Part shown: positions 1-64,000 of the stretch, one piece after another
How the letters are laid out: the number at the start of each line of letters is the position of its first letter
Numbering within the stretch: position 1 is the first letter of the stretch
Assembly (NCBI GenBank): GCA_038145705.1
Contig: JAYQQF010000004.1
Location: forward strand, 75,523 to 139,522
Direction of reading: 5' to 3'
DNA: 64,000 nt
Source of the DNA: Alphaproteobacteria bacterium
GTDB lineage: Bacteria; Pseudomonadota; Alphaproteobacteria; SMXQ01
Made by a program: the position numbers and the translations under genes
The notes under the pieces: model-generated
Told to the model about the DNA's origin: nothing
The model's input: only the letters and a program-made list of their open reading frames with translations
Database searches by the model: none

Positions 1-188
1 CCGAGGCCGAGGCTTTCCAGATGCGCCCGCACCAGGCCGCCGGATGCCGCGTGGTTACCCGACAGCGCGAGGCCGAAACCATCGAGGATGGACTTACGGC
101 CAAGCTCGATCACATCGGCGGGAATGTCTTCATAGCGTGTCGTGGTGATGAATTCGGCGACATGTTCGGTCAGCGACTGTTCGGCCAC
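1..188 (-). CDS. MmgE/PrpD-family protein, N-terminal fragment (gene continues beyond window start)
   Basis: Minus-strand frame reads AEQSLTEHVAEFITTTRYEDIPADVIELGRKSILDGFGLALSG, which is typical of the MmgE/PrpD N-terminus. Open to position 1 with a candidate GTG start near 188. It runs off the window edge and is not in the ORF track. Confidence 0.45.
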   Translation of the reverse strand, partial: MAEQSLTEHVAEFITTTRYEDIPADVIELGRKSILDGFGLALSGNHAASGGLVRAHLESLGL

Positions 189-336
189 GGCATGGATCTC
201 CTGCTCACAATGTTCGGGTCCGTTATGCCCAACGCCCGCCCCCAGTGCAACACTCTGCGGTCATGCGCGTGGACAGGACGGGCGAGCCGGCGCAAAATCG
301 CCCCATCCCTGCAACCGTGCCAATCCATCGCCGCCC

Positions 337-1338
337 ATGACCGCGCCCCTGCCCGAAACCATGACCGCCATAGAAATCTCGACGCCGGGCGCGCCCGATG
401 TGCTGCGCGCGGCAAAACTGCCCGTGCCCGTGCCCGGCGCGGGCGAAGTCCTGATCGCGGTGCGCGCGGCGGGCGTCAACCGCCCCGACGTCATCCAGCG
501 CAAGGGCGCCTACCCGCCGCCGCCCGGCGCCTCGCCCCTGCCGGGCCTTGAAGTCGCGGGCGAGATCGCCGCCATCGGTGCGGGCGTCACGGGGTGGAAA
601 ACCGGCGATACGGTCTGCGCCCTGCTGGCGGGCGGTGGTTACGCGCAATATGCGGCAGCCCCTGCGGGCCAGTGCCTGCCGGTACCACGCGGCCTTTCGA
701 TGACAGAGGCGGCATCGCTGCCCGAAACCTTTTTCACGGTCTGGTCGAACCTGTTCGACCGGGCGCGCCTGCAAATGGGCGAAACGCTCCTTGTGCACGG
801 CGGCACCAGCGGCATCGGCATCACCGCGATCCAGATGGCGGCGGCCTTCGGCGCCCGCGTGCTGGCGACGGCGGGATCGGCCGAAAAATGCGCGGCCTGC
901 GTTGAACTCGGGGCAGCACAGGCGATCAACTACAAGGAAACGGATTTCGTCGAAGCAGTCCGCGAGGCGACCGATGGCAAGGGGGCCGACGTCATCCTCG
1001 ACATGGTCGGCGGCGAGTATGTCGCGCGCAACCTCAAGGCCTGCGCCGCCGACGGGCGCATCGTGCAGATCGCGTTTCTCGGCGGATCAAAGGTGACCCT
1101 CGACCTGATGGCGCTGATGCGCAACCGCATCACCCTGACCGGTTCTACGCTGCGCCCGCGTGAAGTCGCGTTCAAGGCCGCCATAGCGCGGAACCTGCGC
1201 GAAAAGGTCTGGCCCCTAATCGAACAGAGGCGCATCCGCCCCGTCATCGATTCGGTCTTTCCGCTGGCAGAGGCCGCCAAGGCCCATGCCCGCATGGAAT
1301 CCTCGGCCCATATCGGCAAGATCGTGCTGGAGGCGTGA
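337..1338 (+). CDS. qor: NADPH:quinone oxidoreductase / zeta-crystallin family (MDR superfamily)
   Basis: Motifs AIEISTPGAPDVL, VRAAGVNRPDV and the GxGxxG-like LVHGGTSGIGITAIQ are characteristic of Qor. I placed the start at the internal Met (MTAPLPETMTAIE) of ORF 142..1338. Confidence 0.8.
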   Translation: MTAPLPETMTAIEISTPGAPDVLRAAKLPVPVPGAGEVLIAVRAAGVNRPDVIQRKGAYPPPPGASPLPGLEVAGEIAAIGAGVTGWKTGDTVCALLAGGGYAQYAAAPAGQCLPVPRGLSMTEAASLPETFFTVWSNLFDRARLQMGETLLVHGGTSGIGITAIQMAAAFGARVLATAGSAEKCAACVELGAAQAINYKETDFVEAVREATDGKGADVILDMVGGEYVARNLKACAADGRIVQIAFLGGSKVTLDLMALMRNRITLTGSTLRPREVAFKAAIARNLREKVWPLIEQRRIRPVIDSVFPLAEAAKAHARMESSAHIGKIVLEA

Positions 1339-1384
1339 CAGGGACGGCCGGGGCGGGTAAGTAGGAAAAAAAACGGAGAACGTC

Positions 1385-2251
1385 ATGGCGACGACGATCA
1401 GGATCGAAAACATGGATGCGGCGCTGGGCGCGCGCATCACAGGCGTCGACCTGCGGTACCCCGTCGATGCCGCGACGCGGGATGCCATCGCGAAAGCCTG
1501 GCGCGAACGCCTGATCCTCGTTTTTCCGGACCAGAGCATCGGCGACGACGAGCTGATCGCCTTCACCCGCCTGTTCGGTGATCTCGACCCGCCCGGTCCC
1601 AATCCCTACGGCGCCCCTTTCCTGCCCGAGCATCCGGAAATCAACGTCATTTCCAACGTCATGGAAAACGGCAAACCGATCGGCAACCTCGGCGCGGGCG
1701 AAGCCATCTGGCACGCGGACATGACCTATATCGACGTGCCACCGATGGGCGCAGTTCTGCTCGGTCTCGAAATTCCGAAGGGCGAAGGCAACACCTATTT
1801 CGCCAACATGTACATGGCCCACGATGAAATGCCCGCCGACCTGAAGGCCGCCATCAAGGGACGCAGCTGCGTCCATGACGCCACCTACAATTCGGCCGGG
1901 ATGATGCGCAAGGGCTACAAGGAAGTGACCGACCCGCGCGAAGCGCCAGGCGCGCGGCACCCGCTCATCATCCGTCATCCTTATACCGGGCGCGATGCGC
2001 TTTTCCTGGGTCGGCGCCGCAATGCCTATATCTCCGGCCTTGGCCTTGCCGAAAGCGAAGCGCTGCTCGATGCGCTGTGGGCGCATGCGACCCAGCCGCA
2101 ATTCGCCGTCACCCATGTGTGGAACGAGCGCGACGTCCTGATGTGGGACAACCTCGCCACCCTGCACCGGCGCGACGGCTTCACGCCGACGGCACGCCGC
2201 GTCCTGCATCGCACCCAGATCAAGGGTGCGCGCGCCCTTGAAGCGGCCTGA
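1385..2251 (+). CDS. TauD/TfdA-family Fe(II)/2-oxoglutarate-dependent dioxygenase
   Basis: Carries IWHADMTY, HDATYNSAG and a C-terminal WDNLATLHRR, the family signature. GGAGAA ribosome-binding site upstream. Confidence 0.8.
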   Translation: MATTIRIENMDAALGARITGVDLRYPVDAATRDAIAKAWRERLILVFPDQSIGDDELIAFTRLFGDLDPPGPNPYGAPFLPEHPEINVISNVMENGKPIGNLGAGEAIWHADMTYIDVPPMGAVLLGLEIPKGEGNTYFANMYMAHDEMPADLKAAIKGRSCVHDATYNSAGMMRKGYKEVTDPREAPGARHPLIIRHPYTGRDALFLGRRRNAYISGLGLAESEALLDALWAHATQPQFAVTHVWNERDVLMWDNLATLHRRDGFTPTARRVLHRTQIKGARALEAA

Positions 2252-2255
2252 TCCC

Positions 2256-3356
2256 ATGCGCATCCGATCGCTGACCCTGCACCTGCTCAAGCTGCCCCTG
2301 AGCGAGCCCTATCACGTGTCCTACCGTGTCTATGAAGACTTCGACCCCATCATGGTCGAGGTTGAGGACGCGGACGGCCGCATCAGCTGGGGCGAAGGGC
2401 ACATTTCGCCGGGCTATTCCGATGAAACCGTCGAAGGCGGCTTCGCTTTCTGCCAGGACCTCGCCGCCCGCATGGCGGGCATGGACACGAAAGACGCCAA
2501 GGCGCTCGCCCAGTCGCGCAAGGCGGAAAGCCCGGTTGCGGCGAGCGGCCTCATCTGCGCGATCGAGGCGCTGGAGGACAATCCCCTCCTGCACCTGCGC
2601 GAGGACGTGACGCTGCCGCTGCTGACGCCTTTCCATGCGACGAAGCCCGCCGACATTCCCGAAGAAGTCGAACGGCGCCTGAAGGAAGGCTTCCGGACCC
2701 TGAAGGTGAAGGTCGGCAAGGACTGGGAAAACGACCTGATACGCGTGGCGCAGGTGCGCGACGCGGCGGCGGGGCGCGCCATCATCCGGCTCGACGCCAA
2801 CCGCGGGTTTTCCCGCGAAGACGGCGTGCGCTTCGCCGAAGGGCTGGACCCGACCGGGATCGAGCTGTTCGAGCAGCCCTGCGCCTCGAAGGACTGGGAA
2901 GCCAATGCCGCCGTTACCGCAGTCTCGAAAGTCCCGGTCATGCTCGACGAATCGATCTATGGCCTTCCCGACATCGAACGCGCCGGGAAAATTCAGGGCA
3001 TCGGATTCGTCAAGCTCAAGATCAAGAAGATGGGCGGGCTCGACGACCTGCGCGCAGGACTCGCCCGCATTCGCGCGCTCGGCATGGAACCGGTACTGGG
3101 CGACGGCGTCGCCGCCGACATCGGCTGCTGGATGGAGGCCTGCGTGGCGCGGCTCGGCACCAAGGGCGGCATCACCAACGCGGGCGAGTTCAACGGGTTT
3201 CTAAAAACCAGGGCGACGCTGCTCGAAAACCCGATGACGTTCACCCAAGGTGCCATGCGCCTGCCCGCGGGTTACTTTCCCCGCATCGACCGCGCGGCGC
3301 TGGAAGCGCACCGGCGCGATGTATGGCAGGCGATTGCCCCGCGCCAGAGCGCCTAG
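2256..3356 (+). CDS. enolase-superfamily enzyme (mandelate racemase/muconate lactonizing enzyme-like; dipeptide-epimerase-like)
   Basis: KVKVGKDWENDLIRV..IRLDANRGF..ELFEQPC..MLDESIY..KLKIKKMGG match the metal-ligand and barrel motifs of the MR/MLE subgroup. Starts 4 nt after the TauD-like stop. Confidence 0.75.
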   Translation: MRIRSLTLHLLKLPLSEPYHVSYRVYEDFDPIMVEVEDADGRISWGEGHISPGYSDETVEGGFAFCQDLAARMAGMDTKDAKALAQSRKAESPVAASGLICAIEALEDNPLLHLREDVTLPLLTPFHATKPADIPEEVERRLKEGFRTLKVKVGKDWENDLIRVAQVRDAAAGRAIIRLDANRGFSREDGVRFAEGLDPTGIELFEQPCASKDWEANAAVTAVSKVPVMLDESIYGLPDIERAGKIQGIGFVKLKIKKMGGLDDLRAGLARIRALGMEPVLGDGVAADIGCWMEACVARLGTKGGITNAGEFNGFLKTRATLLENPMTFTQGAMRLPAGYFPRIDRAALEAHRRDVWQAIAPRQSA

Positions 3357-4972
3357 GCGTTCGCCGAAAAGTCGATCACGTCGAAGCGCGCATCGCCGTC
3401 GCGCTCGATCTGTTCGATCAGGCCCTTTTCCCACGACAGGTAACGATGCATCGCCTCTTCCTGGCCGCTGGCGCGCTCGTAAGGACGCCAGAAGGCCTCG
3501 TCCTCGAGCTCGTCCAGAGGATCGCCGCGCCCGGTTTCCCACGGCAACTTTTCGCGGCGCCACGCGGCATTGCCGCCCGCCAGGACCTTGACGTTGCGGC
3601 CCAACGCCGCAACTTCCGGCGCGGCGAGGCGGGCAAGCGTTCCGTCCTCGCAGGTCAGCACGATGTCGCCCGGGGCCAGGCGCGAAAGACTTTCGGCAAA
3701 GCGCGAGCGGATGGCGAAACGCGCGCCCGGAATGTGGCCGCGCGCATAGGTCAGGCTGCGCGAAAGATCCAGCAGATGCACGCGGCCGCGCCCACGCATC
3801 TGGCTGACCGCCAGCATGCGCGGCGCCACGCTTTCGCAAGCGGCGCCGTCAAGACCCGCGACCTCGCCGCGGTCGGGGCCCGATGCCGTCGGGCCCGCCG
3901 AAACGCCGCCCGCCAGCACCGAGGCATCCCACCCCATCTGGCAGAGCCAGGCGGCGGCAAGGCGTGCGCGCACCCCGTCGTCGTCCACCACCACGACACG
4001 CGCGCCGAGGGTCGCCATGAACGCATCGGTCTTTTGCGTCAGCTGCACGCCGATGGCATGTCGGCTGCCGGCAAGGTGGCCCGCCTCGTATTCCTCGGGC
4101 AGGCGCACGTCGAAAACGTAGGTCGTGCGGCCAGCGTCGGCGCGCCAGCGTTCCAGTTCGGCGAAATCCACTTCGCGCACGCCCGCGCGTTCGGCGATCC
4201 GCGCAGCGCGGCCCTTTGCAATCTGCAAGGCCTCGGGCGACGGCGCGGGGGCCAGGCGCGACTGGTTGCGTTCCAGTTCATACCCCGCGAGGTGCCAGCC
4301 CATGGTCCCGTCCTCCAGCGCCACGACGCGGTTGGGCAGGCCCGCGTTGATCAGCGACTGGGCGCCGAGGATCGAGCGCGTGCGCCCGGCACAGTTGACC
4401 ACCACCGTGCGACCGGCATCGGGGGCAAGATCGTGGACGCGATAGACCAGTTCCGATACCGGGCAGTCGAGGGCGCCCGGAATGTTCATCATGCGAAACT
4501 CGTCCATCGGCCGCGAGTCGAGCACGACGAGATCGTCGCCCCGGTCCATCATGATGCGCAACTGGTGCGCGGTGACGTGCGGCGTAACGAGACGCAGTTC
4601 GACCAGTTCGCCGAAGGCCTTGGACGGCACGTTCATGCCGCCGAAGACCTCGAACCCGGCATCGCGCCATCCCGCCATGCCGTTTTCCAGTACGGCGACG
4701 TCTCTCCAGCCGAGAGCCGCAAGGCGCGCGCCCGCGCGTTCGGCCAGGTCCTCGCCCGCTCCGCCGTCCATGACGACGACCGTCACATCGCGCCTCGGCA
4801 CCAGCGACGGCGCCAGCAGTTCGAGCCGGCTGAGCGGGCAGGTCGAGGCGAAGAGCAGGTGACCCTCGGCATAGACCCCTTCCTCGCGCACATCGAGGAT
4901 GGCGAGTTCCCGCCCGGAAGCCACGGCGGCGATACAGTCCTTGAGGTCTGATGCGGAAATTTTATGTCTCAT
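3353..4972 (-). CDS. multi-domain rhodanese (four tandem rhodanese/sulfurtransferase domains)
   Basis: Four repeats of a rhodanese-like module (ILDVREEG..EGHL, VVLDSRP..G, VFDVRLPEEYEAGHLAGS, LLDLSRSL..GHIPGA), some with CxGRxRS-type active-site loops. Start taken at internal Met MRHKISASDL. Confidence 0.75.
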   Translation of the reverse strand: MRHKISASDLKDCIAAVASGRELAILDVREEGVYAEGHLLFASTCPLSRLELLAPSLVPRRDVTVVVMDGGAGEDLAERAGARLAALGWRDVAVLENGMAGWRDAGFEVFGGMNVPSKAFGELVELRLVTPHVTAHQLRIMMDRGDDLVVLDSRPMDEFRMMNIPGALDCPVSELVYRVHDLAPDAGRTVVVNCAGRTRSILGAQSLINAGLPNRVVALEDGTMGWHLAGYELERNQSRLAPAPSPEALQIAKGRAARIAERAGVREVDFAELERWRADAGRTTYVFDVRLPEEYEAGHLAGSRHAIGVQLTQKTDAFMATLGARVVVVDDDGVRARLAAAWLCQMGWDASVLAGGVSAGPTASGPDRGEVAGLDGAACESVAPRMLAVSQMRGRGRVHLLDLSRSLTYARGHIPGARFAIRSRFAESLSRLAPGDIVLTCEDGTLARLAAPEVAALGRNVKVLAGGNAAWRREKLPWETGRGDPLDELEDEAFWRPYERASGQEEAMHRYLSWEKGLIEQIERDGDARFDVIDFSANA

Positions 4973-5169
4973 ATCGAAATCTGCTGTGGAAAACCTTGGT
5001 TTTTCAAGCCCCCGGCAAGATTGACGGGTTGACGGCCCCCGGCCTGGCCCCTTAGCTTTTGTCCGACAGGCATACAAGGGACCTTCCGGCGCATACAAAT
5101 ATCATTAAAGCCGGTACGGCAAGCCCTGCTCGGTCACCGCGTTCAAATTTTCGCAAACGGGAGGCACCT

Positions 5170-6207
5170 ATGCGAATCCACTCCACCACAGTCACCACGA
5201 CGGCCGCCCGCCTTGGCGTGGCGACCGGCCTTGCCGCCGCCTTCGCGATCGGCGCCTATGCGGGGTCCGCCATTGCCGCGGAAAAGTTCCCGACCAAGGA
5301 AATCCAGATCATCAGCCATGCCGCGCCCGGCGGCGGCACCGACGTCACTGCGCGCATGATGATGATCCGCTCGCGACGCGAACTGGCGAAGGGCAACCCC
5401 GAATACAAGGACACCGGCGCCGTCATCAACGTCGTCTACAAGCGCGGCGGTTCTGGCAAGGTCGCTCATGAATACCTGATGTCGCGCCCGGCCGACGGCC
5501 ACACCCTGATCGCGCTGACCCAGACACACTTCTACACGATCGCTCTCGGCAAGTCGCCGCTGAAGGGCCCGGAACTGGTCGGCGTGGCGCGCGCCATGGA
5601 CGATCCGACCTTCATCGTCGTCGGCAAGAACAGCAAGTACAAGACGATCGAGGAACTGATCGCCGCCTCCAAGGACAAGCCGCTGAACTGGGGCGTGTCG
5701 CAGATCGGCGGCACCGAACACGTCGGCCTTGCACGTTTCGCCAAGGCGGCAGGCATCAAGTTCAAGGTCGTGCCCTTCGGCTCCGGCGGCAAGATGGTGC
5801 AGGCGCTGCTGTCTAACGCCATCGACGCGACCCTGCCGAACGTTTCGGAAGCCGGCGGCCAGATCGAGGACGGCACGGTTCGCCCGCTGCTGCTGCTCGA
5901 CAAGGCGCGGCTGCCTGCCTACAAGAACGTCCCGACCAGCCATGAAAAGGGCTGGGCGCTGACGGTCACCACCACCCGCGGCTACGCGGTCAAGGCCGGC
6001 ACGCCGCCGGAAGTGATCAAGGCGCTGGAAAAAGGCATCCTGTCCGCGATGAAGCACGATGTCTTCGCGGGCTACCTGCGCTCCTCGGGCCTCGATCCGA
6101 AGACCAGCCCGGCCGGCTCCAAGGTCTGGACCGACCAGATCCAGGAAGAGATCAAGATCGCCCGCGAAGCGCTGGGCGAGCTCGGCCTTCTCAAGAAGAA
6201 GAAATAA
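5170..6207 (+). CDS. tctC: tripartite tricarboxylate transporter substrate-binding protein TctC (Bug family), with C-terminal KKKK
   Basis: Signal peptide followed by ISHAAPGGGTDVTARMM (the TctC signature). It precedes tctB/tctA, has a GGGAGG ribosome-binding site, and ends in LLKKKK. Confidence 0.8.
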   Translation: MRIHSTTVTTTAARLGVATGLAAAFAIGAYAGSAIAAEKFPTKEIQIISHAAPGGGTDVTARMMMIRSRRELAKGNPEYKDTGAVINVVYKRGGSGKVAHEYLMSRPADGHTLIALTQTHFYTIALGKSPLKGPELVGVARAMDDPTFIVVGKNSKYKTIEELIAASKDKPLNWGVSQIGGTEHVGLARFAKAAGIKFKVVPFGSGGKMVQALLSNAIDATLPNVSEAGGQIEDGTVRPLLLLDKARLPAYKNVPTSHEKGWALTVTTTRGYAVKAGTPPEVIKALEKGILSAMKHDVFAGYLRSSGLDPKTSPAGSKVWTDQIQEEIKIAREALGELGLLKKKK

Positions 6208-6228
6208 CGGAAGCCGGAGTATATTTCC

Positions 6229-6765
6229 GTGACCACCGGCAACGCCGGATCGACGGGTACGAAGGGCGCGCGCAAGAGCGCGCCCTTCGTTCACCGCACC
6301 GATCTCTGGATTACCATCATCATTCTCGTCGCCTGCGCGGCTCTCTGGTACGAGACCACGCGCTGGGACACCGTCGCCGCACAGCTGAGCCAGAATGTCC
6401 CGCCGACGTTCTTTCCGCGCATCATTCTGGGCTGCATCATGGCGATGTCGCTTTACCTGCCCTTTGAAAACTTCTTCAAGAAGAAGAAGGGCGCGGACCT
6501 CGATGAAGAACGGAGCAACAAGGTCGTTTCGATCACCTTCATCACGGCATTGGCGCTCGTTCTCATCGTCAGCCTGTTCGAATGGCTGGGCACCGACCTG
6601 AGCATGGTTCTCGCCTGCCTGCTGCTGCCGATCCTTTGGAACGAGCGGCGCCTCTGGGTGATCCTGCCCTTCGCCATCCTGTTCCCCCTCACCGTGCGGC
6701 TGATCTTCGTCAACGGCCTCAAGGTTCATTTCCTCCCCGGGCTCCTGGCCCCGATACTGGGATAG
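6229..6765 (+). CDS. tctB: TctB small membrane subunit of tripartite tricarboxylate transporter
   Basis: About 178 aa with 4 predicted TM helices, sitting between tctC and tctA. GTG start. Confidence 0.65.
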   Translation: MTTGNAGSTGTKGARKSAPFVHRTDLWITIIILVACAALWYETTRWDTVAAQLSQNVPPTFFPRIILGCIMAMSLYLPFENFFKKKKGADLDEERSNKVVSITFITALALVLIVSLFEWLGTDLSMVLACLLLPILWNERRLWVILPFAILFPLTVRLIFVNGLKVHFLPGLLAPILG

Positions 6766-6774
6766 CATCAGACC

Positions 6775-8286
6775 ATGGAACCGATTCTCGAGGGCATCGG
6801 CCTCATCCTCGTGCCCTACCATTTCTTCCTGATCCTGGTGGGCGTGCTGCTCGGCGTGCTCGTCGGCGCGCTGCCCGGCCTGTCGTCGACCATGGCCGTC
6901 GCCCTGCTGCTGCCGTTCACGCTGCAACTGCCGCCAATCCCGGCCATCGCCATGATGGCGGCGCTCTATTGCGCGGGCACCTTCGGCGGCTCGATCACCG
7001 CCATCCTGATCAACACCCCGGGCGCGCCGCCCGCGGTGGCGACGGCGCTCGACGGCTATCCGCTCGCCCAGAAGGGCGAGGCCGGACGCGCGCTCGGCAT
7101 CGCCGCGGTGTCGTCGGTCGTCGGCGGCATGTTCTCGCTGGTGGTGTTCATCCTGGCGGCACCGCTGCTCGCCAAGGTCGCGCTGTCGTTCCGCCCGCCC
7201 GAGTATTTCGCCCTGTCGCTGTTCGGCCTGTCGATGCTGGCCTCCATTTCCGGCAAGTCGTCGCTCAGGAACCTGATCGCCGGCGCCTTCGGCGTGCTGG
7301 TCTCGACCATCGGCGTGCACCTGACCACCGGCGTCGAGCGCTTCGTGTTCGGCGTGTCCGAATTCGTCGAAGGCATCAGCTTCGTGCCCGTGCTCATCGG
7401 TCTGTTCGCCATGGGCGAGCTGCTCAACCAGTCGCAGCGGCTCAACGAACATGTCGAGCGCATCAAGTCGGTCGCCATCAAGCTGCCGAGCTGGGCCGAG
7501 ATCGTGAAGCTGCGCTGGGTCATGCTGCGCTCGTCCATCATCGGCACCTTCATCGGCATTCTGCCCGCCGAAGGCTCCACCGTCGCCGCCATCATCGGCT
7601 ACAACGAGGCCAAGCGCTGGTCCAAGAACAAGTCGGAATTCGGCAAGGGCGCCATCGAAGGCATCGCCGGTCCGGAAGCCGCCAACAACGCCGCCACCGG
7701 CGGCGCCATGGTGCCGACACTGGCGCTCGGCATTCCGGGCTCGGGCACCACGGCGATCATCCTCGCCGCGCTGATGGTGCACGGCTTCCGTCCGGGCCCC
7801 TACCTGGTGCAGAACACGCCGCATTTCGTCTACGCGATCTTCACGGCGATGTTCCTCGCCAACATCCTGTTCCTGGTGATCGGCCTGCCGGGCGCCAAGC
7901 TGTTCGCGCGCATCACGCTGGTCAAGCGCCAGCTTTTGTGGCCCGCGGTGTTCGTGTTCTCGATGATCGGCGCCTACGCCTATCATCAGTCGGTGTTCGA
8001 CGTCTGGGTGATGCTGATCGCGGGCCTGCTCGGTTTCGTCATGCTGCGCCACGGCTTCGGCCCGGCGCCCTTCGTCATGGGACTGATCCTTGGCCGCCTC
8101 GTCGAGGAATTCTGGTCCCAGTCGATGATCATCTTCGACAACAACTGGTTCCGTTTCTTCGAAAGCTGGATCGTCGACCTGTTCCTGTTCTTCACCCTGC
8201 TCGGCTTCTTCGGACCGCTGATCTTCAAGGGCATCAACAGGATGGTCAGCCGCATGAAACCCGAAGGCCGCGTGCTGGAAGACTGA
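6775..8286 (+). CDS. tctA: TctA large membrane subunit of tripartite tricarboxylate transporter
   Basis: About 500-aa polytopic membrane protein with GAPPAVATALDGYPL and LALGIPGSGTTAIIL, both characteristic of TctA. Confidence 0.85.
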   Translation: MEPILEGIGLILVPYHFFLILVGVLLGVLVGALPGLSSTMAVALLLPFTLQLPPIPAIAMMAALYCAGTFGGSITAILINTPGAPPAVATALDGYPLAQKGEAGRALGIAAVSSVVGGMFSLVVFILAAPLLAKVALSFRPPEYFALSLFGLSMLASISGKSSLRNLIAGAFGVLVSTIGVHLTTGVERFVFGVSEFVEGISFVPVLIGLFAMGELLNQSQRLNEHVERIKSVAIKLPSWAEIVKLRWVMLRSSIIGTFIGILPAEGSTVAAIIGYNEAKRWSKNKSEFGKGAIEGIAGPEAANNAATGGAMVPTLALGIPGSGTTAIILAALMVHGFRPGPYLVQNTPHFVYAIFTAMFLANILFLVIGLPGAKLFARITLVKRQLLWPAVFVFSMIGAYAYHQSVFDVWVMLIAGLLGFVMLRHGFGPAPFVMGLILGRLVEEFWSQSMIIFDNNWFRFFESWIVDLFLFFTLLGFFGPLIFKGINRMVSRMKPEGRVLED

Positions 8287-9650
8287 TGGCGGGCGCGGCT
8301 TCGGTTGGGGCGGTTTCCCCGCAGACGGCGGCGCTCGCCGCCCACATGGCGGGGGCGGCGAAGGCGGCGCTTCCCGCCGGTGTCGCGGCCAAGACGCGGC
8401 TGCATATCCTCGACAGCCTTGCGGCGATGATCTCGGGCGCGCGCCTCAAGCCGGGTGAAATGGCGCTCGCGTTTGTTGCCGCCGAAGGAGCGCGGGCGGA
8501 GGTGCTTCTGCCCGGCACCGGGATCGAGACATCGGCGCGCCTCGCCGCACTCGCGGGCGGCATGATGGCGCACGCGGATGAAACCGACGATTCACACCCG
8601 ACCGCCTTCTTCCACCCCGGCTGCGCCATCGTGCCCGCCGCCTGGGCGATGGCGGAACGGGGCGGCGCGTCGGGCCGCGCTGTCGTCAATGCCGTGGCGC
8701 TCGGCTACGACGTGGGCGCGCGCATCAACCTGGCACTCGGCGTCGAGCGCTTCTACGGCAAGCAGGGCTTTTCGACCCACAGCTTCGGCGCCAAGTTCGG
8801 CGCGGCGGCAGCGGCCGGATCGCTCGCGGGACTGAACGCGGACCAGTGCCGCTGGCTCTTGTCTTACACGGCGCAGATGGCGTCGGGCCTCGGCTCATGG
8901 GCGCGCGATTCGGAACACGTGGAAAAGGCCTTCGACTTCGGCGGCATGGGCGCCGAGCACGGCGTTGCCGCGGCGCAGATGGTGGCCTCGGGCATGACCG
9001 GTGTGGAAGACGTCTTCACCGGCGAGCGCGGCTTCTTCCAGGCCTATGGCGGCAATCTCGACGAGATCGCGCGCGAGCTCGGCGCGACATACGAGATCAT
9101 GAACGCCAACATCAAGAAATGGACCGTGGGCTCCCCCTGCCAGGCGCTGCTCGATTCGCTCCAGCACCTGATGGCGGTTAACAACCTCGCGCCCGACGAC
9201 GTCGGCGCGGTCACCGCCCGCGTCCCGGCGGTCGAGGCCCATATCGTCGACGACCGCACGATGCCCGATATCTGCCTTCAGCACCTGATGGCGGTCCTGA
9301 TGATCGACGGCACGCTGACCTTCGCCTCGACCCACGATTACGAACGCATGAAGGATGCGCGCGTGCGCGCCTTGCGCCGGCGCATCAGGATGGTGGCCGA
9401 TCCCTCCCTGCCGCGGCGCGCCGGGGTGATCGAGCTGGAAAGCCCCAAGGCGGGCAAGCTCGCCCACGAAACCGTGCACGTGCGCGGCACCGCCCAGAAC
9501 CCGATGACCGAGGACGAAGTCGCCGCCAAGGCCCGCGACCTGATCGCCCCCATCCTCGGGGCAGACCGCACGGAAGCCCTGATCGGCAGGGTTCTGGCGC
9601 TCGAATCGGTGGCCGACCTGCGCGATCTGCGCTCCCTCACCCGCGCCTGA
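8286..9650 (+). CDS. MmgE/PrpD-family protein (2-methylcitrate dehydratase / cis-aconitate decarboxylase-like)
   Basis: Carries HADETDDSH and an MmgE/PrpD fold-like sequence. The ATG overlaps the tctA stop (TGATG). The long ORF-track entry 6582..9650 is a frame read-through; the true start is at 8286. Confidence 0.8.
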   Translation: MAGAASVGAVSPQTAALAAHMAGAAKAALPAGVAAKTRLHILDSLAAMISGARLKPGEMALAFVAAEGARAEVLLPGTGIETSARLAALAGGMMAHADETDDSHPTAFFHPGCAIVPAAWAMAERGGASGRAVVNAVALGYDVGARINLALGVERFYGKQGFSTHSFGAKFGAAAAAGSLAGLNADQCRWLLSYTAQMASGLGSWARDSEHVEKAFDFGGMGAEHGVAAAQMVASGMTGVEDVFTGERGFFQAYGGNLDEIARELGATYEIMNANIKKWTVGSPCQALLDSLQHLMAVNNLAPDDVGAVTARVPAVEAHIVDDRTMPDICLQHLMAVLMIDGTLTFASTHDYERMKDARVRALRRRIRMVADPSLPRRAGVIELESPKAGKLAHETVHVRGTAQNPMTEDEVAAKARDLIAPILGADRTEALIGRVLALESVADLRDLRSLTRA

Positions 9651-9728
9651 TCGAAGGCCCGGCCCGTGCTATAGTCGCGGGCAAAAGACGGCCCCGATAA
9701 TCACCGCCCGCAGGGGAAGGAATTCACG

Positions 9729-10421
9729 ATGCCCGATGACATCAAGACCGGAACTCGGCCCGATATCGACCAGATGAAGCGCGACTTCGTCGCCGCCTGC
9801 CGCATCCTCGTGGCCGAAGGCGTGTCGGAAGCGGCCTTCAACATCTCCGCCCGCGTCGATGCCGATACATGGATGACCATGCCGGTGACCAGCCCGACGC
9901 TGGTGACGGTGGACAATATCGAGATCCACCGGATCAGCGAGCCGGCGCAGAACTGGAAGGCGCATCCCGCCGTCTATCGCGAGCGCCCGGATGCGGGCGG
10001 TATCGTCCATGTTCACCCGCCCCATGTGGTGGCGTTCTCGACGCTTGGCGAGGAATTCGTGCCGGTGCACCACTACGGCGCGCCGTTCCACGGGTTGCTC
10101 ACCACCTACGAAAGTCCGGGCCAGACCAAGTCCGACGACCGCGCCGCCGAACTCGCGCGCCAGCTCGGCCAAAACCGCGCCATCCTGCAGCGCGGCCACG
10201 GCATCGTCATGGTCGGCAAGGACCTGAGGGAAGCGGTGCTGCTGGTGCTGTTCCTGGAGGAAGCCGTCAGGATGAACATGGTCGCGAAGCAGATGGGCAA
10301 GCCGAAGTTCCTGACGCCGGAACAGTCGGCGAAGATCACGCCCCAGATCCTGAAGCAACGCTCCCAGGACAAGGCCTGGGATCACTACGTCAACAAAACG
10401 AAGCTGCGCGGCTTCATGTAG
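9729..10421 (+). CDS. class II aldolase/adducin-family protein
   Basis: GIVHVHPPHVVAFS and HGIVMVGKDL match class II aldolase metal-binding motifs. GGAAGGA ribosome-binding site. Confidence 0.75.
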   Translation: MPDDIKTGTRPDIDQMKRDFVAACRILVAEGVSEAAFNISARVDADTWMTMPVTSPTLVTVDNIEIHRISEPAQNWKAHPAVYRERPDAGGIVHVHPPHVVAFSTLGEEFVPVHHYGAPFHGLLTTYESPGQTKSDDRAAELARQLGQNRAILQRGHGIVMVGKDLREAVLLVLFLEEAVRMNMVAKQMGKPKFLTPEQSAKITPQILKQRSQDKAWDHYVNKTKLRGFM

Positions 10422-11534
10422 TCAGGAAAATTCCCGGCGGATGGCGTCGGTGTGCCGGCCAACCTCGGGCACGGGGCCGGGCGCGAAGTCGCGTCCGCGC
10501 GCGGGCGGCGCCGGCATGTCGACGGGACCCGTGGGCGTCTCGACGCGGATGCGGGAAAGCTGCGGGTGCTGCGATAACCCGTCGACGCCGTTGACCATGC
10601 CGTAGGCCGTTCCCGCCGCATCGAGGCGTTTGGTGAGTGCCGCCCGGTCGAGCGCCTCGAACACCCCGGCGACGATGGCATCGAGCGCGCCTCGGTGTTC
10701 GACCCGCGCCGTATTGTCGCGAAAACGCGGATCGGCGGCGATGGCGGCATCGTTCAACACGCCCGCACAGAAGGACCGCCATTCGCGTTCGTTCTGGATC
10801 GAAATCAGCACCACGCCGTCCCTGTAAGGATACGCGCCGTAGGGCGCGATGGACGGGTGATTGAGCCCGGTGCGCGCCGGTGCTTTCCCGCCGTAATCGA
10901 AATGCAGGAGCGGCACGGTCATCCAGTCGGCCATGGCGGCGAACAGCGAGATGTCGATCCGCCGCCCCTCGCCCGTTCGCTCCCGCGCGATCAGCGCTTC
11001 GAGAATTGCCGCATGGGCCTGCTGGCCCGCCGCGATATCGGCGACCGATACGCCGACACGGGCCATGCCCTCGGGCGTGCCGGTGATCGACGACAGGCCC
11101 GATTCAGCCTGCACCAGGAGATCATAGGCCTTCATCCGCGCATACGGCCCGTCCTCGCCGTAGCCGGTGACCGAACAAGTGATGAGCCGCGGATATTTCG
11201 CCCGCAGATCGTCCGCGCCGAAACCGAGGCGGGCCGCCGCACCTGGCGCCAGGTTCTGGATGAAGACATCGGCGCGCGCCACCATGCGTGCGAGCAGCGC
11301 GCGGTCGGCATCGTCCTTCACGTCGAGGACGACCGATTCCTTGCCCCGGTTGAGCCAGACGAAGTAGGCGCTTTCGCCATGCACGACGCGGTCGTAATGG
11401 CGGGCGAAGTCGCCTCCCTCGCGCTCGATCTTGATGACGCGCGCGCCCGCATCGGCGAGGCGCGAGGTGCAATAGGGTGCCGCCACCGCCTGTTCGAGGG
11501 CCACCACCAGAATGCCGTCGAGCGCGCCCGCCAT
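10422..11534 (-). CDS. CoA-transferase family III (CaiB/BaiF)
   Basis: N-terminal LDGILVVALEQAVAAPYCTSRLADAGARVIKIE is the classic family III CoA-transferase N-terminus. About 370 aa. Confidence 0.85.
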   Translation of the reverse strand: MAGALDGILVVALEQAVAAPYCTSRLADAGARVIKIEREGGDFARHYDRVVHGESAYFVWLNRGKESVVLDVKDDADRALLARMVARADVFIQNLAPGAAARLGFGADDLRAKYPRLITCSVTGYGEDGPYARMKAYDLLVQAESGLSSITGTPEGMARVGVSVADIAAGQQAHAAILEALIARERTGEGRRIDISLFAAMADWMTVPLLHFDYGGKAPARTGLNHPSIAPYGAYPYRDGVVLISIQNEREWRSFCAGVLNDAAIAADPRFRDNTARVEHRGALDAIVAGVFEALDRAALTKRLDAAGTAYGMVNGVDGLSQHPQLSRIRVETPTGPVDMPAPPARGRDFAPGPVPEVGRHTDAIRREFS

Positions 11535-11543
11535 GTCGCCCCG

Positions 11544-12695
11544 TCAGTAGGAGCGCGGCAGGCCGAGCACGTGCTCGGCCACGTAGGACAGAATCATGTT
11601 GGTCGAGATCGGCGCGGTGCGGTAAAGCCGCGCCTCGCGGAACTTGCGCTCGACGTCGAATTCCTCGGCGAAGCCGTAGCCGCCGAAGGTCTGCATGCAG
11701 GTGTCCGCCGCTTCCCACGATGCTTCCGAGGCGAGAAGCTTCGCAAGGTTCGCTTCCTCGCCGCAGCGCTCGCCCGCATCGAACAGGGCGGCGGCGCGTT
11801 CCACCATCAGGGCGGCGGCGCGCATCTGCGCGTAGGCGCGCGCGATCGGGAACTGCACGCCCTGGTTCTGGCCGATGGGACGGTTGAAGACCCTGCGGGT
11901 TTTCGCGTAATCGCCGGCGCGCGCCACGAACCACCGCGCATCGCCGATGCATTCGGCCCCGATCAGAATGCGCTCGGCATTCATGCCGTCGAGGATGTAG
12001 CGGAAGCCCTTGCCCTCCTCGCCGATCAGGTTGGCGGCGGGCACGCGCAGGTTGTCGATGAACACCTCGCAGGTGGCGTGGTTGATCATCGTCGGAATGG
12101 GCCGGATCTCAACGCCGTTGCCGCGCGCTTCGCGCAGATCGACGATGAACACGGAGAGGCCCTCGGTCCGGCTCGGCGCGTCTTCCTTCGCCGTCGTGCG
12201 CGCCAGCAGCAGCAGCAGGTCGGAATGCTCCGCCCGCGACGTCCACACCTTGGAGCCGTTGACGACGTAATGATCCCCGTCCCTGACCGCGCGCGTGCGC
12301 AGCGAAAGGGTATCGGTGCCGCTTTCGGGTTCGGTCACGCCGAAGGCCTGAAGACGAAGCCGCCCGGCGGCGATCTCGGGCAGATAAGATTTCTTCTGGG
12401 CGTCCGATCCATGCCGCAGGATCGTGCCCATCGTGTACATCTGGGCATGCGCTGCGGCGCCGTTGCAGCCGGACGCCTGGATTTCCTCCATGATCGCCGC
12501 GGCCTCCCTGAGGCCGAGGCCGGACCCGCCGTAGGCTTCCGGGATCAGGCAGGCGAGCCAGCCGCCCGTCGTCAGCGCATCGACGAACTCGCGCGGATAG
12601 CTGCGCGCGCGGTCGTGCTCGCGCCAGTATTCGCCCGGAAAACCGGCACAGAGCGCGCGAATTTGCTCGCGGATTTCGGAGAAGTCTCCGCTCAT
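11544..12695 (-). CDS. acyl-CoA dehydrogenase family protein
   Basis: Carries TEPESGTD, FGGYGF and C-terminal ARLYRTAPISTNMILSYVAEHVLGL. Start at internal Met MSGDFSEI, which overlaps the upstream gene's stop as ATGA. Confidence 0.85.
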   Translation of the reverse strand: MSGDFSEIREQIRALCAGFPGEYWREHDRARSYPREFVDALTTGGWLACLIPEAYGGSGLGLREAAAIMEEIQASGCNGAAAHAQMYTMGTILRHGSDAQKKSYLPEIAAGRLRLQAFGVTEPESGTDTLSLRTRAVRDGDHYVVNGSKVWTSRAEHSDLLLLLARTTAKEDAPSRTEGLSVFIVDLREARGNGVEIRPIPTMINHATCEVFIDNLRVPAANLIGEEGKGFRYILDGMNAERILIGAECIGDARWFVARAGDYAKTRRVFNRPIGQNQGVQFPIARAYAQMRAAALMVERAAALFDAGERCGEEANLAKLLASEASWEAADTCMQTFGGYGFAEEFDVERKFREARLYRTAPISTNMILSYVAEHVLGLPRSY

Positions 12696-13612
12696 GCGAG
12701 GCTGCCTGATGGAAAGAATCCCTCGAATGCGGCGAGCACGAGGTCGGGACATTGTTCGGCCGGGTAATGACCGGACGGAATGGGCCGGTAGGTCACTTCG
12801 TCGGGATCGGCGACCCACTGGTTCCATGCCGCCGGCGGGTCCGAATGACGGCCGACGTGGGAGTTTTCCCCCCACAGAACCAGCAGCGGGCAGTCGATCT
12901 TCTTCCCCGCCTTGAAGTCGGCTTCGTCCATCGGGAAATCGACATGGAGGGTGGCGCGGTAGTCTTCGCACACCGCATGGATGTTTTCCGGCGTGCAGCA
13001 GCGCACGTATTCGGCCATCGCCTCGTCGGTGAAGGGGCCGAGACCGACGCCCTTCTTGTTCAGCTTCTTGCGGATGTAATAGTCGAGATCAAGCGACAGG
13101 AAATGCTCGGGAAAGTCGAAGGGCTGGGCCATGAAGAACCAGTGATAGGATTCTTCCGCCCAGCCCATCGGAATATCGGCGAGCAGCTGGTAGGTCGGCA
13201 TGATGTCGAGGAGCGCCAGCCGCGCGACTTTTTCCGGACAATCGAGCGCCATGCGGTGGCCAACCCGCGCGCCGCGGTCGTGACCGGCAACGTAGAAGCG
13301 GTCGAAGCCGAATTTCGCCATGACCTCGACCTGGTCGCGGGCCATGGCGCGGAAGGAATAATTGACGCTGTTTTCGCCGCCTTCGGGCTTCGACGAATCG
13401 CCGTAGCCGCGCAGGTCGGTCGCGATCACCGTGAAATTTTCGGCGAGCTTCGGCGCGACCTTGTGCCAGCTGACATGGGTCAGCGGATTGCCGTGCAACA
13501 GCAGGAGCGGCGGGCCGTCGCCCCCGCGAAGCGTGCGGATCACCGCACCGGACGTTTCAATATCGGATTGCTCGAACCCTTCGAACACAGCGGCCCCCTT
13601 GATCTCGGCCAC
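12692..13612 (-). CDS. alpha/beta hydrolase (haloacetate dehalogenase / epoxide hydrolase-like subgroup)
   Basis: PLLLLHGNP, GHDRGARV nucleophile elbow and HYPAEQCP. About 306 aa. Confidence 0.75.
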   Translation of the reverse strand: MAEIKGAAVFEGFEQSDIETSGAVIRTLRGGDGPPLLLLHGNPLTHVSWHKVAPKLAENFTVIATDLRGYGDSSKPEGGENSVNYSFRAMARDQVEVMAKFGFDRFYVAGHDRGARVGHRMALDCPEKVARLALLDIMPTYQLLADIPMGWAEESYHWFFMAQPFDFPEHFLSLDLDYYIRKKLNKKGVGLGPFTDEAMAEYVRCCTPENIHAVCEDYRATLHVDFPMDEADFKAGKKIDCPLLVLWGENSHVGRHSDPPAAWNQWVADPDEVTYRPIPSGHYPAEQCPDLVLAAFEGFFPSGSLA

Positions 13613-13636
13613 TATATCCGCTCGCGGCGCAGGGGC

Positions 13637-14476
13637 CTAGCCGCGCGCCGAACCCTTGGCGACGGGACGCGCCGGGTCGGCGGACCAGGCCGACCATGAG
13701 CCGACGTAGAGCGGCGCCTCGATCCCGGCGGCATACATGGCCGCAAGCTCGTGGGCGGCGGAATTGCCGCTGCCGCAATAGACGCCCACCGGCTGCTTGC
13801 CGTTGACGCCGAGCGCTGCGAAATGCGCGCGCAGGTCCTCGGTCGATTTGAAGCACCCGTTGGCGCCGATCGCGCCCGCCGCAGGCGCGCAGACGGCACC
13901 CGGGATATGGCCGGTGGCGGGCTTGTCGGCCTCGCCCTCATAGGCCGCCTTGCCGCGCGCATCCAGAAGCGCGCCTTCGCGCGCGATGCGGGCGGCATCG
14001 TCGGCCTCGATCGTCGGCATGCTGCCGGGCGATACCTTGAAGCTGCCGTTGCCCGTGGCATGGACGGGCTGGTCGGCGACCGCATGGCCCGCCGCCTTCC
14101 ACGCCGCAAGGCCGCCATCGAGCAGGCGCACGTTGCCGTGCCCCGCCCAGCGCAGGGTCCACCACGCGCGGCCGGCCTGGGCGCCCGACGCATTGTCGTA
14201 GACGACGACGAGGGTATCGGCATTGATGCCCCAGCGCCGCACGTTCTCCTGCAACGCCGCCGCATCGGGCAGCGGGCGGCGGCCGCCCGTCTTCGTCGCC
14301 GCACCCGACAGGTCGGAAGCGAGCGAAACCGCCATCGCGCCGGCAATCACCGGGCGTTCAAGCGGCGCCGTATCGAGATCGTCGCTGGCGTCGAGAAGGA
14401 CGACATTTTCCTTGGCGGCAATGCGTGCCGCAAGGTCGCCTACCGAGATGAGGACGCTTGCGCGGGGATCGCTCAT
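13637..14476 (-). CDS. sseA: two-domain rhodanese: thiosulfate/3-mercaptopyruvate sulfurtransferase (SseA-like)
   Basis: Two rhodanese domains with the active-site loop VYCGSGNSAAHELAA (CGSG). Confidence 0.8.
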   Translation of the reverse strand: MSDPRASVLISVGDLAARIAAKENVVLLDASDDLDTAPLERPVIAGAMAVSLASDLSGAATKTGGRRPLPDAAALQENVRRWGINADTLVVVYDNASGAQAGRAWWTLRWAGHGNVRLLDGGLAAWKAAGHAVADQPVHATGNGSFKVSPGSMPTIEADDAARIAREGALLDARGKAAYEGEADKPATGHIPGAVCAPAAGAIGANGCFKSTEDLRAHFAALGVNGKQPVGVYCGSGNSAAHELAAMYAAGIEAPLYVGSWSAWSADPARPVAKGSARG

Positions 14477-14483
14477 TCCCGCC

Positions 14484-15362
14484 TCACGCCGTCATCGTGC
14501 AGCGATAGAGGATGCGCGTGGCGCTACCCGTGTAGTCCTTGATCGCGCGGTGCTGCACAACCCGGTTGTCCCACACGGCAAGGGCGCCCTGCTGCCATTC
14601 GACGCGGCAGGTCGCCTCGGGCGACTTGATCATGTCGAACAGGATGCCGAGGATGTTCTGGCTGTGAACGCGGCTGACACCCTTGATGTAGCAGACGTAG
14701 GATTCGTTGATCGCCACCCACTTGCGCCCCGACACCGGGTGCACGCGAATCAGCGGCATTTCGAACGGCGGCATGCGCAGGCGGGCCTGGGCGGCCTCCT
14801 CGGGATCGAGGTAGCGATCGGTGATGTGCCCGGTGGCGTCGGGCGATTGGACGACCTTGAGGGTTTCGAGATACTGCGCGAACAGCGGATCGAGCATGTC
14901 ATAGACATGGGCCGCGTTCGAGAACATCGTGTCGCCGCCCAGATCGGGGATATGCTTGCCGAACAGCGCGGTGAAGGCCGGCGCGTCGGCGCGGAAACCG
15001 CCGTCGGCATGCCAGACGTGGTTGCGAAGATGGGCATCCTTGGCGGCGCTGATCACGGTCGCATCGGGATTTTCGGGCGCGCGCGGCGTGTGCGGACCGG
15101 CATAGTTGAAGAACTCGCCGAGGAAGCCCGCAAACTTCGTGAAGTTTTCGGCCGTCACCGTGCCCGGCTCGAAGACGACGAGGCCGCGCGTGTGCAGCAG
15201 CTCGCGCATGGAAGCACGGAAGTCATCGGACACCGTGTTGCCGTCGAAGCGATAACCGGAAATGTAGGAGCCAACCGCCGGCTTGATCGCCTTGACCCGG
15301 ACGCCCGCGGGGACCGGAATGGAATCGTTCGCCAGGTGAAGAGAGGGATTTGCAGACGCCAT
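14484..15362 (-). CDS. TauD/TfdA-family 2-oxoglutarate-dependent dioxygenase
   Basis: HVWHADGGF and WDNRVVQHRA are the family motifs. Start at internal Met MASANPSLH of ORF 14484..15752. Stop lies 7 nt before the sseA-like start. Confidence 0.8.
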   Translation of the reverse strand: MASANPSLHLANDSIPVPAGVRVKAIKPAVGSYISGYRFDGNTVSDDFRASMRELLHTRGLVVFEPGTVTAENFTKFAGFLGEFFNYAGPHTPRAPENPDATVISAAKDAHLRNHVWHADGGFRADAPAFTALFGKHIPDLGGDTMFSNAAHVYDMLDPLFAQYLETLKVVQSPDATGHITDRYLDPEEAAQARLRMPPFEMPLIRVHPVSGRKWVAINESYVCYIKGVSRVHSQNILGILFDMIKSPEATCRVEWQQGALAVWDNRVVQHRAIKDYTGSATRILYRCTMTA

Positions 15363-15581
15363 TTTCGAAGCCTTTCCTGCCCTTTTACATATGTGCCGAC
15401 CGGCAACATACCATTTCTTGGGCCGTTCTAGTGCAAAAGCCCGCACCCTGCAACCGGCCCCGAAATCCGACGGTTTCCGGGTTTCTGCTCGTGGTGAAGA
15501 ATTATTACTGACCGGGGCCGGGGGAAGGTTTATCACCTGAATCCCGCCTGGTTTCAGGTCCCCTTTCCCGATCGAACCCTG

Positions 15582-16382
15582 ATGGCCGAACTCTTCCCGC
15601 CGGACCTCGCTCCGTTCCATGGCCTGAGCGCCGTCCAGATCGTCGCCCTGATGGCGATCTACGGCATTCTCGCGAGCGTGCGCGGGGCGCTTGGGTTCGG
15701 TGCGGTGGCGCCAACCATCGTTTTTTCCTCGATCATCCTGGAACCCCATCACGCGGTCATGCTGGCGCTGGCGACGGGCACCTGGGCGCAGGCGCAGATC
15801 GCGCCCTTCGGCCTGAAATACGGCGACTGGAAACTAGTCAAGCCGCTGCTGCTGTCGAGCATGGTCGCCATTACCATCGGCACCATCATTTTCGAAAAGC
15901 TGGAACCGGGCTGGCTCACCATTTTCCTCGGCATCGCGATGCTGGGAATTGCGATGATGGACCGCTACAGAATGCTCGACCGGCTGGCGCAAAGGGTCGA
16001 CCTGACCCGCTTCGACGTGGCGCTCGGCCTGTCGTCGGTCAGCGGCCTGATCGCAGGCGTCGCTGGCGGCGGCGGCATGTACTTGCTGTCGGTTTACCTG
16101 AAGCTCGCCTGCCCGACGCCGACGCTGTTTCGCGGCACATCCATCCTGATCGGCGCCATCATCCTGTTCTGGCGGCTGGCGGTATCTATCGCCATCGGGC
16201 TGGTGTCCTGGCGGCTCGTGGTCGAATCGCTGTTCCTGCTGCCGCTGTCGCTCGCGGGCGCCTGGGCCGGCATTAGGTTCTTCCACCGAGCCGACGCGAA
16301 GCGATTCTACAACGCCTTCCAGATCGTGCTGATGGTGGGCGCGCTCATCCTGCTGTGGAAGGGCGTCAACCGGGTGTTTTGA
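15582..16382 (+). CDS. TauE/SafE-family sulfite exporter (DUF81) membrane protein
   Basis: Eight or so TM helices with an internal repeat and a glycine-rich GVAGGGGMYLLSVYL. Divergent from the TauD-like operon. Confidence 0.8.
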   Translation: MAELFPPDLAPFHGLSAVQIVALMAIYGILASVRGALGFGAVAPTIVFSSIILEPHHAVMLALATGTWAQAQIAPFGLKYGDWKLVKPLLLSSMVAITIGTIIFEKLEPGWLTIFLGIAMLGIAMMDRYRMLDRLAQRVDLTRFDVALGLSSVSGLIAGVAGGGGMYLLSVYLKLACPTPTLFRGTSILIGAIILFWRLAVSIAIGLVSWRLVVESLFLLPLSLAGAWAGIRFFHRADAKRFYNAFQIVLMVGALILLWKGVNRVF

Positions 16383-16734
16383 CTCCCGCCCCTTCCACCG
16401 TCACCTCGATGAGACGATTGGCCGGACGTTCCCTGCACGACAGTTCGATCGCCGCGCGCAGAACTTCCGCCGTTGCTGCATCTTTCACCCGTACCGTAAC
16501 GGGCGTGCCCAGCACTCCCGCGCGGTAGGATGCGGCCCCAAGGGTGTTGATGGCGAAGGACACAAGCTCGCGCGCGTCCACTGCCGTGCCGCTCGGAGCG
16601 GGCTCGGCTACATTCAGACGTGGGCGATGGAGGAAATGGTCACGCTGCTTGGCCTTCTCCAGAACCCTGGCGAAGGCATCCTTCATTCGGGTGCGGATTG
16701 CAACCTGGCTGTTGTTGTCGGTGTGCAGGCTCAT
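16366..16734 (-). CDS. hypothetical protein (122 aa)
   Basis: Internal Met of ORF 16366..17577, preceded on its own strand by cAGGAGGcagca-ATG, a strong ribosome-binding site. No family recognised. Its 3' end overlaps the tauE 3' end by 17 nt. Confidence 0.5.
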   Translation of the reverse strand: MSLHTDNNSQVAIRTRMKDAFARVLEKAKQRDHFLHRPRLNVAEPAPSGTAVDARELVSFAINTLGAASYRAGVLGTPVTVRVKDAATAEVLRAAIELSCRERPANRLIEVTVEGAGVKTPG

Positions 16735-16896
16735 GTCTGCTGCCTCCTGACGCGTGGGATGGCGCACCGGTGGTCGGCGGTGCCGCTCCACGTTATATTC
16801 CGGTATTGTTACAAAATGGCGGCCCGATGCCAACCATTCAGGGGTATTGCATCTACGCCTTTTGGACGGCCCCGCTAATACCCAAGGAACCGCGAC

Positions 16897-17409
16897 ATGA
16901 CCGTGATGCCCCGCCAGAAGGCCCCAGCGCTCGACCTTCCGCTCGCGGGCGGCGGCCGCTTCGAGCTCCACTCCCACAAGGCGGAAAAATTCACGCTGCT
17001 GATGTTCTACCGCGGGCATTTCTGCCAACGCTGTCGCGGACAGCTGCGCGAGCTTGACCAGAAGATGGACAAGCTCGATGCCCTCGGCACGGGGATCGTC
17101 GCCATCAGCATGGATGACCGCGAAGCGGCGGAGCGGACGAAGAAGGAGTGGGAACTGAAACGCGTCGAGGTCGCCTACGGCATGGACACGGCGACGGCCA
17201 GGGACTGGGACCTGTTCCTGTCGACGCCGATCCGCCCCGACGAGGCGCCGCTGTTCAGCGAGCCTGCCTGTTTTCTCATTCGCGCCGACGGCACCGTGCA
17301 GTTCGTCGTCATCAATTCCATGCAGCGCATGCGCCCCTACCCCGACGACATCATCGACACCATCGCCCGCATGACCGAAACCGGCGAACCCGCGCGCGGC
17401 GAGGTCTGA
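16897..17409 (+). CDS. peroxiredoxin / redoxin-family (AhpC/TSA-like) thiol peroxidase
   Basis: FTLLMFYRGHFCQRC matches the thioredoxin-fold peroxidatic Cys context. AAGGAA ribosome-binding site. Confidence 0.7.
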   Translation: MTVMPRQKAPALDLPLAGGGRFELHSHKAEKFTLLMFYRGHFCQRCRGQLRELDQKMDKLDALGTGIVAISMDDREAAERTKKEWELKRVEVAYGMDTATARDWDLFLSTPIRPDEAPLFSEPACFLIRADGTVQFVVINSMQRMRPYPDDIIDTIARMTETGEPARGEV

Positions 17410-17521
17410 AAAAAGAAGCCGGGTCCGTGGGGACGGACCCGGCAGGGTTATGTGGGGGAACGGAAACCGGCGGAGACCTATAGACGCTCCCGTTCCCCCG
17501 GCGGTCTGATCTCTCAGGCCG

Positions 17522-18664
17522 TCAACTCGCCTTCGCAAGCTTGTCGCGGTTGGTCTGGAAGCCCGCGTGGGAGCCAAGCAGCGAAATCGGACCCTTCATG
17601 TCTTCCTGCCAGAGCAGGCAGTCGGTGTTGATGCAGAAGGGCATGTCCTGGATGGTCAGCTCGTAGACGGGCCCCTTGTCCGCGGTGTGGGCATGGATGG
17701 CCCAGCCCGGTGCCGAGAACATGAAGTCGCCGGCCTTCCACGGATATTCCTTGCCCTGCACCACCGAGTGGCCCTCGCCGCCGAAGTAGTAGTTCATCGC
17801 GGCGGACGCATGCCGGTGCGGACGGTCGGAAATGCCGGCCGGACGGTGGGTGATGGTGGCGAAGAAGTTCGCAGTCGTGCCGTTGGAACGGCCGGTCACC
17901 GGATCATAGAGCAGGTAGAGGCGACGGCCTTCGTAGTCCTGGCCCAGGCCCTCGGCGTACTTGTCGAGTTCCGCCTGCACCCGCTTCCACGGCCAGTGAT
18001 GCGGGATGATCTTGGCGGGGGGCGGGTTGACCAAGCCTTCGTAGGGCATCAGGAAGGCGCCGTCGTCGGTGATCTGGAAGGAGCCGAACTTGGAATGGTG
18101 CCATTCGCCTTCTTCCTCGGCGGTCACGGTCAGATCATCCTTGGACGAACCGTGCGCGGGCGGCTCCTCGTCCACGTAATGGATGTTGAGGCGCTCGAGC
18201 AGCGCGCCGTTGGAATAGCGCAAGCGCACCTGAATCTCGTTGGTGTCGTTGACGTATTCGTGCACCCACATCGCCGGCGTGGTGACGAGGTCGTACTGGC
18301 CGTACTTGGTCGCCTTGCCGTTCTGGATGACGGTGCCAGCGCCCTGGATGCAGAAGTTGACCACCGAGGAGTTCTGGCGAACCGCCTTGGTGCGCTCGCC
18401 CGGCAGAAGAACGTCGAGGCTGACGTCGACGCCCGGCGCCCAACTGTGCGCCTTCTCGTTCACCGAACGGGGATGCACGAAGCGCGAGCGCCGGACGCCG
18501 TTGTTGGGCTTCGCGATAGAGGCAAGACGCTCGATTTCGGCGTCGATCGCCTCCTTCGGCATGACCATCGGTTCCCACAGATCGAGGGAATGATCGCCGT
18601 GCGTGTGCTTGCCGCTGAACTGGGCGCCTGAGTAATCGATGAATTTCGGTTCGAGGTTCGCCAT
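17522..18664 (-). CDS. bicupin ring-cleaving dioxygenase (gentisate 1,2-dioxygenase-like)
   Basis: About 380 aa with two cupin halves. HxH motifs (HEYVNDTNE, RPHRHASAAMNYY) are typical of the gentisate/1-hydroxy-2-naphthoate dioxygenase family. Confidence 0.7.
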   Translation of the reverse strand: MANLEPKFIDYSGAQFSGKHTHGDHSLDLWEPMVMPKEAIDAEIERLASIAKPNNGVRRSRFVHPRSVNEKAHSWAPGVDVSLDVLLPGERTKAVRQNSSVVNFCIQGAGTVIQNGKATKYGQYDLVTTPAMWVHEYVNDTNEIQVRLRYSNGALLERLNIHYVDEEPPAHGSSKDDLTVTAEEEGEWHHSKFGSFQITDDGAFLMPYEGLVNPPPAKIIPHHWPWKRVQAELDKYAEGLGQDYEGRRLYLLYDPVTGRSNGTTANFFATITHRPAGISDRPHRHASAAMNYYFGGEGHSVVQGKEYPWKAGDFMFSAPGWAIHAHTADKGPVYELTIQDMPFCINTDCLLWQEDMKGPISLLGSHAGFQTNRDKLAKAS

Positions 18665-18818
18665 CTTGGCCTCCGCTCCAAAGATTGGGTTTCGGGGTTG
18701 CCCCCACTGCTAACAACATTTAATTCGTTAGCTTTCTAAGCTTATATCTTCGATTTCTAAGAATCGCAAGCGGAATTTACCGGCCTTGCCGAAAATCCGA
18801 AAAAATCCGGACTACCTG

Positions 18819-20066
18819 TTATTTTTCAATGAGTTCTTCTTGCACCGGCGGTGCGCCGAGAATGCGTCCGAGCACCGAAGGCACGGCCAGGGTCGTCACC
18901 AGGGCCATCAGGACAAGCGCCGAATAGACATGATGGGTGGCGCCGCCATGAGCCGGGCCGGCCGCGACCAGGCCCGCCTCCACCGCGATGGACAGAACGA
19001 CCAGTTCCACTGCGCCGCGCGCGCTCATGCCGACGCCGACAGCGGCGGAATCGCGCGGACTTAAACCGGAGATCAGGGCCGGCACCCCTGCCCCTGCCAG
19101 CTTGGTAAGAAAGCCCGCCAGAATGATGACGAGCACGAAGACCGGTTCGAGCAGCAACGCGAAGATATCGATTTGCGCACCGATGGAAGCGAAGAAGACT
19201 GGCGCGAACAGTCCCGCCGTCACGCCGCCGATGACCAGCTTCATGCCTTCGTAGGCGCGCAGGCCCACGCGTTCCGGCTCGAAGAACAGCGCCGCCATGA
19301 ATACGCCTAGGATCCAGTGCATGCCGAGCCATTCGGCAACCAGGGCATAGGCGAAGGCAACGGCCATGAGAACGCTGAGTTCGAGCGCCGTTGCCTGCAG
19401 CGTGTGCAGGCCGCGGCTGACGCGCGGATAGACATGGACCCCGAGGATGGACGTCACCACGAAAAACACGCCGACCTTGCCGAGCAGCCAGGCGATCTCG
19501 CCCAATGCGGGAGCGCCGCCTGTCTTGATGATGGCCGTCAGAACGGCGATCAGGACAAGCCCGATGACGTCGTCGAAAAGCGCTGCGGCGACGATGGTCC
19601 GCCCGACGGCGCTATGCATCAACCCGAGATCGCTGAGTATGCGCGCCGATGCCGGGATCGCAGTGATCGACATTGCAACACCAATGAGCAGCGCGAGGGC
19701 AAACCTGTCGCTGGCGGGCGGCAGAAACATGTAACCGAGGGCGATTCCCGTGCCGAGCGGTACCAGCACCCCGCCAAGGGCGACGAAAAAAGAAGCACCT
19801 GAATGGGCGAGAATTTCCCGAGGCTTCAGTTCGATACCGGCAAGCAGCATGAGAAAGAAAATTCCCGCCGTGGCCGCGTGGTGGAATACCTCGCCCTCCA
19901 GCACCTCGACGAGGAACGGCACATCCTTGCCGAAGGCCGCTGCGGACCCGGCCAGCAGGACTCCGGCAAGGATCTCGCCGATCGTCGATGGCTGGCCGAG
20001 GCGCACTGCCCCCTCGCCGCAAGCGCGCGTCAGAACGATGATGACGAGAAGCTGAAGGAGGACCAT
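18819..20066 (-). CDS. cation:proton antiporter (CPA1/CPA2, Kef/NhaP-type)
   Basis: About 415 aa, 11-13 TM helices, N-terminal LLQLLVIIVLTRACGEGAVRLGQPSTIGEILAGVLLG, the typical antiporter start. Confidence 0.8.
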   Translation of the reverse strand: MVLLQLLVIIVLTRACGEGAVRLGQPSTIGEILAGVLLAGSAAAFGKDVPFLVEVLEGEVFHHAATAGIFFLMLLAGIELKPREILAHSGASFFVALGGVLVPLGTGIALGYMFLPPASDRFALALLIGVAMSITAIPASARILSDLGLMHSAVGRTIVAAALFDDVIGLVLIAVLTAIIKTGGAPALGEIAWLLGKVGVFFVVTSILGVHVYPRVSRGLHTLQATALELSVLMAVAFAYALVAEWLGMHWILGVFMAALFFEPERVGLRAYEGMKLVIGGVTAGLFAPVFFASIGAQIDIFALLLEPVFVLVIILAGFLTKLAGAGVPALISGLSPRDSAAVGVGMSARGAVELVVLSIAVEAGLVAAGPAHGGATHHVYSALVLMALVTTLAVPSVLGRILGAPPVQEELIEK

Positions 20067-20080
20067 GTCCGCCTCTTTTT

Positions 20081-21472
20081 TTACCGGCTATTGGCGAAAA
20101 AACCGCCGCGCACGGCCTCGTCGAACAGATACGCCGCAACCGGTGCGATACCCAGCGGCAGCGAGGGACCATCGGGTTCCATGTAGATGTGGCTGCCCGC
20201 ATCGATCATCGTCAAATGTACCCGCGGCGCGGGACGTAGGGCTTCCAGCATCGGAATGACGACGGCACGAAAAGCCTCCTCGGAGTTATCCCGGCTGAAG
20301 CGCGAGTTGACGAAGTAGATGGGCGGCACCGGACGTGCGTCCCTGCCTGTGCGGTAGCGCCCGTAATCGAGATAGCGTTCGACCAGCGCGCGTGTTTCCG
20401 CCCGCCCGAGGCCGAGCCGGCGCGCCGCGACGCGGGCGGCTTTTGCCAAAGTGCCATCGACATTGTGGGTGACGGGGAATTCAGCCTTGAACTGCGGGCG
20501 CAGCCGCTCCTCTTGCCAGCCGTCCAGGATTTCTTCCATGAGCCAGGGCAGGCGCATCAGCGCCGCGGCACCTTCGCGCCCCAGCGCCTCGGGCCCCGAA
20601 TAGCGCGCCCGGTCGCGCCAGGTACGCAGATAAAGATCGGTGAAGGGATCGTGCAGGACGTCGTCGGGCTCCCTCGGACCGGCCTTGGCGTAGCCCTTGA
20701 TCTTGCCCATTGAACCGGACCACGCGTGCTTGGCGCGGTTGATGACGCCGATGGGCGCGGTTTCCACTTCGGTCTGGCCCGCGCAGTTCTCCAGCCGCTG
20801 GCTCAGGATCGCGGTGAAGGCACCGCCTGTCGAATGGCCATGCAGGTGAACCGAGTATTCGTCGACAGGAAAGTGCCGTCGGCAGGCTTCGAGCATTCCA
20901 TCTTCAAAGGCCACCGGCCAGGCCGCCATGCGTTCGTAAAACAATGTTCCCGGACGCGCGCGCGCGAAAGTGCGGATGCCGTACCGGGCCCGCAGCTTGT
21001 CGTCCCGGACTAGGTCGTACTGATCGCGGGTGATGACTTCGCCCTTTTTCCAGAGCGGCATGCGGGCCAACCCGTCGGCCTCGATGGTGTCTCCGGGCCA
21101 GTCCCGGGACGGATCTGGAAGGTAGAGCCGGCCCGGAAAAGTCATCGACACGATCTTGTAGCCGAAGCGCTGGCTGAGCAGCAGCGCCAGCGCTTCGACC
21201 GACTTGTAATCGCCGTTGCCCCCATGCAGCAGAAAGAAACCGGCCTTGCGGCCATCGGCTCCGCGTGTGACCGGGCCGGCCGGGGTGTAGGTCATGACGC
21301 CGATATCCCAGTCGAGACCGAGCGCGGATATACGAAAGACATCCTCCCGCTGCACGATCTTGCGCCTGCGCCGGCCCATCACCGAACGCGAGAGCGTTTC
21401 AGCCCGCTCCCTGGTGATTTCCGAGGGCAGGCCTGCCCCCGTTTTCACCGCAGATTTACCCCGCTTCGCCAT
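20081..21472 (-). CDS. alpha/beta-hydrolase-fold protein with about 200-aa C-terminal extension
   Basis: FFLLHGGNGD (oxyanion HGG) and HLHGHSTGG (GxSxG nucleophile). GGAGGA lies 7 nt before the ATG. Function unknown. Confidence 0.55.
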   Translation of the reverse strand: MAKRGKSAVKTGAGLPSEITRERAETLSRSVMGRRRRKIVQREDVFRISALGLDWDIGVMTYTPAGPVTRGADGRKAGFFLLHGGNGDYKSVEALALLLSQRFGYKIVSMTFPGRLYLPDPSRDWPGDTIEADGLARMPLWKKGEVITRDQYDLVRDDKLRARYGIRTFARARPGTLFYERMAAWPVAFEDGMLEACRRHFPVDEYSVHLHGHSTGGAFTAILSQRLENCAGQTEVETAPIGVINRAKHAWSGSMGKIKGYAKAGPREPDDVLHDPFTDLYLRTWRDRARYSGPEALGREGAAALMRLPWLMEEILDGWQEERLRPQFKAEFPVTHNVDGTLAKAARVAARRLGLGRAETRALVERYLDYGRYRTGRDARPVPPIYFVNSRFSRDNSEEAFRAVVIPMLEALRPAPRVHLTMIDAGSHIYMEPDGPSLPLGIAPVAAYLFDEAVRGGFFANSR

Positions 21473-21715
21473 CCTTCTATCCTCCGCAGCCCTCTCGCGA
21501 ACCGACCGATTCGTTGTTAGCCGGACGGGTCCGATGCTTCAAGTTTCAACGGAACCGGTCAAAAGGAAAGAAATATCGCTTTGCCATCAATAATTTGCAA
21601 AGATTATGACAAATTTTTTAGTCAGGCTTGATCATGGTCGGAATATCGCTATCCTTTTAAGAAATAATAAGAATCAGAAACGCCCCGCACGCAGAACAGC
21701 TGGGAGTACTTCACA

Positions 21716-23026
21716 ATGAAAATCGTCCGGAAAATACGTAACTATTCTATGGCAGTGCTTGCCATGACGTCTGGTTTTGCTTTGGCAGCCCATGCCGATG
21801 CAATTTCTGACTTCTACAAAGGCAAGGATATCGTGGTCTATGTCGGCTCCGGCCCCGGGGGCGGGTACGACACCTACGCCCGCATGATGGGCCGCCACAT
21901 GGGCCGCCACATCCCAAGCAACCCCAACTTCATCGTCAAGAACATGGATGGCGCGGGTTCGATCATCGCTGCCAACTATGTCTATAACGTCGCCCCCCAG
22001 GACGGCACCGTGATCGCGGCGTTGCAGCGCAACGCACCCATCGTGCAGATCATGGGCCAGAAGGGCCCGAAGTTCGAGGCGACCAAGTTCAACTGGCTCG
22101 GCAGCTTCAACAACGAAGTCGGCATCATTGCCGTTGCCAAGCGGACCGGCGTCAAGAAGTTCGAGGACCTGTACGGAAAGGAAGTGCTGTTCGGCTCTAC
22201 CGGCCCGAACGACACGGAATTCTATCCTGCGCTGATCGCCAACACGCTGGCGGCGAAGGTCCGCCTGATCAAGGGCTATCCGTCCACGCCGCCGACCCAT
22301 CTCGCGATGGAGCGCGGCGAGGTCGATGCAATCAGCCAGTCCTGGGCGTCCTTCACGCACCAGTCGAACCTCTATTCGAAGGGCGAGATGGTGCTGCTGG
22401 CCCAGCTGTCGCTGAAGCCGCTGCCCGAACTCAAGGCCAAGGGCGTACCGCTGCTGATGGATCTCGTCGACGAGAAGCACCTGCAGCCCGGGTACACCAA
22501 GGAGCAGGTTCAGACACTCTACCGCCTGCTGATGGCAACCAAGACGATGGGCCGTCCCTTCGCGCTTGGCCCCAAGGTTCCGGCCGACAAGGTCAAGGTT
22601 CTGCGTACCGCCTTCAACAAGACGACCGAAGACAAGAAGTTCGTCGATGAGGCCAACAAGCAGAGCCGCGACCTCAGCCTCGTCACCGGCGATGAAATCC
22701 AGGACATCGTCGAGAAAATGGCCTCGGCTCCCAAGGAGGTTCTTGAAAAGCTCGAATACGTGAGCCAGTGGCACGGCCCGGTCAAGACCGCCAAGGTCGA
22801 GATTCCGAAGCACACCGGCAAGATCACCAAGATCGAAAAAGGTGGGCGCAAGATCACCGTCGATGCCGAAGGCAAGAAGGTATCGGCGAAGATTTCCGGC
22901 TCGCGCACCAAGATCAAGGTGGGCGGCAAGGCCGCCAAGCGTTCGGCATTCAAGGAAGGCATGACGTGTTCGATCAGCCTGCCGCCCGGCTCCAAGGAAG
23001 CCACGGCAGTCGACTGCAAGGGCTGA
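21716..23026 (+). CDS. TctC/Bug-like periplasmic solute-binding protein paralogue with about 85-aa Lys-rich C-terminal extension
   Basis: Signal peptide, DFYKGKDIVVYVGSGPGGGYDTYARMMGRHMG (Bug-like phosphate/carboxylate clamp), then an extra C-terminal domain HGPVKTAKVEIPK...CSISLPPGSKEATAVDCKG. Family assignment is distant. Confidence 0.55.
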   Translation: MKIVRKIRNYSMAVLAMTSGFALAAHADAISDFYKGKDIVVYVGSGPGGGYDTYARMMGRHMGRHIPSNPNFIVKNMDGAGSIIAANYVYNVAPQDGTVIAALQRNAPIVQIMGQKGPKFEATKFNWLGSFNNEVGIIAVAKRTGVKKFEDLYGKEVLFGSTGPNDTEFYPALIANTLAAKVRLIKGYPSTPPTHLAMERGEVDAISQSWASFTHQSNLYSKGEMVLLAQLSLKPLPELKAKGVPLLMDLVDEKHLQPGYTKEQVQTLYRLLMATKTMGRPFALGPKVPADKVKVLRTAFNKTTEDKKFVDEANKQSRDLSLVTGDEIQDIVEKMASAPKEVLEKLEYVSQWHGPVKTAKVEIPKHTGKITKIEKGGRKITVDAEGKKVSAKISGSRTKIKVGGKAAKRSAFKEGMTCSISLPPGSKEATAVDCKG

Positions 23027-23199
23027 TCCACCCCCATAAAATCCGCGGCTTTCGCGGCCCTTCGGCACCCCCGGTTTTCCGGGGGTGCCTTTTTTGCGCC
23101 ACTTTGTAGCCCTATAGCCACAGCCAGCTTGCGTCCCCTCATGGGGCCGGTTAGAACCGCCAATCCGGTTCTTTCTCTCAATTCACTAGGGAGTCTTCC

Positions 23200-24507
23200 A
23201 TGCGTTTCACCCACATCATGACCGCTGCTGCAGCCCTGTGCGGCATGTTTGCAGCAGGCCCTGCCTCTGCCGATGCCATTGCCGATTTCTACAAGGGCAA
23301 GCGTATCCAGTTGCTGGTCGGTTCCGGCCCGGGCGGCGGCTACGACGTCTATGCGCGCATGCTGTCGCGCCACATGGGCCGCCATATCCCCGGCAACCCG
23401 GGCTTCCTCGTGAAGAACATGGAAGGCGCCGGCTCGATCGTCATGGCGAACTACGTCTTCAACGTCGCGCCCAAGGACGGCTCCGTGATCGCCGGCATGC
23501 AGCGCAACGCGGCGATGGCCGAGTTGATGGGCCAGAAGGGTCCGAAGTTCAAGTCGGTCGAACTCAACTGGCTGGGCAGCCTTGCCGACGAACCGGGCGC
23601 CTGCGCCATTGCCACGCGCACCAACGTCAAGTCGTTCGAAGAAGTCTTCACCCGCACCTTCATCATGGGTGGCACGGGCCCGAACGACACCGAAATCAAC
23701 CCGGCGCTCATCAATAACGCGCTCGGCGGCAAGTTCCGCCTGATCAAGGGCTATCCCTCGACGCCGCCTATCCACCTCGCGATCGAGCGCGGTGAAGTGG
23801 ACGGCATCTGCCAGTCTTGGGCGTCGCTCAGCGATCAGGGCGGCCCGATGATCCGTGCGGGCACGCTGAAGCCGATCATCCAGCTGACCATCAAGCCGGT
23901 GCCTGAACTCTCCAAGATGGGCGTGCCGACCATTTTCGACGTGATCAAGACCGGCAAGCACCTCGGTGCCGGCGTCACCCAGGAAGAGGCTTCCGCCTAC
24001 TTCCAGATCCTGATGGGCGTGCGCGTCATGGGTCGCCCGTTCGCGATGGCGGCAAAGGTCCCGGCCGACCGCGTCAAGGCGATGCGCGTGGCTTTCGATG
24101 CCACCGCCAAGGACGCCCAGTTCCAGGCAGAAGCGAAGAAACTCAAGCGTGACGTGGACCTCATCACCGGCGACGAAATCCAGAAGATCGTCGCCGAAAT
24201 GGCGGCCCAGCCCAAGTCGGCGCTGGCCAAGCTCGACGACATGCTGAAGTTCAAGGGCCCCACCCAGACCGCCAAGGTCGAACAGCCCAAGTTCTCGGGC
24301 AAGATCTCGAAGGTCATCGAGGGCGGGCGCAAGATCGCGCTCAGCGTCGGCGGCAAGGACGTGCAGACCGGCATTTCCGGTTCGCGCACCAAGATCACCG
24401 TCGCCGGCAAGGCGGCCAACCGCAGCGCTTTCAAGGAAGGCATGGAGTGCAACGTCACCCTGCCGAACGAAGGCGCCAAGGAAGCCGCCAACGTGGACTG
24501 CAAGTAG
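23200..24507 (+). CDS. TctC/Bug-like periplasmic solute-binding protein paralogue with the same Lys-rich C-terminal extension
   Basis: Tandem paralogue of the previous gene: ADFYKGKRIQLLVGSGPGGGYDVYARMLSRHMG, C-terminal FKGPTQTAKVEQPK...CNVTLPNEGAKEAANVDCK. GGGAG ribosome-binding site. Confidence 0.55.
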   Translation: MRFTHIMTAAAALCGMFAAGPASADAIADFYKGKRIQLLVGSGPGGGYDVYARMLSRHMGRHIPGNPGFLVKNMEGAGSIVMANYVFNVAPKDGSVIAGMQRNAAMAELMGQKGPKFKSVELNWLGSLADEPGACAIATRTNVKSFEEVFTRTFIMGGTGPNDTEINPALINNALGGKFRLIKGYPSTPPIHLAIERGEVDGICQSWASLSDQGGPMIRAGTLKPIIQLTIKPVPELSKMGVPTIFDVIKTGKHLGAGVTQEEASAYFQILMGVRVMGRPFAMAAKVPADRVKAMRVAFDATAKDAQFQAEAKKLKRDVDLITGDEIQKIVAEMAAQPKSALAKLDDMLKFKGPTQTAKVEQPKFSGKISKVIEGGRKIALSVGGKDVQTGISGSRTKITVAGKAANRSAFKEGMECNVTLPNEGAKEAANVDCK

Positions 24508-24528
24508 CCGGTCCGACGCAGTTATAGT

Positions 24529-24563
24529 AAAAACGGGTGGCCGGACCGGCCACCCGTTTTTCT
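24529..24563 (+). terminator. rho-independent terminator after Bug-like tandem
   Basis: Perfect 12-bp palindrome acgggtggccgg-a-ccggccacccgt followed by ttttt. Confidence 0.7.
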
Positions 24564-24584
24564 TTCAGGGGAAGGAATCGAACC

Positions 24585-25316
24585 ATGCGTCAACTGATCG
24601 CCTGCGTCTTTGCCCTGTGTTTTGCGCTGCCCGCCATGGGCGCCGAATTCAGCTATAAAACCGGCCCCAAGGAAATGCGGGTCGATGTCTATGCCCCCGA
24701 AGGCAAGACGCCGCGCGCGCTTGTTCTCGTGCTGCATACGAGCGGTGGCTTGCAGTCGGCCGACACGGACTATGCGAAGAAACTGGTGGCACAAGGGTAC
24801 GCTGCGGCAGTGCCGCATTTTCTCGATGCCTACGGCATCACACCCCAGCAGCGCCGTCACACCTGGACGAATTACCGCGATACGTTTACCGGGGAATTCT
24901 CGCGCATCGCCGACGAGGTCTCGGCGCGCCTCAAGACCGATCGCGCGCGGGTGCTCGCCGTCGGGTTTTCCAACGGCGGTTACTGGGCGGCCTATCTCGC
25001 CGGCAAGGGCGTGATCAAGGCGGGTGTCTGCTATTACGGCGCGCTGACCGAAGCGGGCAACGACCGCGAACTCGAACATCTCGGCGGGGCCCTGAAAGGT
25101 CGCCCCGTGCCGGTGCTCATCATGCACGGCACGGCCGACGACACGGTGCCCGTCGGTGCCGCGCGGCGCCTGCAGAAACAGATCCAGGGCAATCCCAGCG
25201 CGGTCGTGATCTACGAAGGCGCCGAGCACCGTTTTGAACGCGAAAGCGGCGCGGCCAACGAAAAAGCCACCGCCGACGCCTGGAAACGCACCCTCGATTT
25301 CCTTGCCGCGCAGTAA
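24585..25316 (+). CDS. dienelactone hydrolase family protein (secreted)
   Basis: Signal peptide MRQLIACVFALCFALPAMGA, GFSNGGYWAAYLA nucleophile elbow, and HGTADDTVP. GGAAGGA ribosome-binding site. Confidence 0.75.
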   Translation: MRQLIACVFALCFALPAMGAEFSYKTGPKEMRVDVYAPEGKTPRALVLVLHTSGGLQSADTDYAKKLVAQGYAAAVPHFLDAYGITPQQRRHTWTNYRDTFTGEFSRIADEVSARLKTDRARVLAVGFSNGGYWAAYLAGKGVIKAGVCYYGALTEAGNDRELEHLGGALKGRPVPVLIMHGTADDTVPVGAARRLQKQIQGNPSAVVIYEGAEHRFERESGAANEKATADAWKRTLDFLAAQ

Positions 25317-25385
25317 CCAAACGGGGCTGGCCATCGGCAGCCTGCTTCGCTAAAACCGGGGCGCGAGAAACCCGAGGAGAGCCCG

Positions 25386-26384
25386 ATGGCCGACGCCGCA
25401 CCCACGACCTTTACCTGGATCACCGAGGCCGAAGTCGTATCCTTGATCAACCTGTCCGGCGTCATCAATGCGCTGGAAGATGCGCTCCGCCTCGAATACG
25501 AGGGCAAGGCGAAAAACCTGCGCAAGGGCCAGACGGCGTGGACAGGGGGCAGCCTTAACATCACCGGTGCGCAGTTCACCGGCGTCGGCTTTTCCGGCGC
25601 GAAGGTGTGGACGAACGTCGGCGGAAAATCGGCACCGCTCGTCCTGCTGCACGGATCGAGCGACGGCCAGCTGAAGGCGATCATTGAAGCGGTGGCGCTG
25701 GGCCAGATGCGCACCGCGGCGCTGGCTGCCGTCGCCACCAAGTATCTCGCTGCCGAAGGCGCCGATGACATGGCGGTTGTAGGTTCCGGCAAGCAGTCAA
25801 TGACCCAGGTTGCCGCCGTCAACGCGGTACGGCCACTCAAGCGCCTGCGCGTGTATTCACCGACGCCCGAGAATCGCGCCCGTTTCGCCGCCGAGGTACG
25901 CGCAAAATACGGCTTCGAAGTGGTCGAGCGCGACTCGGTCGAGGCTTGCGTCAAGGACGCGCCAATCGTCACCACCGTCACGCGCGCCAAGGAACCGTTC
26001 CTTACCGCCGACATGCTGTCGCCCGGCACCCACCTGAATGCCGCAGGCGCGATCATCACGGGCTTTGCCGAAATCACCGCCGATGTCGTTGCCCGCGCCG
26101 ACCGCGTGGTGGTCGACAGCCTCGAAGGATGCCGCGCCGATAGCCGCGAGCTGCAGTCCTTCTACGACGGCGAGGGCGGCGACTGGAACGACGTCATCGA
26201 ACTGAAGAACATCGTCGGCAAGGGCGCGAAACGGCCCGCCGGCGCCGACCTGACCCTGTTCAAGTGGATGGGCGTCGGCCTCGCCGACCTCGCCGCCGGG
26301 ATCGAGATCCTGAAGCGCGCCAGGGCAAAGGGCGCCGGCCGCGAGCTGCCGCACCCGGGCCGTGCCCCGGTCAATCTCAGCTGA
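25386..26384 (+). CDS. ornithine cyclodeaminase / mu-crystallin family protein
   Basis: About 332 aa with MAVVGSGKQS (Rossmann GxGxQ) and the OCD/mu-crystallin architecture. GAGGAGAG ribosome-binding site. Confidence 0.8.
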   Translation: MADAAPTTFTWITEAEVVSLINLSGVINALEDALRLEYEGKAKNLRKGQTAWTGGSLNITGAQFTGVGFSGAKVWTNVGGKSAPLVLLHGSSDGQLKAIIEAVALGQMRTAALAAVATKYLAAEGADDMAVVGSGKQSMTQVAAVNAVRPLKRLRVYSPTPENRARFAAEVRAKYGFEVVERDSVEACVKDAPIVTTVTRAKEPFLTADMLSPGTHLNAAGAIITGFAEITADVVARADRVVVDSLEGCRADSRELQSFYDGEGGDWNDVIELKNIVGKGAKRPAGADLTLFKWMGVGLADLAAGIEILKRARAKGAGRELPHPGRAPVNLS

Positions 26385-26401
26385 ACACGAGGGAGGCGAG
26401 G

Positions 26402-26902
26402 ATGGAAAAGGTCATGTTCGGTGCGGGATGTTTCTGGGGGGTCGAATCGGCCTTTCGCCAGATACCGGGCGTGGAAGAAGCCATCTGCGGCTATTCCGGC
26501 GGCCACACCGACAACCCTACCTACCGCGAGGTCTGCGGACACGGCACCGGCCATGCCGAGGTCGTCGAGGTGACCTTCGATCCCAAGGTGCTCTCTTTCG
26601 AGCACCTGTGCGAAGCCTTCTTCGCCATTCACGATCCCACCCAGCTCAACCGCCAGGGGCCCGACATCGGCGACCAGTACCGCTCCGCCATTTTCTTTTA
26701 CGACGACGCCCAGAAGGCCACCGCGACGGCGGTGCGCGACCGTCTCGAAGCGGCGCGCCGCTTCCCGCGGCCCATTGTCACCGAGATTTCACCGGCCGCG
26801 ACGTTCTGGCGGGCGGAGGAATATCACCAGCGATATTTCGAAAAGCATGGCGGCGCCCACTGCCATTTCGTGCCGCCGGAATTCACGCGCCGGCGCCACT
26901 GA
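26402..26902 (+). CDS. msrA: peptide methionine sulfoxide reductase MsrA
   Basis: MFGAGCFWGVE is the MsrA active site and GHGTGHAEVVEVTFDP the MsrA core. GGAGG ribosome-binding site. Confidence 0.9.
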   Translation: MEKVMFGAGCFWGVESAFRQIPGVEEAICGYSGGHTDNPTYREVCGHGTGHAEVVEVTFDPKVLSFEHLCEAFFAIHDPTQLNRQGPDIGDQYRSAIFFYDDAQKATATAVRDRLEAARRFPRPIVTEISPAATFWRAEEYHQRYFEKHGGAHCHFVPPEFTRRRH

Positions 26903-27784
26903 TCACGGCGCCTCGAAGCCGTAAAGCCTCGCCGGATTATCGGCGAGAACAAGTTTCTGAATATTTTCATCAGGCGCGACGGCCCCAACGAAGTCGAGCA
27001 CGTCGGCATCGTCGGGCACCTCGCCGTCGAATGTCGGATGCGGCCAGTTGAGGCCCCAGATGATGCGATCAGGCCGTGCCGCCACCAGCGCCGCCACCGG
27101 GACCACCAAGTCGGCATAGCCCGGCGGGCCGGCGCGCGATGCATTGTAGACGCCATAGATATTGAGCCAGGCATCCTCGCAATCGCGCAAGTGTCGCGCC
27201 ACCGCATCGAAGGCCGCCGTTCCCGGAAGATCGGCCGGGCCAAGATTGGCGATGCTGTCGAGGCTGTGGGGAATCGGCAGGCGCCCGAGGACGGGCAGAA
27301 GATCGATTACCTCCGCCGCGTCGCGCAGGTGAATTTCCACGTGCCAGCCGAGGTCTTTCACCCGCGCGGCAAGGCGGATCAGATGTTCCGGCCCCATGCC
27401 GCCGACCGAACGGGTCGAGATGCGAAAACCGGTCATGCCGCCAGCGGCAAGATGTTCGAGCTCATTGTCCGTGATCTCGGGCTGGACCAGGGCCAGCCCC
27501 TTGAAGGCCCCCTTCGCCGCGGCGATGGCGGCCAGCGTCGGCTCGTTATCGAGGAGCGCGCTGCCGGTGACGATCACCCCGCGCGCGAGGCCGAGCCGCG
27601 CCGCCGTGGCGCGGTATCGGTCGAGCCCCGCATCGACCGGCGTATAGCGGCGCTTCGCACGGTAGGCGACGCCATCTTCGTAGATGTGAAAATGGGTATC
27701 GCAGGCGCCGGCCGGAACCCTGATGCGAGGGGCACGGCCATCGCGCCGCGGCGGGCGCAGCGGGCGGGGCGCGTCCTCGCTCAC
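26903..27784 (-). CDS. amidohydrolase-2 family metal-dependent hydrolase (LigI / decarboxylase-like)
   Basis: GACDTHFHIY is the N-terminal HxH metal site of PF04909-type TIM-barrel hydrolases. GTG start. Stop abuts the msrA stop. Confidence 0.7.
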   Translation of the reverse strand: MSEDAPRPLRPPRRDGRAPRIRVPAGACDTHFHIYEDGVAYRAKRRYTPVDAGLDRYRATAARLGLARGVIVTGSALLDNEPTLAAIAAAKGAFKGLALVQPEITDNELEHLAAGGMTGFRISTRSVGGMGPEHLIRLAARVKDLGWHVEIHLRDAAEVIDLLPVLGRLPIPHSLDSIANLGPADLPGTAAFDAVARHLRDCEDAWLNIYGVYNASRAGPPGYADLVVPVAALVAARPDRIIWGLNWPHPTFDGEVPDDADVLDFVGAVAPDENIQKLVLADNPARLYGFEAP

Positions 27785-27794
27785 CGCGCGGGCC

Positions 27795-28784
27795 TCAGAT
27801 CAGGACGGAGAAGTCGAGCCCGCCGGGGAACAGGTCCTCGGGCTTGGCGCGCACGCGGGTGATGCCCTGCTCGAAGGTGTACTGGCAGAACGCTTCCAGC
27901 GTCTTGCGGTTGGGCTCCAACCCGTAGGGGAAGAAATCCCCGCCGAATTTCTTCTTCATCTGCTCGGCATGATCGACCGCCCAGGGCAGGCAATAGCGCG
28001 ACACCGAAATTTCAAGGAACCTGTCCATGGCATTGTTCTTCGACTGCTCGAAGGCCATCAGCAGGTTACGCGCGATCCAGGGGTTGTCTTCAAGGATCGC
28101 CTTGCGCATGCAGACGATGTGCATGATCGGGAAGATGCCCGTCTCATCGAAATACTTTTCTTCCATCGCCCGGTAGTCGGGGAACAGGCGCTTCACGTCC
28201 GGGTGCTTGCGGGTAAAGACTTTCGGCTCGCGCGCGACCAGCGCCGCGTCGATTTCGCCGGACGCGAGCATTTCCGAAATCGACTTGTCGGTAATACGCG
28301 TCAGCTTCAGGCCCTTGGGCAGGTAAAGCTCGACCTTTTCCTCGCGGCCGGGCTGTTCGGTGCCGGCCTGAACCCAGTCGATGGAGGTCAGGTCCACGCC
28401 CGCGGAATGCTGCAACCAGCCGCGCGTGTAGACGGCCGCCGTCTGCGCCCATTCGGGAACCGCGACGCGCTTGCCCGCCAGATCCTTCGCCGTCTTGATG
28501 CCGGATTTGACATTGTAATAGAAGGACGAGAACCGGAACTGGCGCGACGTCCATACCGGCAGGCCGATGATGTCGGGGTTCTCCCGCGTCACCTGCGCGA
28601 TGAACTTGGCGAAGCTCAGCTCCGAGACGTCCCATTCGCGGTTGTAGGTGAAGCGCGAAAAGACCTCGTGGATTTCCATCGTCAGGAAGGTGGGATCGAT
28701 GCCTTCGGCCCGCACCTCGCCGATGCGGAAATCCCGCATGTGATCGTAGTCGGACATGGCGATGGTCAGCGGAACACGCTTCAT
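27795..28784 (-). CDS. NMT1/THI5-like domain protein, 4,5-dihydroxyphthalate decarboxylase-like
   Basis: N-terminal MKRVPLTIAMSDYDHMRDFRIGEVRAEGIDPTF resembles the cytoplasmic PBP-fold decarboxylase family. Lies 10 nt upstream of the amidohydrolase gene. Confidence 0.5.
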   Translation of the reverse strand: MKRVPLTIAMSDYDHMRDFRIGEVRAEGIDPTFLTMEIHEVFSRFTYNREWDVSELSFAKFIAQVTRENPDIIGLPVWTSRQFRFSSFYYNVKSGIKTAKDLAGKRVAVPEWAQTAAVYTRGWLQHSAGVDLTSIDWVQAGTEQPGREEKVELYLPKGLKLTRITDKSISEMLASGEIDAALVAREPKVFTRKHPDVKRLFPDYRAMEEKYFDETGIFPIMHIVCMRKAILEDNPWIARNLLMAFEQSKNNAMDRFLEISVSRYCLPWAVDHAEQMKKKFGGDFFPYGLEPNRKTLEAFCQYTFEQGITRVRAKPEDLFPGGLDFSVLI

Positions 28785-28871
28785 GAAAACCTCCCCTCAT
28801 GCCGCAGGCGCGGCTTGTTCTTCATCTGATTTTATAGACGGATCAATCGGTCTGCGCCACCGGCGAGAAAC

Positions 28872-29462
28872 TCACGGGATACGGTCGCGAATTATGGTGG
28901 CGGGTTCCTGCACGGGACCCAGAGGGTTGTCGGTGTCGATCAGACGATCGATGCGGGGCACCCCGGACCACAGCTTGTAGGTCACGGCACCGTCCTGAAG
29001 GACGAAGAGCGCTGAGAAACTCCACCCGGTTTCGTGGGTCTGCCGTCGGAAGTTGAAAAGATCGGCAAGGGCGCTGCCCTTGCGCTCGCGGTCGATCCGC
29101 TCGAGCGATACCTGATAACCAACACAACTCTCACGCGCGGCAAGGCAGCGCTGAAGGGCGGGATCGAGATCGCGCACGCCGACGCCGTCCGTCTTCAGGA
29201 ACTGGCGCATGACATCGAGATAATTCATCACCCGCATGTTGGCATTTTTGTAAGGATCGAATCCGAGCGACCGCAACTCTGCTTCCGTCGTCCTGCCCGG
29301 CTGCACCTGGTCGTAGACGGACTTGACCTCTTCGAAGGTACGCCATAGCGACCGCGTTACCGATTGCGATTTGGGCAAGGCGCTGCCGCCGCATCCGGCA
29401 AGGGCCGCCGCCACGAGAAAAAGGACAGGGTAACGAAGGGCGCGGCGGTGGAACGAAATCAT
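28872..29462 (-). CDS. hypothetical lipoprotein
   Basis: Signal peptide with lipobox LAGC at residue about 23. No recognisable family. Confidence 0.55.
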   Translation of the reverse strand: MISFHRRALRYPVLFLVAAALAGCGGSALPKSQSVTRSLWRTFEEVKSVYDQVQPGRTTEAELRSLGFDPYKNANMRVMNYLDVMRQFLKTDGVGVRDLDPALQRCLAARESCVGYQVSLERIDRERKGSALADLFNFRRQTHETGWSFSALFVLQDGAVTYKLWSGVPRIDRLIDTDNPLGPVQEPATIIRDRIP

Positions 29463-29601
29463 GTAAACCTTCGGCAGGCCTGTTGCCGGTCCACGGTAGC
29501 GCCGGGATCAGTCGCGAGGCAACCCGATACTGAAGCCCGTCCGCGATTGCCTCGCCCCGCCGCGGACGCCTATCATGGCCGAAAAATCCGGGAGGCAGTG
29601 C

Positions 29602-31230
29602 ATGGCCGCGTGGCCGGAGGCAATAGAAGAAAACTTTCCGGTCCTGATCGTGGGCGGCGGCCCGGTCGGCCTCGCCATGGCGGTGGAACTGGGCTGGCGG
29701 GGTATCCGCTGCCTGCTGGTCGATCAGGGTGACGGCACCGTCGATCATCCCAAGACCAACGGCGTCAACATGCGCACCATGGAGTTCTGCCGGCGCTGGG
29801 GCATCAGTGATGCGGTGCGCGAACAGGGCTACCCGCGCGACCGGCCCCATGACCACATTTATTTCACGACCCTGGCAGGACATCTGATCTACCGGCATTC
29901 GCAGCCGCCGCTGGAAGAAATTTCACCGCCTCCGGGTGCGCTGGAGCCCTTCCAGCGCTGTCCGCAGACCGTTTTCGATCCGCTGCTTCTGGCGCGCGCA
30001 CGGTCCTTTCCTTCCGTTACGTTGCGCCACCGCACCCGGTGCGAAAGCGTCAGCCAAGGCAGCGAAGGCGTTGATGCGCGGATCGTCGATCTTGCGGAGG
30101 GCAAGGCTACGATGGTGCGGGCGCGGTTTGTCGTCGCCTGCGAAGGCGCGCGCAGCCCGATCCGCGACCAGCTCGGCATCAGGCTGCACGGTACGCCGGT
30201 CCTCGCCTATTCCACCAACGTCCTGTTCCGTTCGTCCGAGTTCGCGACGTTTCACAACAAGGGCGAAGGCCGAAGCTATATCGCCATCGGTCCGGACGGC
30301 CGCTGGGCATCGGTAAACGCCATCAACGGACATGACCTGTGGCGCTTTCAGGTCCGCGGATCGCTCGATCCCGAAAGCTGGGGCAAAGTCGACATAGATG
30401 CCGATCTTCTGCGCTTCGCGGGAAAGCCGTTCAAATATGAGGTTTTGTCCGTTCTCGAATGGGTGCGCCGGCAACTCATCGCCGACAGCTACCAGTCGGG
30501 GCGTATCTTTCTTGCCGGTGACGCGGTGCACCAGCTCACCCCTTCGGGCAGCTTCGGCATGAACACCGGCATCGGCGATGTCACCAACCTGTCATGGAAG
30601 ATCGAGGCGGCGCTCGAGGGATGGGCGGGCCCGAACCTGTTGGCAAGCTACACTGCCGAACGTCTGCCCGTGGGCCAGCGCAACGTTGACGAGGCCGCCG
30701 CGCGTTTTCACCTCGGCGACATGAAACGCCTGCCGGACCCCGCCATCATGGACGACGGGCCGCAGGGCGATGCCATCCGCGCCCGCATGGCCGAACGCAT
30801 CCGGAAGGAAATGCAGCAACCGCCGTCATTCGGCTTGCAGGTGGGATATCGATACGATGGTTCGCCGATCCTGTGCGACGACGGCACGCCGGCACCGCCG
30901 GTCGATAGCGAAGCCTATCATCCGACCACCCGCCCCGGCGCACGGGCGCCCGACGCCCGGCTGGCGGATGGCCGCCGCATGATCGACCTGTTCGGACGCG
31001 GCTTCGTGCTCCTGCGGATCGGCGGCAGGGCGCCGGACGGAGGTCGTCTCATGGAGGCCGCCGCGAAGCAGGGAGTTCCTGTGTCGATCATTGCCGTCGA
31101 CGATCCTGCGGCCGCCGCACTGTACGAATATCCACTTATTCTTGTCCGGCCCGATGGTCACGTTGCCTGGCGCGGGAAAGCCGACCCTTCCGATCCCGCG
31201 GCAGTCATCAATAGAGTCCGCGGACTATGA
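29602..31230 (+). CDS. FAD-dependent aromatic-ring hydroxylase (PheA/TfdB-type flavoprotein monooxygenase)
   Basis: FPVLIVGGGPVGLAMAVEL (GxGxxG), GRIFLAGDAVH, and the C-terminal thioredoxin-like domain typical of the phenol-hydroxylase class. Second ATG chosen because a GGGAGG ribosome-binding site sits 6 nt upstream. Confidence 0.8.
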   Translation: MAAWPEAIEENFPVLIVGGGPVGLAMAVELGWRGIRCLLVDQGDGTVDHPKTNGVNMRTMEFCRRWGISDAVREQGYPRDRPHDHIYFTTLAGHLIYRHSQPPLEEISPPPGALEPFQRCPQTVFDPLLLARARSFPSVTLRHRTRCESVSQGSEGVDARIVDLAEGKATMVRARFVVACEGARSPIRDQLGIRLHGTPVLAYSTNVLFRSSEFATFHNKGEGRSYIAIGPDGRWASVNAINGHDLWRFQVRGSLDPESWGKVDIDADLLRFAGKPFKYEVLSVLEWVRRQLIADSYQSGRIFLAGDAVHQLTPSGSFGMNTGIGDVTNLSWKIEAALEGWAGPNLLASYTAERLPVGQRNVDEAAARFHLGDMKRLPDPAIMDDGPQGDAIRARMAERIRKEMQQPPSFGLQVGYRYDGSPILCDDGTPAPPVDSEAYHPTTRPGARAPDARLADGRRMIDLFGRGFVLLRIGGRAPDGGRLMEAAAKQGVPVSIIAVDDPAAAALYEYPLILVRPDGHVAWRGKADPSDPAAVINRVRGL

Positions 31231-31350
31231 ATATTCTTGTATGGATTTTGCAACGTCCCATAGCTTGATAAGTGTTATTAACTAGGCTTTTATATTTATT
31301 TGTGATTTATTTTTCGTTCATTTATTCGACGGATCATAAAACGTTATTCA
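31231..31350 (+). promoter_or_regulatory. strongly AT-rich putative promoter/regulatory region upstream of sensor kinase
   Basis: About 120 bp at about 25% GC (ttttatatttatttgtgatttatttttcgttcatttattc) in a 65% GC background. Confidence 0.4.
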
Positions 31351-34596
<3,246 letters not shown>

Positions 34597-34600
34597 CAGG

Positions 34601-35485
34601 TCAGGCCAGTTTCATCTGGCGCAGAATGGCCTTGATGATCGGGCTGTCCGGGTCGCCGAACTCGGCGCCCATGTCGAAGTGGTTTTTCCCTTCCACCACG
34701 AGAAACTCGCAGTCCTGCCCGGCGGCGCGCCAGGCATCAACGAAGGCATGATTCTGACGCTGGAATTCCGGCAACTCGCCGCTGCCGACACCGATGACGA
34801 GCGGAATGCGAGTCGCCGGAATCTGGTGAATGGCGCTGAGTGCCTGCGCCCGCTCCTCATCGAGATGCAGGTATGTGTTGCGCCATGAATGACGCACCGG
34901 CTCGAGGTCATACATGCCCGATACCGGGGCGGCACCCTTGATGATGTCGGCCGGCAACCCGTAAACGCCGACCCAGTCGGTGACCACCATCATGCCGGTG
35001 ACATGGCCGCCCGACGAATGGCCCGAAATGAAGATGCGTTCGGGATCGCCGCCAAAACTCGCCGCGTTACGGTAGGTCCAGGCGATCGCGGCACGGCACT
35101 GGCGCACCTGCTCCTCGATCATCACATCGGGAACCGAGGCAAAATTGACGGCGATGAAATTGGCGCCGGCGGCATGGAACACCGGGGCGGGATAGCTGAC
35201 CTCGGACTTGTTGCCCGACTTCCATGCGCCGCCATGGATGAAGATCTGGATCGGCGCGCCCTTTTGCGCCGCCGGGAAAATATCGAGCTTTTCCTTCAGC
35301 GTGGGTCCATAGGGAACATCGAGGATGCATTTCAGCGTCGCCCGTGCCTTCTCGCTTTCGCGAACCTTGCGTTCCTTGTAGGGGCCGTTGTCGGGCACAA
35401 GGCTGTTCTGGTTGTAGTTGTCGTCGAGTTCCTGCTGGCTCAACTCGCGCCAATCGCGGAAGGCCGTCTTCGGTTGATCAAGCAT
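34601..35485 (-). CDS. alpha/beta hydrolase fold-3 esterase/lipase
   Basis: IFIHGGAW (HGG) and FISGHSSGGH (GxSxG). Confidence 0.75.
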   Translation of the reverse strand: MLDQPKTAFRDWRELSQQELDDNYNQNSLVPDNGPYKERKVRESEKARATLKCILDVPYGPTLKEKLDIFPAAQKGAPIQIFIHGGAWKSGNKSEVSYPAPVFHAAGANFIAVNFASVPDVMIEEQVRQCRAAIAWTYRNAASFGGDPERIFISGHSSGGHVTGMMVVTDWVGVYGLPADIIKGAAPVSGMYDLEPVRHSWRNTYLHLDEERAQALSAIHQIPATRIPLVIGVGSGELPEFQRQNHAFVDAWRAAGQDCEFLVVEGKNHFDMGAEFGDPDSPIIKAILRQMKLA

Positions 35486-35504
35486 GCGTGTTCCCCTTCG
35501 ACGC

Positions 35505-36464
35505 TCAGTGGAGTTTCGGCGTCTTATAATTGCTCAGGCGGTCGACCGAACGGATATTGATCGTTCGCTCCTCGCCGTTGCGAAAAATGGCGAGTTCGAT
35601 GGTGACGCCCGCCTCGCCCACCGCCCATATCTTGCGGAAAAGGCCGCCGAGGCTCTGCACCCTTTCGCCACCGACGCCCAGAACGACGTCGCCGACGCTG
35701 ACGCCCGCCTTCGCTGCGGGGCCGTTGTCGGTCAGGCCGATGACGACGAGATTTTCGCCGAACTCCGCCGCCTGCATCCCGATCCATGGGCGCGGCGGCG
35801 CCTGCGTCTGCCCGTAGCGCACGAGATCGTCGATGATCGGCGGCAGCAGATCGATCGGGATCATCATGTTGACGTCGAGCGCCGTGCGGTTCTGCGTCGC
35901 CTGCTGCATAAACAGCGACCCGATTCCGACCAGACCGCCATTGCCGTCGATCAGGCCGGTGCCCGCCCAGTGCGGGTGCGGCGGCGTGGTGTAGATCGCC
36001 TCGTCGAGAAGATATTCCCAATAGCCGGCGAATTCCTGGCGGGCGACGACGCGGGCATCGACAGCGGCATCGAGGCCGCCGACACCCCCGACGACAACCC
36101 TGTCGCCCGCTTTGACCGCCGAAGACCGTCCGATCCGGAACGGCGGCACGCCGAGCGGCTGCAAGGCCTGAACAAGGGCGAAACCGGTCTCATGGTCACG
36201 GCCGACCACGTGGGCGTCGCTGACCTGGCCGTCGCCGGTCACCAGCCAGACCTGCTCCGCCTCGGTCACCAGATAACCGACCGTCGCCACCAGCCCATCC
36301 GGGGAAATCACGCAGCCGTTGCCGGCACGCTCGGTCCCGAGCCGCTCGGCGCTGTGGGCATCGGCAGGCACGCTCGCTCGCAGGCCGACGACGCCACGCA
36401 GCGTTTCTTCCAGATCGAACCCGTAGTTGCCGGGGTCCGGCCGGCTGGCGTCGTCCTGGCTCAT
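35505..36464 (-). CDS. trypsin-like serine protease with C-terminal PDZ domain (S1C/DegP-like)
   Basis: GNGCVISPDGLVATVGY, HVVGRDHETGFALV and GTGLIDGNGGLVGI form the catalytic triad context. PDZ-like C-terminus GLTDNGPAAKAGVSVGDVVLGVGGERV. Internal Met start MSQDDAS. Confidence 0.7.
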   Translation of the reverse strand: MSQDDASRPDPGNYGFDLEETLRGVVGLRASVPADAHSAERLGTERAGNGCVISPDGLVATVGYLVTEAEQVWLVTGDGQVSDAHVVGRDHETGFALVQALQPLGVPPFRIGRSSAVKAGDRVVVGGVGGLDAAVDARVVARQEFAGYWEYLLDEAIYTTPPHPHWAGTGLIDGNGGLVGIGSLFMQQATQNRTALDVNMMIPIDLLPPIIDDLVRYGQTQAPPRPWIGMQAAEFGENLVVIGLTDNGPAAKAGVSVGDVVLGVGGERVQSLGGLFRKIWAVGEAGVTIELAIFRNGEERTINIRSVDRLSNYKTPKLH

Positions 36465-36646
36465 GGTCCGTCGCACCTGCCCTGTTCTGAATGTTTGATA
36501 CAGGATAGGCCAAGCCGGGGGCCGGGCAAAGGCCCGCCCGCGGCAGGACTGCAAAATCCAGTTGCGCGATGCCGGGCGACGGCAGCAAACTCCCGCCAAA
36601 ACAGGGCCCCAAGACCCCGGATCAACTCTTCCCAGACGAGGCAATC

Positions 36647-37657
36647 ATGATTTCCCTCCGTATCCTCGGCGCCGCAGCGGCGGCGTCCGTCTTCTTCTGT
36701 GCGGCACAGGGCGCTGCCCTCGCCCAGGACTTCAAGGGCAAGACCGTCAGGGTCATCGTCGGGTTCTCCCCAGGCGGCGGCTACGACGCCTATGGCCGCC
36801 TGATCGCGCGCCACATCGGCAAGCAGATCGACGGCAAGCCCACGGTCATCGTGCAGAACATGCCCGGTGCGGGTTCGATGACGGCGATCCGCTATCTCGA
36901 CGCGGGCGGGCCCAAGGACGGCACCGCCATGACGATCTTCAATCCGGGCCTGATCACCCAGTCGCTCACGGACCCGAAGAAGGCGCCGATCGACTTCACC
37001 AAGCTGCGCTTCATAGGCTCGGCCTCGTCCGATATCCGGCTCTGCTACGCCTGGGGCGCGACCGGCATCAAGTCGATGGACGATTTCCTCAAGCGTCCGC
37101 AGATCATCATGGGCGGCACCACGTCCGGCTCTTCGGCCTACGTGAACGGCGCGCTGCTGCGCAACATGTTCGGCGCCAAAATCAAGCACGTGCTGGGCTA
37201 TCCCGGCTCGGCCGAAATGCGCATCGCAATCGAGCGCGGCGAACTTGAAGCCGACTGCGGCGCATGGGGTTCGACGCCCCAGTCCTGGATCAAGGACAAA
37301 AAGATCAACATGCTGGTGCGCTTCTCCAAGGCCTCCGCGCCCGACATGCCGCAGATGCCCTACATCATGGATTTCGCCAAAGGAGCTGAACAGCGCCAGA
37401 TCCTGAACGTCATCCTGGCGCCGAGCGAGATCGGCCGGCCCTTCGTCCAGTCAGCGAAGGTCCCCGCGCAGGCGCTCTCCACCCTGCGCAAGGCGTTTGT
37501 CGCCACGGTCAAGGACAAGGCATTCATGGCCGAAGCCGACAAGGGCAACCGCGAAATCATCGGCCCGATGAGCGGCGAGGAAGCCGAAGCGGCCGTTCGC
37601 GAGATTTATGCCACCCCCAAGGCGGTCATCGCCAAGGTGGGCGGCATGATCAAATAA
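36647..37657 (+). CDS. TctC/Bug-like periplasmic solute-binding protein paralogue
   Basis: Signal peptide followed by DFKGKTVRVIVGFSPGGGYDAYGRLIARHIG. About 336 aa, no C-terminal extension. Confidence 0.55.
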   Translation: MISLRILGAAAAASVFFCAAQGAALAQDFKGKTVRVIVGFSPGGGYDAYGRLIARHIGKQIDGKPTVIVQNMPGAGSMTAIRYLDAGGPKDGTAMTIFNPGLITQSLTDPKKAPIDFTKLRFIGSASSDIRLCYAWGATGIKSMDDFLKRPQIIMGGTTSGSSAYVNGALLRNMFGAKIKHVLGYPGSAEMRIAIERGELEADCGAWGSTPQSWIKDKKINMLVRFSKASAPDMPQMPYIMDFAKGAEQRQILNVILAPSEIGRPFVQSAKVPAQALSTLRKAFVATVKDKAFMAEADKGNREIIGPMSGEEAEAAVREIYATPKAVIAKVGGMIK

Positions 37658-37676
37658 GGCCGCCATTCTCAGGCTA

Positions 37677-37709
37677 AAACCCCGCCGGGTCCGACCGGCG
37701 GGGTTTTTT
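37677..37709 (+). terminator. rho-independent terminator
   Basis: aaaaccccgccgg-gtccga-ccggcgggg followed by tttttt. Confidence 0.7.
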
Positions 37710-37812
37710 ATTGCCGGAAACAGGGGCTTTTTGCCGCCTGCCTTGCGATTGACCGGGCTTTTCCCTAGGCTAGCTGACAAGCAAAAACGGCCACCGCCGC
37801 AGGAGGAATGCC

Positions 37813-38337
37813 ATGGGTTACACCCTCGATCAGTTCTGCAAGGACATGCACGACACCCTCGCCAAGGGCGTCAACGACGCATCGCGGGAAGCGGTCGCCG
37901 AAAAGCTCAAGGCGCTCGTTTCCAACCCCGATTTCGTGAAGGCCACCTTCAAGGACGACACGCCCCCGGGCAAGGAAGTCCTGTTCCACGACAAGGACCT
38001 CGACGTTTACGTCCTCGCCCACGTGCAACGGGAAGGCAAGGGCGGCAACCCGCACAGCCACGGCGATTCCTGGGCGATCTATTCGAACTGCGCCGGCATC
38101 ACCCAGATGACCGAATGGCGCCGCACCAATCCCGAATCGGCCGACCACGCGGAACTCGTCGTCGACAAGAAGTACGACATCGGCCCCGGCCAGACGCGCG
38201 CCTACGGCCCCGGCATGATCCATTCGACGGCGCATCCGGGCAAGGCCTGGGTTGTTCGCATCACCGGCGGCGATCTCGACAATGTGCCGCGGTTCCGCTT
38301 CGACCCGCGCAAGGACAAGATTCTCGAAAACGCCTGA
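37813..38337 (+). CDS. cupin-domain protein, cysteine/thiol dioxygenase-like
   Basis: 174 aa with a cupin metal site HVQREGKGGNPHSHGDSWAIY. GGAGGA ribosome-binding site. Assignment to the CDO subgroup is tentative. Confidence 0.55.
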   Translation: MGYTLDQFCKDMHDTLAKGVNDASREAVAEKLKALVSNPDFVKATFKDDTPPGKEVLFHDKDLDVYVLAHVQREGKGGNPHSHGDSWAIYSNCAGITQMTEWRRTNPESADHAELVVDKKYDIGPGQTRAYGPGMIHSTAHPGKAWVVRITGGDLDNVPRFRFDPRKDKILENA

Positions 38338-38357
38338 GCACATCAGGCCGTCAGACG

Positions 38358-38389
38358 AAAACGCCGGGAAGTTCCCGGCGTTTTTCTTT
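38358..38389. terminator. bidirectional intrinsic terminator between convergent genes
   Basis: aaacgccggga-agtt-cccggcgttt flanked by A-run and T-run on both sides. Confidence 0.65.
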
Positions 38390-39469
38390 TCAGGCAGCGG
38401 CTTCTTCCGCGACTTCCGGATCGATCACCACCTGGTGGCGGGTGCCCGGCACGTAAATTCCCTGAAAGTGCTCGCGCAAAACCGAAGGCATGGTCCAGTC
38501 CGAATCGTCACGCACCCACAGGCGATAGAGATGACGGCGGCGCTCCGCCTCGGGCCAGTCGGTGAAGGCGCGGCGCGAGTGCAGCATGACATGGTTGTTC
38601 AGGATCTGAATGTCGCCCCGGGCAAAGGGAATGTCGGCGGCGCAGGCCTCGACGGTCGCGACATAGAGCTTCATCGCCTCTTCCTGCGCCGGCGTGAACG
38701 GCGGCACGCCGGGCAGGCCCTGGGCCTTGCGGATATAGGCGGAAACCCCGCGTGCCGAGAAATAACCGTCGCGGAAGGAAAATACCGGCTGGCGGTACCA
38801 CGGATCGGCCCCTTCGGGCACCTCACCGTGACGGGTGAAATAGAAATCCTGTTCTAGTTCGGCAACCAGATCGGGCCGCGCCGCAAGCATCCGGTTGTAG
38901 AGCGTGACCGCACTGGCAACGCGGCTTTCGCCGCCCGCCTTCGACACCTGCATGCACAGAAGCCCGACATAGTCGCAGTGATCGCAGTGAAAGCCGAGCG
39001 CGGCACTGGACTGGTAGCCGCGAAAACGCGGGTCGTCATAGCTCTTGCCGAAGTCGCGAACATGGCCGAGCAAGTGCCCGAAGGCATTCTGCGATACCGG
39101 GCGGCCGAGATGGGCGCCGAGGCCAAGGAAGGCGCGCGCGGCGCGCTCGCGTCCCATCTCCGCGACGGGAAGACCGCGCAGGACAACGACGCCCCTTCCC
39201 TGCTGAAGTTCGTTCCGAATATCGGCAATCGTTTCGGCGAACCGTGGCAGGGGAAAATTGTCGCGGGCGATTTGGGCCGGCGGAAGCCCTGCCGACATGG
39301 TCGCCTCGACCGCAGCGGATATTTCGGCGACGTCTGTGGGCGTGAGGAGGTATATCCAGTCATCCGCCGCGACCAGTTCGTCGGGCTCCCATCCCGCCGG
39401 ATGGACGATGGGCTTGCCCGGCAGTGCGGGCAGGCGGCGCGCCGTGCGCCATGTTCCGAATGTGCTCAT
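38390..39469 (-). CDS. TauD/TfdA-family dioxygenase-like protein
   Basis: About 359 aa with ALGFHCDHCDYVGLLC and C-terminal HVMLHSRRAFTDW. Third TauD-family member in the window. Confidence 0.7.
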   Translation of the reverse strand: MSTFGTWRTARRLPALPGKPIVHPAGWEPDELVAADDWIYLLTPTDVAEISAAVEATMSAGLPPAQIARDNFPLPRFAETIADIRNELQQGRGVVVLRGLPVAEMGRERAARAFLGLGAHLGRPVSQNAFGHLLGHVRDFGKSYDDPRFRGYQSSAALGFHCDHCDYVGLLCMQVSKAGGESRVASAVTLYNRMLAARPDLVAELEQDFYFTRHGEVPEGADPWYRQPVFSFRDGYFSARGVSAYIRKAQGLPGVPPFTPAQEEAMKLYVATVEACAADIPFARGDIQILNNHVMLHSRRAFTDWPEAERRRHLYRLWVRDDSDWTMPSVLREHFQGIYVPGTRHQVVIDPEVAEEAAA

Positions 39470-39520
39470 GGGCGAAGTCTAGAACGTTCCCGCCCCCGCG
39501 CCAATTGCCGTCGCAGACAA

Positions 39521-40225
39521 TCAGGCCAGATAGGCGCGCCACTCGTCGGCAAAGGGGACGTTCTCGTAACCCGCCATTGTCGGAATACCGCGGGTCATAT
39601 GCACGATCTTGGGGTCGATATCGGGCGAAGACCAGCCTTCCAGCCAGTTCCAGGTTTCGGGCACGCCGCCGATCAGGTCGTCGGCAAGCCAACCGAAGGC
39701 ATGCAGGTGACCGCCGCGCGAATGATTGACGACATGGGGCGTCAACGCCGCGTTGCCGGGATGCCCGCAATTGTAGAGGATCATCGAAGACCAGTTCTTG
39801 CGGAAATAAAGCGTCTGCGCCTGCTGGTCCATCTTGACCGTTTCCTTGGGCCGGTGGTCGTGCTTGACGCACATGACCGCGTAACGGTCGTCGGCCAGGG
39901 CGAAAAGCTCTTTTACATCGGCCCTGAACAGGAAGTCCGAATCGCAGTAAAGCGCCCAGCCCTTGTAATCCTGAAGCGCCGGCACTAGAAAACGCGTGAA
40001 CGAAAAATCCGTCGAAAACGGCTTGCCGTCGCGATCATCAATGCGCTGACTGCCTTCCGTCCGGTAAGGACGATCATAAAAACCGCGCTCGCGCAGTTCG
40101 ATTTCGCGCAGCTCATGTACGTCAAGCGCGATGCTGGAGGTCTTGAGCAGAGAGCGGCGCGCGACTGCCGTCGCTTCCGGCTCGCGCCGGTCGAAACCGA
40201 TATAAACGGCTGGGGTGGGAATCAT
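39521..40225 (-). CDS. putative glycosyltransferase-like protein (nucleotide-diphospho-sugar transferase fold?)
   Basis: YCDSDFLF is DxD-like. About 234 aa. Weak assignment. Confidence 0.4.
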   Translation of the reverse strand: MIPTPAVYIGFDRREPEATAVARRSLLKTSSIALDVHELREIELRERGFYDRPYRTEGSQRIDDRDGKPFSTDFSFTRFLVPALQDYKGWALYCDSDFLFRADVKELFALADDRYAVMCVKHDHRPKETVKMDQQAQTLYFRKNWSSMILYNCGHPGNAALTPHVVNHSRGGHLHAFGWLADDLIGGVPETWNWLEGWSSPDIDPKIVHMTRGIPTMAGYENVPFADEWRAYLA

Positions 40226-40365
40226 CACTTCACTCGCAATACCGCAAAACTCTCTCGTCTTGTGCCATGGCGGGCGCACGGATGCAACCGGTGCACCCTC
40301 GCGCCCCTTGCCAGCGCCCCATGGGCAAAGAGATACTTGAGGAAAATCGTAGGACAGGAAACCCC

Positions 40366-41649
40366 ATGACCGCTTCCCCCGGCCCCGCCGGCGCCGCGCC
40401 GCGCAAGGCCCAGTCGTTCGCTGCCCTTCGCCATCCCGCCTGCCGTGTCTACCTGGTGGGCACGATGCTGGCGATGATGGCCGACAACATCGAGCACGTC
40501 ATCAGCTACTGGATCATCTACCAGAAGTTCCGCTCGCCTGCGCTCGCTGGCTTCGCCGTCATTTCCCACTGGGCGCCTTTCCTGTTCTTCTCCGTCTATG
40601 CGGGCGCGCTTGCCGACCGCTTCGACCCACGGCGCGTCATCCAGGCCGGGATGGGCCTGTTCATGGTGGCATCGGCAGGATGGGGCGTTCTGTTCCTGAC
40701 CGATACGCTGGAGCCGTGGCACGCAGCCGTACTTCTGGTGATCCATGGCCTTGCAGGGGTGCTGTGGGGACCGGCATCGCAGCTGATCATCCACGACATC
40801 GTCGGGCGGACCCAGTTGCAAAGCGCGATCCGCCTGATGTCGACGGCGCGCCAGCTGGGCCTCTTGATGGGCCCCGCCGTCGGCGGCGGCATCCTGCTGC
40901 TGATGGGCCCGGCCTGGGGAATCCTGTTCAACACCCTGATCTACCTGCCGCTCACCCTGTGGCTGGTCAACGCGCCATTCGGACCCAAGTTCCGCGATGC
41001 GGGACAGGACGCGCCGAAGCGGCGCCACGCCGGCGGCTTCGCCGATATCATGGCCACCATGAAGATGATCGCCGGCAACAAGATCATCGTCTCGATGGTC
41101 ATGCTGGGCGGCATTGCGTCGCTGATCGTCGGCAATGCCCATCAGGCGCAGATGCCCGAATTCGCCCACGACCTGGGCCACGCCAATGCGGGGCTGCATT
41201 ATTCGATCCTGCTGACGGGCGGGGCTGCGGGCGCGCTGGTCGGCGGCATCATACTGGAGAGCCGCAACCTGCTTGCACCCAACCCGCGCACGGCTTTCGT
41301 GCTGGTGATCCTGTGGAGCATCTCTATTGCCGTCTTCGCCCTGACCAAGACGTACGAGATTGCTGTCGCGGCCATTTTTGCCGCGGGGTTCCTCAACCTC
41401 GCCTATGGCTCGATGAACCAGACCCTGGTGCAGCTTCACGCGCCCGAAGAAATACGCGGCCGCGTGATCGGCCTTTACAACATGTCGGCGCACGGGCTCA
41501 GAACGTTCTCGGGCGTGACCGTCGGCTTCGGCGGCAGCCTGATCGGCGTGCACTGGTCGCTGGCGCTGTCGGCAATGGCGCTGCTGGCGCTCACCGTCGG
41601 ACTGTTATCGTTCACGAGCTGGGCACGGCCCGGCCGCGGTACCGCGTAA
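40366..41649 (+). CDS. MFS transporter (EntS/MFS_1-like)
   Basis: 12 TM helices, GRVIGLYNMSAHGLRTFSG. Internal Met start with AGGA..GGAA ribosome-binding site. Confidence 0.8.
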   Translation: MTASPGPAGAAPRKAQSFAALRHPACRVYLVGTMLAMMADNIEHVISYWIIYQKFRSPALAGFAVISHWAPFLFFSVYAGALADRFDPRRVIQAGMGLFMVASAGWGVLFLTDTLEPWHAAVLLVIHGLAGVLWGPASQLIIHDIVGRTQLQSAIRLMSTARQLGLLMGPAVGGGILLLMGPAWGILFNTLIYLPLTLWLVNAPFGPKFRDAGQDAPKRRHAGGFADIMATMKMIAGNKIIVSMVMLGGIASLIVGNAHQAQMPEFAHDLGHANAGLHYSILLTGGAAGALVGGIILESRNLLAPNPRTAFVLVILWSISIAVFALTKTYEIAVAAIFAAGFLNLAYGSMNQTLVQLHAPEEIRGRVIGLYNMSAHGLRTFSGVTVGFGGSLIGVHWSLALSAMALLALTVGLLSFTSWARPGRGTA

Positions 41650-41650
41650 G

Positions 41651-43096
41651 CTAGCGCGCGAGAAGCGAATCGCCGACCGTCGCGCAGACCCGGTCGATGA
41701 CCCGAAACGCCGATTTGAGGCGGCCACGGGCGACACGGTCGAGGCGGGCAAGATCGACTAGGTTTCCCGCTGCCTGCCCCGCCGCGATATCGGCAAGCTG
41801 CTGTTCGAGGACGAGCCGCATCAAAGTTTCGTGCGCTTCGTCGAGCGCCACCGCATCCGCAGCCGCCAGCTTTCCCCGCGCCCGCGCCTCCGCGAGCCTT
41901 CTCGGCGTCGCCGTGCCGCCGAATCCGGCAGCAAGCGCCAAAAGGCGCGCGCCGGCGGTGACCGGCAGCAATCCGAAGCGCTTGAGGTCGACCCTGCCTC
42001 CGTCGCTGCGCAGAATGCCGAAGGGACCGATCGCCGAACCCATTCCTGAAACATTTGCATGCAGCAGCTTGAGGAAAGGATAGGCCCGTGAAGCCGCCTT
42101 CACCGCGTAGTCGCGCAAGCGCGCGGCAAGCGTCGCATCGCCCCAGACGGGCACGGCATCGAAGAAGATATCGACGTTGAGCAGATCTTCGGGTTTCGAG
42201 CGTGCGATCCAGCCGTCCACCCGCTTCTGCCACCCGGCGAGGCTGGCGCGCCAGGCTGGTTCCGAGACCATGACCTTGCCCTTGCAGTAGGGCATTCCGG
42301 CCTCATCCAGAATGCGCGTCAGGCGCGCACCGAAATCGGCAAACCACGCATCAACACCGTCGTCGCCCGCATGGACGAGGGCATTGTCCTGATCGGGGGC
42401 CAGCAGGCTTTCCCCCCGCCCCGCCGAACCCAGAACCAGCACGGCGAAGGCCGCGGGCGCTTCGCCCCGCCCCGCCGCCGCCATTTCCGACGCCGCGAGT
42501 TCGGCCGCACGCGCCACCGTGTCGCGCAGCACGGCGGAAATGACACGGGCCACGCCGCGCCCGGATACCTCGTCGTTCAGAAGCCCCTGCGCCAGCGGAG
42601 GCAGGCGCGCGAGCGCCTTGCCGAGTGCCTGTGCATCGGCCGCGGCTTCGACCTCGTCACCGAGCACCAGCGCCGCATTGGCGCGCAACCGCAGCAGGGC
42701 TCCTGCCGCCACGACGCCCGCAAGCGTTCCGTCGGCCGCAGTGACGGCAAGGTGGCGAATGCCGAGCCGCGCCATGCGCGCGATCGCCACATGCAACAAC
42801 GCATCGGCCCGCACCGTCGCCACCGGCGCACTCATGACATCGCCGAAGCGGATCGCCGCGGCGCCTTCGCCTTCGCGCGCAAGCGCCCGCAGCACGTCGC
42901 GCTCGGTCACGATCCCGACAGGCCGTCCGGCGGGATCGACCGCCAGCAGGCTGCCGACGCCGTGCCCGGCCATGAGCTGCGCCGCCTCGATCAGGGATAT
43001 GTCGGGGCTGGCGGTGACAGGGGGCGACGACATCACATCGGCGACCTTGCGGCGGTAGGGAAAACTGTCGAGACGGTCGAGACCCGAGGTGTCCAT
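41651..43096 (-). CDS. tandem-CBS domain protein fused to DUF294 nucleotidyltransferase-like domains
   Basis: Two CBS motifs (VADVMSSPPVTASPDISLIEAAQLMAGHGVGSLLAV.., ..FGDVMSAPVATVRADALLHVAIARMARLGIRHLAV) followed by GSAGRGESLLAPDQDNALV, the GS-x9-DxD nucleotidyltransferase signature. Internal Met start 2 nt after the upstream stop. Confidence 0.7.
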   Translation of the reverse strand: MDTSGLDRLDSFPYRRKVADVMSSPPVTASPDISLIEAAQLMAGHGVGSLLAVDPAGRPVGIVTERDVLRALAREGEGAAAIRFGDVMSAPVATVRADALLHVAIARMARLGIRHLAVTAADGTLAGVVAAGALLRLRANAALVLGDEVEAAADAQALGKALARLPPLAQGLLNDEVSGRGVARVISAVLRDTVARAAELAASEMAAAGRGEAPAAFAVLVLGSAGRGESLLAPDQDNALVHAGDDGVDAWFADFGARLTRILDEAGMPYCKGKVMVSEPAWRASLAGWQKRVDGWIARSKPEDLLNVDIFFDAVPVWGDATLAARLRDYAVKAASRAYPFLKLLHANVSGMGSAIGPFGILRSDGGRVDLKRFGLLPVTAGARLLALAAGFGGTATPRRLAEARARGKLAAADAVALDEAHETLMRLVLEQQLADIAAGQAAGNLVDLARLDRVARGRLKSAFRVIDRVCATVGDSLLAR

Positions 43097-43098
43097 CG

Positions 43099-44463
43099 CT
43101 ACCACCCCGCTGCCCGCTGGCGGGCGATTACCCGGGTTGCCGTCGCGGCGAAGGCGCGCGCACCGCCCAGCGTCGTGATGCCGCGTTCGGCCAGCCGCGC
43201 TATCAGGCGGCGCCACAACTCGGCCGTAACCAAGGCGTCGCCCAGCGCCGTGTGGCGGCCGAACACGGCAACGCCGTGACGGGCGGCGACATCTTCGAGA
43301 TCGAGCGCGACTTCGTGGGGGTCCAGCGCCGCAGCGATCTGGCAGGTATCTATCGTCACCGGCGCCACCCAGACGACGCCCGCGCGCGCCGCCTCGGCGT
43401 TCAGGACGGCGAGATCGAAACCGATGTTGTGACCGATGACGATGCTGTCGCCGATCAGCGAGCGGACATCGCCGGCGAACGCGCTGAAGGGCGGGGCATG
43501 AGCCACAGTCGCATCCGCGATCCCGTGAACAGCGGTGGATGCCCGCGGGATGGGTACGCCCGGGTTGACCAGCGCATCAACTGCCGCGGCGCGAAAAAGG
43601 CTCGTCCCGTACATACGAACCGCTCCGATGGCGACGATCCGCTCGATCGCGGGATCAAGGCCGGTCGTCTCGACATCAAGAACCGTGACCGGCAGCGCGG
43701 CGAGTCCGGTATCGTCGGCGGGTGCCGGAGATTCGGGCGGCAAGTCATGCAGCGAAAGATCATGTGCGACTTCGGCCGCCGCATAACCGTCGTTGCACGC
43801 TATAGCCAGCACCGCACCACCGTCGTCGGACAAAAGCGTGACCCGCGCATCGAAGAACTGGCTGTCGACGGATTCGATCCTGACAAGGACCGATCCACCC
43901 GCGGCGCGCGCCTGGGCAAGCGCCGCATCCACGGACTCGCGCGACAGGGCGGCAAAAACACTGGTGCCGACTTCGACCCGCGGTGCGCCGAGCAGGGCCC
44001 GCGCCATGCCATTGACGAGGCTGACCTGACCGTTGGCGGTGATGACGACGACCGCCTCGTTCAAGGCGCCGAGAACCGCGGCCAGGCGGTTGTCAGGCGT
44101 GCTCGCGCGGTTGCGACTGTCATCGGCGAGAGATAAAAGCGCCTCGCGCAGCTGGCCCGCCTCGGCATCCTCGGCGATAGGGAAATTCTCCCCCACCCGG
44201 TCGCCGGCCCTGAGCGCGACGGCGAGGCCCCGCAGCCGCGCGATATCCCTGAAATGCCCGTCGAGCGCGTCGCGCAGCAGCCAAAGGGCGCCGAGTGCCA
44301 GCACCATGCCGGCAATGACCATTCCGGCAAGAATGCCGGGCCGGGCCAGGTCGGGCGGACCGAAAATCATCGCCAATGCCACCGTCCCGGCAAGCAACAG
44401 TCCCGCGGCCGCAACCGCCATCACCACCATCGACATCAGATGGGTGGAGGTGCGGCGCGCCAT
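43099..44463 (-). CDS. membrane-anchored PAS-like sensor fused to DEDDh 3'-5' exonuclease (DnaQ/RNase T-like)
   Basis: Two N-terminal TM helices, a PAS-like segment LNEAVVVITANGQVSLVNGMARALLG, Exo I motif LDVETTGLDPAIERIVAIGAV, and later HTALGDALVTAELW (Exo III HxxxD). Confidence 0.75.
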   Translation of the reverse strand: MARRTSTHLMSMVVMAVAAAGLLLAGTVALAMIFGPPDLARPGILAGMVIAGMVLALGALWLLRDALDGHFRDIARLRGLAVALRAGDRVGENFPIAEDAEAGQLREALLSLADDSRNRASTPDNRLAAVLGALNEAVVVITANGQVSLVNGMARALLGAPRVEVGTSVFAALSRESVDAALAQARAAGGSVLVRIESVDSQFFDARVTLLSDDGGAVLAIACNDGYAAAEVAHDLSLHDLPPESPAPADDTGLAALPVTVLDVETTGLDPAIERIVAIGAVRMYGTSLFRAAAVDALVNPGVPIPRASTAVHGIADATVAHAPPFSAFAGDVRSLIGDSIVIGHNIGFDLAVLNAEAARAGVVWVAPVTIDTCQIAAALDPHEVALDLEDVAARHGVAVFGRHTALGDALVTAELWRRLIARLAERGITTLGGARAFAATATRVIARQRAAGW

Positions 44464-45089
44464 TACATGCCCCTGCCGTCCGGGCCAACAGTCATGTCCC
44501 GCGCCACGGCGGCGAAGTCGGTGCGCTTGGCCAGTTTTTGCCAGCCCGCCATGGTGCGAAACCGTACCGAATTGACGACGAGATCCTCGTCCGGGCGCCG
44601 CATGTCAGGATGCAGCGGCAAATATTCGAAGATATGCGCGCCCGCGGTTGCGGCGATGTCGTCGCTGGTACGCGGCAGATGCTTCTGCGCTTCGGCCAGG
44701 CGCGCGGCCAGTGCCTCGGCAAGGCCACCCCAGCCCGTCTCGCGGTGAGCGGGCGGCGGATGGAGGCCGAGTTCGGCGGCGAAAGTGCTCACCAGCCGGG
44801 TGGCCAGACGCTGCGCATCGCTTCCCGCGTGGGCGCGAAGTCTGCCTTCGGCAATGACGAAAAGATCGGCAAGTACAGCCGCGAAGGCCTCCCAGCGGGT
44901 CACCTCCAGCGCCTCGAGAAAAGGTTTTTCCGAAAACAGCCGCGGCCCCATGAAGCCCGTACGGGCGCGCAGATAGGCATATGTCGAGCTTTGCGCCACA
45001 TGGGCCGCCTCGCCGGCAAGTGCTTCGAAAAATGCCTGTTCCGTCACGACCGGTGAACCGCCGGACAGCGCCCCGAACCAGTTCCGCAT
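44463..45089 (-). CDS. hypothetical protein (about 208 aa), first gene of the exonuclease/DUF294 operon
   Basis: Internal Met of ORF 44463..45497. Its stop overlaps the exonuclease ATG (TAATG). No family recognised, and the start is uncertain. Confidence 0.45.
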   Translation of the reverse strand: MRNWFGALSGGSPVVTEQAFFEALAGEAAHVAQSSTYAYLRARTGFMGPRLFSEKPFLEALEVTRWEAFAAVLADLFVIAEGRLRAHAGSDAQRLATRLVSTFAAELGLHPPPAHRETGWGGLAEALAARLAEAQKHLPRTSDDIAATAGAHIFEYLPLHPDMRRPDEDLVVNSVRFRTMAGWQKLAKRTDFAAVARDMTVGPDGRGM

Positions 45090-45423
45090 CCGAGCGGCAA
45101 CCCCAGCCAGCCCTGCTTTCAACGCGATACCCCCTGTAATACGTAGATTGTATACGGTGATGCCTAATAACAATACATCTTGGAATTGTTCTTTTCGCCA
45201 AAACCCATGATAATGGCATTTCGTTGCCTTGCCACATCGAAGCCACTCGCAATGATCAAGACATAGGCAACAAGAGGGACCGGTTCCGTTTTGAGCCGGT
45301 GGGGACGGTTCCAAAGCCCGCGGGCGAAGGAACCTGCAACAAGTGCCGGGGGACGGAAGCGCAGCTTCCGGGAATGCGGCATAGAACCGCGACCGCCTCG
45401 GCTTTAGAGAGAGGGGGTCATTC
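45090..45423. promoter_or_regulatory. AT-rich divergent promoter region
   Basis: About 330 bp with several segments below 40% GC (taatacgtagattgtatacggtgatgcctaataacaatacatcttggaattgttc), lying between divergently oriented operons. Confidence 0.4.
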
Positions 45424-45687
45424 GTGTCAGACGTACCGCCGGAAAAGGCCGCCGCGCACTGGGCAAAAACCCGGTCGCTCATGTGGACGTGCCTCACGAT
45501 TTGGTTTCTCGCCAGCTTTGTCGTTCATTTCTTCGTCGCCACCCTGAACAAGGTGGTCATCCTCGGTTTCCCGATCGGCTTCTACATGGCCGGCCAGGGA
45601 TCTCTCATCATCTTCGTCGTCCTGATCTTCTGGTATGCCCATCGCCAGAACGCCATCGATGAAGAATTCGGCGTTGCCGAAGACTAA
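45424..45687 (+). CDS. DUF4212-family small membrane protein (putative small subunit of sodium:solute symporter)
   Basis: 87 aa, two TM helices, FPIGFYMAGQGSLIIFVVLIFWYAH. Immediately precedes the SSS gene. Confidence 0.7.
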   Translation: MSDVPPEKAAAHWAKTRSLMWTCLTIWFLASFVVHFFVATLNKVVILGFPIGFYMAGQGSLIIFVVLIFWYAHRQNAIDEEFGVAED

Positions 45688-45705
45688 GCCGGGACGGAGA
45701 AGAAA

Positions 45706-47451
45706 ATGATAAAAGGCGACTTCATCAGCAATCTCGGCCGCATCTACGGTTTTTACACCGGCGGCTTCATCGCGTTCGTCCTGCTGCTCGCCGTGCTCGA
45801 GCAGATGGGCGTTCCCAACCGGATCATCGGCTACCTGTTCGTGTTCCTGACGATTGCGGTCTATGCCGTGATCGGCATCCTCGCGCGAACGGCGCAGGTG
45901 TCTGAATACTACGTCGCGGGACGCAGGGTTCCGGCGCTGTACAACGGCATGGCCACCGCCTCCGACTGGATGAGCGGCGCGTCCTTCGTCGGTATGGCCG
46001 GCTCGCTCTACATCCTCGGTTACGACGGCCTTGCCTTCGTGCTGGGCTGGACGGGCGGCTACGTGCTGGTCGCGGTGCTGCTGGCACCGTACCTGCGCAA
46101 GTTCGGGGCGTTCACGGTACCTGACTTCCTCGCCGTGCGCTTCGGCGGCAACCCCGCCCGCGTGGCCGGCATCATCGTGCTGTTTGCATGCTCCTTCACA
46201 TACGTGACGGCGCAGATCTACGCGACGGGCATCATCGCGTCGCGCTTCCTCGGCCTGCAGTTCGAGGTGGCCGTCTTCGTCGGCCTGATCGGCATCCTGC
46301 TGTGTTCGATGCTCGGCGGCATGCGGGCGGTGACCTGGACCCAGGTGGCCCAGTACATCATCCTGATCATCGCCTACCTTATCCCGGTGGTGTGGCTGTC
46401 GGCCAAGATCACCGGCGTACCGATCCCGCAGATCATGTACGGCGGCATCCTCGAGAAGATCACCGCGATCGAAAAGACCATCGGCATCACCAAGGCGCAT
46501 ACTCAGCCGTTTACCGACTACAACATGCTGAACTACTTCGCCCTGATCCTGTGCCTGATGCTGGGCACGGCGTCGCTGCCGCACATCCTGATGCGCTACT
46601 TCACCACGCCAAGCGTGCGTGACGCGCGTATCTCGGTCGGCTGGTCGCTGCTGTTCATCTTCCTGCTGTACTTCACGGCGCCGTCCTACGCGGCCTTCGC
46701 GAAGTACGAGGTGCTGACCAACGTGGTCGGACAGCAGATCGCTTCGCTTCCGGGCTGGGTCAAGGCCTGGGGCCAAGTCGGCCTGGTGACGGTAACGGAC
46801 CTCAACAAGGACGGCATCCTCCAGTGGGCGGAACTCAAGATCAATACGGACGTCATCGTTCTGGCGACGCCCGAGATCGCGGGTCTGCCCTATGTGGTTG
46901 CCGGCCTGGTGGCCGCGGGCGGTCTTGCCGCCGCGCTGTCCACCGCCGACGGTCTGCTGCTCGCCATCGCCAACGCGCTCAGCCACGACATCTACTACAA
47001 GATGGTCGACCCGCAGGCAGACGCGAAACGACGTCTTATCGTCGCCCGTGTCCTGCTCATCGTCGTGGCTGTGTTCGCGGCATGGCTTGCCAGTACGAAA
47101 CCCAGCGACATCCTGTCGATGGTCGCCTGGGCCTTCTCGCTGGCGGCATCGGGGCTGTTCCCGGCCCTCGTGCTCGGCGTGTGGTGGAAACGCGCCAACA
47201 CGGCCGGCGCCGTCGCGGGCATGATCGCCGGCTTCGGCGTCTGCCTCTACTACCTGATCGGCACCCGCTACTTCGGAATGCCCGAATGGTTCGGCGTGAA
47301 GAATATTTCCGCCGGCCTGTTCGGCATTCCCGTCGCGTTCGTCGTGACCTGGGTGGTCAGCCTGCTGACGCAGGCCCCGTCCAAGGAAATGATGGACTTC
47401 GTGGATCGCATCCGCGTTCCGCGTGGCGGCCCCGTCATGCAACAGGACTAG
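45706..47451 (+). CDS. sodium:solute symporter family transporter (VC_2705 / ActP-like subgroup)
   Basis: About 581 aa, 13-14 TM helices, GRRVPALYNGMATASDWMSGASFVGMAG, the SSF signature region. GGAGAAG ribosome-binding site. Confidence 0.85.
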   Translation: MIKGDFISNLGRIYGFYTGGFIAFVLLLAVLEQMGVPNRIIGYLFVFLTIAVYAVIGILARTAQVSEYYVAGRRVPALYNGMATASDWMSGASFVGMAGSLYILGYDGLAFVLGWTGGYVLVAVLLAPYLRKFGAFTVPDFLAVRFGGNPARVAGIIVLFACSFTYVTAQIYATGIIASRFLGLQFEVAVFVGLIGILLCSMLGGMRAVTWTQVAQYIILIIAYLIPVVWLSAKITGVPIPQIMYGGILEKITAIEKTIGITKAHTQPFTDYNMLNYFALILCLMLGTASLPHILMRYFTTPSVRDARISVGWSLLFIFLLYFTAPSYAAFAKYEVLTNVVGQQIASLPGWVKAWGQVGLVTVTDLNKDGILQWAELKINTDVIVLATPEIAGLPYVVAGLVAAGGLAAALSTADGLLLAIANALSHDIYYKMVDPQADAKRRLIVARVLLIVVAVFAAWLASTKPSDILSMVAWAFSLAASGLFPALVLGVWWKRANTAGAVAGMIAGFGVCLYYLIGTRYFGMPEWFGVKNISAGLFGIPVAFVVTWVVSLLTQAPSKEMMDFVDRIRVPRGGPVMQQD

Positions 47452-47554
47452 GAAACGGTGGGCGGCTCCGGGGAACCGGAGCCGCCCCGCCCTCCGCGGG
47501 GCCGGCGGCCAGGACGGCGCGGTCCCGTTTCTTTTTTCTTACCGGTAGCTTCCG

Positions 47555-47872
47555 ATGCAGGCCGATCCCTTCCAGCTCCAGTTCCTGCCCTTCCACGTGA
47601 TCAACTACGCACTGGCCGCGGTGTTCTACACCCTGATCGGCCGGTCCATCCTCGGCGTGTTCGTGCGCCAGGATTCCCAGTTTTTCGTCATGCGCTTCTT
47701 CCGCCTGATCACCGAGCCCTTCATGAAGGCGTTTCGCTTCATGACCCCGGGCTTCATGCATCCGGCGCTGGCGCCGCTCTATGTCGGTTTCTGGGTTTTC
47801 CTGATCCGGCTGGTCTTCGGCCTCGTCATGCTCAATTATGGCCTCGCGCCGCGGCTGTCCGCAGCCGCCTGA
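47555..47872 (+). CDS. YggT-like small integral membrane protein
   Basis: 105 aa, two TM segments, sequence pattern compatible with YggT/Ycf19. Weak. Confidence 0.45.
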   Translation: MQADPFQLQFLPFHVINYALAAVFYTLIGRSILGVFVRQDSQFFVMRFFRLITEPFMKAFRFMTPGFMHPALAPLYVGFWVFLIRLVFGLVMLNYGLAPRLSAAA

Positions 47873-47886
47873 GGAGAATTTTCATC

Positions 47887-49131
47887 ATGTCATCGTCCAC
47901 CGTCGCGCCCGAATCGCCGGGCTGGCGCATCCCCCTCGTGGTACTCGCCTGCGGCACCGTCATCCTGATCCTGTCCGTGGGCATCCGTCAGAGCTTCGGC
48001 CTGTTCATGGACCCGATGTCGTCGACCCGCGGCTGGGGACGCGAGGCCATGGCGCTGGCGCTCGCCACCCAGAACCTCGTCTGGGGGCTGAGCCAGCCGT
48101 TCATCGGCGCCATCGCCGACAAGTGGGGCTCGGGCAAGGTGGTGGCCGTCGCGGGCGCGATGTACGCCTTCGGCCTCTACCTGATGTCCCAGGCGGTAAC
48201 ACCGGCCGATGTGCTGATTTCGAACGGCTTTCTCATCGGCCTTGCCCTGTCGGGCTGCGGCTATCCGGTGGTGCTGGCGGTCATCGGCCGTTCGGTACCG
48301 GAAAACAAGCGCAACCTGTTCATCGGCATTGCCTCGACCGGCGGCTCGTCGGGCCAGCTTGCGGTGATCCCGCTGTCGCAGGTGTTCATTTCATCCTCGG
48401 GCTGGCCGGTGGCACTCCTGATGCTCGGAGGCATGGCGGCGCTGATCGTCCCCATGGCCGCCACCATGGTCGGCACGAAAAAGGCCCCCCGTCCCGGCGC
48501 CATGGCCGAACAAACCCTGCGTGCGGCCCTGGCCGAAGCCGCGCTCCATCGCGGCTTCGTTTTCCTGACCATCGGCTTCTTCGTCTGCGGCTGGCAGATC
48601 GGCTTCGTCGCCGCCCACCTGCCCGCCTTCCTGTCCGACCACGACCTGCCCGGCACTGTCGCCGCGTCGGCGCTGGCGGTGATCGGGCTGTTCAACATCC
48701 TCGGCACCTTCACGGCGGGAATGCTGGGTACACGCCTGCGCCAGAAGCACGTTCTTGCCGCCATCTACTGCCTGCGCGCCATCGTCATCGGTGTCTTCGT
48801 GCTGATGCCGAAAACGCTGCCCGTGGTCATGGTTTTCGCCGCCGCCGTCGGCTTCCTGTGGCTGGCGACAGTGCCCCTGACATCCGGCCTGGTCGCGCGC
48901 ATCTTCGGCGTGCAGTACATGGCGACGCTCTACGGCATCGTTTTCATGAGCCACCAGATCGGCAGCTTCTTCGGGGTCTGGCTGGGCGGCAGGTTGTTCG
49001 ACGAAACCGGGTCCTACGACGTGATCTGGTGGGGCTCGGTCATCCTCGGCTTCGCCGCGACGATCCTGCATATTTCCATCGACGACCGGCCGACCGACCG
49101 CGTCATCGCCGCCCGCGCCGCGGCGACGTAG
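47887..49131 (+). CDS. MFS transporter (oxalate/formate antiporter-like, OFA family)
   Basis: 12 TM helices, GLSQPFIGAIADKWGSGKVVAV. GAGGAGAA ribosome-binding site. Internal Met of ORF 47458..49131. Confidence 0.8.
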   Translation: MSSSTVAPESPGWRIPLVVLACGTVILILSVGIRQSFGLFMDPMSSTRGWGREAMALALATQNLVWGLSQPFIGAIADKWGSGKVVAVAGAMYAFGLYLMSQAVTPADVLISNGFLIGLALSGCGYPVVLAVIGRSVPENKRNLFIGIASTGGSSGQLAVIPLSQVFISSSGWPVALLMLGGMAALIVPMAATMVGTKKAPRPGAMAEQTLRAALAEAALHRGFVFLTIGFFVCGWQIGFVAAHLPAFLSDHDLPGTVAASALAVIGLFNILGTFTAGMLGTRLRQKHVLAAIYCLRAIVIGVFVLMPKTLPVVMVFAAAVGFLWLATVPLTSGLVARIFGVQYMATLYGIVFMSHQIGSFFGVWLGGRLFDETGSYDVIWWGSVILGFAATILHISIDDRPTDRVIAARAAAT

Positions 49132-49132
49132 C

Positions 49133-50464
49133 TCAGGCGCCGAGCAGCTTCCTGACCAGGATCAGGAGCACCGCAGCCGGAGCCACGATCCGCACCAGCC
49201 ACAGCCAGGTGCGGCCGAGGGTGTCGTCGTTCAAATCCGCCTCCCTGAGCACCTCTGCGCGATTCAGGCACCATCCGACGAACAGGGCGATCAGAATACC
49301 GCCGAGGGGCAGCAGGATATTCGAGACCGCGGCATCGATGGTGTCGAGGATGCCGCCGCCGTCGAAGCGGATATGGGACAGCGCGCCGAAGCTCATTGCC
49401 GAGGGCACGCCGATGATGAAGATGATCACGCCGAACAGCGCCGTTGCCGGCCAGCGGCGCATGCCGAGGCGGTGCATCGCCATCGATACCGGCACCTCCA
49501 GCAGCGAAACCATGGACGTCAGGGCTGCCGCCGAAAGAAGGAAAAAGAACACGGTGCCCGCAATGACGCCGCCCGGCATGCGCAGGAATACCTGCGGCAG
49601 GGTAATGAAGGCGAGTTCCGGACCCGACGCCGGGTCGATACCGAAGGCGAAAACGCCGGGAAAGATCGCAAGGCCTGCGACAATGGCGAACAGCGTATCG
49701 CCGACGACGACGGCGAGCGCAGACACGGGAAGGGAAAATTCCCGCGGCATGTAGCTGCCGTAGGTGACGAATATCGCCATGCCGACGCCCAGCGAAAAGA
49801 ACGCCTGCCCCATCGCCGCGGCCCAGACCTGCGGCCGCGCGAAGGCGGCCCAGTCGGGGGCAAAAAGAAAGCGCACGCCGCCGAATGAATTGGGCAGGGT
49901 CATCGCATAGACCGCCAGCGCAACCAGCAGCAAGGCCAGCAGCGGCATGACCCAGCGGTTGAACAGCTCGATGCCGCGCGCGACGCCCCCGGCGACCACG
50001 AACATGGCAGCGCCGAGAATGACGGCCTGCCAGGCGACCGGCTCGCCGAGGTTGGCGATGAATTTCCGGAAATAGCCGCCGAACCCTTCCCCTGCCGCCG
50101 TCCACAGCGAACCCGTCGCGGCACCGGCGAAATACTTGAGAGCCCAACCCGCGATCACCGCGTAATAACTGAGAATGATTGCCGCCCCGCCGACGCACAT
50201 CCAGCCCACCCAGGGCCAGCCGCGCCCGCCGACGGCGAAGGCCGCCACCGCGTCGCCCTGTCCGCGCCGCCCCATGGCAAGTTCGGCGATCACCAGCGGC
50301 AGGCCGATGAGGGCGACGCAGAAAATGTAGATCAACAAAAATGCCGCACCGCCGTTTTCGCCGGCAACGTAGGAAAAGCGCCAGATGTTGCCAATACCGA
50401 CCGCAGAGCCGATTGTGGCAAGGATAAATCCCCGTCGCGAAATCCACTGTTCACGGTCGGCCAA
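49133..50464 (-). CDS. neurotransmitter:sodium symporter (NSS/SNF) family transporter
   Basis: N-terminal REQWISRRGFILATIGSAVGIGNIWRFSYV is the canonical NSS start. Apparent TTG start preceded by AGGGAGGG. Confidence 0.8.
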   Translation of the reverse strand: MADREQWISRRGFILATIGSAVGIGNIWRFSYVAGENGGAAFLLIYIFCVALIGLPLVIAELAMGRRGQGDAVAAFAVGGRGWPWVGWMCVGGAAIILSYYAVIAGWALKYFAGAATGSLWTAAGEGFGGYFRKFIANLGEPVAWQAVILGAAMFVVAGGVARGIELFNRWVMPLLALLLVALAVYAMTLPNSFGGVRFLFAPDWAAFARPQVWAAAMGQAFFSLGVGMAIFVTYGSYMPREFSLPVSALAVVVGDTLFAIVAGLAIFPGVFAFGIDPASGPELAFITLPQVFLRMPGGVIAGTVFFFLLSAAALTSMVSLLEVPVSMAMHRLGMRRWPATALFGVIIFIIGVPSAMSFGALSHIRFDGGGILDTIDAAVSNILLPLGGILIALFVGWCLNRAEVLREADLNDDTLGRTWLWLVRIVAPAAVLLILVRKLLGA

Positions 50465-50526
50465 TCCGCCCTCCCTGCTTGCTGATGTCCATTGTAGCGG
50501 GGCTGGCTTTGCGCGACCATGCCCCC

Positions 50527-51081
50527 ATGAGCAAGGCCTTTACAAAAGAATCGGACGGCGACGACGGTTCGGACGAGTTGCCCGATGCGCCCGCCCTTCC
50601 CAAGGGAACGCGCAATTACATGACGCCGGAGGGCTTCCGTCGCCTGCAGGACGAATTGACTCATTTGGTGAAGGTGGAGCGGCCGAAGGTCGTCGAGATC
50701 GTCTCCTGGGCGGCGGGGAACGGCGACCGTTCGGAAAACGGCGATTACATCTTCGGCAAGCGACGGCTCGGCGAAATCGACCGGCGCACGCGGTTCCTGC
50801 GCAAGCGGCTGGAAATCGCCGTCGTCGTCGATCCGGCGGAGCAGCGCAACCGCGAGCAGGTATTTTTCGGCGCGCGCGTGACCTATGCCGATGCAAAGGA
50901 CCAGGAACGCACCGTCCGCATCGTCGGCATAGATGAAGCGCGCATCGAGGAAGGCGAGGTCAGCTGGATCGCCCCCATTTCCCGCGCCCTGATGCGCGCG
51001 CGCGTCGGTGACGTGGTCGAACTTCGTTCGCCTGCCGGCATCGAGCAGATCGAAATCATCGAGATTTCCTACGACGCCTGA
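50527..51081 (+). CDS. greB: transcription elongation factor GreB (GreA/GreB family) with acidic N-terminal extension
   Basis: TPEGFRRLQDELTHL...WAAGNGDRSENGDYIFGKRRLGEIDRRTRFL is co-linear with E. coli GreB. Confidence 0.8.
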   Translation: MSKAFTKESDGDDGSDELPDAPALPKGTRNYMTPEGFRRLQDELTHLVKVERPKVVEIVSWAAGNGDRSENGDYIFGKRRLGEIDRRTRFLRKRLEIAVVVDPAEQRNREQVFFGARVTYADAKDQERTVRIVGIDEARIEEGEVSWIAPISRALMRARVGDVVELRSPAGIEQIEIIEISYDA

Positions 51082-51094
51082 CACGGAGAGCGAC

Positions 51095-51706
51095 ATGAGC
51101 GACGACATCGAACCCGGCGACGCTTACCCCGATTCCGGCGCGCGCCTGCCCTTTCCCCGGCGCGAAGACCTGCTCGACGATCCCGAGGCGCTGGCCGTCT
51201 ACGACCGCTTCGTCGACCCGAAGTCCGACACCTACGCGGGGCTGCGCGGCCCCGGCGGCATCCGCCTGCACAGCCCGCGGCTTGCAGTCAGCCAGTTGCC
51301 CAACAACCGCTACATCCGCCGCGAAGCGGGGATCAGCGGGCGCGAGCGCGAGCTTGCCATCCTCGCCACCGCGCGCGAACTCGACAGCCAGTTCGAATGG
51401 ATGGCCCATGAGGAACCCGCGCGCCGGGCTGGCATTTCCGAAGACATCATCGAAACCCTTCGCCTGCGCGGCCCCCTCGAGCGGTTGCCGGAAGCGGACG
51501 CTGTGCTCGTCCGCCTCGCCCGCGAGGCCTTTACCGACCGCAACGTGAGCAAGGAGGCTTACGCCGCCGCAGTGCGACTGTTCGGCCCGCGCAAGCTCAT
51601 CGATATCGTGCAGCTGATGGGCAATTACGCTGGCACCGCGCTGGTGCTTTCCGTTTTCGCGGTACCGCTGCATCCGGGCAAGAGCCCGCGCCTGCCGCCC
51701 CGCTGA
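51095..51706 (+). CDS. carboxymuconolactone decarboxylase (CMD/AhpD-like) family protein
   Basis: About 203 aa AhpD-like helical protein with REAGISGRERELAILATAREL. ACGGAGAG ribosome-binding site. Confidence 0.7.
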   Translation: MSDDIEPGDAYPDSGARLPFPRREDLLDDPEALAVYDRFVDPKSDTYAGLRGPGGIRLHSPRLAVSQLPNNRYIRREAGISGRERELAILATARELDSQFEWMAHEEPARRAGISEDIIETLRLRGPLERLPEADAVLVRLAREAFTDRNVSKEAYAAAVRLFGPRKLIDIVQLMGNYAGTALVLSVFAVPLHPGKSPRLPPR

Positions 51707-51785
51707 CAGGGCGCCTGTATTGCCTTGAAGGTGGGCACGGCCTAAAAAGGTGCCCCGGCACACGAAGAACGGAGAGGAACAGGGC

Positions 51786-52571
51786 ATGGCGAGTTGGGTG
51801 CGTTTCGAGAAAAACGGCGAAACCGGCTTCGGCTGCCTCAACGCGGCGGGTGATGCGATCGAGGTTCACGACGGCGACATGTTCGCTGGCGCCCGCCCGG
51901 CCGGTGCCACCGTGGCGCTTGCCGATGTCCGCCTGCTGCCCCCTGCGCGACCCGGCAAGATCGTCGCCCTGTGGAACAATTCGCGCTCGAGCGCGGAAAA
52001 ACAGAAGATCGATCCGCCGCAGCGCCCGCTGTTCTTCATCAAGACGCCGAACGGCTATCTCGCGCCCGGCGGCGCGATCCGCCAGCCGGCCGCTTATGAC
52101 GGCCGCGTGATCTTCGAGGCCGAGCTTGGCATCGTCATCGGCAAGACCTGCACCGCGGTGAGCGAGAACGATGCCGCCGACTACGTGTTCGGCTACACCT
52201 GCGTCAACGACGTGACGGCACTGCAGATCATCCGCGAGGACCCCACCTTCGCCCAGTGGACGCGGGCCAAGAACTTCGACACCTTCGCGCCCTTCGGACC
52301 GGCAATCGTCACGGGTATCATGCCCGCCGACCTGCCCGGGATCTCCATCCGGGCCGAGCTGAACGGGCGGGAGCGGCAGAATTATCCGGTAAGCGACCTG
52401 TTCTATTCGCCACTGGCGCTGGTCAGTCTGGTGTCCCGCGACATGACGCTGGAAGCCGGCGACATCATTTCCTGCGGCACCGGACCGGGCGCGGTGCCGA
52501 TGAAGCCCGGCGACCGGATCGAAATCGTCATCGACCGGGTCGGACGGCTTGGCAACGATTACACGGAATGA
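51786..52571 (+). CDS. fumarylacetoacetate hydrolase (FAH)-family hydratase/decarboxylase
   Basis: GKIVALWNNSRS, FEAELGIVIGK, DYVFGYTCVNDVTA, the FAH-fold metal site. GGAGAGGAA ribosome-binding site. Confidence 0.8.
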   Translation: MASWVRFEKNGETGFGCLNAAGDAIEVHDGDMFAGARPAGATVALADVRLLPPARPGKIVALWNNSRSSAEKQKIDPPQRPLFFIKTPNGYLAPGGAIRQPAAYDGRVIFEAELGIVIGKTCTAVSENDAADYVFGYTCVNDVTALQIIREDPTFAQWTRAKNFDTFAPFGPAIVTGIMPADLPGISIRAELNGRERQNYPVSDLFYSPLALVSLVSRDMTLEAGDIISCGTGPGAVPMKPGDRIEIVIDRVGRLGNDYTE

Positions 52572-53084
52572 TCAGTCGAACAGCTTGTCGATTTCCGACT
52601 GGACGAGGCCCGCGCCGTTGAGCTGCGGTCCGTTGAGCAGGGCTTCGTCCTTCGACTTTTCAGGGGCCGCGACTTCGATCTCCATGATCTCGTCCTTGCC
52701 CATCAGCTTCATCAGGTTGTCGACGCGCTGTTCCACGTAGGTCAGCGATTTCGCGACCTTGTTGACGCGCTGGCCAGTAATGTCCTGGAAGGAACAGGCC
52801 TCGAAGACCTGGTTGGAATTCCCAGTGATGCGGTCGAGAAGGGCAATCTGCGCCGGATCCTCGAGCAAGCCGCGAAGCTCGCTGACGGCCCCTTCACTGT
52901 CTTCGGTCGCCGTCATGATGGTGTTGGTGGCATGTTCGGTCGCCTGAACAATGGCGTCCATCTGTTCGCCCATGGTGATGAAGCCATGGCTCGCGTCGGC
53001 CGGGCGATCGATCGCCGCGATCTCCTCCCGCACGCGCTGGATATAGAAGGCCAGCGCATCCAGCTCTTGTTTCAGATTGTTCAT
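52572..53084 (-). CDS. cheZ: CheZ-family chemotaxis phosphatase (short form)
   Basis: FQDITGQRV matches E. coli CheZ QDFQDLTGQ (catalytic D/Q). LLNGPQL matches CheZ SLLNGPQV. C-terminal SEIDKLFD resembles the CheY-binding peptide. Confidence 0.65.
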   Translation of the reverse strand: MNNLKQELDALAFYIQRVREEIAAIDRPADASHGFITMGEQMDAIVQATEHATNTIMTATEDSEGAVSELRGLLEDPAQIALLDRITGNSNQVFEACSFQDITGQRVNKVAKSLTYVEQRVDNLMKLMGKDEIMEIEVAAPEKSKDEALLNGPQLNGAGLVQSEIDKLFD

Positions 53085-53228
53085 GGCGATCCACTCCGAC
53101 CCCTGGAAAGAAACACGCCTCCGGCCGCCCGACAAAACGGGGACCGAAGCGCGTTCTCAGGGTAAAGAGATAAGCCTAACAAGGGGTAAACCACCGGAAA
53201 GCAAGCTTTCCGCAGGATAAGCCCCCCG

Positions 53229-54743
53229 CTAGCGGATCATGTTGAGGCCATAAAAGACCACGGCCGCGAGCGCCGCCGTCGCCGGCACGGTAATCAGCCA
53301 GGCAGCGATGATGGTCATGAAATGGGAACGGCGCACCAGCTTGCGGTACGCGATTTCCTCGGGCGGCATCAGTTTCTTGGGCTTGCTGTCCGCCTTGCCG
53401 CCGCGGTTGTTGATCATGGCCCGGCGGCGCTTGCTGTGACGGGTGTAATACTCGCGGAAAAAGCCGACGCCGAAGACGGCACCGACGGCGATATGGGTGG
53501 AACTGACCGGCAACCCCATCCATGACGCCACGATCACGGTAATCGCCGCCGACAGCGCGACGCAGTAGGCGCGCATCGGGTTCATCTTCGTGATCTGATC
53601 CCCGACCATACGGACAAGCTTCGGACCGTAGAGAAATAGGCCGATGCTGATGCCGAAGGCACCGATCAGCATGATCCAGGTCGGTATGACGACCTTGCCG
53701 GCGATCGCTCCCGACTGAATGCTGTAGATGATCGCGGCAAGCGGGCCGATTGCATTGGCAACGTCGTTGGCGCCGTGCGCGAAAGACAACAGCGCCGCCG
53801 AGCAGATCAGCGGCAGGCGGAACAACTTTCGCAGCGACTGGTTGCGGTTTTCCATGCCACGGGACTGGCGATGGATCATCGGGTGAATGACCGCCCAGGA
53901 TCCGAAGAACATGGCGATGCCGATGCCCGTCAACACCAGGGGGCCCGGCTTCCAGACTCGGCCCAGGCCTTTCATCACGAGGTAGACCGTGAAGGCTGCC
54001 GCCATGACCGCAATCAGCAGCGGAATCCAGCGCCGCGCCGCGGCGATCTTGTCGTGCTGGTAAATCAGGTTGACCTTGATGAAGGCCAGGAACAGGGCCG
54101 CGATGATGCCGCCAAGCAACGGCGAAATCACCCAGCTGGCGGCGATGCCGCTCATGGTCATCCAGTTGACGACACCGAAACCGCCCGCGGCAATGCCCGC
54201 GCCCATGACGCCGCCAACCACCGCGTGGGTGGTGGACACCGGCGCGCCCAGCCAGGTCGCCAGGTTGATCCACACGGCCGCGGAAATCAGCGCCGCCATC
54301 ATCGCCCAGACGAAGACGGTGCTGGACGCGACCTTGGCGGGATCGATGATGCCCTTGGAAATCGTCGCGACGACGTCCCCGCCTGCGATCAAGGCGCCGG
54401 CGCTCTCGAAGATCGCCGCGATGATCAGCGCCCCGAACATGGTGAGAGCGCGCGCGCCAACCGCCGGGGAAACGTTGTTGGCGACGTCGTTGGCACCGAT
54501 ATTCAGCGCCATGTAACCGCCGAGAACGGCGGCCACGATGATCATCACCGTGTGGGTCGCCATGCCCGAAAAGATGGCGGCCAGCAGCCCCGATACGCCG
54601 AGAAACACGAGCGCGAGCCCGTGGGTCACGACCTGGCTCGATATTGTGCGGGCGGCGGCCTCGACCCGCACCAGCTTGGCGAGGTCCTTGTCCAGCGACT
54701 GTTTCGTCAGGCCGTCAACGGGGGGCTGCTTGCTTTCGCTCAT
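53229..54743 (-). CDS. pit: inorganic phosphate transporter, PiT family
   Basis: Duplicated GANDVANNV and GANDVANAI motifs, the PiT signature. AAAGGAA ribosome-binding site. Confidence 0.85.
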   Translation of the reverse strand: MSESKQPPVDGLTKQSLDKDLAKLVRVEAAARTISSQVVTHGLALVFLGVSGLLAAIFSGMATHTVMIIVAAVLGGYMALNIGANDVANNVSPAVGARALTMFGALIIAAIFESAGALIAGGDVVATISKGIIDPAKVASSTVFVWAMMAALISAAVWINLATWLGAPVSTTHAVVGGVMGAGIAAGGFGVVNWMTMSGIAASWVISPLLGGIIAALFLAFIKVNLIYQHDKIAAARRWIPLLIAVMAAAFTVYLVMKGLGRVWKPGPLVLTGIGIAMFFGSWAVIHPMIHRQSRGMENRNQSLRKLFRLPLICSAALLSFAHGANDVANAIGPLAAIIYSIQSGAIAGKVVIPTWIMLIGAFGISIGLFLYGPKLVRMVGDQITKMNPMRAYCVALSAAITVIVASWMGLPVSSTHIAVGAVFGVGFFREYYTRHSKRRRAMINNRGGKADSKPKKLMPPEEIAYRKLVRRSHFMTIIAAWLITVPATAALAAVVFYGLNMIR

Positions 54744-54966
54744 TGCGGGGTTCCTTTACCACACCGGCGATATCCGGCCCTTCGACACCCACGCGAAGAG
54801 GCATCCGACGAAAACCGGACGTCATATGTCACGGGGGAGTTAGGGACAGGCAGGACCAGCTCTTTTTTGATCGGGATTGCGTTCAAAACCGCCGCCTTTA
54901 TGACATATTTGCGCCGACGCTGCCGCCAAAAAATCTTCTCGTGAGAACCCCTGAAACCCGCGTGTT

Positions 54967-57273
54967 TTAGCCATTTTTTCCGGATAGGGTGCGTAACGCC
55001 GTCCAGATGCGCACGGGCGTGGCCGGCATCAAGAGATCGCGTACGCCGCAAGGTGTCAGCGCATCGAGCACGGCGTTCATGACCGCAGCCGGTGCGCCGG
55101 TGGCCCCCCCTTCGCCCGCGCCCTTGACGCCAAGCACGTTGGTCGGGCTCGGAAAGTCATTGGATATCGGATGAATCTCGGGAACCGCCGCCGCCCGCGG
55201 CAAGCCGTAATCGAGAAACGATGCCGTCATCACCTGCCCGGTGCCGTCGAGGGCGACCTGCTCGCTCAAGGCTTCACCTATTCCCTGCGCAATGCCGCCC
55301 TGGGACTGGCCATGCACGATAGGCGGATTGATCGCCCTGCCGACATCATCCACCGCCGTGAATTTGACGATCCGAACCGCGCCCGTCTCCGGATCGATTT
55401 CGACCTCGCAGACATGGCAGCCGTTCGGATAGGTCACGGCATCGTCTTCGGAACGGCAATCGGCGAACAGCCCTTCGGGATCGTCGACGGCACCGGCGAT
55501 CTCGGCCAAGGACACGCTGCGTCCGCCGCCGGCATCGAAAAGGCCATCGCGAAAGGAAACGTCGCTTTCGCCCGCCTGCAGCAGGCGCGCGGCGACAGGC
55601 CGTGCCTTCGCCACCAGCCGTTCCGTCGCAACGACAAGGGCCGCGCCCGCGCGCACCATGGAGCGCGAGGCATTGGTCCCGACACCATCGGCGATCAGGT
55701 CGGTGTCTGATTCGAGCACGTCGATAACGGCGGGATCGAGGCCGAGGCGATCGGCCGCAATCTGGGCGAGGCTGGCGCGCTGGCCCTGCCCCTGATCGAC
55801 GCAGCCCGCACCGATGGAAAGCCTGCCGTCGCGGGAAAGCCGCACGGCCGCATATTCGCCGCCACCGCCGCCCGCACCTTCGATGTAATTGCTGATGCCG
55901 ATGCCGCGCAGGAGCCCACGCCCCTTCGCGGCCGCAAGGCGCGCCGAAAATCCGTTCCAGTCCGCCGCCGCCAGCGCCTTTTCCATCCCCGTCGCGTAAT
56001 CGCCGCTGTCATAGATTGCGCCCATTGGCGTTGTGAACGGCAAATCGTCCCGCCCGATCAGGTTGCGACGGCGCAGGGCGATGCGATCCATCCCGGTTTC
56101 GCGCGCTGCCTTGTCGATCAGCCGCTCCATGAGGAAGTTGGCTTCCATCCGGCCGACGCCGCGGTAGGAACTGACCGGAACGGTATTGGTGAAAACGCCG
56201 CGCAGTTCGAGGCAGACCGCCGGCGTTCGGTAAACGCCGGGCAGCATGCGCGCGAGATTACGCATGACCGAATAAGGCCCGTTGCCCGTATGCCGTGCGC
56301 CCATGTTGGCCGCGCCGCAGACACGCAGGGCAAGAAAATTCCCGTCGCGGTCCAGCCCCAGTTCGCCGCGCAACACGCTGTCGCGGCCCTGGGTCGTGGC
56401 GAGAAACTCTTCCTGCCGGGTACCGGTCCATTTGACCGCCCGGCCCAGGGTGCGCGCCGCCCACAGCACGGCCGCGTATTCCGGATAAATGACGCTGCGC
56501 GCGCCGAAAGCGCCGCCGACGTCGGGCGATATGACGCGAACCCTGTCGCGTTCCACCCGCAGAACGCGGGCGAGCTTGTCGCGCAGGCCGTGGATCGCCT
56601 GACAGCCGGCGACCAGCGTGAAACGGCCCGATGTCGCGTCGTAATCGGCGAGCGCGGCGCGCGGCTCCATGAAAGCCGGCACGACGCGGCCGATCTCGAC
56701 GTCAAGCTCGATGATCCGCGCGCTCGCCGCCAGTCCCCGGGCCACCGCGCCCGCGTCTCCATCGGCCCAGTCGTAACAAATATTGTGCGGGGCTTCCGGC
56801 CATAGTTGCGGGGCGCCGGGCAACGCTGCTGCGGCGACGGCCGTGACCGCGGGCAGTCCCTTGTATTCAACCTCGACCGCTTCCACTGCGCGAACCGCTG
56901 CTTCCGCGCTTGCCGCCACCACAATCGCCACCGGCTCGCCGACGTGGCGGACGCGGTCTTTGGCCAGCACGAAATAGGGCGGATCGGCCATCGCGCTGCC
57001 GTCGCGGTTGGGATAGCCGGCACCGCGGCCGGCGATGCCGGTGCCGATCCGCTCGCATCCGGTGGCGGCGAGATCATCGACGGTGTAGACGCCGAGGACG
57101 TCCTCCATCGCCTGCGCGGCGGCGAAGTCCATGGCGAGGATATCAGCATGGGCATGGGGCGAACGCACGAAGGCGGCATAGGCCTGCCCGGCAACATTGA
57201 AGTCGTCGCTGAACCGCCCGCGCCCCGCGAGCAGCCTGAGGTCTTCCCTGCGCCTGAGCGATTCGCCGATCAC
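54967..57273 (-). CDS. molybdopterin-binding oxidoreductase large subunit, CoxL/XdhB family (form II CoxL-like)
   Basis: About 768 aa with GESLRRREDLRLLAGRGRFSDD at the N-terminus, the SSYRGVGR active-site loop and GGGFG-like motifs. Probable GTG start after GGGGGGAA. Confidence 0.8.
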   Translation of the reverse strand: MIGESLRRREDLRLLAGRGRFSDDFNVAGQAYAAFVRSPHAHADILAMDFAAAQAMEDVLGVYTVDDLAATGCERIGTGIAGRGAGYPNRDGSAMADPPYFVLAKDRVRHVGEPVAIVVAASAEAAVRAVEAVEVEYKGLPAVTAVAAAALPGAPQLWPEAPHNICYDWADGDAGAVARGLAASARIIELDVEIGRVVPAFMEPRAALADYDATSGRFTLVAGCQAIHGLRDKLARVLRVERDRVRVISPDVGGAFGARSVIYPEYAAVLWAARTLGRAVKWTGTRQEEFLATTQGRDSVLRGELGLDRDGNFLALRVCGAANMGARHTGNGPYSVMRNLARMLPGVYRTPAVCLELRGVFTNTVPVSSYRGVGRMEANFLMERLIDKAARETGMDRIALRRRNLIGRDDLPFTTPMGAIYDSGDYATGMEKALAAADWNGFSARLAAAKGRGLLRGIGISNYIEGAGGGGGEYAAVRLSRDGRLSIGAGCVDQGQGQRASLAQIAADRLGLDPAVIDVLESDTDLIADGVGTNASRSMVRAGAALVVATERLVAKARPVAARLLQAGESDVSFRDGLFDAGGGRSVSLAEIAGAVDDPEGLFADCRSEDDAVTYPNGCHVCEVEIDPETGAVRIVKFTAVDDVGRAINPPIVHGQSQGGIAQGIGEALSEQVALDGTGQVMTASFLDYGLPRAAAVPEIHPISNDFPSPTNVLGVKGAGEGGATGAPAAVMNAVLDALTPCGVRDLLMPATPVRIWTALRTLSGKNG

Positions 57274-57326
57274 TTTATTCCCCCCGGCACGATGATAATC
57301 GCCTGCGCGGGGACACTCCAAGTCCT

Positions 57327-57797
57327 TCAGCGGGCCTCGCGCGCGCGGCGTGTGGCGGCGTCCTGGCGCGCGCGGATGTCGCGCGGCCAACGGCTCTTGA
57401 TATAGGCAAGCACGGCCCAGATTTCCGCATCGGACAGCTTTCCGCCGTAAGCGGGCATGTCGCTCTGGTAACCGGGCGGCGCGAAAGCGGCGATGCCTTG
57501 CTTGGTCAAGGCGAAGAGCTGGTCGTCGCCATGGTGCCAGGTATGCCCGTCTGCGTCATGGGGCGGAGCGGGCAGCTTGCCGTCCGCCCGCCGGTTGCGC
57601 CAGTCGGGCTGACCTTCGAGGTTTACGCCATGGCAGCTTGCGCATTCGCGGGCATAGATCTGCCGGCCGAGCGCCACCTGAGCGGGGTCATCCGGATCGG
57701 CCCCCGACGGCGTGCGCGCAACAACAAAAACGTAAGCGGCATATGCCGAAACGGCGACCGCCGCCCCGGCAATGATGGCCTTCAATCCCAACTGCAC
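57327..57797 (-). CDS. membrane-anchored mono-haem cytochrome c
   Basis: N-terminal TM helix, haem site CASCH and distal Met region. 53 nt upstream of the CoxL-like gene. Confidence 0.7.
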   Translation of the reverse strand: MQLGLKAIIAGAAVAVSAYAAYVFVVARTPSGADPDDPAQVALGRQIYARECASCHGVNLEGQPDWRNRRADGKLPAPPHDADGHTWHHGDDQLFALTKQGIAAFAPPGYQSDMPAYGGKLSDAEIWAVLAYIKSRWPRDIRARQDAATRRAREAR

Positions 57798-57859
57798 TGT
57801 TCCGGATCCTCCCGCGTGTCGGCGCGATTATGCTGATTTTATCCCCTATGGGGAGCGCG

Positions 57860-57891
57860 AAAAAACCGGCGGCCCCGCAGGAGCCGCCGGC
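57860..57891 (-). terminator. rho-independent terminator downstream of Bug-like gene
   Basis: On the minus strand, ccggcggc-(9 nt loop)-gccgccgg followed by tttttt. Confidence 0.6.
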
Positions 57892-57912
57892 CATGAACGA
57901 AAAACGGATGTG

Positions 57913-58980
57913 TTACTTGCTCTTCTTCTTTTTCTTGGAGACCGCGGGCGGCCAGAGCTTCGCCGCGACCTTCACGATGTCCTTGGGCGACGCATAGGCC
58001 TTCTTCAGCGCCACCGCGATTTCGGCGCCGGTCATCGGATCGGGCGTGATGTGCATCTTGCCCGCGTCGGCGAGGAACTTCGGATCCTTCATGGTGTCGT
58101 CGAAGGCCTTGCGCAGCGCCTTGACCAGATACTGCGGCACACCTGGCGGGAACAGGTAGGGGCGGCCCACGTTGTTCTTCACCGAAAGAACCTCGAGCGC
58201 CTTCTTGTGATCTGGATTGGTCACGTATTCGGACAGCAGCGGCACGTCGGGAAGCTGCTTGATCCGTTTCGGCGCATCCTGCACGAGGAAACGGATCTTC
58301 TTTTCCCTGAGCCAGCCGGGATCGGCCGCTTCATAGGTGTCGTAGGAGAAGCCGCAGATGCCCTCGACCTCACCGCGCTCGACGGCTAGGCGCATGCCGC
58401 GGGTGTTATAGCCGGAGATCACCTTGAACTTGGTGCCGAGCAGCGTGTTCAGCATCAGCGGCGTCTTCGCCGAATTGCCGGAAAGGCCCGTTGTAGATAC
58501 GCGCACCTCCTGCTTCTTGACGTCCTCGATGGTCTTGACCGGGCTCGTGTGCCAGATCATGCAAGTGTTGTACTGGGTGGTGATCGAACCGATCCATTCG
58601 AACTTGGTCGAGTCGAACTGCGCCCGGTTGTTGCCGAGCAGCGGCTCGAGCAGGTTGGTGTTGTACGTCATACCCATCACCGAACCGTCGCGGGGCGCCA
58701 CGTTGTAGAGCCAGTTGGTGCCGCGAATGCCGCTGGCACCCGGCATGTTCTGGTTGATCATGCTGGGCTTGCCGGGAACATGATTGCCGATGTGGCGCGA
58801 CAACAGACGCGAATAGGTGTCATAGCCGCCGCCCGCGCCGGAAACGATGGTCATCGTCAGGTTCTTGCCCTTGTAGAAGGCCGCGGCCGATTGGGCCTGG
58901 GCCGGCGACGCCGCGCCCAAGGCCAGGCCGACGGCCAGCGCCGTTGTCCCCAGAAATACGGTTTTCGAGTGTGTTTTCAT
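57913..58980 (-). CDS. TctC/Bug-like periplasmic solute-binding protein paralogue with C-terminal KKKKKSK
   Basis: Signal peptide, AFYKGKNLTMTIVSGAGGGYDTYSRLLSRHIG. Start set at internal Met MKTHSK by residue counting from the ORF-track end. Confidence 0.55.
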   Translation of the reverse strand: MKTHSKTVFLGTTALAVGLALGAASPAQAQSAAAFYKGKNLTMTIVSGAGGGYDTYSRLLSRHIGNHVPGKPSMINQNMPGASGIRGTNWLYNVAPRDGSVMGMTYNTNLLEPLLGNNRAQFDSTKFEWIGSITTQYNTCMIWHTSPVKTIEDVKKQEVRVSTTGLSGNSAKTPLMLNTLLGTKFKVISGYNTRGMRLAVERGEVEGICGFSYDTYEAADPGWLREKKIRFLVQDAPKRIKQLPDVPLLSEYVTNPDHKKALEVLSVKNNVGRPYLFPPGVPQYLVKALRKAFDDTMKDPKFLADAGKMHITPDPMTGAEIAVALKKAYASPKDIVKVAAKLWPPAVSKKKKKSK

Positions 58981-59279
58981 GCTTTGCTCCCGGTGAAACG
59001 CCCTGATTTGCGTTGTTATTGGACTGGGTTGTTCTTGTTGTTCTTCGTTTTTCTCCAAGGGCTTGGGTGCCAATGGAAATCACCTGCCGGCCGCGAAGGG
59101 CCAGCTTACGCTCGGTCATGTTATGGAAATTCTATCCGCCGCCCCCCGATGAGTCGAGGCTGCTATTTTCGCAGAGAACAGGGCTTATGGCGTAGTGCGC
59201 GCGGGCACCGCCACCGGGCTGCCAATAGGCCCGGCAGGCGGACGAAGGCCGCGAAATCACCCCCCTTGCGCGGGCGCTT

Positions 59280-60344
59280 CTACTCTTCTTTCTTCTTCTT
59301 TTTCTTCTTTTTCTTCTTCTGCGTAATCGCGCTGATTTTCTGAACGATATCGTCCGGGGTTTCGGCAAGGTCGGCGACGACCTTCGTCAGTTCCTCGCCC
59401 GTCAGCGCGGTAATCACCAGCCCCATCTTCCTGCTTTCCGCGATGAAAGCCGGGTCCGCCATCGTGGCGTCGAAGGCACGGCGCAAAGCATTCACGCGTG
59501 CCGCCGGAACACCGGGGGGCGCGGCGATAGGACGCCCCAGTTCGGTACTTGAGAAAAAGAACGCAAGGGTCTGGCGCTGGTCCTTGGTCTTTACATAGTC
59601 GAAAACGCTGGGCGCCCCCAGTCCCGGCACCCTTTTCTGCTCGAGATTGAAAAGCGGGATCAAGTCGCCTTTCTTCTGCCAACCGGGATTGGTGCTTTCC
59701 AGCCCCGCGATCGTCTGACATATCCCTTCGACTTCGCCCTTCTCGATCGCAAATACGACGTTCTGCGCGCCCTGATATCCCTCGATGACACGGAACTTCA
59801 TGCCAAGCACGCCCCTGAGAACGACCGGGGTGTTGCTGACCGTGGTGCCGATGCCGGAACCTCCGACGATCAGCTCTCGCTCGAACAGGTCCTCGGCCTT
59901 CTGGACCTTGGCGCCCTTCCGGGCCACGCAGACACGGTTGGTCAGCTCCGGGCTGCCGATCCAGTTCATATCCCTGGTGTTGAACTTGACCGCGGGATGG
60001 TTGAGCAGGGCCTGTGTCGGGATGTTTCGCGAAAAGATCGCGATGGTGGTCCCGTCCCGGGGGGCGCGGTTGAACAGGTGGTTCGTCGCCGTTATCCCGC
60101 CCGCGCCGGGCATGTTGACCGCCACGATGTTCGGCGTGCCGGGAATTTTCTTTCCCATGTGACGGCCGATGACCCGGGCCCATTGGTCGTAACTGCCGCC
60201 CGCCGAGGTTCCGATAATGAACTGGATGTTCTTGTCCTTGTAGAACCGGGCGATTTCATCCTTGGCGGCGTCGGCAGCGGATACGGGCGGCGCGATGACA
60301 GCGGCAAACGCAGCGGCCAAGGCGATGCTAGAGAGTGTTTTCAT
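59280..60344 (-). CDS. TctC/Bug-like periplasmic solute-binding protein paralogue with C-terminal K10-EE tail
   Basis: Signal peptide, RFYKDKNIQFIIGTSAGGSYDQWARVIGRHMG, ends in ITQKKKKKKKKKKEE. GGGGGAGGG ribosome-binding site. Start at internal Met MKTLSS. Confidence 0.55.
   Translation of the reverse strand: MKTLSSIALAAAFAAVIAPPVSAADAAKDEIARFYKDKNIQFIIGTSAGGSYDQWARVIGRHMGKKIPGTPNIVAVNMPGAGGITATNHLFNRAPRDGTTIAIFSRNIPTQALLNHPAVKFNTRDMNWIGSPELTNRVCVARKGAKVQKAEDLFERELIVGGSGIGTTVSNTPVVLRGVLGMKFRVIEGYQGAQNVVFAIEKGEVEGICQTIAGLESTNPGWQKKGDLIPLFNLEQKRVPGLGAPSVFDYVKTKDQRQTLAFFFSSTELGRPIAAPPGVPAARVNALRRAFDATMADPAFIAESRKMGLVITALTGEELTKVVADLAETPDDIVQKISAITQKKKKKKKKKKEE
59283..59321. repeat. polypyrimidine/(CTT)n-like simple-sequence tract encoding the poly-Lys tail
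   Basis: ctcttctttcttcttctttttcttctttttcttcttctg, about 39 nt of uninterrupted pyrimidines on the top strand. Confidence 0.6.
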
Positions 60345-60393
60345 GATTCCCTCCCCCTGAGATTTCCAAAAGCGAAACTGGCCGTCGCGGCAA

Positions 60394-60813
60394 TCAGCCG
60401 CGCTCACGCAACTGATCGAAGCCGTTTTCGGAAAGATCGATGTTGTTGCCATCGGGATCGGTTATGCGAACCTCGGCGTAAGGACGGTCGGCCGGGCGCG
60501 GTGCCGGTTCATCCAGTCCCCATTCCTTGATCTGGTCGCCGACATCGTCGCGGCTGTCGACATGAAAGCCGATATGGTTGAGCCCGACCGGCTTGCCTTC
60601 GGCTTTGTTCTTCAGCAACGCCAGCGTGATCGTACCGTCGGTCATGAAGGTCGATCCGTTCGGGCTCTGGTGCACGATTTTCATGTCGAAAACCTCGCCG
60701 TAGAACTTGGCGAGTTTGGCCGGATCGAGCGTGACGATCGCAATGTGACGGAGCTTGCGCATGCGGTTCGAACCGCTGGTCCGGGCGCTCTCCGCGTTCT
60801 GGGTCTGTGTCAT
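60394..60813 (-). CDS. VOC-family (glyoxalase/bleomycin-resistance/extradiol-dioxygenase fold) protein
   Basis: RHIAIVTLDPAKLAKFYGEVFDM..LNHIGFHVD. GGGAGGAAAAT-ATG ribosome-binding site. Confidence 0.7.
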   Translation of the reverse strand: MTQTQNAESARTSGSNRMRKLRHIAIVTLDPAKLAKFYGEVFDMKIVHQSPNGSTFMTDGTITLALLKNKAEGKPVGLNHIGFHVDSRDDVGDQIKEWGLDEPAPRPADRPYAEVRITDPDGNNIDLSENGFDQLRERG

Positions 60814-61024
60814 ATTTTCCTCCCTGTTCTGGTCTGGCTACGGGTCATGCTTTCTTTTGATGCCCGCACAGGCGGGCATCATGGGAGCATTTCGATTTTC
60901 ATGCTGGCATGCTGAATTTTGGAATGCAACTGCTAGGGAATTGCATGCCCGCGCCGCGCCTTCGCAGCCGCGCAAATGATGACGCGGCCGGGAATATCGG
61001 TGCCTTACTGCCGTGAAGTGAAAG

Positions 61025-61100
61025 TGGCGTCCCCTAGGGGATTCGAACCCCTGTTATCGCCGTGAGAGGGCGATGTCCTAGGCCACTAGACGAAGGGGAC
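61025..61100 (-). tRNA. tRNA-Glu (anticodon CTC)
   Basis: 76-nt sequence nearly identical in architecture to E. coli tRNA-Glu (GTCCCCTTCGTCTAG...GGGGACGCCA), with anticodon loop CT-CTC-AC and an encoded CCA. Confidence 0.85.
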
Positions 61101-61213
61101 CCGTGGCGGCCGGCCCTTGGCCGGAAGGCGAATTATCTAGCGGTTCGCCGGGCGGCGATCAAGGACAAAGGCCGCTGGTGCGGGGCAGATCCGGCACGCG
61201 TCCGGCAAACCGC

Positions 61214-61633
61214 TCAGGTTTCAGGGACTTCCACCAGGTCGGCCTCGATGAAGTTGTCGCCGTCAAAGGCATAGGCCCGCGTCGCATCGGCCCCGACGAT
61301 AAGCCAGTTATCCCCGGGGGCGGCACCGTCGCGCGCCCGCAGGGTATCGGTCATCGAGGGCTCGGCCGGGCCGCCGGGATGGGAATGGTAGGGCCCTATG
61401 ATGTCGTCGCCCGCCTCGCGGGCAAGGCGGTGGGTGGCGAGAAGCACCGCGGGGTCGACCTCAAAACGGCGGGCGGGGTCGTCGGCCACATTGGCCGCGG
61501 CGACGGCGCGGGTAATGCGGCAAAGGGCGCCGTCCCGGCGGCCGACGAGCAACCCGCAGCATTCATTGGGCAGGGCAACGTCCGCCGCGGCGCGTATGGC
61601 GCCCAGAACGGAAGCCGTAATTTCGATCCTCAC
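61214..61633 (-). CDS. JAB/MPN (Mov34) domain metalloprotease-like protein
   Basis: NECCGLLVG and GPYHSHPGGPAEPSMTD, the JAMM motif ExnHS/THx7SxxD. Confidence 0.7.
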   Translation of the reverse strand: MRIEITASVLGAIRAAADVALPNECCGLLVGRRDGALCRITRAVAAANVADDPARRFEVDPAVLLATHRLAREAGDDIIGPYHSHPGGPAEPSMTDTLRARDGAAPGDNWLIVGADATRAYAFDGDNFIEADLVEVPET

Positions 61634-61938
61634 CTCGCCCCGCCGGTGACGATATCGTAGCGGGCGGCAAGGCGGCCGTCGGCGGCATCGAAGACGAACA
61701 GGGCCTCGCGCCCATCGGCAAGGCGCGCACGCAGCACGAGGCGCCCCCCATCCAGCCGCGATTCCTGAACCGCGGCACCGGGCGGCAATTCAAACCGCGC
61801 CCCGGCCGCAGCGGGCTTGGCGGCAGGGGTGGTGCTGCCGAGCCGCCCCGCCCTTTCGAAGATCAGCGTGGCCAGCACGCTGGCGCCGACCAGAATGGCG
61901 ATTCCCATGGCGATGACCAGGGTCTTGAGTGCGCGCAT
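61630..61938 (-). CDS. small membrane-anchored hypothetical protein (about 102 aa)
   Basis: Internal Met MRALKTLVIAMGIAILVGASVLATLIF gives a single TM helix. Its stop overlaps the JAB gene start (ATGA). Confidence 0.45.
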   Translation of the reverse strand: MRALKTLVIAMGIAILVGASVLATLIFERAGRLGSTTPAAKPAAAGARFELPPGAAVQESRLDGGRLVLRARLADGREALFVFDAADGRLAARYDIVTGGAR

Positions 61939-61960
61939 GATTTTGTCCACTCTCCCCGCC

Positions 61961-62917
61961 ATGAATGATGGCGGCAAAACAGATATCCCTGCCGGGGTCC
62001 GGATCGTCGTCGCCGGCGCCGATGCGCGCGGGCGGATGGACGCCTTCCTGGCCGCGGCACTTTCAGACCTCTCGCGATCGCGCCTCAAGGCGCTGATCGG
62101 CGCAGGCGCCGTAACCGCCGACGGCGCGACGATAAAGGACCCGTCCCGGGCGGTCAAACCGGGCGCCACCTATCGCGTCACCCTGCCCGCCCCCGTCCCG
62201 GCCACGCCGGCGGGACAGGATATCGCCCTCGATATCCTGTTCGAGGACGAACACCTGATCGTCATCAACAAGCCCGCCGGGCTCGTCGTGCACCCCGCAC
62301 CCGGCAACCCTGACCGCACCCTGGTCAATGCCCTGATCCACCACTGTGGCGCCGGCCTGACCGGCATCGGCGGCGTCGCCCGGCCGGGCATCGTCCATCG
62401 CCTCGACAAGGACACGTCGGGTGTCATGGTCGTCGCCAAGACGGCCGAGGCGCATGCATCCCTCGTCACCCAGTTCGCGAGCCGCACCATAGAGCGGGCC
62501 TACGGGGCATTGGTATGGGGTACACCAAGTCCGGCCAAGGGGCGGATCGAGGGCAACATCGGCCGCAGCCCCCGCAACCGCAAGAAAATGGCGGTGCTGC
62601 GCACGGGCGGGCGGCCCGCGGCGACGCGCTACGCCGTGATCGCCCCCGTCGGCAGCAGGGCCAGCCGCATCGAATGCCGCCTGGAAACCGGGCGCACCCA
62701 CCAGATCCGCGTCCACCTGGCCCATATCGGCCATCCCGTTATCGGTGATCCCCTTTACGGGGGCCGCCGTAAAATAGTCGGGTTTGACGCCGACCATCAG
62801 GCGCTGCATGCCTTTCGTCTCGGTTTCCGGCATCCGGCGAGCGGGGAAATGCTTCGCTTTGAGGCTGAATTTTCGAATTATTTCATATCTCTACAAACGT
62901 TCTTAGAGTCTATATAA
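61961..62917 (+). CDS. rluD: 23S rRNA pseudouridine synthase, RluA-family (RluD-like)
   Basis: S4-like LSRSRLKALI, then HRLDKDTSGVMVVAKT (catalytic Asp) and TGRTHQIRVHLA. Confidence 0.8.
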   Translation: MNDGGKTDIPAGVRIVVAGADARGRMDAFLAAALSDLSRSRLKALIGAGAVTADGATIKDPSRAVKPGATYRVTLPAPVPATPAGQDIALDILFEDEHLIVINKPAGLVVHPAPGNPDRTLVNALIHHCGAGLTGIGGVARPGIVHRLDKDTSGVMVVAKTAEAHASLVTQFASRTIERAYGALVWGTPSPAKGRIEGNIGRSPRNRKKMAVLRTGGRPAATRYAVIAPVGSRASRIECRLETGRTHQIRVHLAHIGHPVIGDPLYGGRRKIVGFDADHQALHAFRLGFRHPASGEMLRFEAEFSNYFISLQTFLESI

Positions 62918-63018
62918 AAATTACTATTCCAGACCGATTTAGTAATGTATAGTGCGTTCCGTGAACGGGTTGCGATCCCGTTTGGTGTCATCCAGAAGTC
63001 GAGGTCCAGGTCGAACCC
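62918..63018 (+). promoter_or_regulatory. AT-rich rpoH promoter/leader region with hairpin
   Basis: tctatataaaaattactattcc..tagtaatgtatagtg (AT-rich) then gaacggg-ttgcgat-cccgtt hairpin just upstream of rpoH. Confidence 0.45.
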
Positions 63019-63921
63019 ATGGCCAACAGTCTTTCCAGCCTCCCCGTCCTGTCCCCGGAAGGGAACCTGTCGCGCTATCTCCAGGAGATTCGCAAGTTCC
63101 CGATGCTGGAAAAGGAAGAGGAGTACGTCCTCGCCAAGCGCTGGCGCGAACACGGCGATTCGGAAGCCGCGCACCGGCTGGTCACCAGCCACCTGCGCCT
63201 CGTCGCCAAGATCGCCATGGGCTACCGCGGTTACGGATTGCCGCTCGGCGAACTGATTTCCGAAGGCAACGTCGGCATGATGCAGGCGGTCAAGCGGTTC
63301 GACCCGGAACGCGGCTTCCGCCTCGCCACCTATGCGATGTGGTGGATCCGCGCCTCGATCCAGGAATACATCCTGCATTCATGGTCGCTGGTGAAGATGG
63401 GGACGACGGCGGCGCAGAAGAAGCTGTTCTTCAACCTGCGCAAGCTGAAGGGACAGATGAAGGCGATCGAGGAAGGCGACCTGCCGCCCGAAAAGGTCGC
63501 GCTGATCGCCCAGCGTCTCGATGTCAGCGAAGACGACGTCATCACCATGAACCGGCGCCTCGCGGCGAAGGACCATTCCCTGAACGCGCCGATCAAAACC
63601 GATGCCGACGGCGGCGAATGGCAGGACTGGCTGGTGGACGATTCCGACAGCCAGGAAACGGTTCTCGGCGAGCGAGAGGAATACCAGCAGCGCCACGAGT
63701 TGCTGGCCACCGCCATGCGCAGCCTGACCGATCGCGAGCGCCACATCCTGACCGAACGCCGGCTGAAGGACGAACCGACGACGCTGGAAGACCTGAGCCA
63801 GAAATACGGCATCTCGCGCGAGCGCGTGCGCCAGATCGAGGTACGGGCGTTCGAAAAGCTGCAGAAGGCGATGAAAAGCGCGGTGGTCGAAGGCGAAATT
63901 CTGGCCCGCTCGGTCGATTAG
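63019..63921 (+). CDS. rpoH: RNA polymerase sigma-32 factor RpoH
   Basis: LVTSHLRLVAKIAMGYRGYGLPLGELISEGNVGMMQAVKRFDPERGFRLATYAMWWIRASIQEYIL includes the RpoH box QRKLFFNLRKLK and a region 4.2 HTH. Confidence 0.9.
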   Translation: MANSLSSLPVLSPEGNLSRYLQEIRKFPMLEKEEEYVLAKRWREHGDSEAAHRLVTSHLRLVAKIAMGYRGYGLPLGELISEGNVGMMQAVKRFDPERGFRLATYAMWWIRASIQEYILHSWSLVKMGTTAAQKKLFFNLRKLKGQMKAIEEGDLPPEKVALIAQRLDVSEDDVITMNRRLAAKDHSLNAPIKTDADGGEWQDWLVDDSDSQETVLGEREEYQQRHELLATAMRSLTDRERHILTERRLKDEPTTLEDLSQKYGISRERVRQIEVRAFEKLQKAMKSAVVEGEILARSVD

Positions 63922-64000
63922 CGGCTAGCTGGGCAGAGACCCGGCACGATTGACCCCGTCACCCCATTCCTGGATAAGGCGCCTGCGTTCCGCGTCGAGC

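Follow-up and report, generated by a model that had tools for sequence, protein, structure and literature searches.

A five-gene alphaproteobacterial operon is a new combination of known modules and probably acts on substituted C4/C5 dicarboxylates

Introduction

In a 64,000-nucleotide stretch of DNA from an Alphaproteobacteria bacterium (GCA_038145705.1 JAYQQF010000004.1:75523-139522; the window), genes for a TauD-like dioxygenase, a rhodanese, an alpha/beta hydrolase, an acyl-CoA dehydrogenase (ACAD) and a family-III CoA-transferase stand in one run, divergent from a gene for a TauE/SafE (TSUP) membrane protein. What could such a set of genes be for? An earlier note on this DNA had proposed an organosulfur-acid pathway: the ACAD would be a sulfinate-CoA desulfinase that works with the CoA-transferase, a sulfinated or sulfonated carboxylic acid would be degraded, and TauE would export the sulfite. 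Its premise is sound, since the 3-sulfinopropionyl-CoA desulfinases AcdDPN7 (Advenella mimigardefordensis) and AcdA (Variovorax paradoxus TBEA6, where it is paired with Act) are ACAD-fold proteins encoded beside a CoA-transferase of family III; in strain TBEA6, acdA and act occupy the neighboring ORFs VPARA_05440 and VPARA_05450 (PMC6370202). We found no literature description of the whole gene combination, as the earlier note had supposed.

Results

Organization of the locus

The five minus-strand genes run from 15362 to 10422 with gaps of 7, 24, -4 (an ATGA overlap) and 9 nt, and the ORFs, translations and junction sequences bear out the gene calls and operon-like packing described before (Table 1). 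Pfam gave strong scores for every family name proposed, and the TauE gene is indeed divergent. The hydrolase has an alternative GTG start at 13588; from there it would be 298 aa long, as the gene is called in relatives, and the gap after the rhodanese gene would be 48 nt instead of 24. Because no internal terminator-like or promoter-like site in the five-gene run rose above shuffled controls, a single transcription unit is the predicted, default reading. The divergent spacer contained no match to the sigma-70 consensus; it holds one 10-nt inverted repeat (15535-15559) that is not kept in relatives. No regulator gene adjoins the operon.

Table 1. Features of the operon and its flanks, in window coordinates
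Feature	Position	Strand	Product or size	Basis and remarks
Four-domain rhodanese	3353-4972	-	about 539 aa	Pfam Rhodanese, 4 stretches; one catalytic Cys loop, VVNCAGRTRS
TctC-TctB-TctA tripartite transporter genes, then MmgE/PrpD-family gene (8286-9650)	5059-9650	+		Pfam
Class II aldolase/adducin-family (AldII)	9729-10421	+	230 aa	Pfam Aldolase_II, 97 bits; convergent on CoA-transferase
Family-III (CaiB/Frc) CoA-transferase	10422-11534	-	370 aa	Pfam CoA_transf_3, 350 bits
ACAD	11544-12695	-	383 aa	three Pfam Acyl-CoA_dh domains
Alpha/beta hydrolase	12692-13612	-	306 aa	Pfam Abhydrolase_1, 101 bits; GTG start
Two-domain rhodanese	13637-14476	-	279 aa	Pfam Rhodanese, 88 bits, 2 stretches
TauD-like gene	14484-15362	-	292 aa	Pfam TauD, 154 bits
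Divergent intergenic region	15363-15581	.	219 bp	presumed to carry the promoters of both transcription units
TauE/SafE (TSUP) membrane protein	15582-16382	+	266 aa	Pfam TauE, 65 bits

The ACAD resembles a methylsuccinyl-CoA dehydrogenase

The desulfinase proposal depends on the ACAD. Of characterised proteins, the one nearest to it, Pseudomonas aeruginosa PA0879, is a true dehydrogenase: identity is 61.5% across the full length of the ACAD (over 382 aa), and the two have in common the unusual motifs GxNAER and APISTN and the C-terminus LPRS[YF]. PA0879 is a proven (RS)-methylsuccinyl-C4-CoA dehydrogenase on biochemical evidence (PMC12290011), and genetic evidence agrees with this role (PMC9875883). 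Judged by its sequence, the ACAD is an orthologue-level relative of PA0879.

The active site allows a further distinction. In the ACAD the canonical glutamate of the YEG motif is missing and APISTN stands in its place; desulfinases, which carry AGG there (PMC8360864), lack this glutamate too, and to that extent the proposal gains. However, ACAD Glu241, which PA0879 has as well, aligns without gaps with Glu254, the catalytic base of isovaleryl-CoA dehydrogenase (IVD; PMC12369846). Glu241 and the neighboring Arg242 are invariant among 15 ACAD homologues. In desulfinases, Schurmann et al. (2015) reportedly found Gln at the position of the IVD alternative base. The ACAD scored 193 bits on the desulfinase model NF042439, against a cut-off of 600, and the desulfinase structure 5AF7 ranked 58th of its 59 PDB matches with 126 bits, whereas ordinary ACADs gave about 200. 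Given its identity to a proven dehydrogenase, we do not read the operon's ACAD as a sulfite-releasing desulfinase; this assignment, rejected on family identity and motifs, base position and low desulfinase scores, was the part of the earlier note that failed.

The genomic surroundings of the ACAD family point the same way. A Mesorhizobium plasmid encodes an ACAD 71% identical to that of the window in an itaconate-type cluster (LysR-ACAD-oxidoreductase-CaiB-MaoC_N-CoA ester lyase-PrpD), and Chelatococcus has a similar one. Other Alphaproteobacteria carry the ACAD and CoA-transferase pair alongside itaconyl-CoA hydratase (Ich), CoA-ester lyase and PrpD; the flanking hot-dog hydratases that we sampled (Bradyrhizobium L025 and L053) are 34-47% identical to Ich. 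We surveyed 80 representative genomes with an ACAD 69-76% identical to that of the window: about half keep the adjacent CoA-transferase, and 78 have no sulfur genes beside the ACAD or CoA-transferase. In a neighbor-joining tree, the ACADs linked to a hydrolase form one clade nested within the Ich-linked family, with two clade-specific substitutions only. TauD-, rhodanese- and TauE-family genes do lie adjacent in the window, and this counts in favor of a desulfinase; even so, we consider a sulfinate-CoA desulfinase highly improbable.

The CoA-transferase has relatives in the same pathway. It is 48.8% identical to the itaconate CoA-transferase (Ict) PA0882 and 55% identical to a Mesorhizobium homologue, JGI names it itaconate CoA-transferase, and each of the four sequences that we aligned has the Asp (Asp167) of the conserved S(V/I/A)ADIA(A/T)G motif. 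PA0879 and PA0882 both lie in the canonical PA0878-PA0883 cluster (recovered as L174), which comprises ich, methylsuccinyl-C4-CoA dehydrogenase, 2-hydroxyparaconate lactonase, methylsuccinate isomerase, ict and ccl and has a counterpart in Cupriavidus necator (PMC12290011, PMC9875883). As in that cluster, the two genes are adjacent in the window, and not far off are a gene of the PrpD family and a transporter for carboxylates; in contrast to it, the window has no VOC lactonase, its PrpD protein, a distant paralogue, shares only 26% identity with the methylsuccinate isomerase PA0881, and the operon brings in the dehalogenase-type hydrolase, the TauD-like dioxygenase and the rhodanese, with the TSUP protein beside them, instead. 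No homologue of Ich or of the citramalyl-CoA lyase Ccl was found within the 64 kb, so the CoA-transferase and ACAD would form a module (A) that is incomplete in cis.

The hydrolase keeps the fluoroacetate dehalogenase active site

The best PDB match of the hydrolase is 3QYJ (NOS0089/Alr0039 of Nostoc; 314 bits); RPA1163 of Rhodopseudomonas palustris (3R3U) gave 260 bits. The hydrolase has retained each of the eight residues that serve catalysis and binding in fluoroacetate dehalogenases (FAcD), namely Asp112, Arg113, Arg116, Asp136, His157, Trp158, Tyr218 and the GH histidine (roles from PMC11022551), and 3QYJ is an experimentally active fluoro- and difluoroacetate dehalogenase (PMC11022551). 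It has the same Asp-His-Asp triad, the same pair of Arg for carboxylate binding and the same His/Trp/Tyr pocket for the leaving group as RPA1163, NOS0089/Alr0039 and FAc-DEX FA1, and on these residues we assign the protein to the fluoroacetate-dehalogenase family of alpha/beta hydrolases. It differs from those enzymes in the coupling of its gene, translationally, to a dicarboxylyl-CoA dehydrogenase, and in its divergence from a TSUP gene.

The operon could be a haloacid operon, with a genuine haloacetate or 2-haloacid dehalogenase, haloacid uptake by the TSUP protein and the TauD-rhodanese pair as an unrelated passenger; the CoA-transferase and ACAD would oxidise the skeleton, or beta-halo acids would undergo CoA-dependent elimination. 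The complete catalytic and halide-pocket residues, the defluorinase activity of the closest solved homologues, the JGI name (haloacetate dehalogenase) and a wider region with genes of the (chloro)aromatic-catabolism kind argue for it. Yet glycolate and lactate, the products of haloacetate and halopropionate, are no substrates for an ACAD. An Rfam scan of the window at gathering thresholds gave no riboswitch of any kind, fluoride riboswitches included, and the Pfam-scanned window proteins (those of all but about twenty genes beyond 37.7 kb) included neither a CrcB-type fluoride channel nor a fluoroacetyl-CoA thioesterase; unlike in the Caballeronia S22 cluster, no fluoride-resistance genes were found near the hydrolase. 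In addition, more distant hydrolase homologues, at 61-68% identity, lie in conserved PdxA-PrpD-hydrolase-rhodanese-IsoDH clusters, a context suggesting that the substrate is a natural polycarboxylate without halogen. We regard a haloacid operon as quite unlikely.

TauD-like dioxygenase and rhodanese form a cassette

Aligned with E. coli TauD, the TauD-like protein keeps the HxD...H iron ligands and two C-terminal Arg; the fold, these ligands and the 2-oxoglutarate- and anion-binding Arg are shared with the sulfonate, sulfate-ester and aryloxyalkanoate dioxygenases TauD, AtsK, Rv3406 and RdpA. Similarity to TauD itself is modest (120 and 107 bits against two solved TauD proteins), and TauD and RdpA score about equally. 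Orthology to TauD was rejected, as the protein reached 149.5 bits on the NCBIfam taurine dioxygenase model, under the equivalog cut-off of 313; by its sequence, we class it as a TauD/TfdA-family Fe(II)/2-oxoglutarate dioxygenase. Homologues at 70-85% identity are all 290-292 aa long, and after those at 70-72% come genes for an enzyme of the aldehyde oxidase family and for a binding protein of the SsuA/TauA type, a linkage reminiscent of TauD. The rhodanese, with the active-site loop CGSGNS, has E. coli SseA (1urh; 97 bits) as its closest solved relative and scored 114 bits on the NCBIfam 3-MST model (cut-off 250).

A rhodanese gene also lies 7-12 nt after a TauD-like gene in unrelated contexts (L087, L088 and L178), in L087 inside a cobalamin cluster; such a fixed two-gene unit is undescribed for TauD. 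The pair is an autonomous cassette, inserted in this lineage as a mobile add-on outside the conserved core. Any sulfite release would stem from the TauD-like enzyme, not from the ACAD. Of the organosulfur pathway, then, the route through the ACAD falls away, and a sulfur connection may still exist, solely through the TauD-rhodanese cassette and the TSUP protein. A general Pfam scan found no 3-mercaptopropionate dioxygenase-like protein among the window proteins it covered.

Conserved core and variable parts in relatives

The co-occurrence of the five genes with tauE, raised in the earlier note, holds for a narrow set of loci: all six genes stand in identical order in L001 (a 97%-identical relative) and in the metagenome contig L089, which is cut at both ends, and in another arrangement in L095. 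The arrangement of hydrolase-ACAD-CoA-transferase with a divergent TSUP gene is found again in L169, L170 and L095 (ACAD 80-87% identical), and from this synteny we take it as the conserved core. A TSUP gene diverges from the hydrolase gene in L090, L091 and L096 as well; among these six loci, some have the TauD-rhodanese pair and others lack it. In L092 and L094 the hydrolase, ACAD and CoA-transferase are all kept, and an Iso_dh gene separates the first two; no TSUP gene was detected on these two contigs. Across L169, L170, L095, L092 and L094, the TauD-rhodanese pair either changes its place or is missing.

These patterns bear on whether the genes share a pathway at all, or whether three unrelated modules were juxtaposed by accident under one promoter in this lineage. 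Each module does occur alone elsewhere (TauD-rhodanese in L087, ACAD-CoA-transferase with Ich and Ccl, hydrolase with PrpD/PdxA/IsoDH), and the six-gene set is confined to close relatives. The loci with the island probably belong to related organisms, so inheritance, not selection, may account for part of the synteny. Against accident, L001 and L169 have the same ATGA overlap of hydrolase and ACAD, and the hydrolase-ACAD-CoA-transferase block survives rearrangements down to 80% ACAD identity. Moreover, the same partners have come together again in separate ACAD clades: the hydrolase with the ACAD-CoA-transferase pair in L128 and L129, a second, independent co-localisation, and TauD-rhodanese near ACAD-CoA-transferase-Ich in L053 and L072. 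Accidental juxtaposition seems to us rather unlikely.

Discussion

The operon is a new combination of known modules. The explanation we favor, tentatively and at somewhat less than an even chance, is that it is a lineage-specific composite of three independently existing modules that act together as follows. The analysis shows the gene structure, the family memberships, the conserved catalytic residues and the synteny; substrates, step order, CoA donor, transport direction and rhodanese role are what we infer. (i) Module A would be the activation and dehydrogenation pair of a branched C5-dicarboxylate (itaconate/methylsuccinate) pathway: the CoA-transferase would pass CoA, most likely from succinyl-CoA, to a methylsuccinate-like dicarboxylate, and the ACAD, with FAD and Glu241 as base, would convert the thioester to a mesaconyl-C4-CoA-like enoyl-CoA. 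The usual next steps, by Ich and Ccl, would be supplied in trans from outside the window. (ii) Module B would be the hydrolase of fluoroacetate-dehalogenase type, whose gene is coupled in translation to that of the ACAD and forms a divergent pair with that of a TSUP permease. In this enzyme, Asp112 may attack the alpha-carbon of a carboxylate gripped by Arg113 and Arg116, while His157, Trp158 and Tyr218 hold a small anionic leaving group; hydrolysis of the ester intermediate would yield a 2-hydroxy acid. TSUP proteins are functionally heterogeneous. (iii) Module C, the self-contained TauD-rhodanese cassette inserted at the operon 5' end, may hydroxylate a carbon with a sulfonate-type substituent and then handle the released sulfur anion.

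In this composite, hydrolase or dioxygenase would strip the substituent, and the carbon skeleton would be oxidised as a CoA ester. The operon probably acts on substituted C4/C5 dicarboxylates, and its most likely purpose is the use or detoxification of short dicarboxylic or carboxylic acids that bear a halogen or sulfur substituent at the alpha position. We know of no described pathway that links haloacetate-type hydrolase chemistry to methylsuccinate oxidation.

The flanks are partly shared with relatives. The TctCBA-PrpD genes stand beside the operon in L001 and L169 too, and in the window AldII closes the TctCBA-PrpD-AldII unit as its last gene. An AldII gene 67-70% identical to it occupies the same convergent position in L092, L094, L095 and L170, as does an Aldolase_II gene in L169; it is absent in L001. 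The four-domain rhodanese is 62% identical to a homologue beside AldII in L170; at 13 metagenome loci, a hydrolase homologue has a four-domain rhodanese after it, and to these proteins the identity is about 38%. The wider region also contains genes for a dienelactone hydrolase, an FAD ring hydroxylase, an MR_MLE protein and a bicupin dioxygenase, kinds found in (chloro)aromatic catabolism.

Organization of the operon

The five genes of the minus-strand operon are separated by intergenic gaps of 7, 24, -4 (an ATGA overlap) and 9 nt. These gaps, the five open reading frames and their families had been set out in the earlier note, and all agree with our translations, the junction sequences and Pfam. 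If the hydrolase instead starts at 13588, the second gap is 48 nt and the product has 298 aa, as called in relatives. Simple scans found no promoter or terminator above shuffled expectation within the five-gene block, and by default we presume that the five genes are co-transcribed. No Rfam riboswitch of any kind was found in the 64-kb window, and none of the approximately 24 proteins that we scanned received an equivalog-level assignment in NCBIfam.

Every protein encoded here comes from a known family, and the pair of acyl-CoA dehydrogenase (ACAD) and CoA-transferase has a characterized relative. The gene combination had not been recognized as described, and our literature search likewise turned up nothing relevant on it, notably on a dehalogenase-type hydrolase coupled to a methylsuccinyl-CoA dehydrogenase orthologue together with a TSUP gene.

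Comparison loci and contigs from other genomes or metagenomes are designated by L-numbers; L001 is from a 97%-identical relative, and L089 is a metagenome contig with the same six-gene order. An inverted repeat, ACCTGAATCC-N5-GGTTTCAGGT, lies at 15535-15559, 23 nt 5' of the TauE start. We rejected it as a TauE operator, as it is present only in window-identical contigs and is not conserved in relatives. At the other end of the operon, the CoA-transferase converges with a class II aldolase-like gene, and their stop codons abut at 10421/10422 with zero spacer. The aldolase-like gene is absent from L001 and present in L169, L170, L092, L094 and L095.

Features of the operon and its surroundings in the window
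Feature	Position	Strand	Basis or remark
Zn-dependent dehydrogenase	142-1338	+	Pfam
Second TauD-family dioxygenase	1385-2251	+	Pfam
MR_MLE enolase-superfamily gene	2226-3356	+	Overlaps second TauD-family gene
Four-domain rhodanese	3353-4972	-	Single catalytic Cys loop VVNCAGRTRS
Family-III CoA-transferase	10422-11534	-	ORF and Pfam
ACAD	11544-12695	-	ORF and Pfam
Alpha/beta hydrolase	12692-13612	-	ORF and Pfam
Rhodanese	13637-14476	-	ORF and Pfam
TauD-like	14484-15362	-	ORF and Pfam
TauE/TSUP	15582-16382	+	Pfam; separated from operon by 219-bp spacer
122-aa ORF	16366-16734	-	Convergent on TauE; 17-nt overlap with TauE 3' end
380-aa bicupin	17522-18664	-	Weakly like gentisate or 5-aminosalicylate dioxygenase
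Paralogous protein	20081-21472	-	No Pfam match
Paralogous protein	21716-23026	+	No Pfam match
Paralogous protein	23200-24507	+	No Pfam match
Aromatic-catabolism-type genes	24537-31230		Dienelactone hydrolase, ornithine cyclodeaminase-family, Amidohydro_2, FAD aromatic-ring hydroxylase
Large GAF/PAS histidine kinase	31351-34596		After aromatic-type genes
Further paralogue	~36653-37639	+	No Pfam match
Further paralogue	~57973-58875	-	By tblastn only
Further paralogue	~59319-60284	-	By tblastn only
tRNA-Glu (anticodon CTC)	61025-61100	-	Sole RNA gene detected in window

The acyl-CoA dehydrogenase keeps a predicted catalytic base

The earlier note had proposed that the ACAD is a sulfinate-CoA desulfinase. 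On the NCBIfam desulfinase model NF042439 it scores 193.4 bits against a cut-off of 600, less than on the models for AcrC (acryloyl-CoA reductase) and non-decarboxylating glutaryl-CoA dehydrogenase, and it stays below every NCBIfam equivalog cut-off. Among 59 matches in the PDB the best ordinary ACAD scores 200.9 bits, and the desulfinase (5AF7/5AHS) is second to last with 125.6 bits.

We used the position of the active-site base, named beforehand as a check, to compare the two chemistries. The canonical YEG glutamate is absent, with APISTN in its place, and the 366-type position is Ala361-Pro362, with no acid. Glu241, in the motif GMNAER, sits at the 246-type base position of ACADs and aligns to Glu254 of human isovaleryl-CoA dehydrogenase (IVD), ungapped over 132 residues (fragment checked against 1IVH); Glu241 and Arg242 are invariant across 15 ACAD homologues of 74-97% identity. 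In IVD this Glu (Glu286 in precursor numbering) is the catalytic base (PMC12369846). IVD offsets the absent YEG Glu by another Glu, and the desulfinase, with its AGG motif, follows different chemistry (PMC8360864). A Glu at the IVD-type position argues against a desulfinase. Whereas Glu241 is kept here, the desulfinase AcdDPN7 of Advenella mimigardefordensis has a base at neither position: Schurmann et al. are said to have reported in 2015 that the two positions are Gln246 and Gly366, with the Gln at the IVD-type position. Arg84 positions the sulfino group in the desulfinase.

What the ACAD does share with the desulfinases is the adjoining CoA-transferase, 9 nt away, as in the desulfinase-type arrangement with Act. 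This adjacency is non-discriminating, because an ACAD next to a family-III CoA-transferase is also typical of itaconate/methylsuccinate, benzylsuccinate and glutarate systems. Based on the retained base, the model and structure scores and a close kinship to PA0879, we conclude that the ACAD is very probably not a desulfinase, and we consider the desulfinase pathway highly improbable. An attractive but wrong label, that of a new sulfinate desulfinase, is thereby removed, and a testable assignment to the methylsuccinate/itaconate family takes its place.

The ACAD-CoA-transferase pair belongs to the methylsuccinate/itaconate family

A tblastn search of annotated plasmid records led to a P. aeruginosa replicon with the canonical itaconate/methylsuccinate cluster PA0878-PA0883, which comprises MaoC_N/itaconyl-CoA hydratase (Ich), ACAD, VOC, MmgE/PrpD, CaiB/itaconate CoA-transferase (Ict) and CoA ester lyase. 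The window ACAD is 61.5% identical to PA0879 over 382 of 383 residues, 63.7% to the ACAD of a Ralstonia cluster and 71% to that of a Mesorhizobium cluster, and it shares with PA0879 the GxNAER and APISTN motifs and the C-terminus LPRS[YF]. PA0879 and its C. necator homologue (Q0K3E4) are (RS)-methylsuccinyl-C4-CoA dehydrogenases by biochemistry (PMC12290011), and growth on methylsuccinate genetically requires PA0879 (PMC9875883). The CoA-transferase is 48.8% identical to the itaconate CoA-transferase PA0882 over 375 aa, and the Asp in the conserved motif S(V/I/A)ADIA(A/T)G is retained; JGI independently labels it an itaconate CoA-transferase. The ACAD is therefore predicted to be a methylsuccinyl-CoA-type dehydrogenase, and on sequence grounds the pair is a member of this recently characterized family, which is very widespread in Alphaproteobacteria.

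Ich and (S)-citramalyl-CoA lyase (Ccl) are the pathway-specific enzymes of the itaconate/methylsuccinate route (PMC12290011). No homologue of either was detected in the 64-kb window (tblastn with three Ich and two Ccl queries, E <= 1e-3); both may be encoded elsewhere in the genome. The neighboring PrpD-family protein, with 26-27% identity to PA0881 and the Mesorhizobium homologue, is a distant paralogue, and at 26% identity we ruled it out as the methylsuccinate isomerase. Because the window has no Ich or Ccl homologue and the PrpD neighbor is only a distant paralogue, the cluster does not count as a canonical one for itaconate.

Members of the ACAD family are very common, with 8000 database matches, many of them 75-88% identical. 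We examined 80 representative genomes whose ACAD is 69-76% identical; about half of them keep an adjacent CoA-transferase, and the commonest further neighbors are HIBADH-like or SDR dehydrogenases and a hot-dog hydratase of 284 or 291 aa. Hydratases of 284 and 282 aa are 34-47% identical to Ich. Mesorhizobium plasmid pMspAR02b has the order LysR-ACAD (71%)-oxidoreductase-CaiB-MaoC_N-CoA ester lyase-PrpD, which Chelatococcus pCO-6 resembles. Homologues of TauD, rhodanese, hydrolase and TauE were not found beside the pair in these loci, except in L053 and L072. In a neighbor-joining tree, the hydrolase-linked ACADs (window, L001, L089, L169, L170, L095, L092, L094 and L171) form one clade within the Ich/Ccl-linked family. 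Only two positions, T124E and F340Y, set this clade apart, and a substrate change is therefore not indicated.

The hydrolase is of the fluoroacetate dehalogenase type

The best solved relatives of the hydrolase are 3QYJ (314 bits), 9C9F (279 bits) and RPA1163/3R3U (260 bits). Its Asp112, Asp136 and GH histidine align with the RPA1163 triad of Asp110, Asp134 and His280. Arg113, Arg116, His157, Trp158 and Tyr218 are also kept in the alignment to 3R3U, 3QYJ and 9C9F; their RPA1163 counterparts are the Arg pair (Arg111, Arg114) and the leaving-group pocket (His155, Trp156, Tyr219). In the RPA1163 and FA1 structures, the two Arg next to the nucleophile bind the carboxylate. The roles of the triad and the His/Trp/Tyr pocket in fluoroacetate dehalogenase (FAcD) have been described, and 3QYJ (NOS0089/Alr0039) accepts fluoroacetate, difluoroacetate and 2,2-difluoropropionate as substrates (PMC11022551). 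Judged by sequence, the window hydrolase is a full member of the FAcD family.

Such membership is what would be expected of a haloacid operon in which the sulfur cassette is a passenger. The one described FAcD cluster that we found, in Caballeronia S22, contains an aconitate methyltransferase, a fluoroacetyl-CoA thioesterase and CrcB, and the window context differs from it; a Pfam scan of approximately 28 window proteins, up to 37.7 kb, gave no match to a fluoride-channel or thioesterase family. We regard a haloacid operon as quite unlikely.

Close homologues of the hydrolase (73-83% identical, on metagenome contigs) lie divergent from a TSUP gene in L090, L091 and L096. In L092 and L094 the homologue is followed by ACAD-CoA-transferase and the convergent class II aldolase-like gene, with an Iso_dh-family gene between hydrolase and ACAD in L094; L095 combines both contexts. 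The TauE/TSUP protein of the window scores 65.4 bits in Pfam PF01925 against a cut-off of 32.6. The conserved core is the TSUP gene divergent from hydrolase-ACAD-CoA-transferase. It excludes the TauD-rhodanese pair, because this pair is mobile or absent within the window's clade. A second, independent co-localization occurs in L128 and L129, where 5 kb separate a hydrolase homologue from an ACAD-CoA-transferase pair whose ACAD clusters among beta- and gammaproteobacterial sequences.

More distant homologues (61-68% identical) recur in a cluster with PdxA-like, PrpD-like, four-domain rhodanese and IsoDH-like genes and ABC or Tct transporters. Among 66 such loci, PrpD was present in 40, IsoDH in 27, PdxA in 21 and the four-domain rhodanese in 13. 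The recurrent order is [ABC permease]-PdxA-like-PrpD-like-hydrolase-(four-domain rhodanese)-IsoDH-like, often with TctA (for example L103, L114, L115, L121, L135, L143, L147, L151 and L160). We found no description of this PdxA-PrpD-hydrolase-rhodanese-IsoDH cluster in the literature, and nothing relevant on a fluoroacetate dehalogenase together with a rhodanese.

The TauD-like/rhodanese pair is mobile

The TauD-like protein keeps the iron and 2-oxoglutarate ligands of TauD: His99, Asp101 and His255 for iron, and also Arg266/Arg270, with WHADGGF, QHRA and R-x3-R aligned. Its similarity to TauD is modest: it scores 120 and 107 bits to the two solved TauD proteins, about the same as against RdpA, and 149.5 bits on the taurine dioxygenase equivalog, for which the cut-off is 313. 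TauD His70 is opposite a Gly, in a stretch where the alignment is uncertain, and no tauABC genes lie beside the TauD-like gene. The rhodanese has two domains and a CGSGNS loop, and scores 113.9 bits against a cut-off of 250 on the NCBIfam model for 3-mercaptopyruvate sulfurtransferase (SseA). The loop of SseA itself is CG[ST]GVT, and its second substrate-binding Arg is not aligned in the window rhodanese.

Homologues of the TauD-like protein, 70-85% identical, are common in metagenomes. A rhodanese lies 7-12 nt 3' of the TauD-like gene in unrelated surroundings: in a cobalamin cluster in L087, and with a PabB-like neighbor in L088 and L178. In two Rhodospirillaceae metagenome-assembled genomes (L053 and L072), the pair is 2-3 kb from an ACAD-CoA-transferase-Ich block with an ACAD of a different clade. 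In L176 and L177 (70-72% identity), an aldehyde-oxidase-family enzyme and an SsuA/TauA-type binding protein take the place of the rhodanese, neighbors that would fit an aldehyde-producing reaction on a sulfonate-like substrate. In the clade of the window itself, the pair is mobile: only the window, L001 and L089 have it at the 5' end of the operon; it is missing from L169 and lies beyond TauE with a UbiD gene in L095, while L170 has TauD without rhodanese and L171 the arrangement TauD-UbiD-ACAD. An accidental juxtaposition of genes that share no pathway has to be weighed here, with the separate occurrence of each module elsewhere on one side and the conserved core and its second, independent co-localization on the other; we think it unlikely.

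A UbiD-family decarboxylase adjoins the TauD-like gene in L095 (2521-4161, TauD-Rhod-UbiD), L170 (3687-5327, TauD-UbiD) and L171 (7304-8944, TauD-UbiD-ACAD), but it has no homologue in the window, and we set it aside as an operon partner. A gamma-glutamyltranspeptidase gene occurs within 5-9 kb of the TauD-like/rhodanese pair in two unrelated loci, L053 (5695-9909) and L087 (16537-20879). An M20 peptidase is encoded in one of them as well; the other carries two GST genes and a gene for a metallo-beta-lactamase-fold protein. These neighbors hint at glutathione-conjugate processing.

A proposed composite operon for substituted dicarboxylates

We favor the hypothesis that the operon is a composite that acts on substituted dicarboxylates. 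Like their characterized relatives, the CoA-transferase would activate one carboxyl group of a methylsuccinate-like dicarboxylate and the ACAD would oxidize the CoA thioester to an enoyl-CoA; hydration and cleavage would be provided from elsewhere. At the alpha-carbon of a carboxylate, the hydrolase would exchange a small anionic substituent for a hydroxyl, the TauD-like enzyme would remove a sulfonate-type substituent oxidatively, and the rhodanese and TSUP protein would handle the anion. The common substrate class would be an alpha- or side-chain-substituted C4/C5 dicarboxylate. We hold this whole picture tentatively, at a little less than an even chance.

The unexpected element is a complete FAcD-type enzyme that is translationally coupled to an ACAD and, across the clade, paired with a TSUP permease. 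Natural organofluorines are rare, and for the natural role of FAcD-like enzymes the conserved dicarboxylate and sulfur contexts supply concrete candidate substrates. One idea, admittedly a long shot, is that the FAcD-family hydrolase is in nature not a dehalogenase but cleaves C-S (or other C-X) bonds hydrolytically in alpha-substituted acetate or succinate derivatives, with the rhodaneses and the TSUP anion transporter as its partners. Substrates may include sulfoacetate, sulfosuccinate, thiomalate, and sulfite or thiol adducts of fumarate or itaconate. If true, C-S cleavage would explain the recurrent linkage of the hydrolase family to four-domain rhodaneses and PrpD/PdxA/IsoDH-type hydroxy-dicarboxylate enzymes in soil metagenomes, its linkage to the methylsuccinyl-CoA dehydrogenase module here, and the entry of the TauD-like/rhodanese cassette into the same operon. 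It would represent new desulfonation or desulfuration chemistry and a natural function for a widespread family known solely for defluorination. A role of the window hydrolase as trans-epoxysuccinate or itaconate-epoxide hydrolase, which we also considered, is pure conjecture.

Wider surroundings

Upstream of the CoA-transferase, on the opposite strand, are TctCBA-PrpD-AldII, and then the four-domain rhodanese, Zn-ADH, second TauD-family and MR_MLE genes. Beyond TauE lie the conserved 122-aa ORF, AhpC, the bicupin, an Na/H exchanger and three paralogues weakly like solute-binding proteins, and further on the genes for dienelactone hydrolase, an OCD-family protein, an Amidohydro_2 protein and an FAD ring hydroxylase. 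Most of these genes reappear, reshuffled, in L001, L169, L170 and L171. These contigs are probably from related organisms, and the conservation of the surroundings is therefore partly inheritance.

The four-domain rhodanese shares 62% identity with its counterpart next to the L170 aldolase-like gene and approximately 38% with those located after hydrolase homologues in distant loci. Pfam also finds the ADH_zinc, TauD-family and MR_MLE trio in L001 and L169, and L170 retains the ADH_zinc and TauD-family genes (the latter 69% identical); none of the three window genes reaches an NCBIfam equivalog cut-off. The presence of TfdA-like, MR_MLE, DLH and ring-hydroxylase genes led us to consider a tfd-like island for (chloro)aromatics, which we rejected with all scores far under the family cut-offs. 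The 122-aa ORF has no family match; it is 34-48% identical to counterparts in L169 and L170, and in L085, a contig identical to the window, it has a gene call. The paralogues are a set of five to six proteins of up to ~460 aa, with weak similarity to TAXI-type TRAP solute-binding proteins and no other family signal, an unusually high copy number for a single 64-kb window.

Follow-up and report, generated by a model that had tools for sequence, protein, structure and literature searches.

Textbooks describe periplasmic solute receptors as single-module proteins, some of which use lipid anchors. The TTT receptors (Bug/TctC), such as BugD, BugE, Bug27, TphC, MatC, and AdpC, are the closest described relatives of the pair of proteins studied here. 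The pair is like them in having a Sec signal peptide, a two-lobe Venus-flytrap fold, a PGGGxD-type loop after strand 1, numerous 'orphan' copies per genome, and some relatives encoded in operons with TctA or TctBA. It differs from them in two respects. It is only 13%–20% identical to the solved members of the family, and it carries a C-terminal extension of about 85 aa, a linker followed by a predicted OB barrel, which is lacking in the matched solved TTT receptors (targets of 288–302 aa).

This barrel can be compared with two described small barrels. CusF, a Cu(I)/Ag(I) chaperone (PF11604), is, like the tail of the pair, a small periplasmic OB barrel, and it hands Cu(I) to CusB. DUF5666 (PF18914) resembles the tail in being an extracytoplasmic barrel of about 65–70 aa and, like the tail, has no known function. 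Another comparison is with the TAXI receptor BP0403 of Bordetella pertussis, an elongated protein in which a helical domain dimerises the receptor; it represents a TAXI-GltS case in which accessory domains were recently shown to alter transport organisation (PMC12344293). BP0403 and the pair are both periplasmic solute receptors with extra, independently folded domains, but BP0403 is a GltS-linked lipoprotein of the TAXI family, and its extras, an alpha/beta domain and the helical dimerisation domain, are N-terminal, whereas the barrel of the pair is C-terminal (PMC12344293).

Architecture of the gene pair

The pair lies in a window of 64,000 nucleotides (the whole stretch of alphaproteobacterial DNA that was analysed) and has the following parts.

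21716..23026, + strand: gene A, an ORF of 436 aa whose product is a secreted receptor of TTT/Bug fold ending in an OB module (AlphaFold2 model, mean pLDDT 90.6)
21716..21796, + strand: putative signal peptide of gene A, aa 1–27 (...ALAAHA/DA), read from the sequence as a hydrophobic N-terminus; pLDDT below 50 in residues 1–26
21797..22768, + strand: receptor body of gene A, aa 28–351, modelled as a two-lobe Venus-flytrap fold with a GSGPGGGYD loop; best match 4x9t
22769..22807, + strand: linker of gene A, aa 352–364, devoid of secondary structure in the model and the least conserved segment
22808..23023, + strand: predicted OB-type barrel module of gene A, aa 365–436, with six strands in both models, OB-fold matches, and a profile-profile link to DUF5666; its residues include the GGR turn (376–378), the SGSRT loop (394–398), R409, G415-M416, C418, and C434
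23200..24507, + strand: gene B, an ORF for a 435-aa paralogue with the architecture of gene A and its own AGGGAG ribosome-binding site upstream
24289..24504, + strand: predicted OB-type barrel module of gene B, aa 364–435, with C417 and C434, placed by alignment to gene A

Both ORFs are found where the initial annotation had placed them, on the plus strand, and the tail sequences that it quoted occur verbatim. Proteins A and B are 57% identical across 427 aa, in an alignment that extends through the tail. The N-terminus of B is hydrophobic and ends in ASA/DA, at the equivalent of AHA/DA in A; as read from these sequences, both proteins are predicted to be Sec-exported and periplasmic. The architecture of about 435 aa recurs in at least 2,530 homologues, and the layout of the pair is therefore not due to chance.

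The earlier description of the bodies as TctC/Bug-like is upheld by fold and motif, but not by the corresponding family model, since neither protein has a match to Pfam PF03401 (TctC) at E ≤ 1; a minority of the close family members do have a precomputed match to it. When the body was searched against the PDB with Foldseek, the top 17 matches were all TTT receptors (TctC/Bug/TphC/MatC). The best of them is 4x9t (E 3e-16, 20% identity, target-normalised TM 0.81), and the best phmmer match of the protein in the PDB is BugE (2dvz; E 1e-4). Two loops are conserved in the body, GPGGGYD and GxTGPNDTE. Judging by the structural model, the body is a solute receptor of TTT (Bug/TctC) fold, which would bind a carboxylate solute and hand it over to TctB/TctA. 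We are highly confident in the architecture and the family assignment of the pair.

The regions around the genes contain these putative regulatory elements.

21473..21715, no strand assigned: AT-rich divergent intergenic (promoter) region of 243 bp, between gene A and a minus-strand gene of 463 aa
23064..23095, + strand: intrinsic terminator after gene A, with an 11-bp GC-rich stem (23064–23089), a 4-nt loop, and T6 (−30 kcal/mol, z −4.1)
24526..24568, + strand: intrinsic terminator after gene B, a perfect inverted repeat (hairpin of −26.8 kcal/mol, z −4.7) with a T-run after it

The AT-rich promoter region of about 240 bp announced upstream of the pair is indeed present: its GC content is about 0.42, while the flanking DNA has about 0.63. 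It contains a single sigma-70-like site (21606–21635, plus strand, 9 of 12 positions matched), and a GGGAG ribosome-binding site lies ahead of the ATG of gene A. The strong terminator reported at the end of the pair is also there, and is possibly bidirectional given the A-run and the T-run on its two sides, but a stronger one between the genes had been overlooked. Because a strong terminator follows each of the two genes, the pair probably forms two transcription units.

Fold, conservation, and kinship of the module

The initial annotation had presented the tail as a Lys-rich, beta-rich extra domain with two conserved Cys and, possibly, a disulfide. The composition is as described, with 15 Lys and 3 Arg versus 6 acidic residues among the 72 aa of tail A. 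The AlphaFold2 models are all-beta in this region, with six strands in both the full-length and the tail-only predictions. A Foldseek search of the PDB with the tail retrieves almost exclusively OB proteins (CusF, the LysRS anticodon domain, IF1, CspA, RuvA domain I, Mpa), the single exception being an S-layer self-assembly domain, and all these matches are weak (E 0.015 or worse, TM around 0.5). The models thus have the tail folded into an OB-type beta-barrel of six strands. It is also more conserved than the receptor body (majority fractions of 0.79 and 0.69, respectively), whereas the linker reaches only 0.55. These results support the tail as an autonomous, conserved extra domain, as opposed to an unstructured linker.

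The Cys pair (C418/C434 in A and C417/C434 in B) is invariant in 66 family members. Both Cys are present in 312 of 333 gap-free instances of the module; 18 instances lack the two, and 3 retain a single one. The two positions mirror each other on the last two strands (E417-421/E431-435 in the full model, E66-70/E80-84 in the tail-only model). The suggested disulfide gains from the co-occurrence of the Cys, from their mirror positions, and from the signal peptides of the proteins, while its geometry is read off the order of the strands; most likely, it clamps the C-terminal strand.

The signature of the module comprises the GGR turn, the SGSRT loop, a conserved Arg and a conserved Lys, G-M-x-C, and the penultimate Cys. 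The GGR and SGSRT motifs are kept alike whether the module is fused or stands alone, and the strand order suggests that these motifs and the Arg share one face of the modelled barrel. The net charge of the tail has a median of +10 per roughly 71 residues and is at least +5 in 71% of the modules. It is neutral or acidic in 13% of them, and charge alone can therefore not be the mechanism. The receptor bodies of the family are basic too (mean net charge of +11.5), and the basic charge of the tail may reflect lineage or habitat.

The domain had been reported as unrecognised, and we confirm this: it is not recognised by the sequence models of Pfam, NCBIfam, or the PDB, and we found no name for it in public sources. 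It does have relatives, however, as its OB-type fold and its remote kinship with DUF5666 show. PF18914 gives no direct match at E ≤ 1, either with the tails or with the stand-alone proteins. However, the profile of the tail retrieves multi-repeat PF18914 arrays (in P0137, 12 stretches, E 6e-56), and 7 of the 18 repeats concerned are matched independently by PF18914. The comparison of the tail with DUF5666-type repeats by hhalign gives a probability of 98.2% over 69 columns, with an E-value of 3e-14 that is optimistic because the repeats were chosen with the tail profile. The two groups have in common the pattern G-x-[IV]-x-x-[IV]-[DE] ... T-x-[IV] ... G ... G-[MD]-x-[VC]. They differ in copy number, the tail module being present in one or two copies and DUF5666 in arrays of 5–12. 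They also differ in the GGR, the SGSRT, the basic insertion, and the Cys pair, all of which the repeats lack, and in the conserved Arg of the tail, which stands where the repeats have a hydrophobic residue. We read the tail as a new, distinct subfamily of the DUF5666/small OB-barrel superfamily, left unmodelled by Pfam.

Two other candidates were rejected. The tails match no C-terminal sorting or secretion domain (e.g., the T9SS CTD, TIGR04183) in NCBIfam or Pfam, and the stand-alone secreted copies also oppose the tail being purely a sorting signal. A CusF metallochaperone (PF11604) is the best solved-structure match of the tail (3e6z), but weakly so (E 0.015, TM around 0.5, 18% identity). 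The metal ligands of CusF, His36, Trp44, Met47, and Met49, are not conserved: in hhalign against the CusF sequence, the probability is 3% and the ligand segment falls opposite a gap or SG..SR. There is no Pfam match to this family either.

Distribution and genomic context

The tail is widespread on solute receptors and not confined to this locus. An exhaustive profile search with it yielded 597 cluster representatives, and the protein clusters bearing the module are mostly from uncultured Alphaproteobacteria. One or two copies of the module form the C-terminus of receptors from at least four lineages, of which three are Bug-like and one is ABC-type (P0217, which matches SBP_bac_1/6/8), and it is also found alone as a small secreted protein. 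The representatives further include the distantly related DUF5666 arrays. Tail-less sister receptors exist at 40%–51% identity, and a rough tree of the receptor bodies requires at least 13 events of gain or loss of the tail. Given the several receptor lineages, the stand-alone forms, and these events, the tail is a mobile extracytoplasmic accessory module. This makes it an unnamed conserved module present on the receptors of two unrelated transporter classes, and also alone in the periplasm, in hundreds of protein clusters.

A TTT operon lies elsewhere in the window.

5059..8286, + strand: tctC-tctB-tctA operon (Pfam TctC, 3e-24, and TctA, 1.4e-155, with a 178-aa membrane protein between them; tblastn match)

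It encodes the sole TTT membrane component of the window, about 13 kb upstream of the pair, next to which the window has neither TctA nor TctB. We infer that this operon is a candidate partner of the orphan pair. At other loci, tailed genes are found directly upstream of TctA or of a fused TctBA gene (L054, L058, L074, L035). TctA occurs close to tailed genes at 7 loci and to tail-less ones at 9. Compared with tail-less loci, no gene family adjoining the tailed genes is enriched or co-occurs with the tail, and since no neighbour tracks the tail, its partner would be generic rather than dedicated. Among the stand-alone module genes, some head same-strand TctC/TctB/TctA clusters (L095, L098, L099) and one abuts a TctBA-TctC operon (L005), which hints at a more specific link with TTT uptake; three others (L091, L096, L100) have no TTT genes nearby.

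Possible roles of the module

The docking or anchoring suggested in the initial annotation is a plausible role. Our best explanation, which we put forward tentatively, is that the barrel tethers or localises receptors through its conserved GGR/SGSRT face. Through the invariant GGR/SGSRT/Arg face, the barrel, usually very cationic, would bind some ubiquitous and probably anionic component of the envelope; candidates are the membrane surface, peptidoglycan, and a housekeeping envelope protein. The receptor would then be held near the membrane much as by a lipid anchor, but non-covalently. If this were true, Gram-negative bacteria would have a means of anchoring receptors by protein instead of lipid, which could help explain how oligotrophs hold abundant receptors near few transporters.

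The barrel might instead be a protein-protein module that docks the receptor on TctB/TctA or on a sensor, or that drives self-association, as the helical domain does in BP0403. We regard this as unlikely. It would fit the invariance of the patch across contexts, the presence of two copies on some receptors, and the long arrays formed by the DUF5666 relatives in surface proteins, one of which has SLH domains. The S-layer self-assembly domain (9fs9) is among the best fold matches (TM 0.55–0.59), although at the weak E-values common to all of them, and accessory domains on receptors have a precedent (PMC12344293). Yet the same barrel is found on the unrelated TTT and ABC classes, which have different membrane partners, TctA adjoins tailed genes no more often than tail-less ones, and the tail is accompanied by no gene that might encode its partner.

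Rather improbable, in our opinion, is a role in ligand handling, with the Arg/Ser/Thr face binding an oxyanion moiety (e.g., a carboxylate that the transported solutes have in common) or a metal. Such a co-receptor would pre-concentrate the ligand or pass it to the cleft, as CusF does with Cu(I) for CusB, in cis as a fused domain and in trans as a separate protein. Many residues of the conserved SGSRT and GGR loops are of the kinds usual in oxyanion sites, and the stand-alone genes that head or abut TTT clusters are in line with this role; the stand-alone copies away from TTT genes are not, and the patch is invariant even though the receptor bodies, and presumably the ligands, vary. CusF is the best match of the tail among solved structures, and DUF5666-type relatives also touch the CusF_Ec model. 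Against ligand handling count the lack of counterparts to the CusF ligands, the normally oxidised state of periplasmic Cys pairs, and the single conserved Met, which is also present in the Cys-less DUF5666 repeats and hence looks structural. We give slightly less credence still to a more elaborate version, in which the barrel would be a new class of periplasmic co-receptor that captures an anionic moiety common to organic-acid substrates (or an envelope-bound form of them) and passes it to receptors. It would act in cis on TTT/ABC receptors and in trans from the stand-alone gene heading TTT catabolic clusters, doing for organic anions what CusF does for Cu(I) when it supplies CusB. Ligand handling, if true, would add an extra step to binding-protein-dependent uptake.

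Least probable of all is a stabilising or spacer domain (for protease protection, or as a folding or export aid) kept by inertia in one clade: the DUF5666 relatives do resemble spacer arrays, the tail was repeatedly gained or lost, and the tail-less sisters evidently work without it, but the tail is conserved above the receptor body, fused and stand-alone forms have one and the same specific signature in their loops, and the independent fusions to four receptor lineages, together with the stand-alone form, argue for a selected function.

Whether by tethering or by ligand handling, the module would give a first lead on what the uncharacterised DUF5666 superfamily does, and under either reading a new family model in domain databases is justified. 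A separate observation concerns the stand-alone modules: they have nothing to tether, which speaks against tethering, and a binding or adaptor role fits them better than that of a pure anchor.

The tandem receptors and the transport genes of the window

The two adjacent genes named in the initial annotation, A and B, are open reading frames exactly where it had placed them, contain the quoted tail sequences, and are paralogues with the tail included in the alignment (57% identity over 427 aa). Both proteins start with a typical signal peptide, with the cleavage end ...AHA followed by DA in protein A and ...ASA followed by DA in protein B. The relevant features are:

5059-8286 (+), canonical tctC-tctB-tctA operon, the sole TTT (tripartite tricarboxylate transporter) membrane component in the window
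6229-6765 (+), TctB-like membrane protein of 178 aa, in this operon
6775-8286 (+), TctA (PF01970, about 1e-155)
21473-21715, intergenic region 5' of gene A, GC about 0.42 versus about 0.63 in the surroundings
21716-23026 (+), gene A, 436 aa
23064-23089, terminator between genes A and B, 11-bp GC stem followed by T6 (-30 kcal/mol, z -4.1)
23200-24507 (+), gene B, 435 aa
3' of gene B, terminator, hairpin followed by a T-run (-26.8 kcal/mol, z -4.7)
36569-37657 (+), tail-less Bug-like receptor gene
57913-59073 (-), tail-less Bug-like receptor gene
59280-60452 (-), tail-less Bug-like receptor gene

The AT-rich stretch reported upstream of the pair is indeed present, with divergently oriented genes on either side and one sigma-70-like site within. 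The strong terminator said to end the pair is found after gene B, but the stronger one between the two genes had been missed. Because gene A has its own terminator and gene B its own ribosome-binding site, two transcription units are more likely than one operon. The mechanical reading frame of the downstream dienelactone-hydrolase gene begins at GTG 24537, within the terminator hairpin of gene B; its true start is probably ATG 24586, in agreement with the 243-aa gene call in a related locus (L002). On the other side of the pair, 20081-21472 (-) encodes a 463-aa protein to which Pfam gives no family, with Lipase_3 matching only weakly in the region of a GHSTGG motif. This gene and the adjacent Na+/H+ exchanger gene (18819-20066, -) are missing from the otherwise syntenic locus L004, and thus look like an insertion beside the pair.

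The Pfam TctC model matches neither protein; searches of Pfam and NCBIfam gave just sub-threshold matches (TAXI, NMT1, SsuA), and the closest PDB sequence match is BugE (2dvz, E 1e-4). The full-length AlphaFold2 model, for which 66 family members were the input, is confident (mean pLDDT 90.6), and the top 17 Foldseek matches to it in the PDB are without exception TTT receptors, namely TctC Bpro_3516, TphC and the terephthalate-binding protein, BugE, BugD, Bug27, MatC, and Rpa4515 (identity 13-20%; best match E 3e-16, target-normalised TM 0.81). The label 'Bug-like' is therefore right for the fold and for the GSGPGGGYD motif, but the receptor body is a divergent subfamily of TTT/Bug receptors.

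The TctC of the canonical operon matches PF03401 (3e-24), and the three tail-less genes match it weakly to moderately and are 33-39% identical to gene A in the body. Together with the pair, this makes six TTT-type receptors for one TctBA in the window. As is common for Bug receptors, the pair is 'orphan'; the operon 13 kb away offers a candidate membrane partner. In four related loci (L054, L058, L074, L035), a tailed receptor lies immediately 5' of TctA or of a fused TctBA gene, which links tailed receptors to TTT transport. Two of these, an Akkermansiaceae MAG (L054) and a Betaproteobacteria MAG (L058), have the receptor directly 5' of fused TctBA in bins labelled as non-Alphaproteobacteria, which could be horizontal transfer or mis-binning.

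The tail as a conserved barrel module

These TTT-fold receptors carry an autonomous, conserved, and mobile OB module. The pair has at least 2,530 homologues, the best 120 of which are nearly all 432-441 aa long. In an alignment of 66 sequences, the majority fraction is higher in the tail (0.79) than in the body (0.69) or the linker (0.55), and G368, R378, G386, S394, T398, G404, R409, G415, M416, C418, A429, and C434 are invariant, including the two Cys already described as conserved. The tail is beta-rich as proposed, with six strands and no other secondary structure in both the full-length model (pLDDT 83-93) and the tail-only model (average 81.8). These models rule out an unstructured linker, as which the tail might have behaved.

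Sequence searches of Pfam, NCBIfam, and PDB do not recognise the tail, and in public sources these proteins go by 'hypothetical protein' or 'TctC'. The tail is not confined to this locus: a profile of the core domain, run exhaustively with HMMER, matched 597 cluster representatives at E ≤1e-3 (218 at ≤1e-10). We assigned architecture classes to the best 150 of the 597. The module is widespread on receptors: 28 are full-length with a C-terminal module, from three Bug-like lineages and one ABC-type (P0217, which matches SBP_bac_1/6/8, P0260, and P0269), and three of the 28 end in two tandem Cys-pair modules (P0126, 519 aa; P0127, 508 aa; P0162, 485 aa; 40-64 bits per copy). The others are C-terminal receptor fragments (27), apparent stand-alone secreted proteins (about 22, most with the Cys pair, some without, one lipoprotein-like), short proteins of unclear origin, mostly fragments (62), and long proteins with 5-12 Cys-less repeats (11).

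These repeat proteins are arrays of Pfam DUF5666 (P0137: 12 stretches, E 6e-56), a family with no described function; one also has SLH domains. Profile-profile comparison matched the tail to the DUF5666-type repeats over 69 columns (probability 98.2%, E 3e-14), an optimistic E-value because the repeats had been collected with the tail profile. When single repeats were tested alone, 7 out of 18 matched PF18914 and 3 matched CusF_Ec. In contrast to the arrays, the tail occurs in one copy (two in three receptors) and is mostly Cys-paired. We conclude that it is a distinct subfamily of the DUF5666/small OB-barrel superfamily, modelled by no database. The initial annotation thus holds as an observation, and its suggestion of a new accessory module holds in part: the module is real, unnamed, and common on receptors, but it does have relatives. 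Neither the receptor nor the barrel superfamily is a new kind; the novelty is that the two are fused, that the subfamily has its own signature, and that it is broadly spread. We found no description in the literature of such a barrel on either a TTT or an ABC receptor; the closest precedent, BP0403 (PMC12344293), is also multi-domain, but is a TAXI receptor.

In 384 unique instances of the module, the positions that stay constant are a G-G-R turn, G-K, an S-G-S-R-T loop, G, R, K, G-M, C, A, and C. Gap-free instances have both Cys (312), neither (18), or one (3), and in the models they occupy mirror positions, one on each of the last two strands. For a protein that is secreted, such near-strict pairing points to a probable disulfide clamp, as initially suspected. 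Net charge is usually strongly positive, with a median of +10 (+12 in A, +6 in B), but neutral or acidic modules make up 13%. Both stand-alone and fused modules retain GGR and SGSRT; some modules lack the Cys pair and the basic insertion. Strands 1-2 and 3-4 form neighbouring hairpins, each closed by one of the two motif loops, and this topology would place both loops at one end of the barrel.

Distribution, neighbourhood, and possible roles

When each GTDB species was scanned through a single genome, 564 relatives came to light; the top 80 all come from metagenome-assembled genomes, mostly of Alphaproteobacteria. These 80 loci and the window hold 75 tailed and 64 tail-less receptor bodies (median 435 and 359 aa by gene calls). 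Tail presence follows clades in a rough neighbour-joining tree of 129 receptor bodies, yet requires at least 13 changes. The A/B tandem is kept in five loci, window included, and the duplication is therefore old. Neighbouring genes encode assorted catabolic enzymes; among the examined tailed and tail-less loci no neighbour family tracks the tail, and TctA lies close to a tailed gene in 7 loci and to a tail-less one in 9. A stand-alone module gene heads a same-strand cluster with TctC, TctB, and TctA in three loci (L095, L098, L099), and in L005 it lies directly beside a TctBA operon; the tail-less receptor of that operon has the FYKGK...PGGGYD motif of this family. No TTT genes were found near other stand-alone copies, and this Rosetta-stone signal is suggestive only.

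In sum, the module pairs its two Cys strictly, keeps its loop signature constant, is typically cationic at the surface, and has no dedicated neighbour gene. It would bind something common to every context in which it occurs; since these include unrelated transporter classes and no linked partner gene, the partner would most likely be a ubiquitous envelope component. We tentatively regard the module as a localisation or tethering device. That the barrel instead serves protein docking or oligomerisation seems rather unlikely. A ligand-handling co-receptor acting like CusF is doubtful: DUF5666-type repeats partly match CusF_Ec, but the tail lacks the CusF metal site. A mere stabiliser or spacer is quite improbable.

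Two associations of stand-alone modules recur. A Cys-less 94-aa module (L095 6486-6761, -; L096 7511-7777, +; L098 6419-6694, -) repeatedly lies beside a second small protein, its most constant neighbour, which is secreted, beta-rich, and 88-91 aa long (…GTIAGFDKESRMVTVKGKDWEQKAKVS…), and which may be another small-barrel relative. The Cys-pair module P0281 (97 aa) is found about 380 bp 3' of a DsbA/thioredoxin-like gene on the same strand (L093 3395-4725, L094 2554-3884), a position that, in this single lineage on two contigs, would fit a disulfide-dependent protein.

Follow-up and report, generated by a model that had tools for sequence, protein, structure and literature searches.

Poly-lysine C-terminal tails on TctC/Bug-family binding proteins: a probable functional polycation that may act as a membrane tether, rather than a genetic switch

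A predicted periplasmic binding protein that ends in ten consecutive lysines raises the question of what such a tail is for, if anything. Its gene lies at 59280..60344 of the window, i.e., the whole stretch of 64,000 nucleotides analyzed here, and an earlier note on this DNA had offered several answers: tethering to anionic envelope components, a phase-variable terminus, or a site of ribosome sliding. Our analysis speaks against a genetic switch and indicates that the tail probably functions through its positive charge, possibly by tethering the protein to a membrane.

The tailed genes and their products

The three oligo-lysine ends that the earlier note had listed (K10-EE, K5SK, and K4) were confirmed by the open reading frames, and Pfam placed the proteins in the TctC/Bug type (Table 1). 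The product of 59280..60344 reads SAITQKKKKKKKKKKEE before the stop, i.e., ITQ followed by K10-EE, and its terminal codons are CAG, the ten lysine codons, and GAA GAG TAG; the products of 57913..58980 and of the TctC gene end in PPAVSKKKKKSK and ELGLLKKKK, respectively. The polypyrimidine tract, polypurine on the coding strand, is uninterrupted as described, but its length is 38 and not 39 nt, the 39-letter string having counted the closing g. It takes up codons 343-352 of 354, and TRF resolved a 9-nt unit at 59284..59318 (3.8 copies, 96% match). A GGAG-type Shine-Dalgarno sequence precedes the starts of all three tailed genes, that of 59280..60344 being GGGGGAGGGA 5' of the ATG, and a scan for terminators and promoters near the genes returned nothing exceeding the shuffled expectation.

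Table 1. Features of the window discussed in the text
Coordinates	Strand	Feature	Basis
59280..60344	-	TctC/Bug-family periplasmic solute-binding protein, orphan, 354 aa, K10-EE end	ORF, Pfam PF03401, AF2, Foldseek
59289..59318	-	Poly-lysine tail, ten Lys codons AAG AAG AAA AAG AAG AAA AAG AAG AAG AAA	Sequence
59280..59288	-	GAA GAG TAG, two end glutamates and stop	Sequence
59283..59320	+	Polypyrimidine tract, uninterrupted, 38 nt; polypurine on coding strand	Sequence
60276..60344	-	Predicted Sec signal peptide, MKTLSSIALAAAFAAVIAPPVSA / ADAAKDE	Sequence reading
57913..58980	-	Second orphan TctC-family binding protein, 355 aa, K5-S-K end; Lys run at 57922..57936	ORF, Pfam
5170..6207	+	TctC, operon-encoded, 345 aa, K4 end (6193..6204)	ORF, Pfam
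6229..6765	+	TctB membrane subunit (PF07331); internal KKKK, aa 84-87, nt 6478..6489, AAG x4	Pfam, hydropathy profile
6775..8286	+	Large TTT transporter membrane subunit, presumed TctA by position and hydrophobic sequence	ORF listing, inference
36569..37657	+	Fourth TctC-like binding protein, without poly-K tail (ends VGGMIK), within-genome contrast	Custom family HMM
21716..23026	+	TctC-family protein, ~84-aa basic two-Cys C-terminal domain (22772..23023) replacing the tail	Custom family HMM
23200..24507	+	Tandem paralogue, same type of basic two-Cys C-terminal domain, net charge +7	Custom family HMM

The family assignment of these proteins draws on both profiles and structure. PF03401 matched TctC 5170..6207 with 86.7 bits (E = 2e-24) and 59280..60344 with 38.5 bits (E = 1e-9), above the cut-off of 27 bits, and scored slightly below it with 57913..58980 (23.8 bits, E = 4e-5), whose homologues are annotated as TctC and which also matches a purpose-built family HMM. 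The match to 36569..37657 was likewise below the cut-off (E = 2e-4), and this protein was identified with the custom HMM; all four TctC proteins are basic, with a pI of 9.4-9.7. NCBIfam gave no useful family for either orphan protein. The 354-aa product of 59280..60344, for which an identical entry is present in public collections, was modeled by AF2 with a pLDDT of 86 and a pTM of 0.79, and the best 17 PDB matches of this model in Foldseek were all TctC/Bug proteins (E = 1e-17 to 7e-13), with TBP 8hk9, TphC 7ndr, TctC 4x9t, AdpC 5oei, and BugD 2f5x among the best. Its last helix spans residues 331-341, and the K10 tail was modeled as coil at residues 345-354 with pLDDT < 50, as low as that of residues 1-21. 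Inspection by eye found in this N-terminal region a hydrophobic core and a VSA-A cleavage motif, without a twin-arginine motif or a lipobox Cys, and the export signals of the three tailed proteins follow the same pattern (VSA/A, AQA/Q, and AIA/A after the hydrophobic core; no lipobox, no RR). On these predictions, the protein is a Sec-exported TctC/Bug binding protein with a two-lobed fold and a disordered C-terminal tail.

TctC 5170..6207 is followed by TctB and the large membrane protein, and the other two tailed genes are classed as orphans because no tctAB adjoins them. TctB carries an internal KKKK that had been mentioned together with the tails. The run is present but unrelated to them; it lies between predicted TM2 and TM3, is encoded by four AAG codons, and is best read as part of an ordinary positive-inside cytoplasmic loop, so it was rejected as a member of the tail phenomenon.

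Frequency and history of the tails

Lysine makes up 3.7% of the residues encoded by the 53 ORFs of the window, and four runs of at least four lysines were observed when 0.04 were expected; the probability of K10 at a given site by chance is about 5e-15. An origin of the poly-lysine tails by chance is excluded. Runs of at least four lysines within the last 10 residues were found in 8 of 129 TctC-family ORFs and in none of 800 other ORFs (P = 1e-7). Moreover, the 1.79 Mb of fetched DNA, read in any frame, contain 16 distinct runs of at least five Lys codons, and every one of them belongs to a TctC-family gene and falls 0-3 codons short of its stop, in a census that carries ascertainment bias because the loci were picked by homology to TctC genes. 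Since TctC families natively end in K, which is a seed for slippage, the family specificity could stem from this. Full-text searches of the literature gave no account of such tails, whether poly-lysine or rich in lysine, on TTT, Bug, or periplasmic binding proteins, and neither the papers returned nor the TTT review (PMC5812351) mention a poly-Lys tail or a basic two-Cys C-terminal domain.

Relatives from three separate TctC subfamilies carry tails of K3-K11. Homologues of 59280..60344 (family 1) at 59-80% identity have K5-K9, and one clade has kept a nearly pure K5-K9 tail over 35-40% core divergence; the close orthologues P0004-P0009, at 66-73% identity, have KK only or no tail. In family 2 (57913..58980), a run of at least three lysines follows the conserved KLWPPAVP motif in 48 of the 120 listed homologues, with a maximum of K9, and a metagenome scan with this family, returning mostly distant relatives, contributed at least three additional tails among the matches listed. 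In family 3 (TctC 5170..6207), between one and five lysines come after ELGLL. The terminus of many tails is Q, N, D, SE, or AE, and the last residue of tail-less members is almost always polar or charged, with a lone K straight after the conserved motif in KLWPPAVPK and ELGLLK. Parsimony placed at least 7 + 12 + 6 gains or losses, i.e., at least 25, over the three families, and five or more distinct TctC lineages acquired tails, against none outside the family in the 1.79 Mb. Inside clusters of at least 90% identity, the tail was kept in every case and its length shifted in whole codons, with K9/K10 for 59280..60344, whose close strains end in K10-E or K9-EE, and K7-K11, K6-K8, and K5-K8 elsewhere. 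The comparison of orthologues and strains, which had been put forward as a check, thus found the tails kept and polymorphic in length, and the idea that length changes tune the tail holds on an evolutionary scale, because length differs between close lineages. As the tail is labile, any benefit from it should be conditional or small.

This history has to be weighed against the doubtful, though serious, alternative that the tail is a neutral low-complexity by-product, in which replication slippage now and then extends the one or two terminal lysine codons (AAG), the free, disordered C-terminus tolerates any length, and there is no function. Frequent gains and losses, length drift inside the clusters, the single K after the same motif in tail-less relatives, the tandem 9-nt structure of the tract, and the lack of correlation between tail and core charge in sister pairs are all consistent with it. 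So is composition: the tails are made exclusively of Lys and never of Arg, though Arg is twice as common in the proteome, and Lys-only tails are also the expected outcome of AAG/AAA slippage without selection. A by-product free to drift is harder to reconcile with the absence of tail loss from every cluster of at least 90% identity, with the near-pure tails of the family-1 clade, and with tail origins in at least five TctC lineages and, over the 1.79 Mb, nowhere else.

The replacement of the tail in some homologues also argues against neutrality. In 14 of 120 family-1 homologues and in two window genes, there is no tail, and a C-terminal domain of ~76-84 aa with a net charge of +7 to +24 (+13 in 21716..23026) is found instead. 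This basic two-Cys domain has 212 representatives at E<=1e-3; Pfam gave sub-threshold matches only, to DUF3060, and to CusF/DUF1344 in distant relatives, and single-sequence AlphaFold of 21716..23026 reached a pLDDT of 36, too low to use. The presence of a highly basic domain at the position of the tail suggests that a cationic C-terminal appendage is under selection.

Codon order of the tails

In the tail codons, AAG and AAA interleave, and A-runs are of 5 nt or less in 17 of 18 tails, including that of 59280..60344, where the longest is 5 nt; the exception is a run of 8 in relative L170. AAG is never repeated more than three times in succession (shuffle P about 1e-4); at least four consecutive AAG occur in 0 of 17 tails when 7.5 were expected, and only one AAA-AAA codon pair was observed over the tails when 8.2 were expected. 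Neutral slippage should often leave perfect repeats, and these counts speak against it, although the interleaving could partly come from duplicated composite units such as AAGAAGAAA and not from selection.

A contingency locus, or a tract on which ribosomes slide, would show the reverse of this coding. Simple-sequence contingency loci are found in phase-variable genes of Neisseria, Haemophilus, and Campylobacter, and they share with our tract a short-unit coding repeat in an envelope protein and length variation between lineages. A phase-variable tract and/or programmed sliding site generating alternative C-termini could be suspected from the 38-nt polypurine/polypyrimidine run with its trinucleotide and 9-nt periodicity, and the -1/+2 frame (ORF 59257..60183) does read EEEKEEKEEERRVEAPAQGG up to its stop, turning a polycation into a polyanion. 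Here, in contrast to contingency loci, the repeats are interrupted and never exceed three perfect units, every length difference is a multiple of 3 nt, and the tract is at the extreme 3' end, within the last 13 codons, so a frameshift would alter the last ~13 residues only and cannot turn the protein off. Four independent assemblies of one lineage share the same tract, as do the window and a Logan assembly, although minor within-sample variants are invisible in assemblies; exact copies of the proteins P0011 and P0187 occur on 13 and 17 contigs, respectively. We therefore regard a switch or a sliding site as very improbable, and the frame-shifting terminus proposed in the earlier note was not borne out.

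Regarding sliding, iterated Lys codons are common to these tails and to the poly(A) tracts on which ribosomes slide; however, robust sliding requires about 11 consecutive A, with little at A9-A10, compared with the run of 5 in 59280..60344 (Koutmou et al. 2015, PMC4363877). In the same study, five consecutive A gave some extra-lysine addition in a starved in vitro system, and the ribosome may still move slowly over the consecutive lysines of these tails. The avoidance of consecutive AAA agrees with the genome-wide under-representation of such codons (PMC4363877). The interleaving of AAG and AAA would keep the tract stable and its translation faithful, which points to a structural feature and not a switch. 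As a long poly-lysine stretch whose coding steers clear of slippery poly(A) and of perfect trinucleotide repeats alike, the tract is a clean natural case, and, were the tails neutral, the result would still be a useful caution against calling such tracts phase-variation switches.

Possible tethering and comparison with known systems

Judging from the sequences, the tail is perhaps best seen as a selected, disordered polycation whose most likely function is non-covalent electrostatic tethering, a reading that we hold tentatively. The usual one or two terminal lysines would have been extended via in-frame duplication of units of 1 to 4 codons, and selection would keep the tails in several TctC subfamilies, which belong to uncultured and mostly alphaproteobacterial lineages. 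The receptor would be held electrostatically, with no covalent bond, on anionic periplasmic surfaces, mainly the phosphatidylglycerol/cardiolipin-bearing outer face of the inner membrane, the site of TctAB, and ligand delivery would become a two-dimensional search, with an affinity set by tail length. The restriction of the tails to one family, their repeated appearance, and the basic domain found in their place lend this idea indirect support and make it plausible. Lysine peptides are predicted to bind anionic lipids of acidic bilayers in a salt-sensitive manner that rises with lysine number. Pentalysine binds weakly anionic bilayers with about -12 kJ/mol (PMC4372444), and K10 is a cluster of at least five basic residues in a segment predicted to be disordered, past the last helix. 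A rough extrapolation would place K5-K10 tails mostly at a surface in a compartment ~20 nm wide with a membrane on either side, and periplasmic ionic strength and Mg2+ could weaken this binding.

The evidence for selection would fit equally a cationic appendage with another role, which we find unlikely: docking to an acidic periplasmic loop of TctA/TctB or to a sensor kinase, binding to peptidoglycan or to anionic glucans of the periplasm, electrostatic capture of carboxylates, which are the TTT substrates (PMC5812351), or shielding of an apolar C-terminus from periplasmic proteases specific for C-termini. Such roles agree with the high pI of the window TctC proteins and with the polar or charged ends of tail-less members, but a single terminal Lys should be enough for shielding, and tails occur on operon-encoded TctC and on orphans without adjacent TctAB, in subfamilies whose ligands presumably differ. 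Over families, tail charge rises with core charge (rho 0.26-0.62), but this is a lineage effect because it is gone in sister-pair contrasts. Compensation of an acidic core by the tail was rejected, as the cores are basic and the correlation is positive.

In Braun's lipoprotein (Lpp), the C-terminal Lys is joined to peptidoglycan by an L,D-transpeptidase. By analogy, the lysine epsilon-amines of the tails could act as acceptors for covalent attachment, and Lys is the last residue in two of the three window tails; the K10 tail, however, ends in EE, the varied non-lysine ends of many relatives do not fit, and a shuttle receptor fixed to the sacculus would deliver poorly to TctAB, making this extremely improbable.

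Gram-negative periplasmic binding proteins are regarded as freely diffusing shuttles. If tethering is true, part of the very large, mostly orphan TctC/Bug repertoire acts at a surface. This would bear on how dozens of orphan receptors make do with a few TctAB channels, on the kinetics of uptake where substrates are dilute, and on the behavior of purified or engineered proteins, e.g., the TctC proteins that bind terephthalate and are used in work on plastic degradation. Going further, the cationic C-termini may form a reversible system of surface tethering, so far undescribed, that is specific to TTT (TctC/Bug) receptors and comes in two forms, a tail of K5-K11 or a basic two-Cys domain of ~75 aa. 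In many uncultured Alphaproteobacteria, either form would turn soluble periplasmic binding proteins into membrane-associated ones, and tail length would be an evolvable affinity dial; we consider this broader reading rather speculative.

Among known systems, polybasic membrane-targeting regions come close to the tails described here, with 5-10 lysines in a disordered segment at a protein terminus. The C-terminal hexalysine of K-Ras4B and the effector domain of MARCKS are examples, both cytosolic, eukaryotic, and usually accompanied by a lipid anchor, whereas the tail reported here, known from sequence, is predicted to be periplasmic and without lipid modification. With the TctC/Bug proteins of TTT (BugD 2f5x, BugE 2dvz, Bug27 2qpq, AdpC 5oei, MatC 6hke, TphC 7ndr, and TBP 8hk9), the window proteins have in common the Pfam family, the two-lobed fold, and the signal peptide, and, like the Bug proteins described as orphans (PMC5812351), they are found without a transporter, besides one tctCBA-like operon copy. 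Unlike these, they carry a K4-K11 C-terminal tail, or the ~75-aa basic two-Cys domain in homologues, on a core that is unusually basic (pI about 9.5). Finally, the solute-binding proteins of Gram-positive bacteria and spirochaetes are anchored as lipoproteins or by a TM segment (PMC5812351), and the proposed analogy is that of a receptor kept at the membrane beside its transporter, its search confined to two dimensions as with the lipid anchors of Gram-positive binding proteins. Those anchors are N-terminal and consist of a covalent lipid or a TM helix, while the attachment proposed here would be C-terminal, electrostatic, and reversible.

Poly-lysine tails on TctC/Bug receptors

The poly-Lys tails ascribed to TctC-type binding proteins were confirmed by sequence and codons (Table), and 53 ORFs of the window contained four runs of at least four lysines versus 0.04 expected, with Lys at 3.7% of residues. 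The family-1 gene ends with the codons CAG AAG AAG AAA AAG AAG AAA AAG AAG AAG AAA GAA GAG TAG, and its uninterrupted plus-strand polypyrimidine tract, given as 39 nt in the earlier note, was counted as 38 nt. All three tailed proteins matched Pfam TctC (PF03401), the family-2 neighbour just below the curated cut-off. The AlphaFold model of the family-1 product, based on an input alignment of 22 sequences, had a mean pLDDT of 86, and its best 17 Foldseek PDB matches were every one a TctC/Bug receptor; matches included the terephthalate-binding TBP and TphC, Polaromonas TctC, AdpC, BugD, MatC, Bug27, and BugE. By sequence and fold, the tailed proteins are ordinary members of this family. The last helix of the model stops at residue 341, and tail residues 345-354 form a coil with pLDDT <50. 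The N-termini were read from sequence as Sec signal peptides with neither a lipobox nor a twin arginine.

Table. Features of the window and their coordinates
Feature	Coordinates	Strand	Details
Poly-Lys-tailed ORF, 354 aa (family 1)	59280..60344	-	Strong Shine-Dalgarno; C-terminus SAITQ-K10-EE-stop; basic core
Polypyrimidine tract	59283..59320	+	In the family-1 tail
Neighbouring tailed gene (family 2)	57913..58980	-	C-terminus PPAVSKKKKKSK; basic core
Operon-encoded TctC (family 3)	5170..6207	+	C-terminus ELGLLKKKK; basic core
Fourth TctC-type receptor	36569..37657		Basic core
TctB internal KKKK, aa 84-87	6478..6489		Four consecutive AAG codons
VOC/glyoxalase-family gene	60394..60813	-	Immediately upstream of family-1 receptor
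Tandem TctC-family gene	21716..23026		Tail-less; C-terminal extension ~22772..23023
Tandem TctC-family gene	23200..24507		Tail-less, same extension type, ~24253..24504
Tandem repeat, 9-10 nt, ~2.8 copies	59028..59054		GTTGTTCTTC on + strand; coding strand purine-rich

Neither long-tailed gene has tctAB adjacent, and the pair has a VOC/glyoxalase gene on one side and a cytochrome c gene on the other, a setting that marks them as 'orphan' Bug-type receptors. A VOC/glyoxalase-family gene also lies directly upstream of the tailed family-1 receptor in genome loci L001 (3324..3746), L005 (242..661), and L173 (1123..1539), a conserved arrangement that may point to the receptor's substrate pathway. 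The context of the K7-tailed orthologue P0134 in locus L175 differs from that of the window, with genes for an IS1595-family transposase and a Cas2-like protein downstream (11649..14242). The tandem repeat precedes the start codon of the family-2 neighbour, within the 299-nt spacer that separates it from the family-1 gene. The TctB lysines lie between predicted TM2 and TM3, are followed by the acidic patch GADLDEE, and are coded unlike the interleaved AAG/AAA of the tails; they are probably an ordinary cytoplasmic positive-inside loop.

Recurrence and family specificity

Family-1 homologues with 59-80% identity end in KKRKK, K6, PKPK8Q, LK9N, EK8D, KPK8SE, and the like, and more distant ones end tail-less in MRELTK. 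In family 2, a run of at least three and up to nine lysines follows the conserved KLWPPAVP motif in 48 of the 120 homologues listed, and family-3 C-termini show ELGLL and then K1 to K5. Flanking DNA revealed tails in other TctC lineages as well (for example L167, PPPKKKKKKSSN; L175, GAKKKKKKKKAE; L141, LCK11SA; L012, KRKAKKKKKSG). The MAG WHSO01 encodes three family-1 paralogues with tails of K8, K8, and K11, and CAVTBD01 at least four tailed paralogues. The nearest species-level genome is the uncultured alphaproteobacterial MAG GCA_030831315.1 (amino-acid identity 96%).

A census covered the window and 80 genome loci, the latter chosen by homology to TctC genes and consisting mostly of flanking DNA. 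Among its 929 ORFs, called conservatively, a run of at least four lysines within the final ten residues was found in 8 of the 129 assigned to the TctC family and in none of the remaining 800 (Fisher P = 1e-7). Moreover, all 16 distinct runs of at least five Lys codons in any frame of the 1.79 Mb of DNA analysed lay 0-3 codons upstream of the stop in TctC-family genes; the one missed by the family HMM belonged to a gene of this kind truncated to its C-terminal end. Gains and losses of tails with at least four lysines were common, numbering at least 7, 12, and 6 in families 1, 2, and 3 by parsimony on NJ trees. This supports a serious rival reading, a purely neutral slippage origin, as do the native Lys endings of these families and the exclusive use of Lys in a proteome with twice as much Arg.

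Codon order and length variation

The 136 Lys codons of 18 distinct tail DNAs were 30% AAA, versus 21% in the bodies of their genes (P = 0.03), and codon order was far from random (shuffle P ~1e-4 or less). One AAA-AAA neighbour was observed versus 8.2 expected, no tail had four or more consecutive AAG versus 7.5 expected, and one, two, or three AAG separated successive AAA codons in 22 of 23 cases. This order keeps A-runs short, at 5 nt in 16 tails; one other tail has a run of 3 nt and another a run of 8 nt. The latter, in protein P0187 (L170, 4048..4074), is the sole tail with adjacent AAA codons (AAA AAA AAT); even so, exact copies of P0187 occurred on 17 contigs, and of protein P0011 on 13. 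Since ribosome sliding is robust at A11 and little at A9-A10 (Koutmou et al., PMC4363877), the sliding proposed for these tracts is not supported; elongation on consecutive lysines may be slower all the same.

Higher-order repeats, of the form (AAGAAA)n, (AAGAAGAAA)n, or (AAGAAGAAGAAA)n, make up several of the tails, and TRF reported a 9-nt unit with 3.8 copies in the window tract. Two processes would fit the pattern, growth through composite units duplicated in frame and selection against slippery sequences, and the irregular AAA spacings, P0187 apart never 0 nor >3, favour some selection. Under either, the interleaved coding is the opposite of contingency-locus design.

The 90%-identity cluster of the family-1 protein contained K10EE, K10E, and K9EE, and ten others behaved alike (K7/K8/K9/K11, K6-K8, K5-K8, K8/K9, K4-K6). 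Differences were whole codons every time, and no tail loss was seen in any of these clusters. Four independent assemblies (NCBI, two ENA, JGI) had the same DNA for the K9EE tract, and the window tract was identical to that of a Logan assembly. These results indicate fast tail-length evolution between lineages with no sign of on/off switching, as judged from assemblies, where minor within-population variants stay invisible. Thus, of the earlier note's proposals, evolutionary tuning of tail length holds, and phase variation finds no backing. Read in the alternative frame (59257..59320, the end of ORF 59257..60183), the tract encodes EEEKEEKEEERRVEAPAQGG and a stop; a one-frame shift would make the polycation a polyanionic tail, a variant not seen.

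C-terminal charge and possible tail function

Tail-less homologues of family 1, 14 of the 120 listed (412-423 aa; P0023, P0025, P0030, and P0100 among them), bear instead a beta-rich C-terminal extension of ~76-84 aa with two conserved Cys and a net charge of +7 to +24 (typical sequence, GKKVSAKISGSRTKIKVGGKAAKRSAFKEGMTCSISLPPGSKEATAVDCKG), as do the two tandem window genes, where it measures ~84 aa. It matched no Pfam family, and a search of 1.84 billion protein representatives gave 212 relatives at E<=1e-3. Among the 150 matches listed, 23 had 401-440 aa, a length that fits a complete TctC with this domain added; many of 11 shorter ones inspected came from TctC-type proteins, as fragments or C-terminal ends, and a few distant repeats showed sub-threshold CusF/DUF1344 matches. 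The extension appears to be a so far undescribed accessory domain of tripartite tricarboxylate transporter (TTT) receptors. Because closely related receptors have a Lys tail in some cases and a folded, highly basic module in others at the same position, the comparison argues that C-terminal positive charge is the target of selection. The mature cores of all four TctC-type window receptors are strongly basic even without tails (pI 9.4-9.7, net +7 to +14); tail and core charge gave rho 0.26-0.62 over three families, with no correlation among sister sequences.

Collectively, these results show a genuine polycationic tail, disordered and exported, which is conserved, restricted to one family, and stably encoded. 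It would adsorb reversibly to anionic surfaces, and the suggested envelope tethering is plausible. For pentalysine, binding to weakly anionic bilayers amounts to about -12 kJ/mol (PMC4372444). Taking the periplasm as a ~20-nm slab between two leaflets, effective lipid would reach a few tenths molar, and by this order-of-magnitude estimate K5 would be largely and K10 almost entirely surface-bound, modified by salt and Mg2+. Receptors would then concentrate at the TctAB-holding membrane, in functional analogy to binding proteins with lipid anchors (PMC5812351). Other candidate partners are acidic loops of TctAB or a sensor, peptidoglycan, periplasmic glucans, and anionic ligands.

Neither the tail nor the basic domain appears in the TTT review (PMC5812351) or the literature searched, whose incomplete coverage makes this absence no proof. 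The family specificity and recurrence of the tails would be unexpected to a specialist in solute-binding-protein transport, and the function we infer so far is easy to test. The tail tract lacks the defining features of contingency loci and of ribosome-sliding tracts, and the chemistry of the tail resembles that of eukaryotic polybasic membrane-targeting regions.
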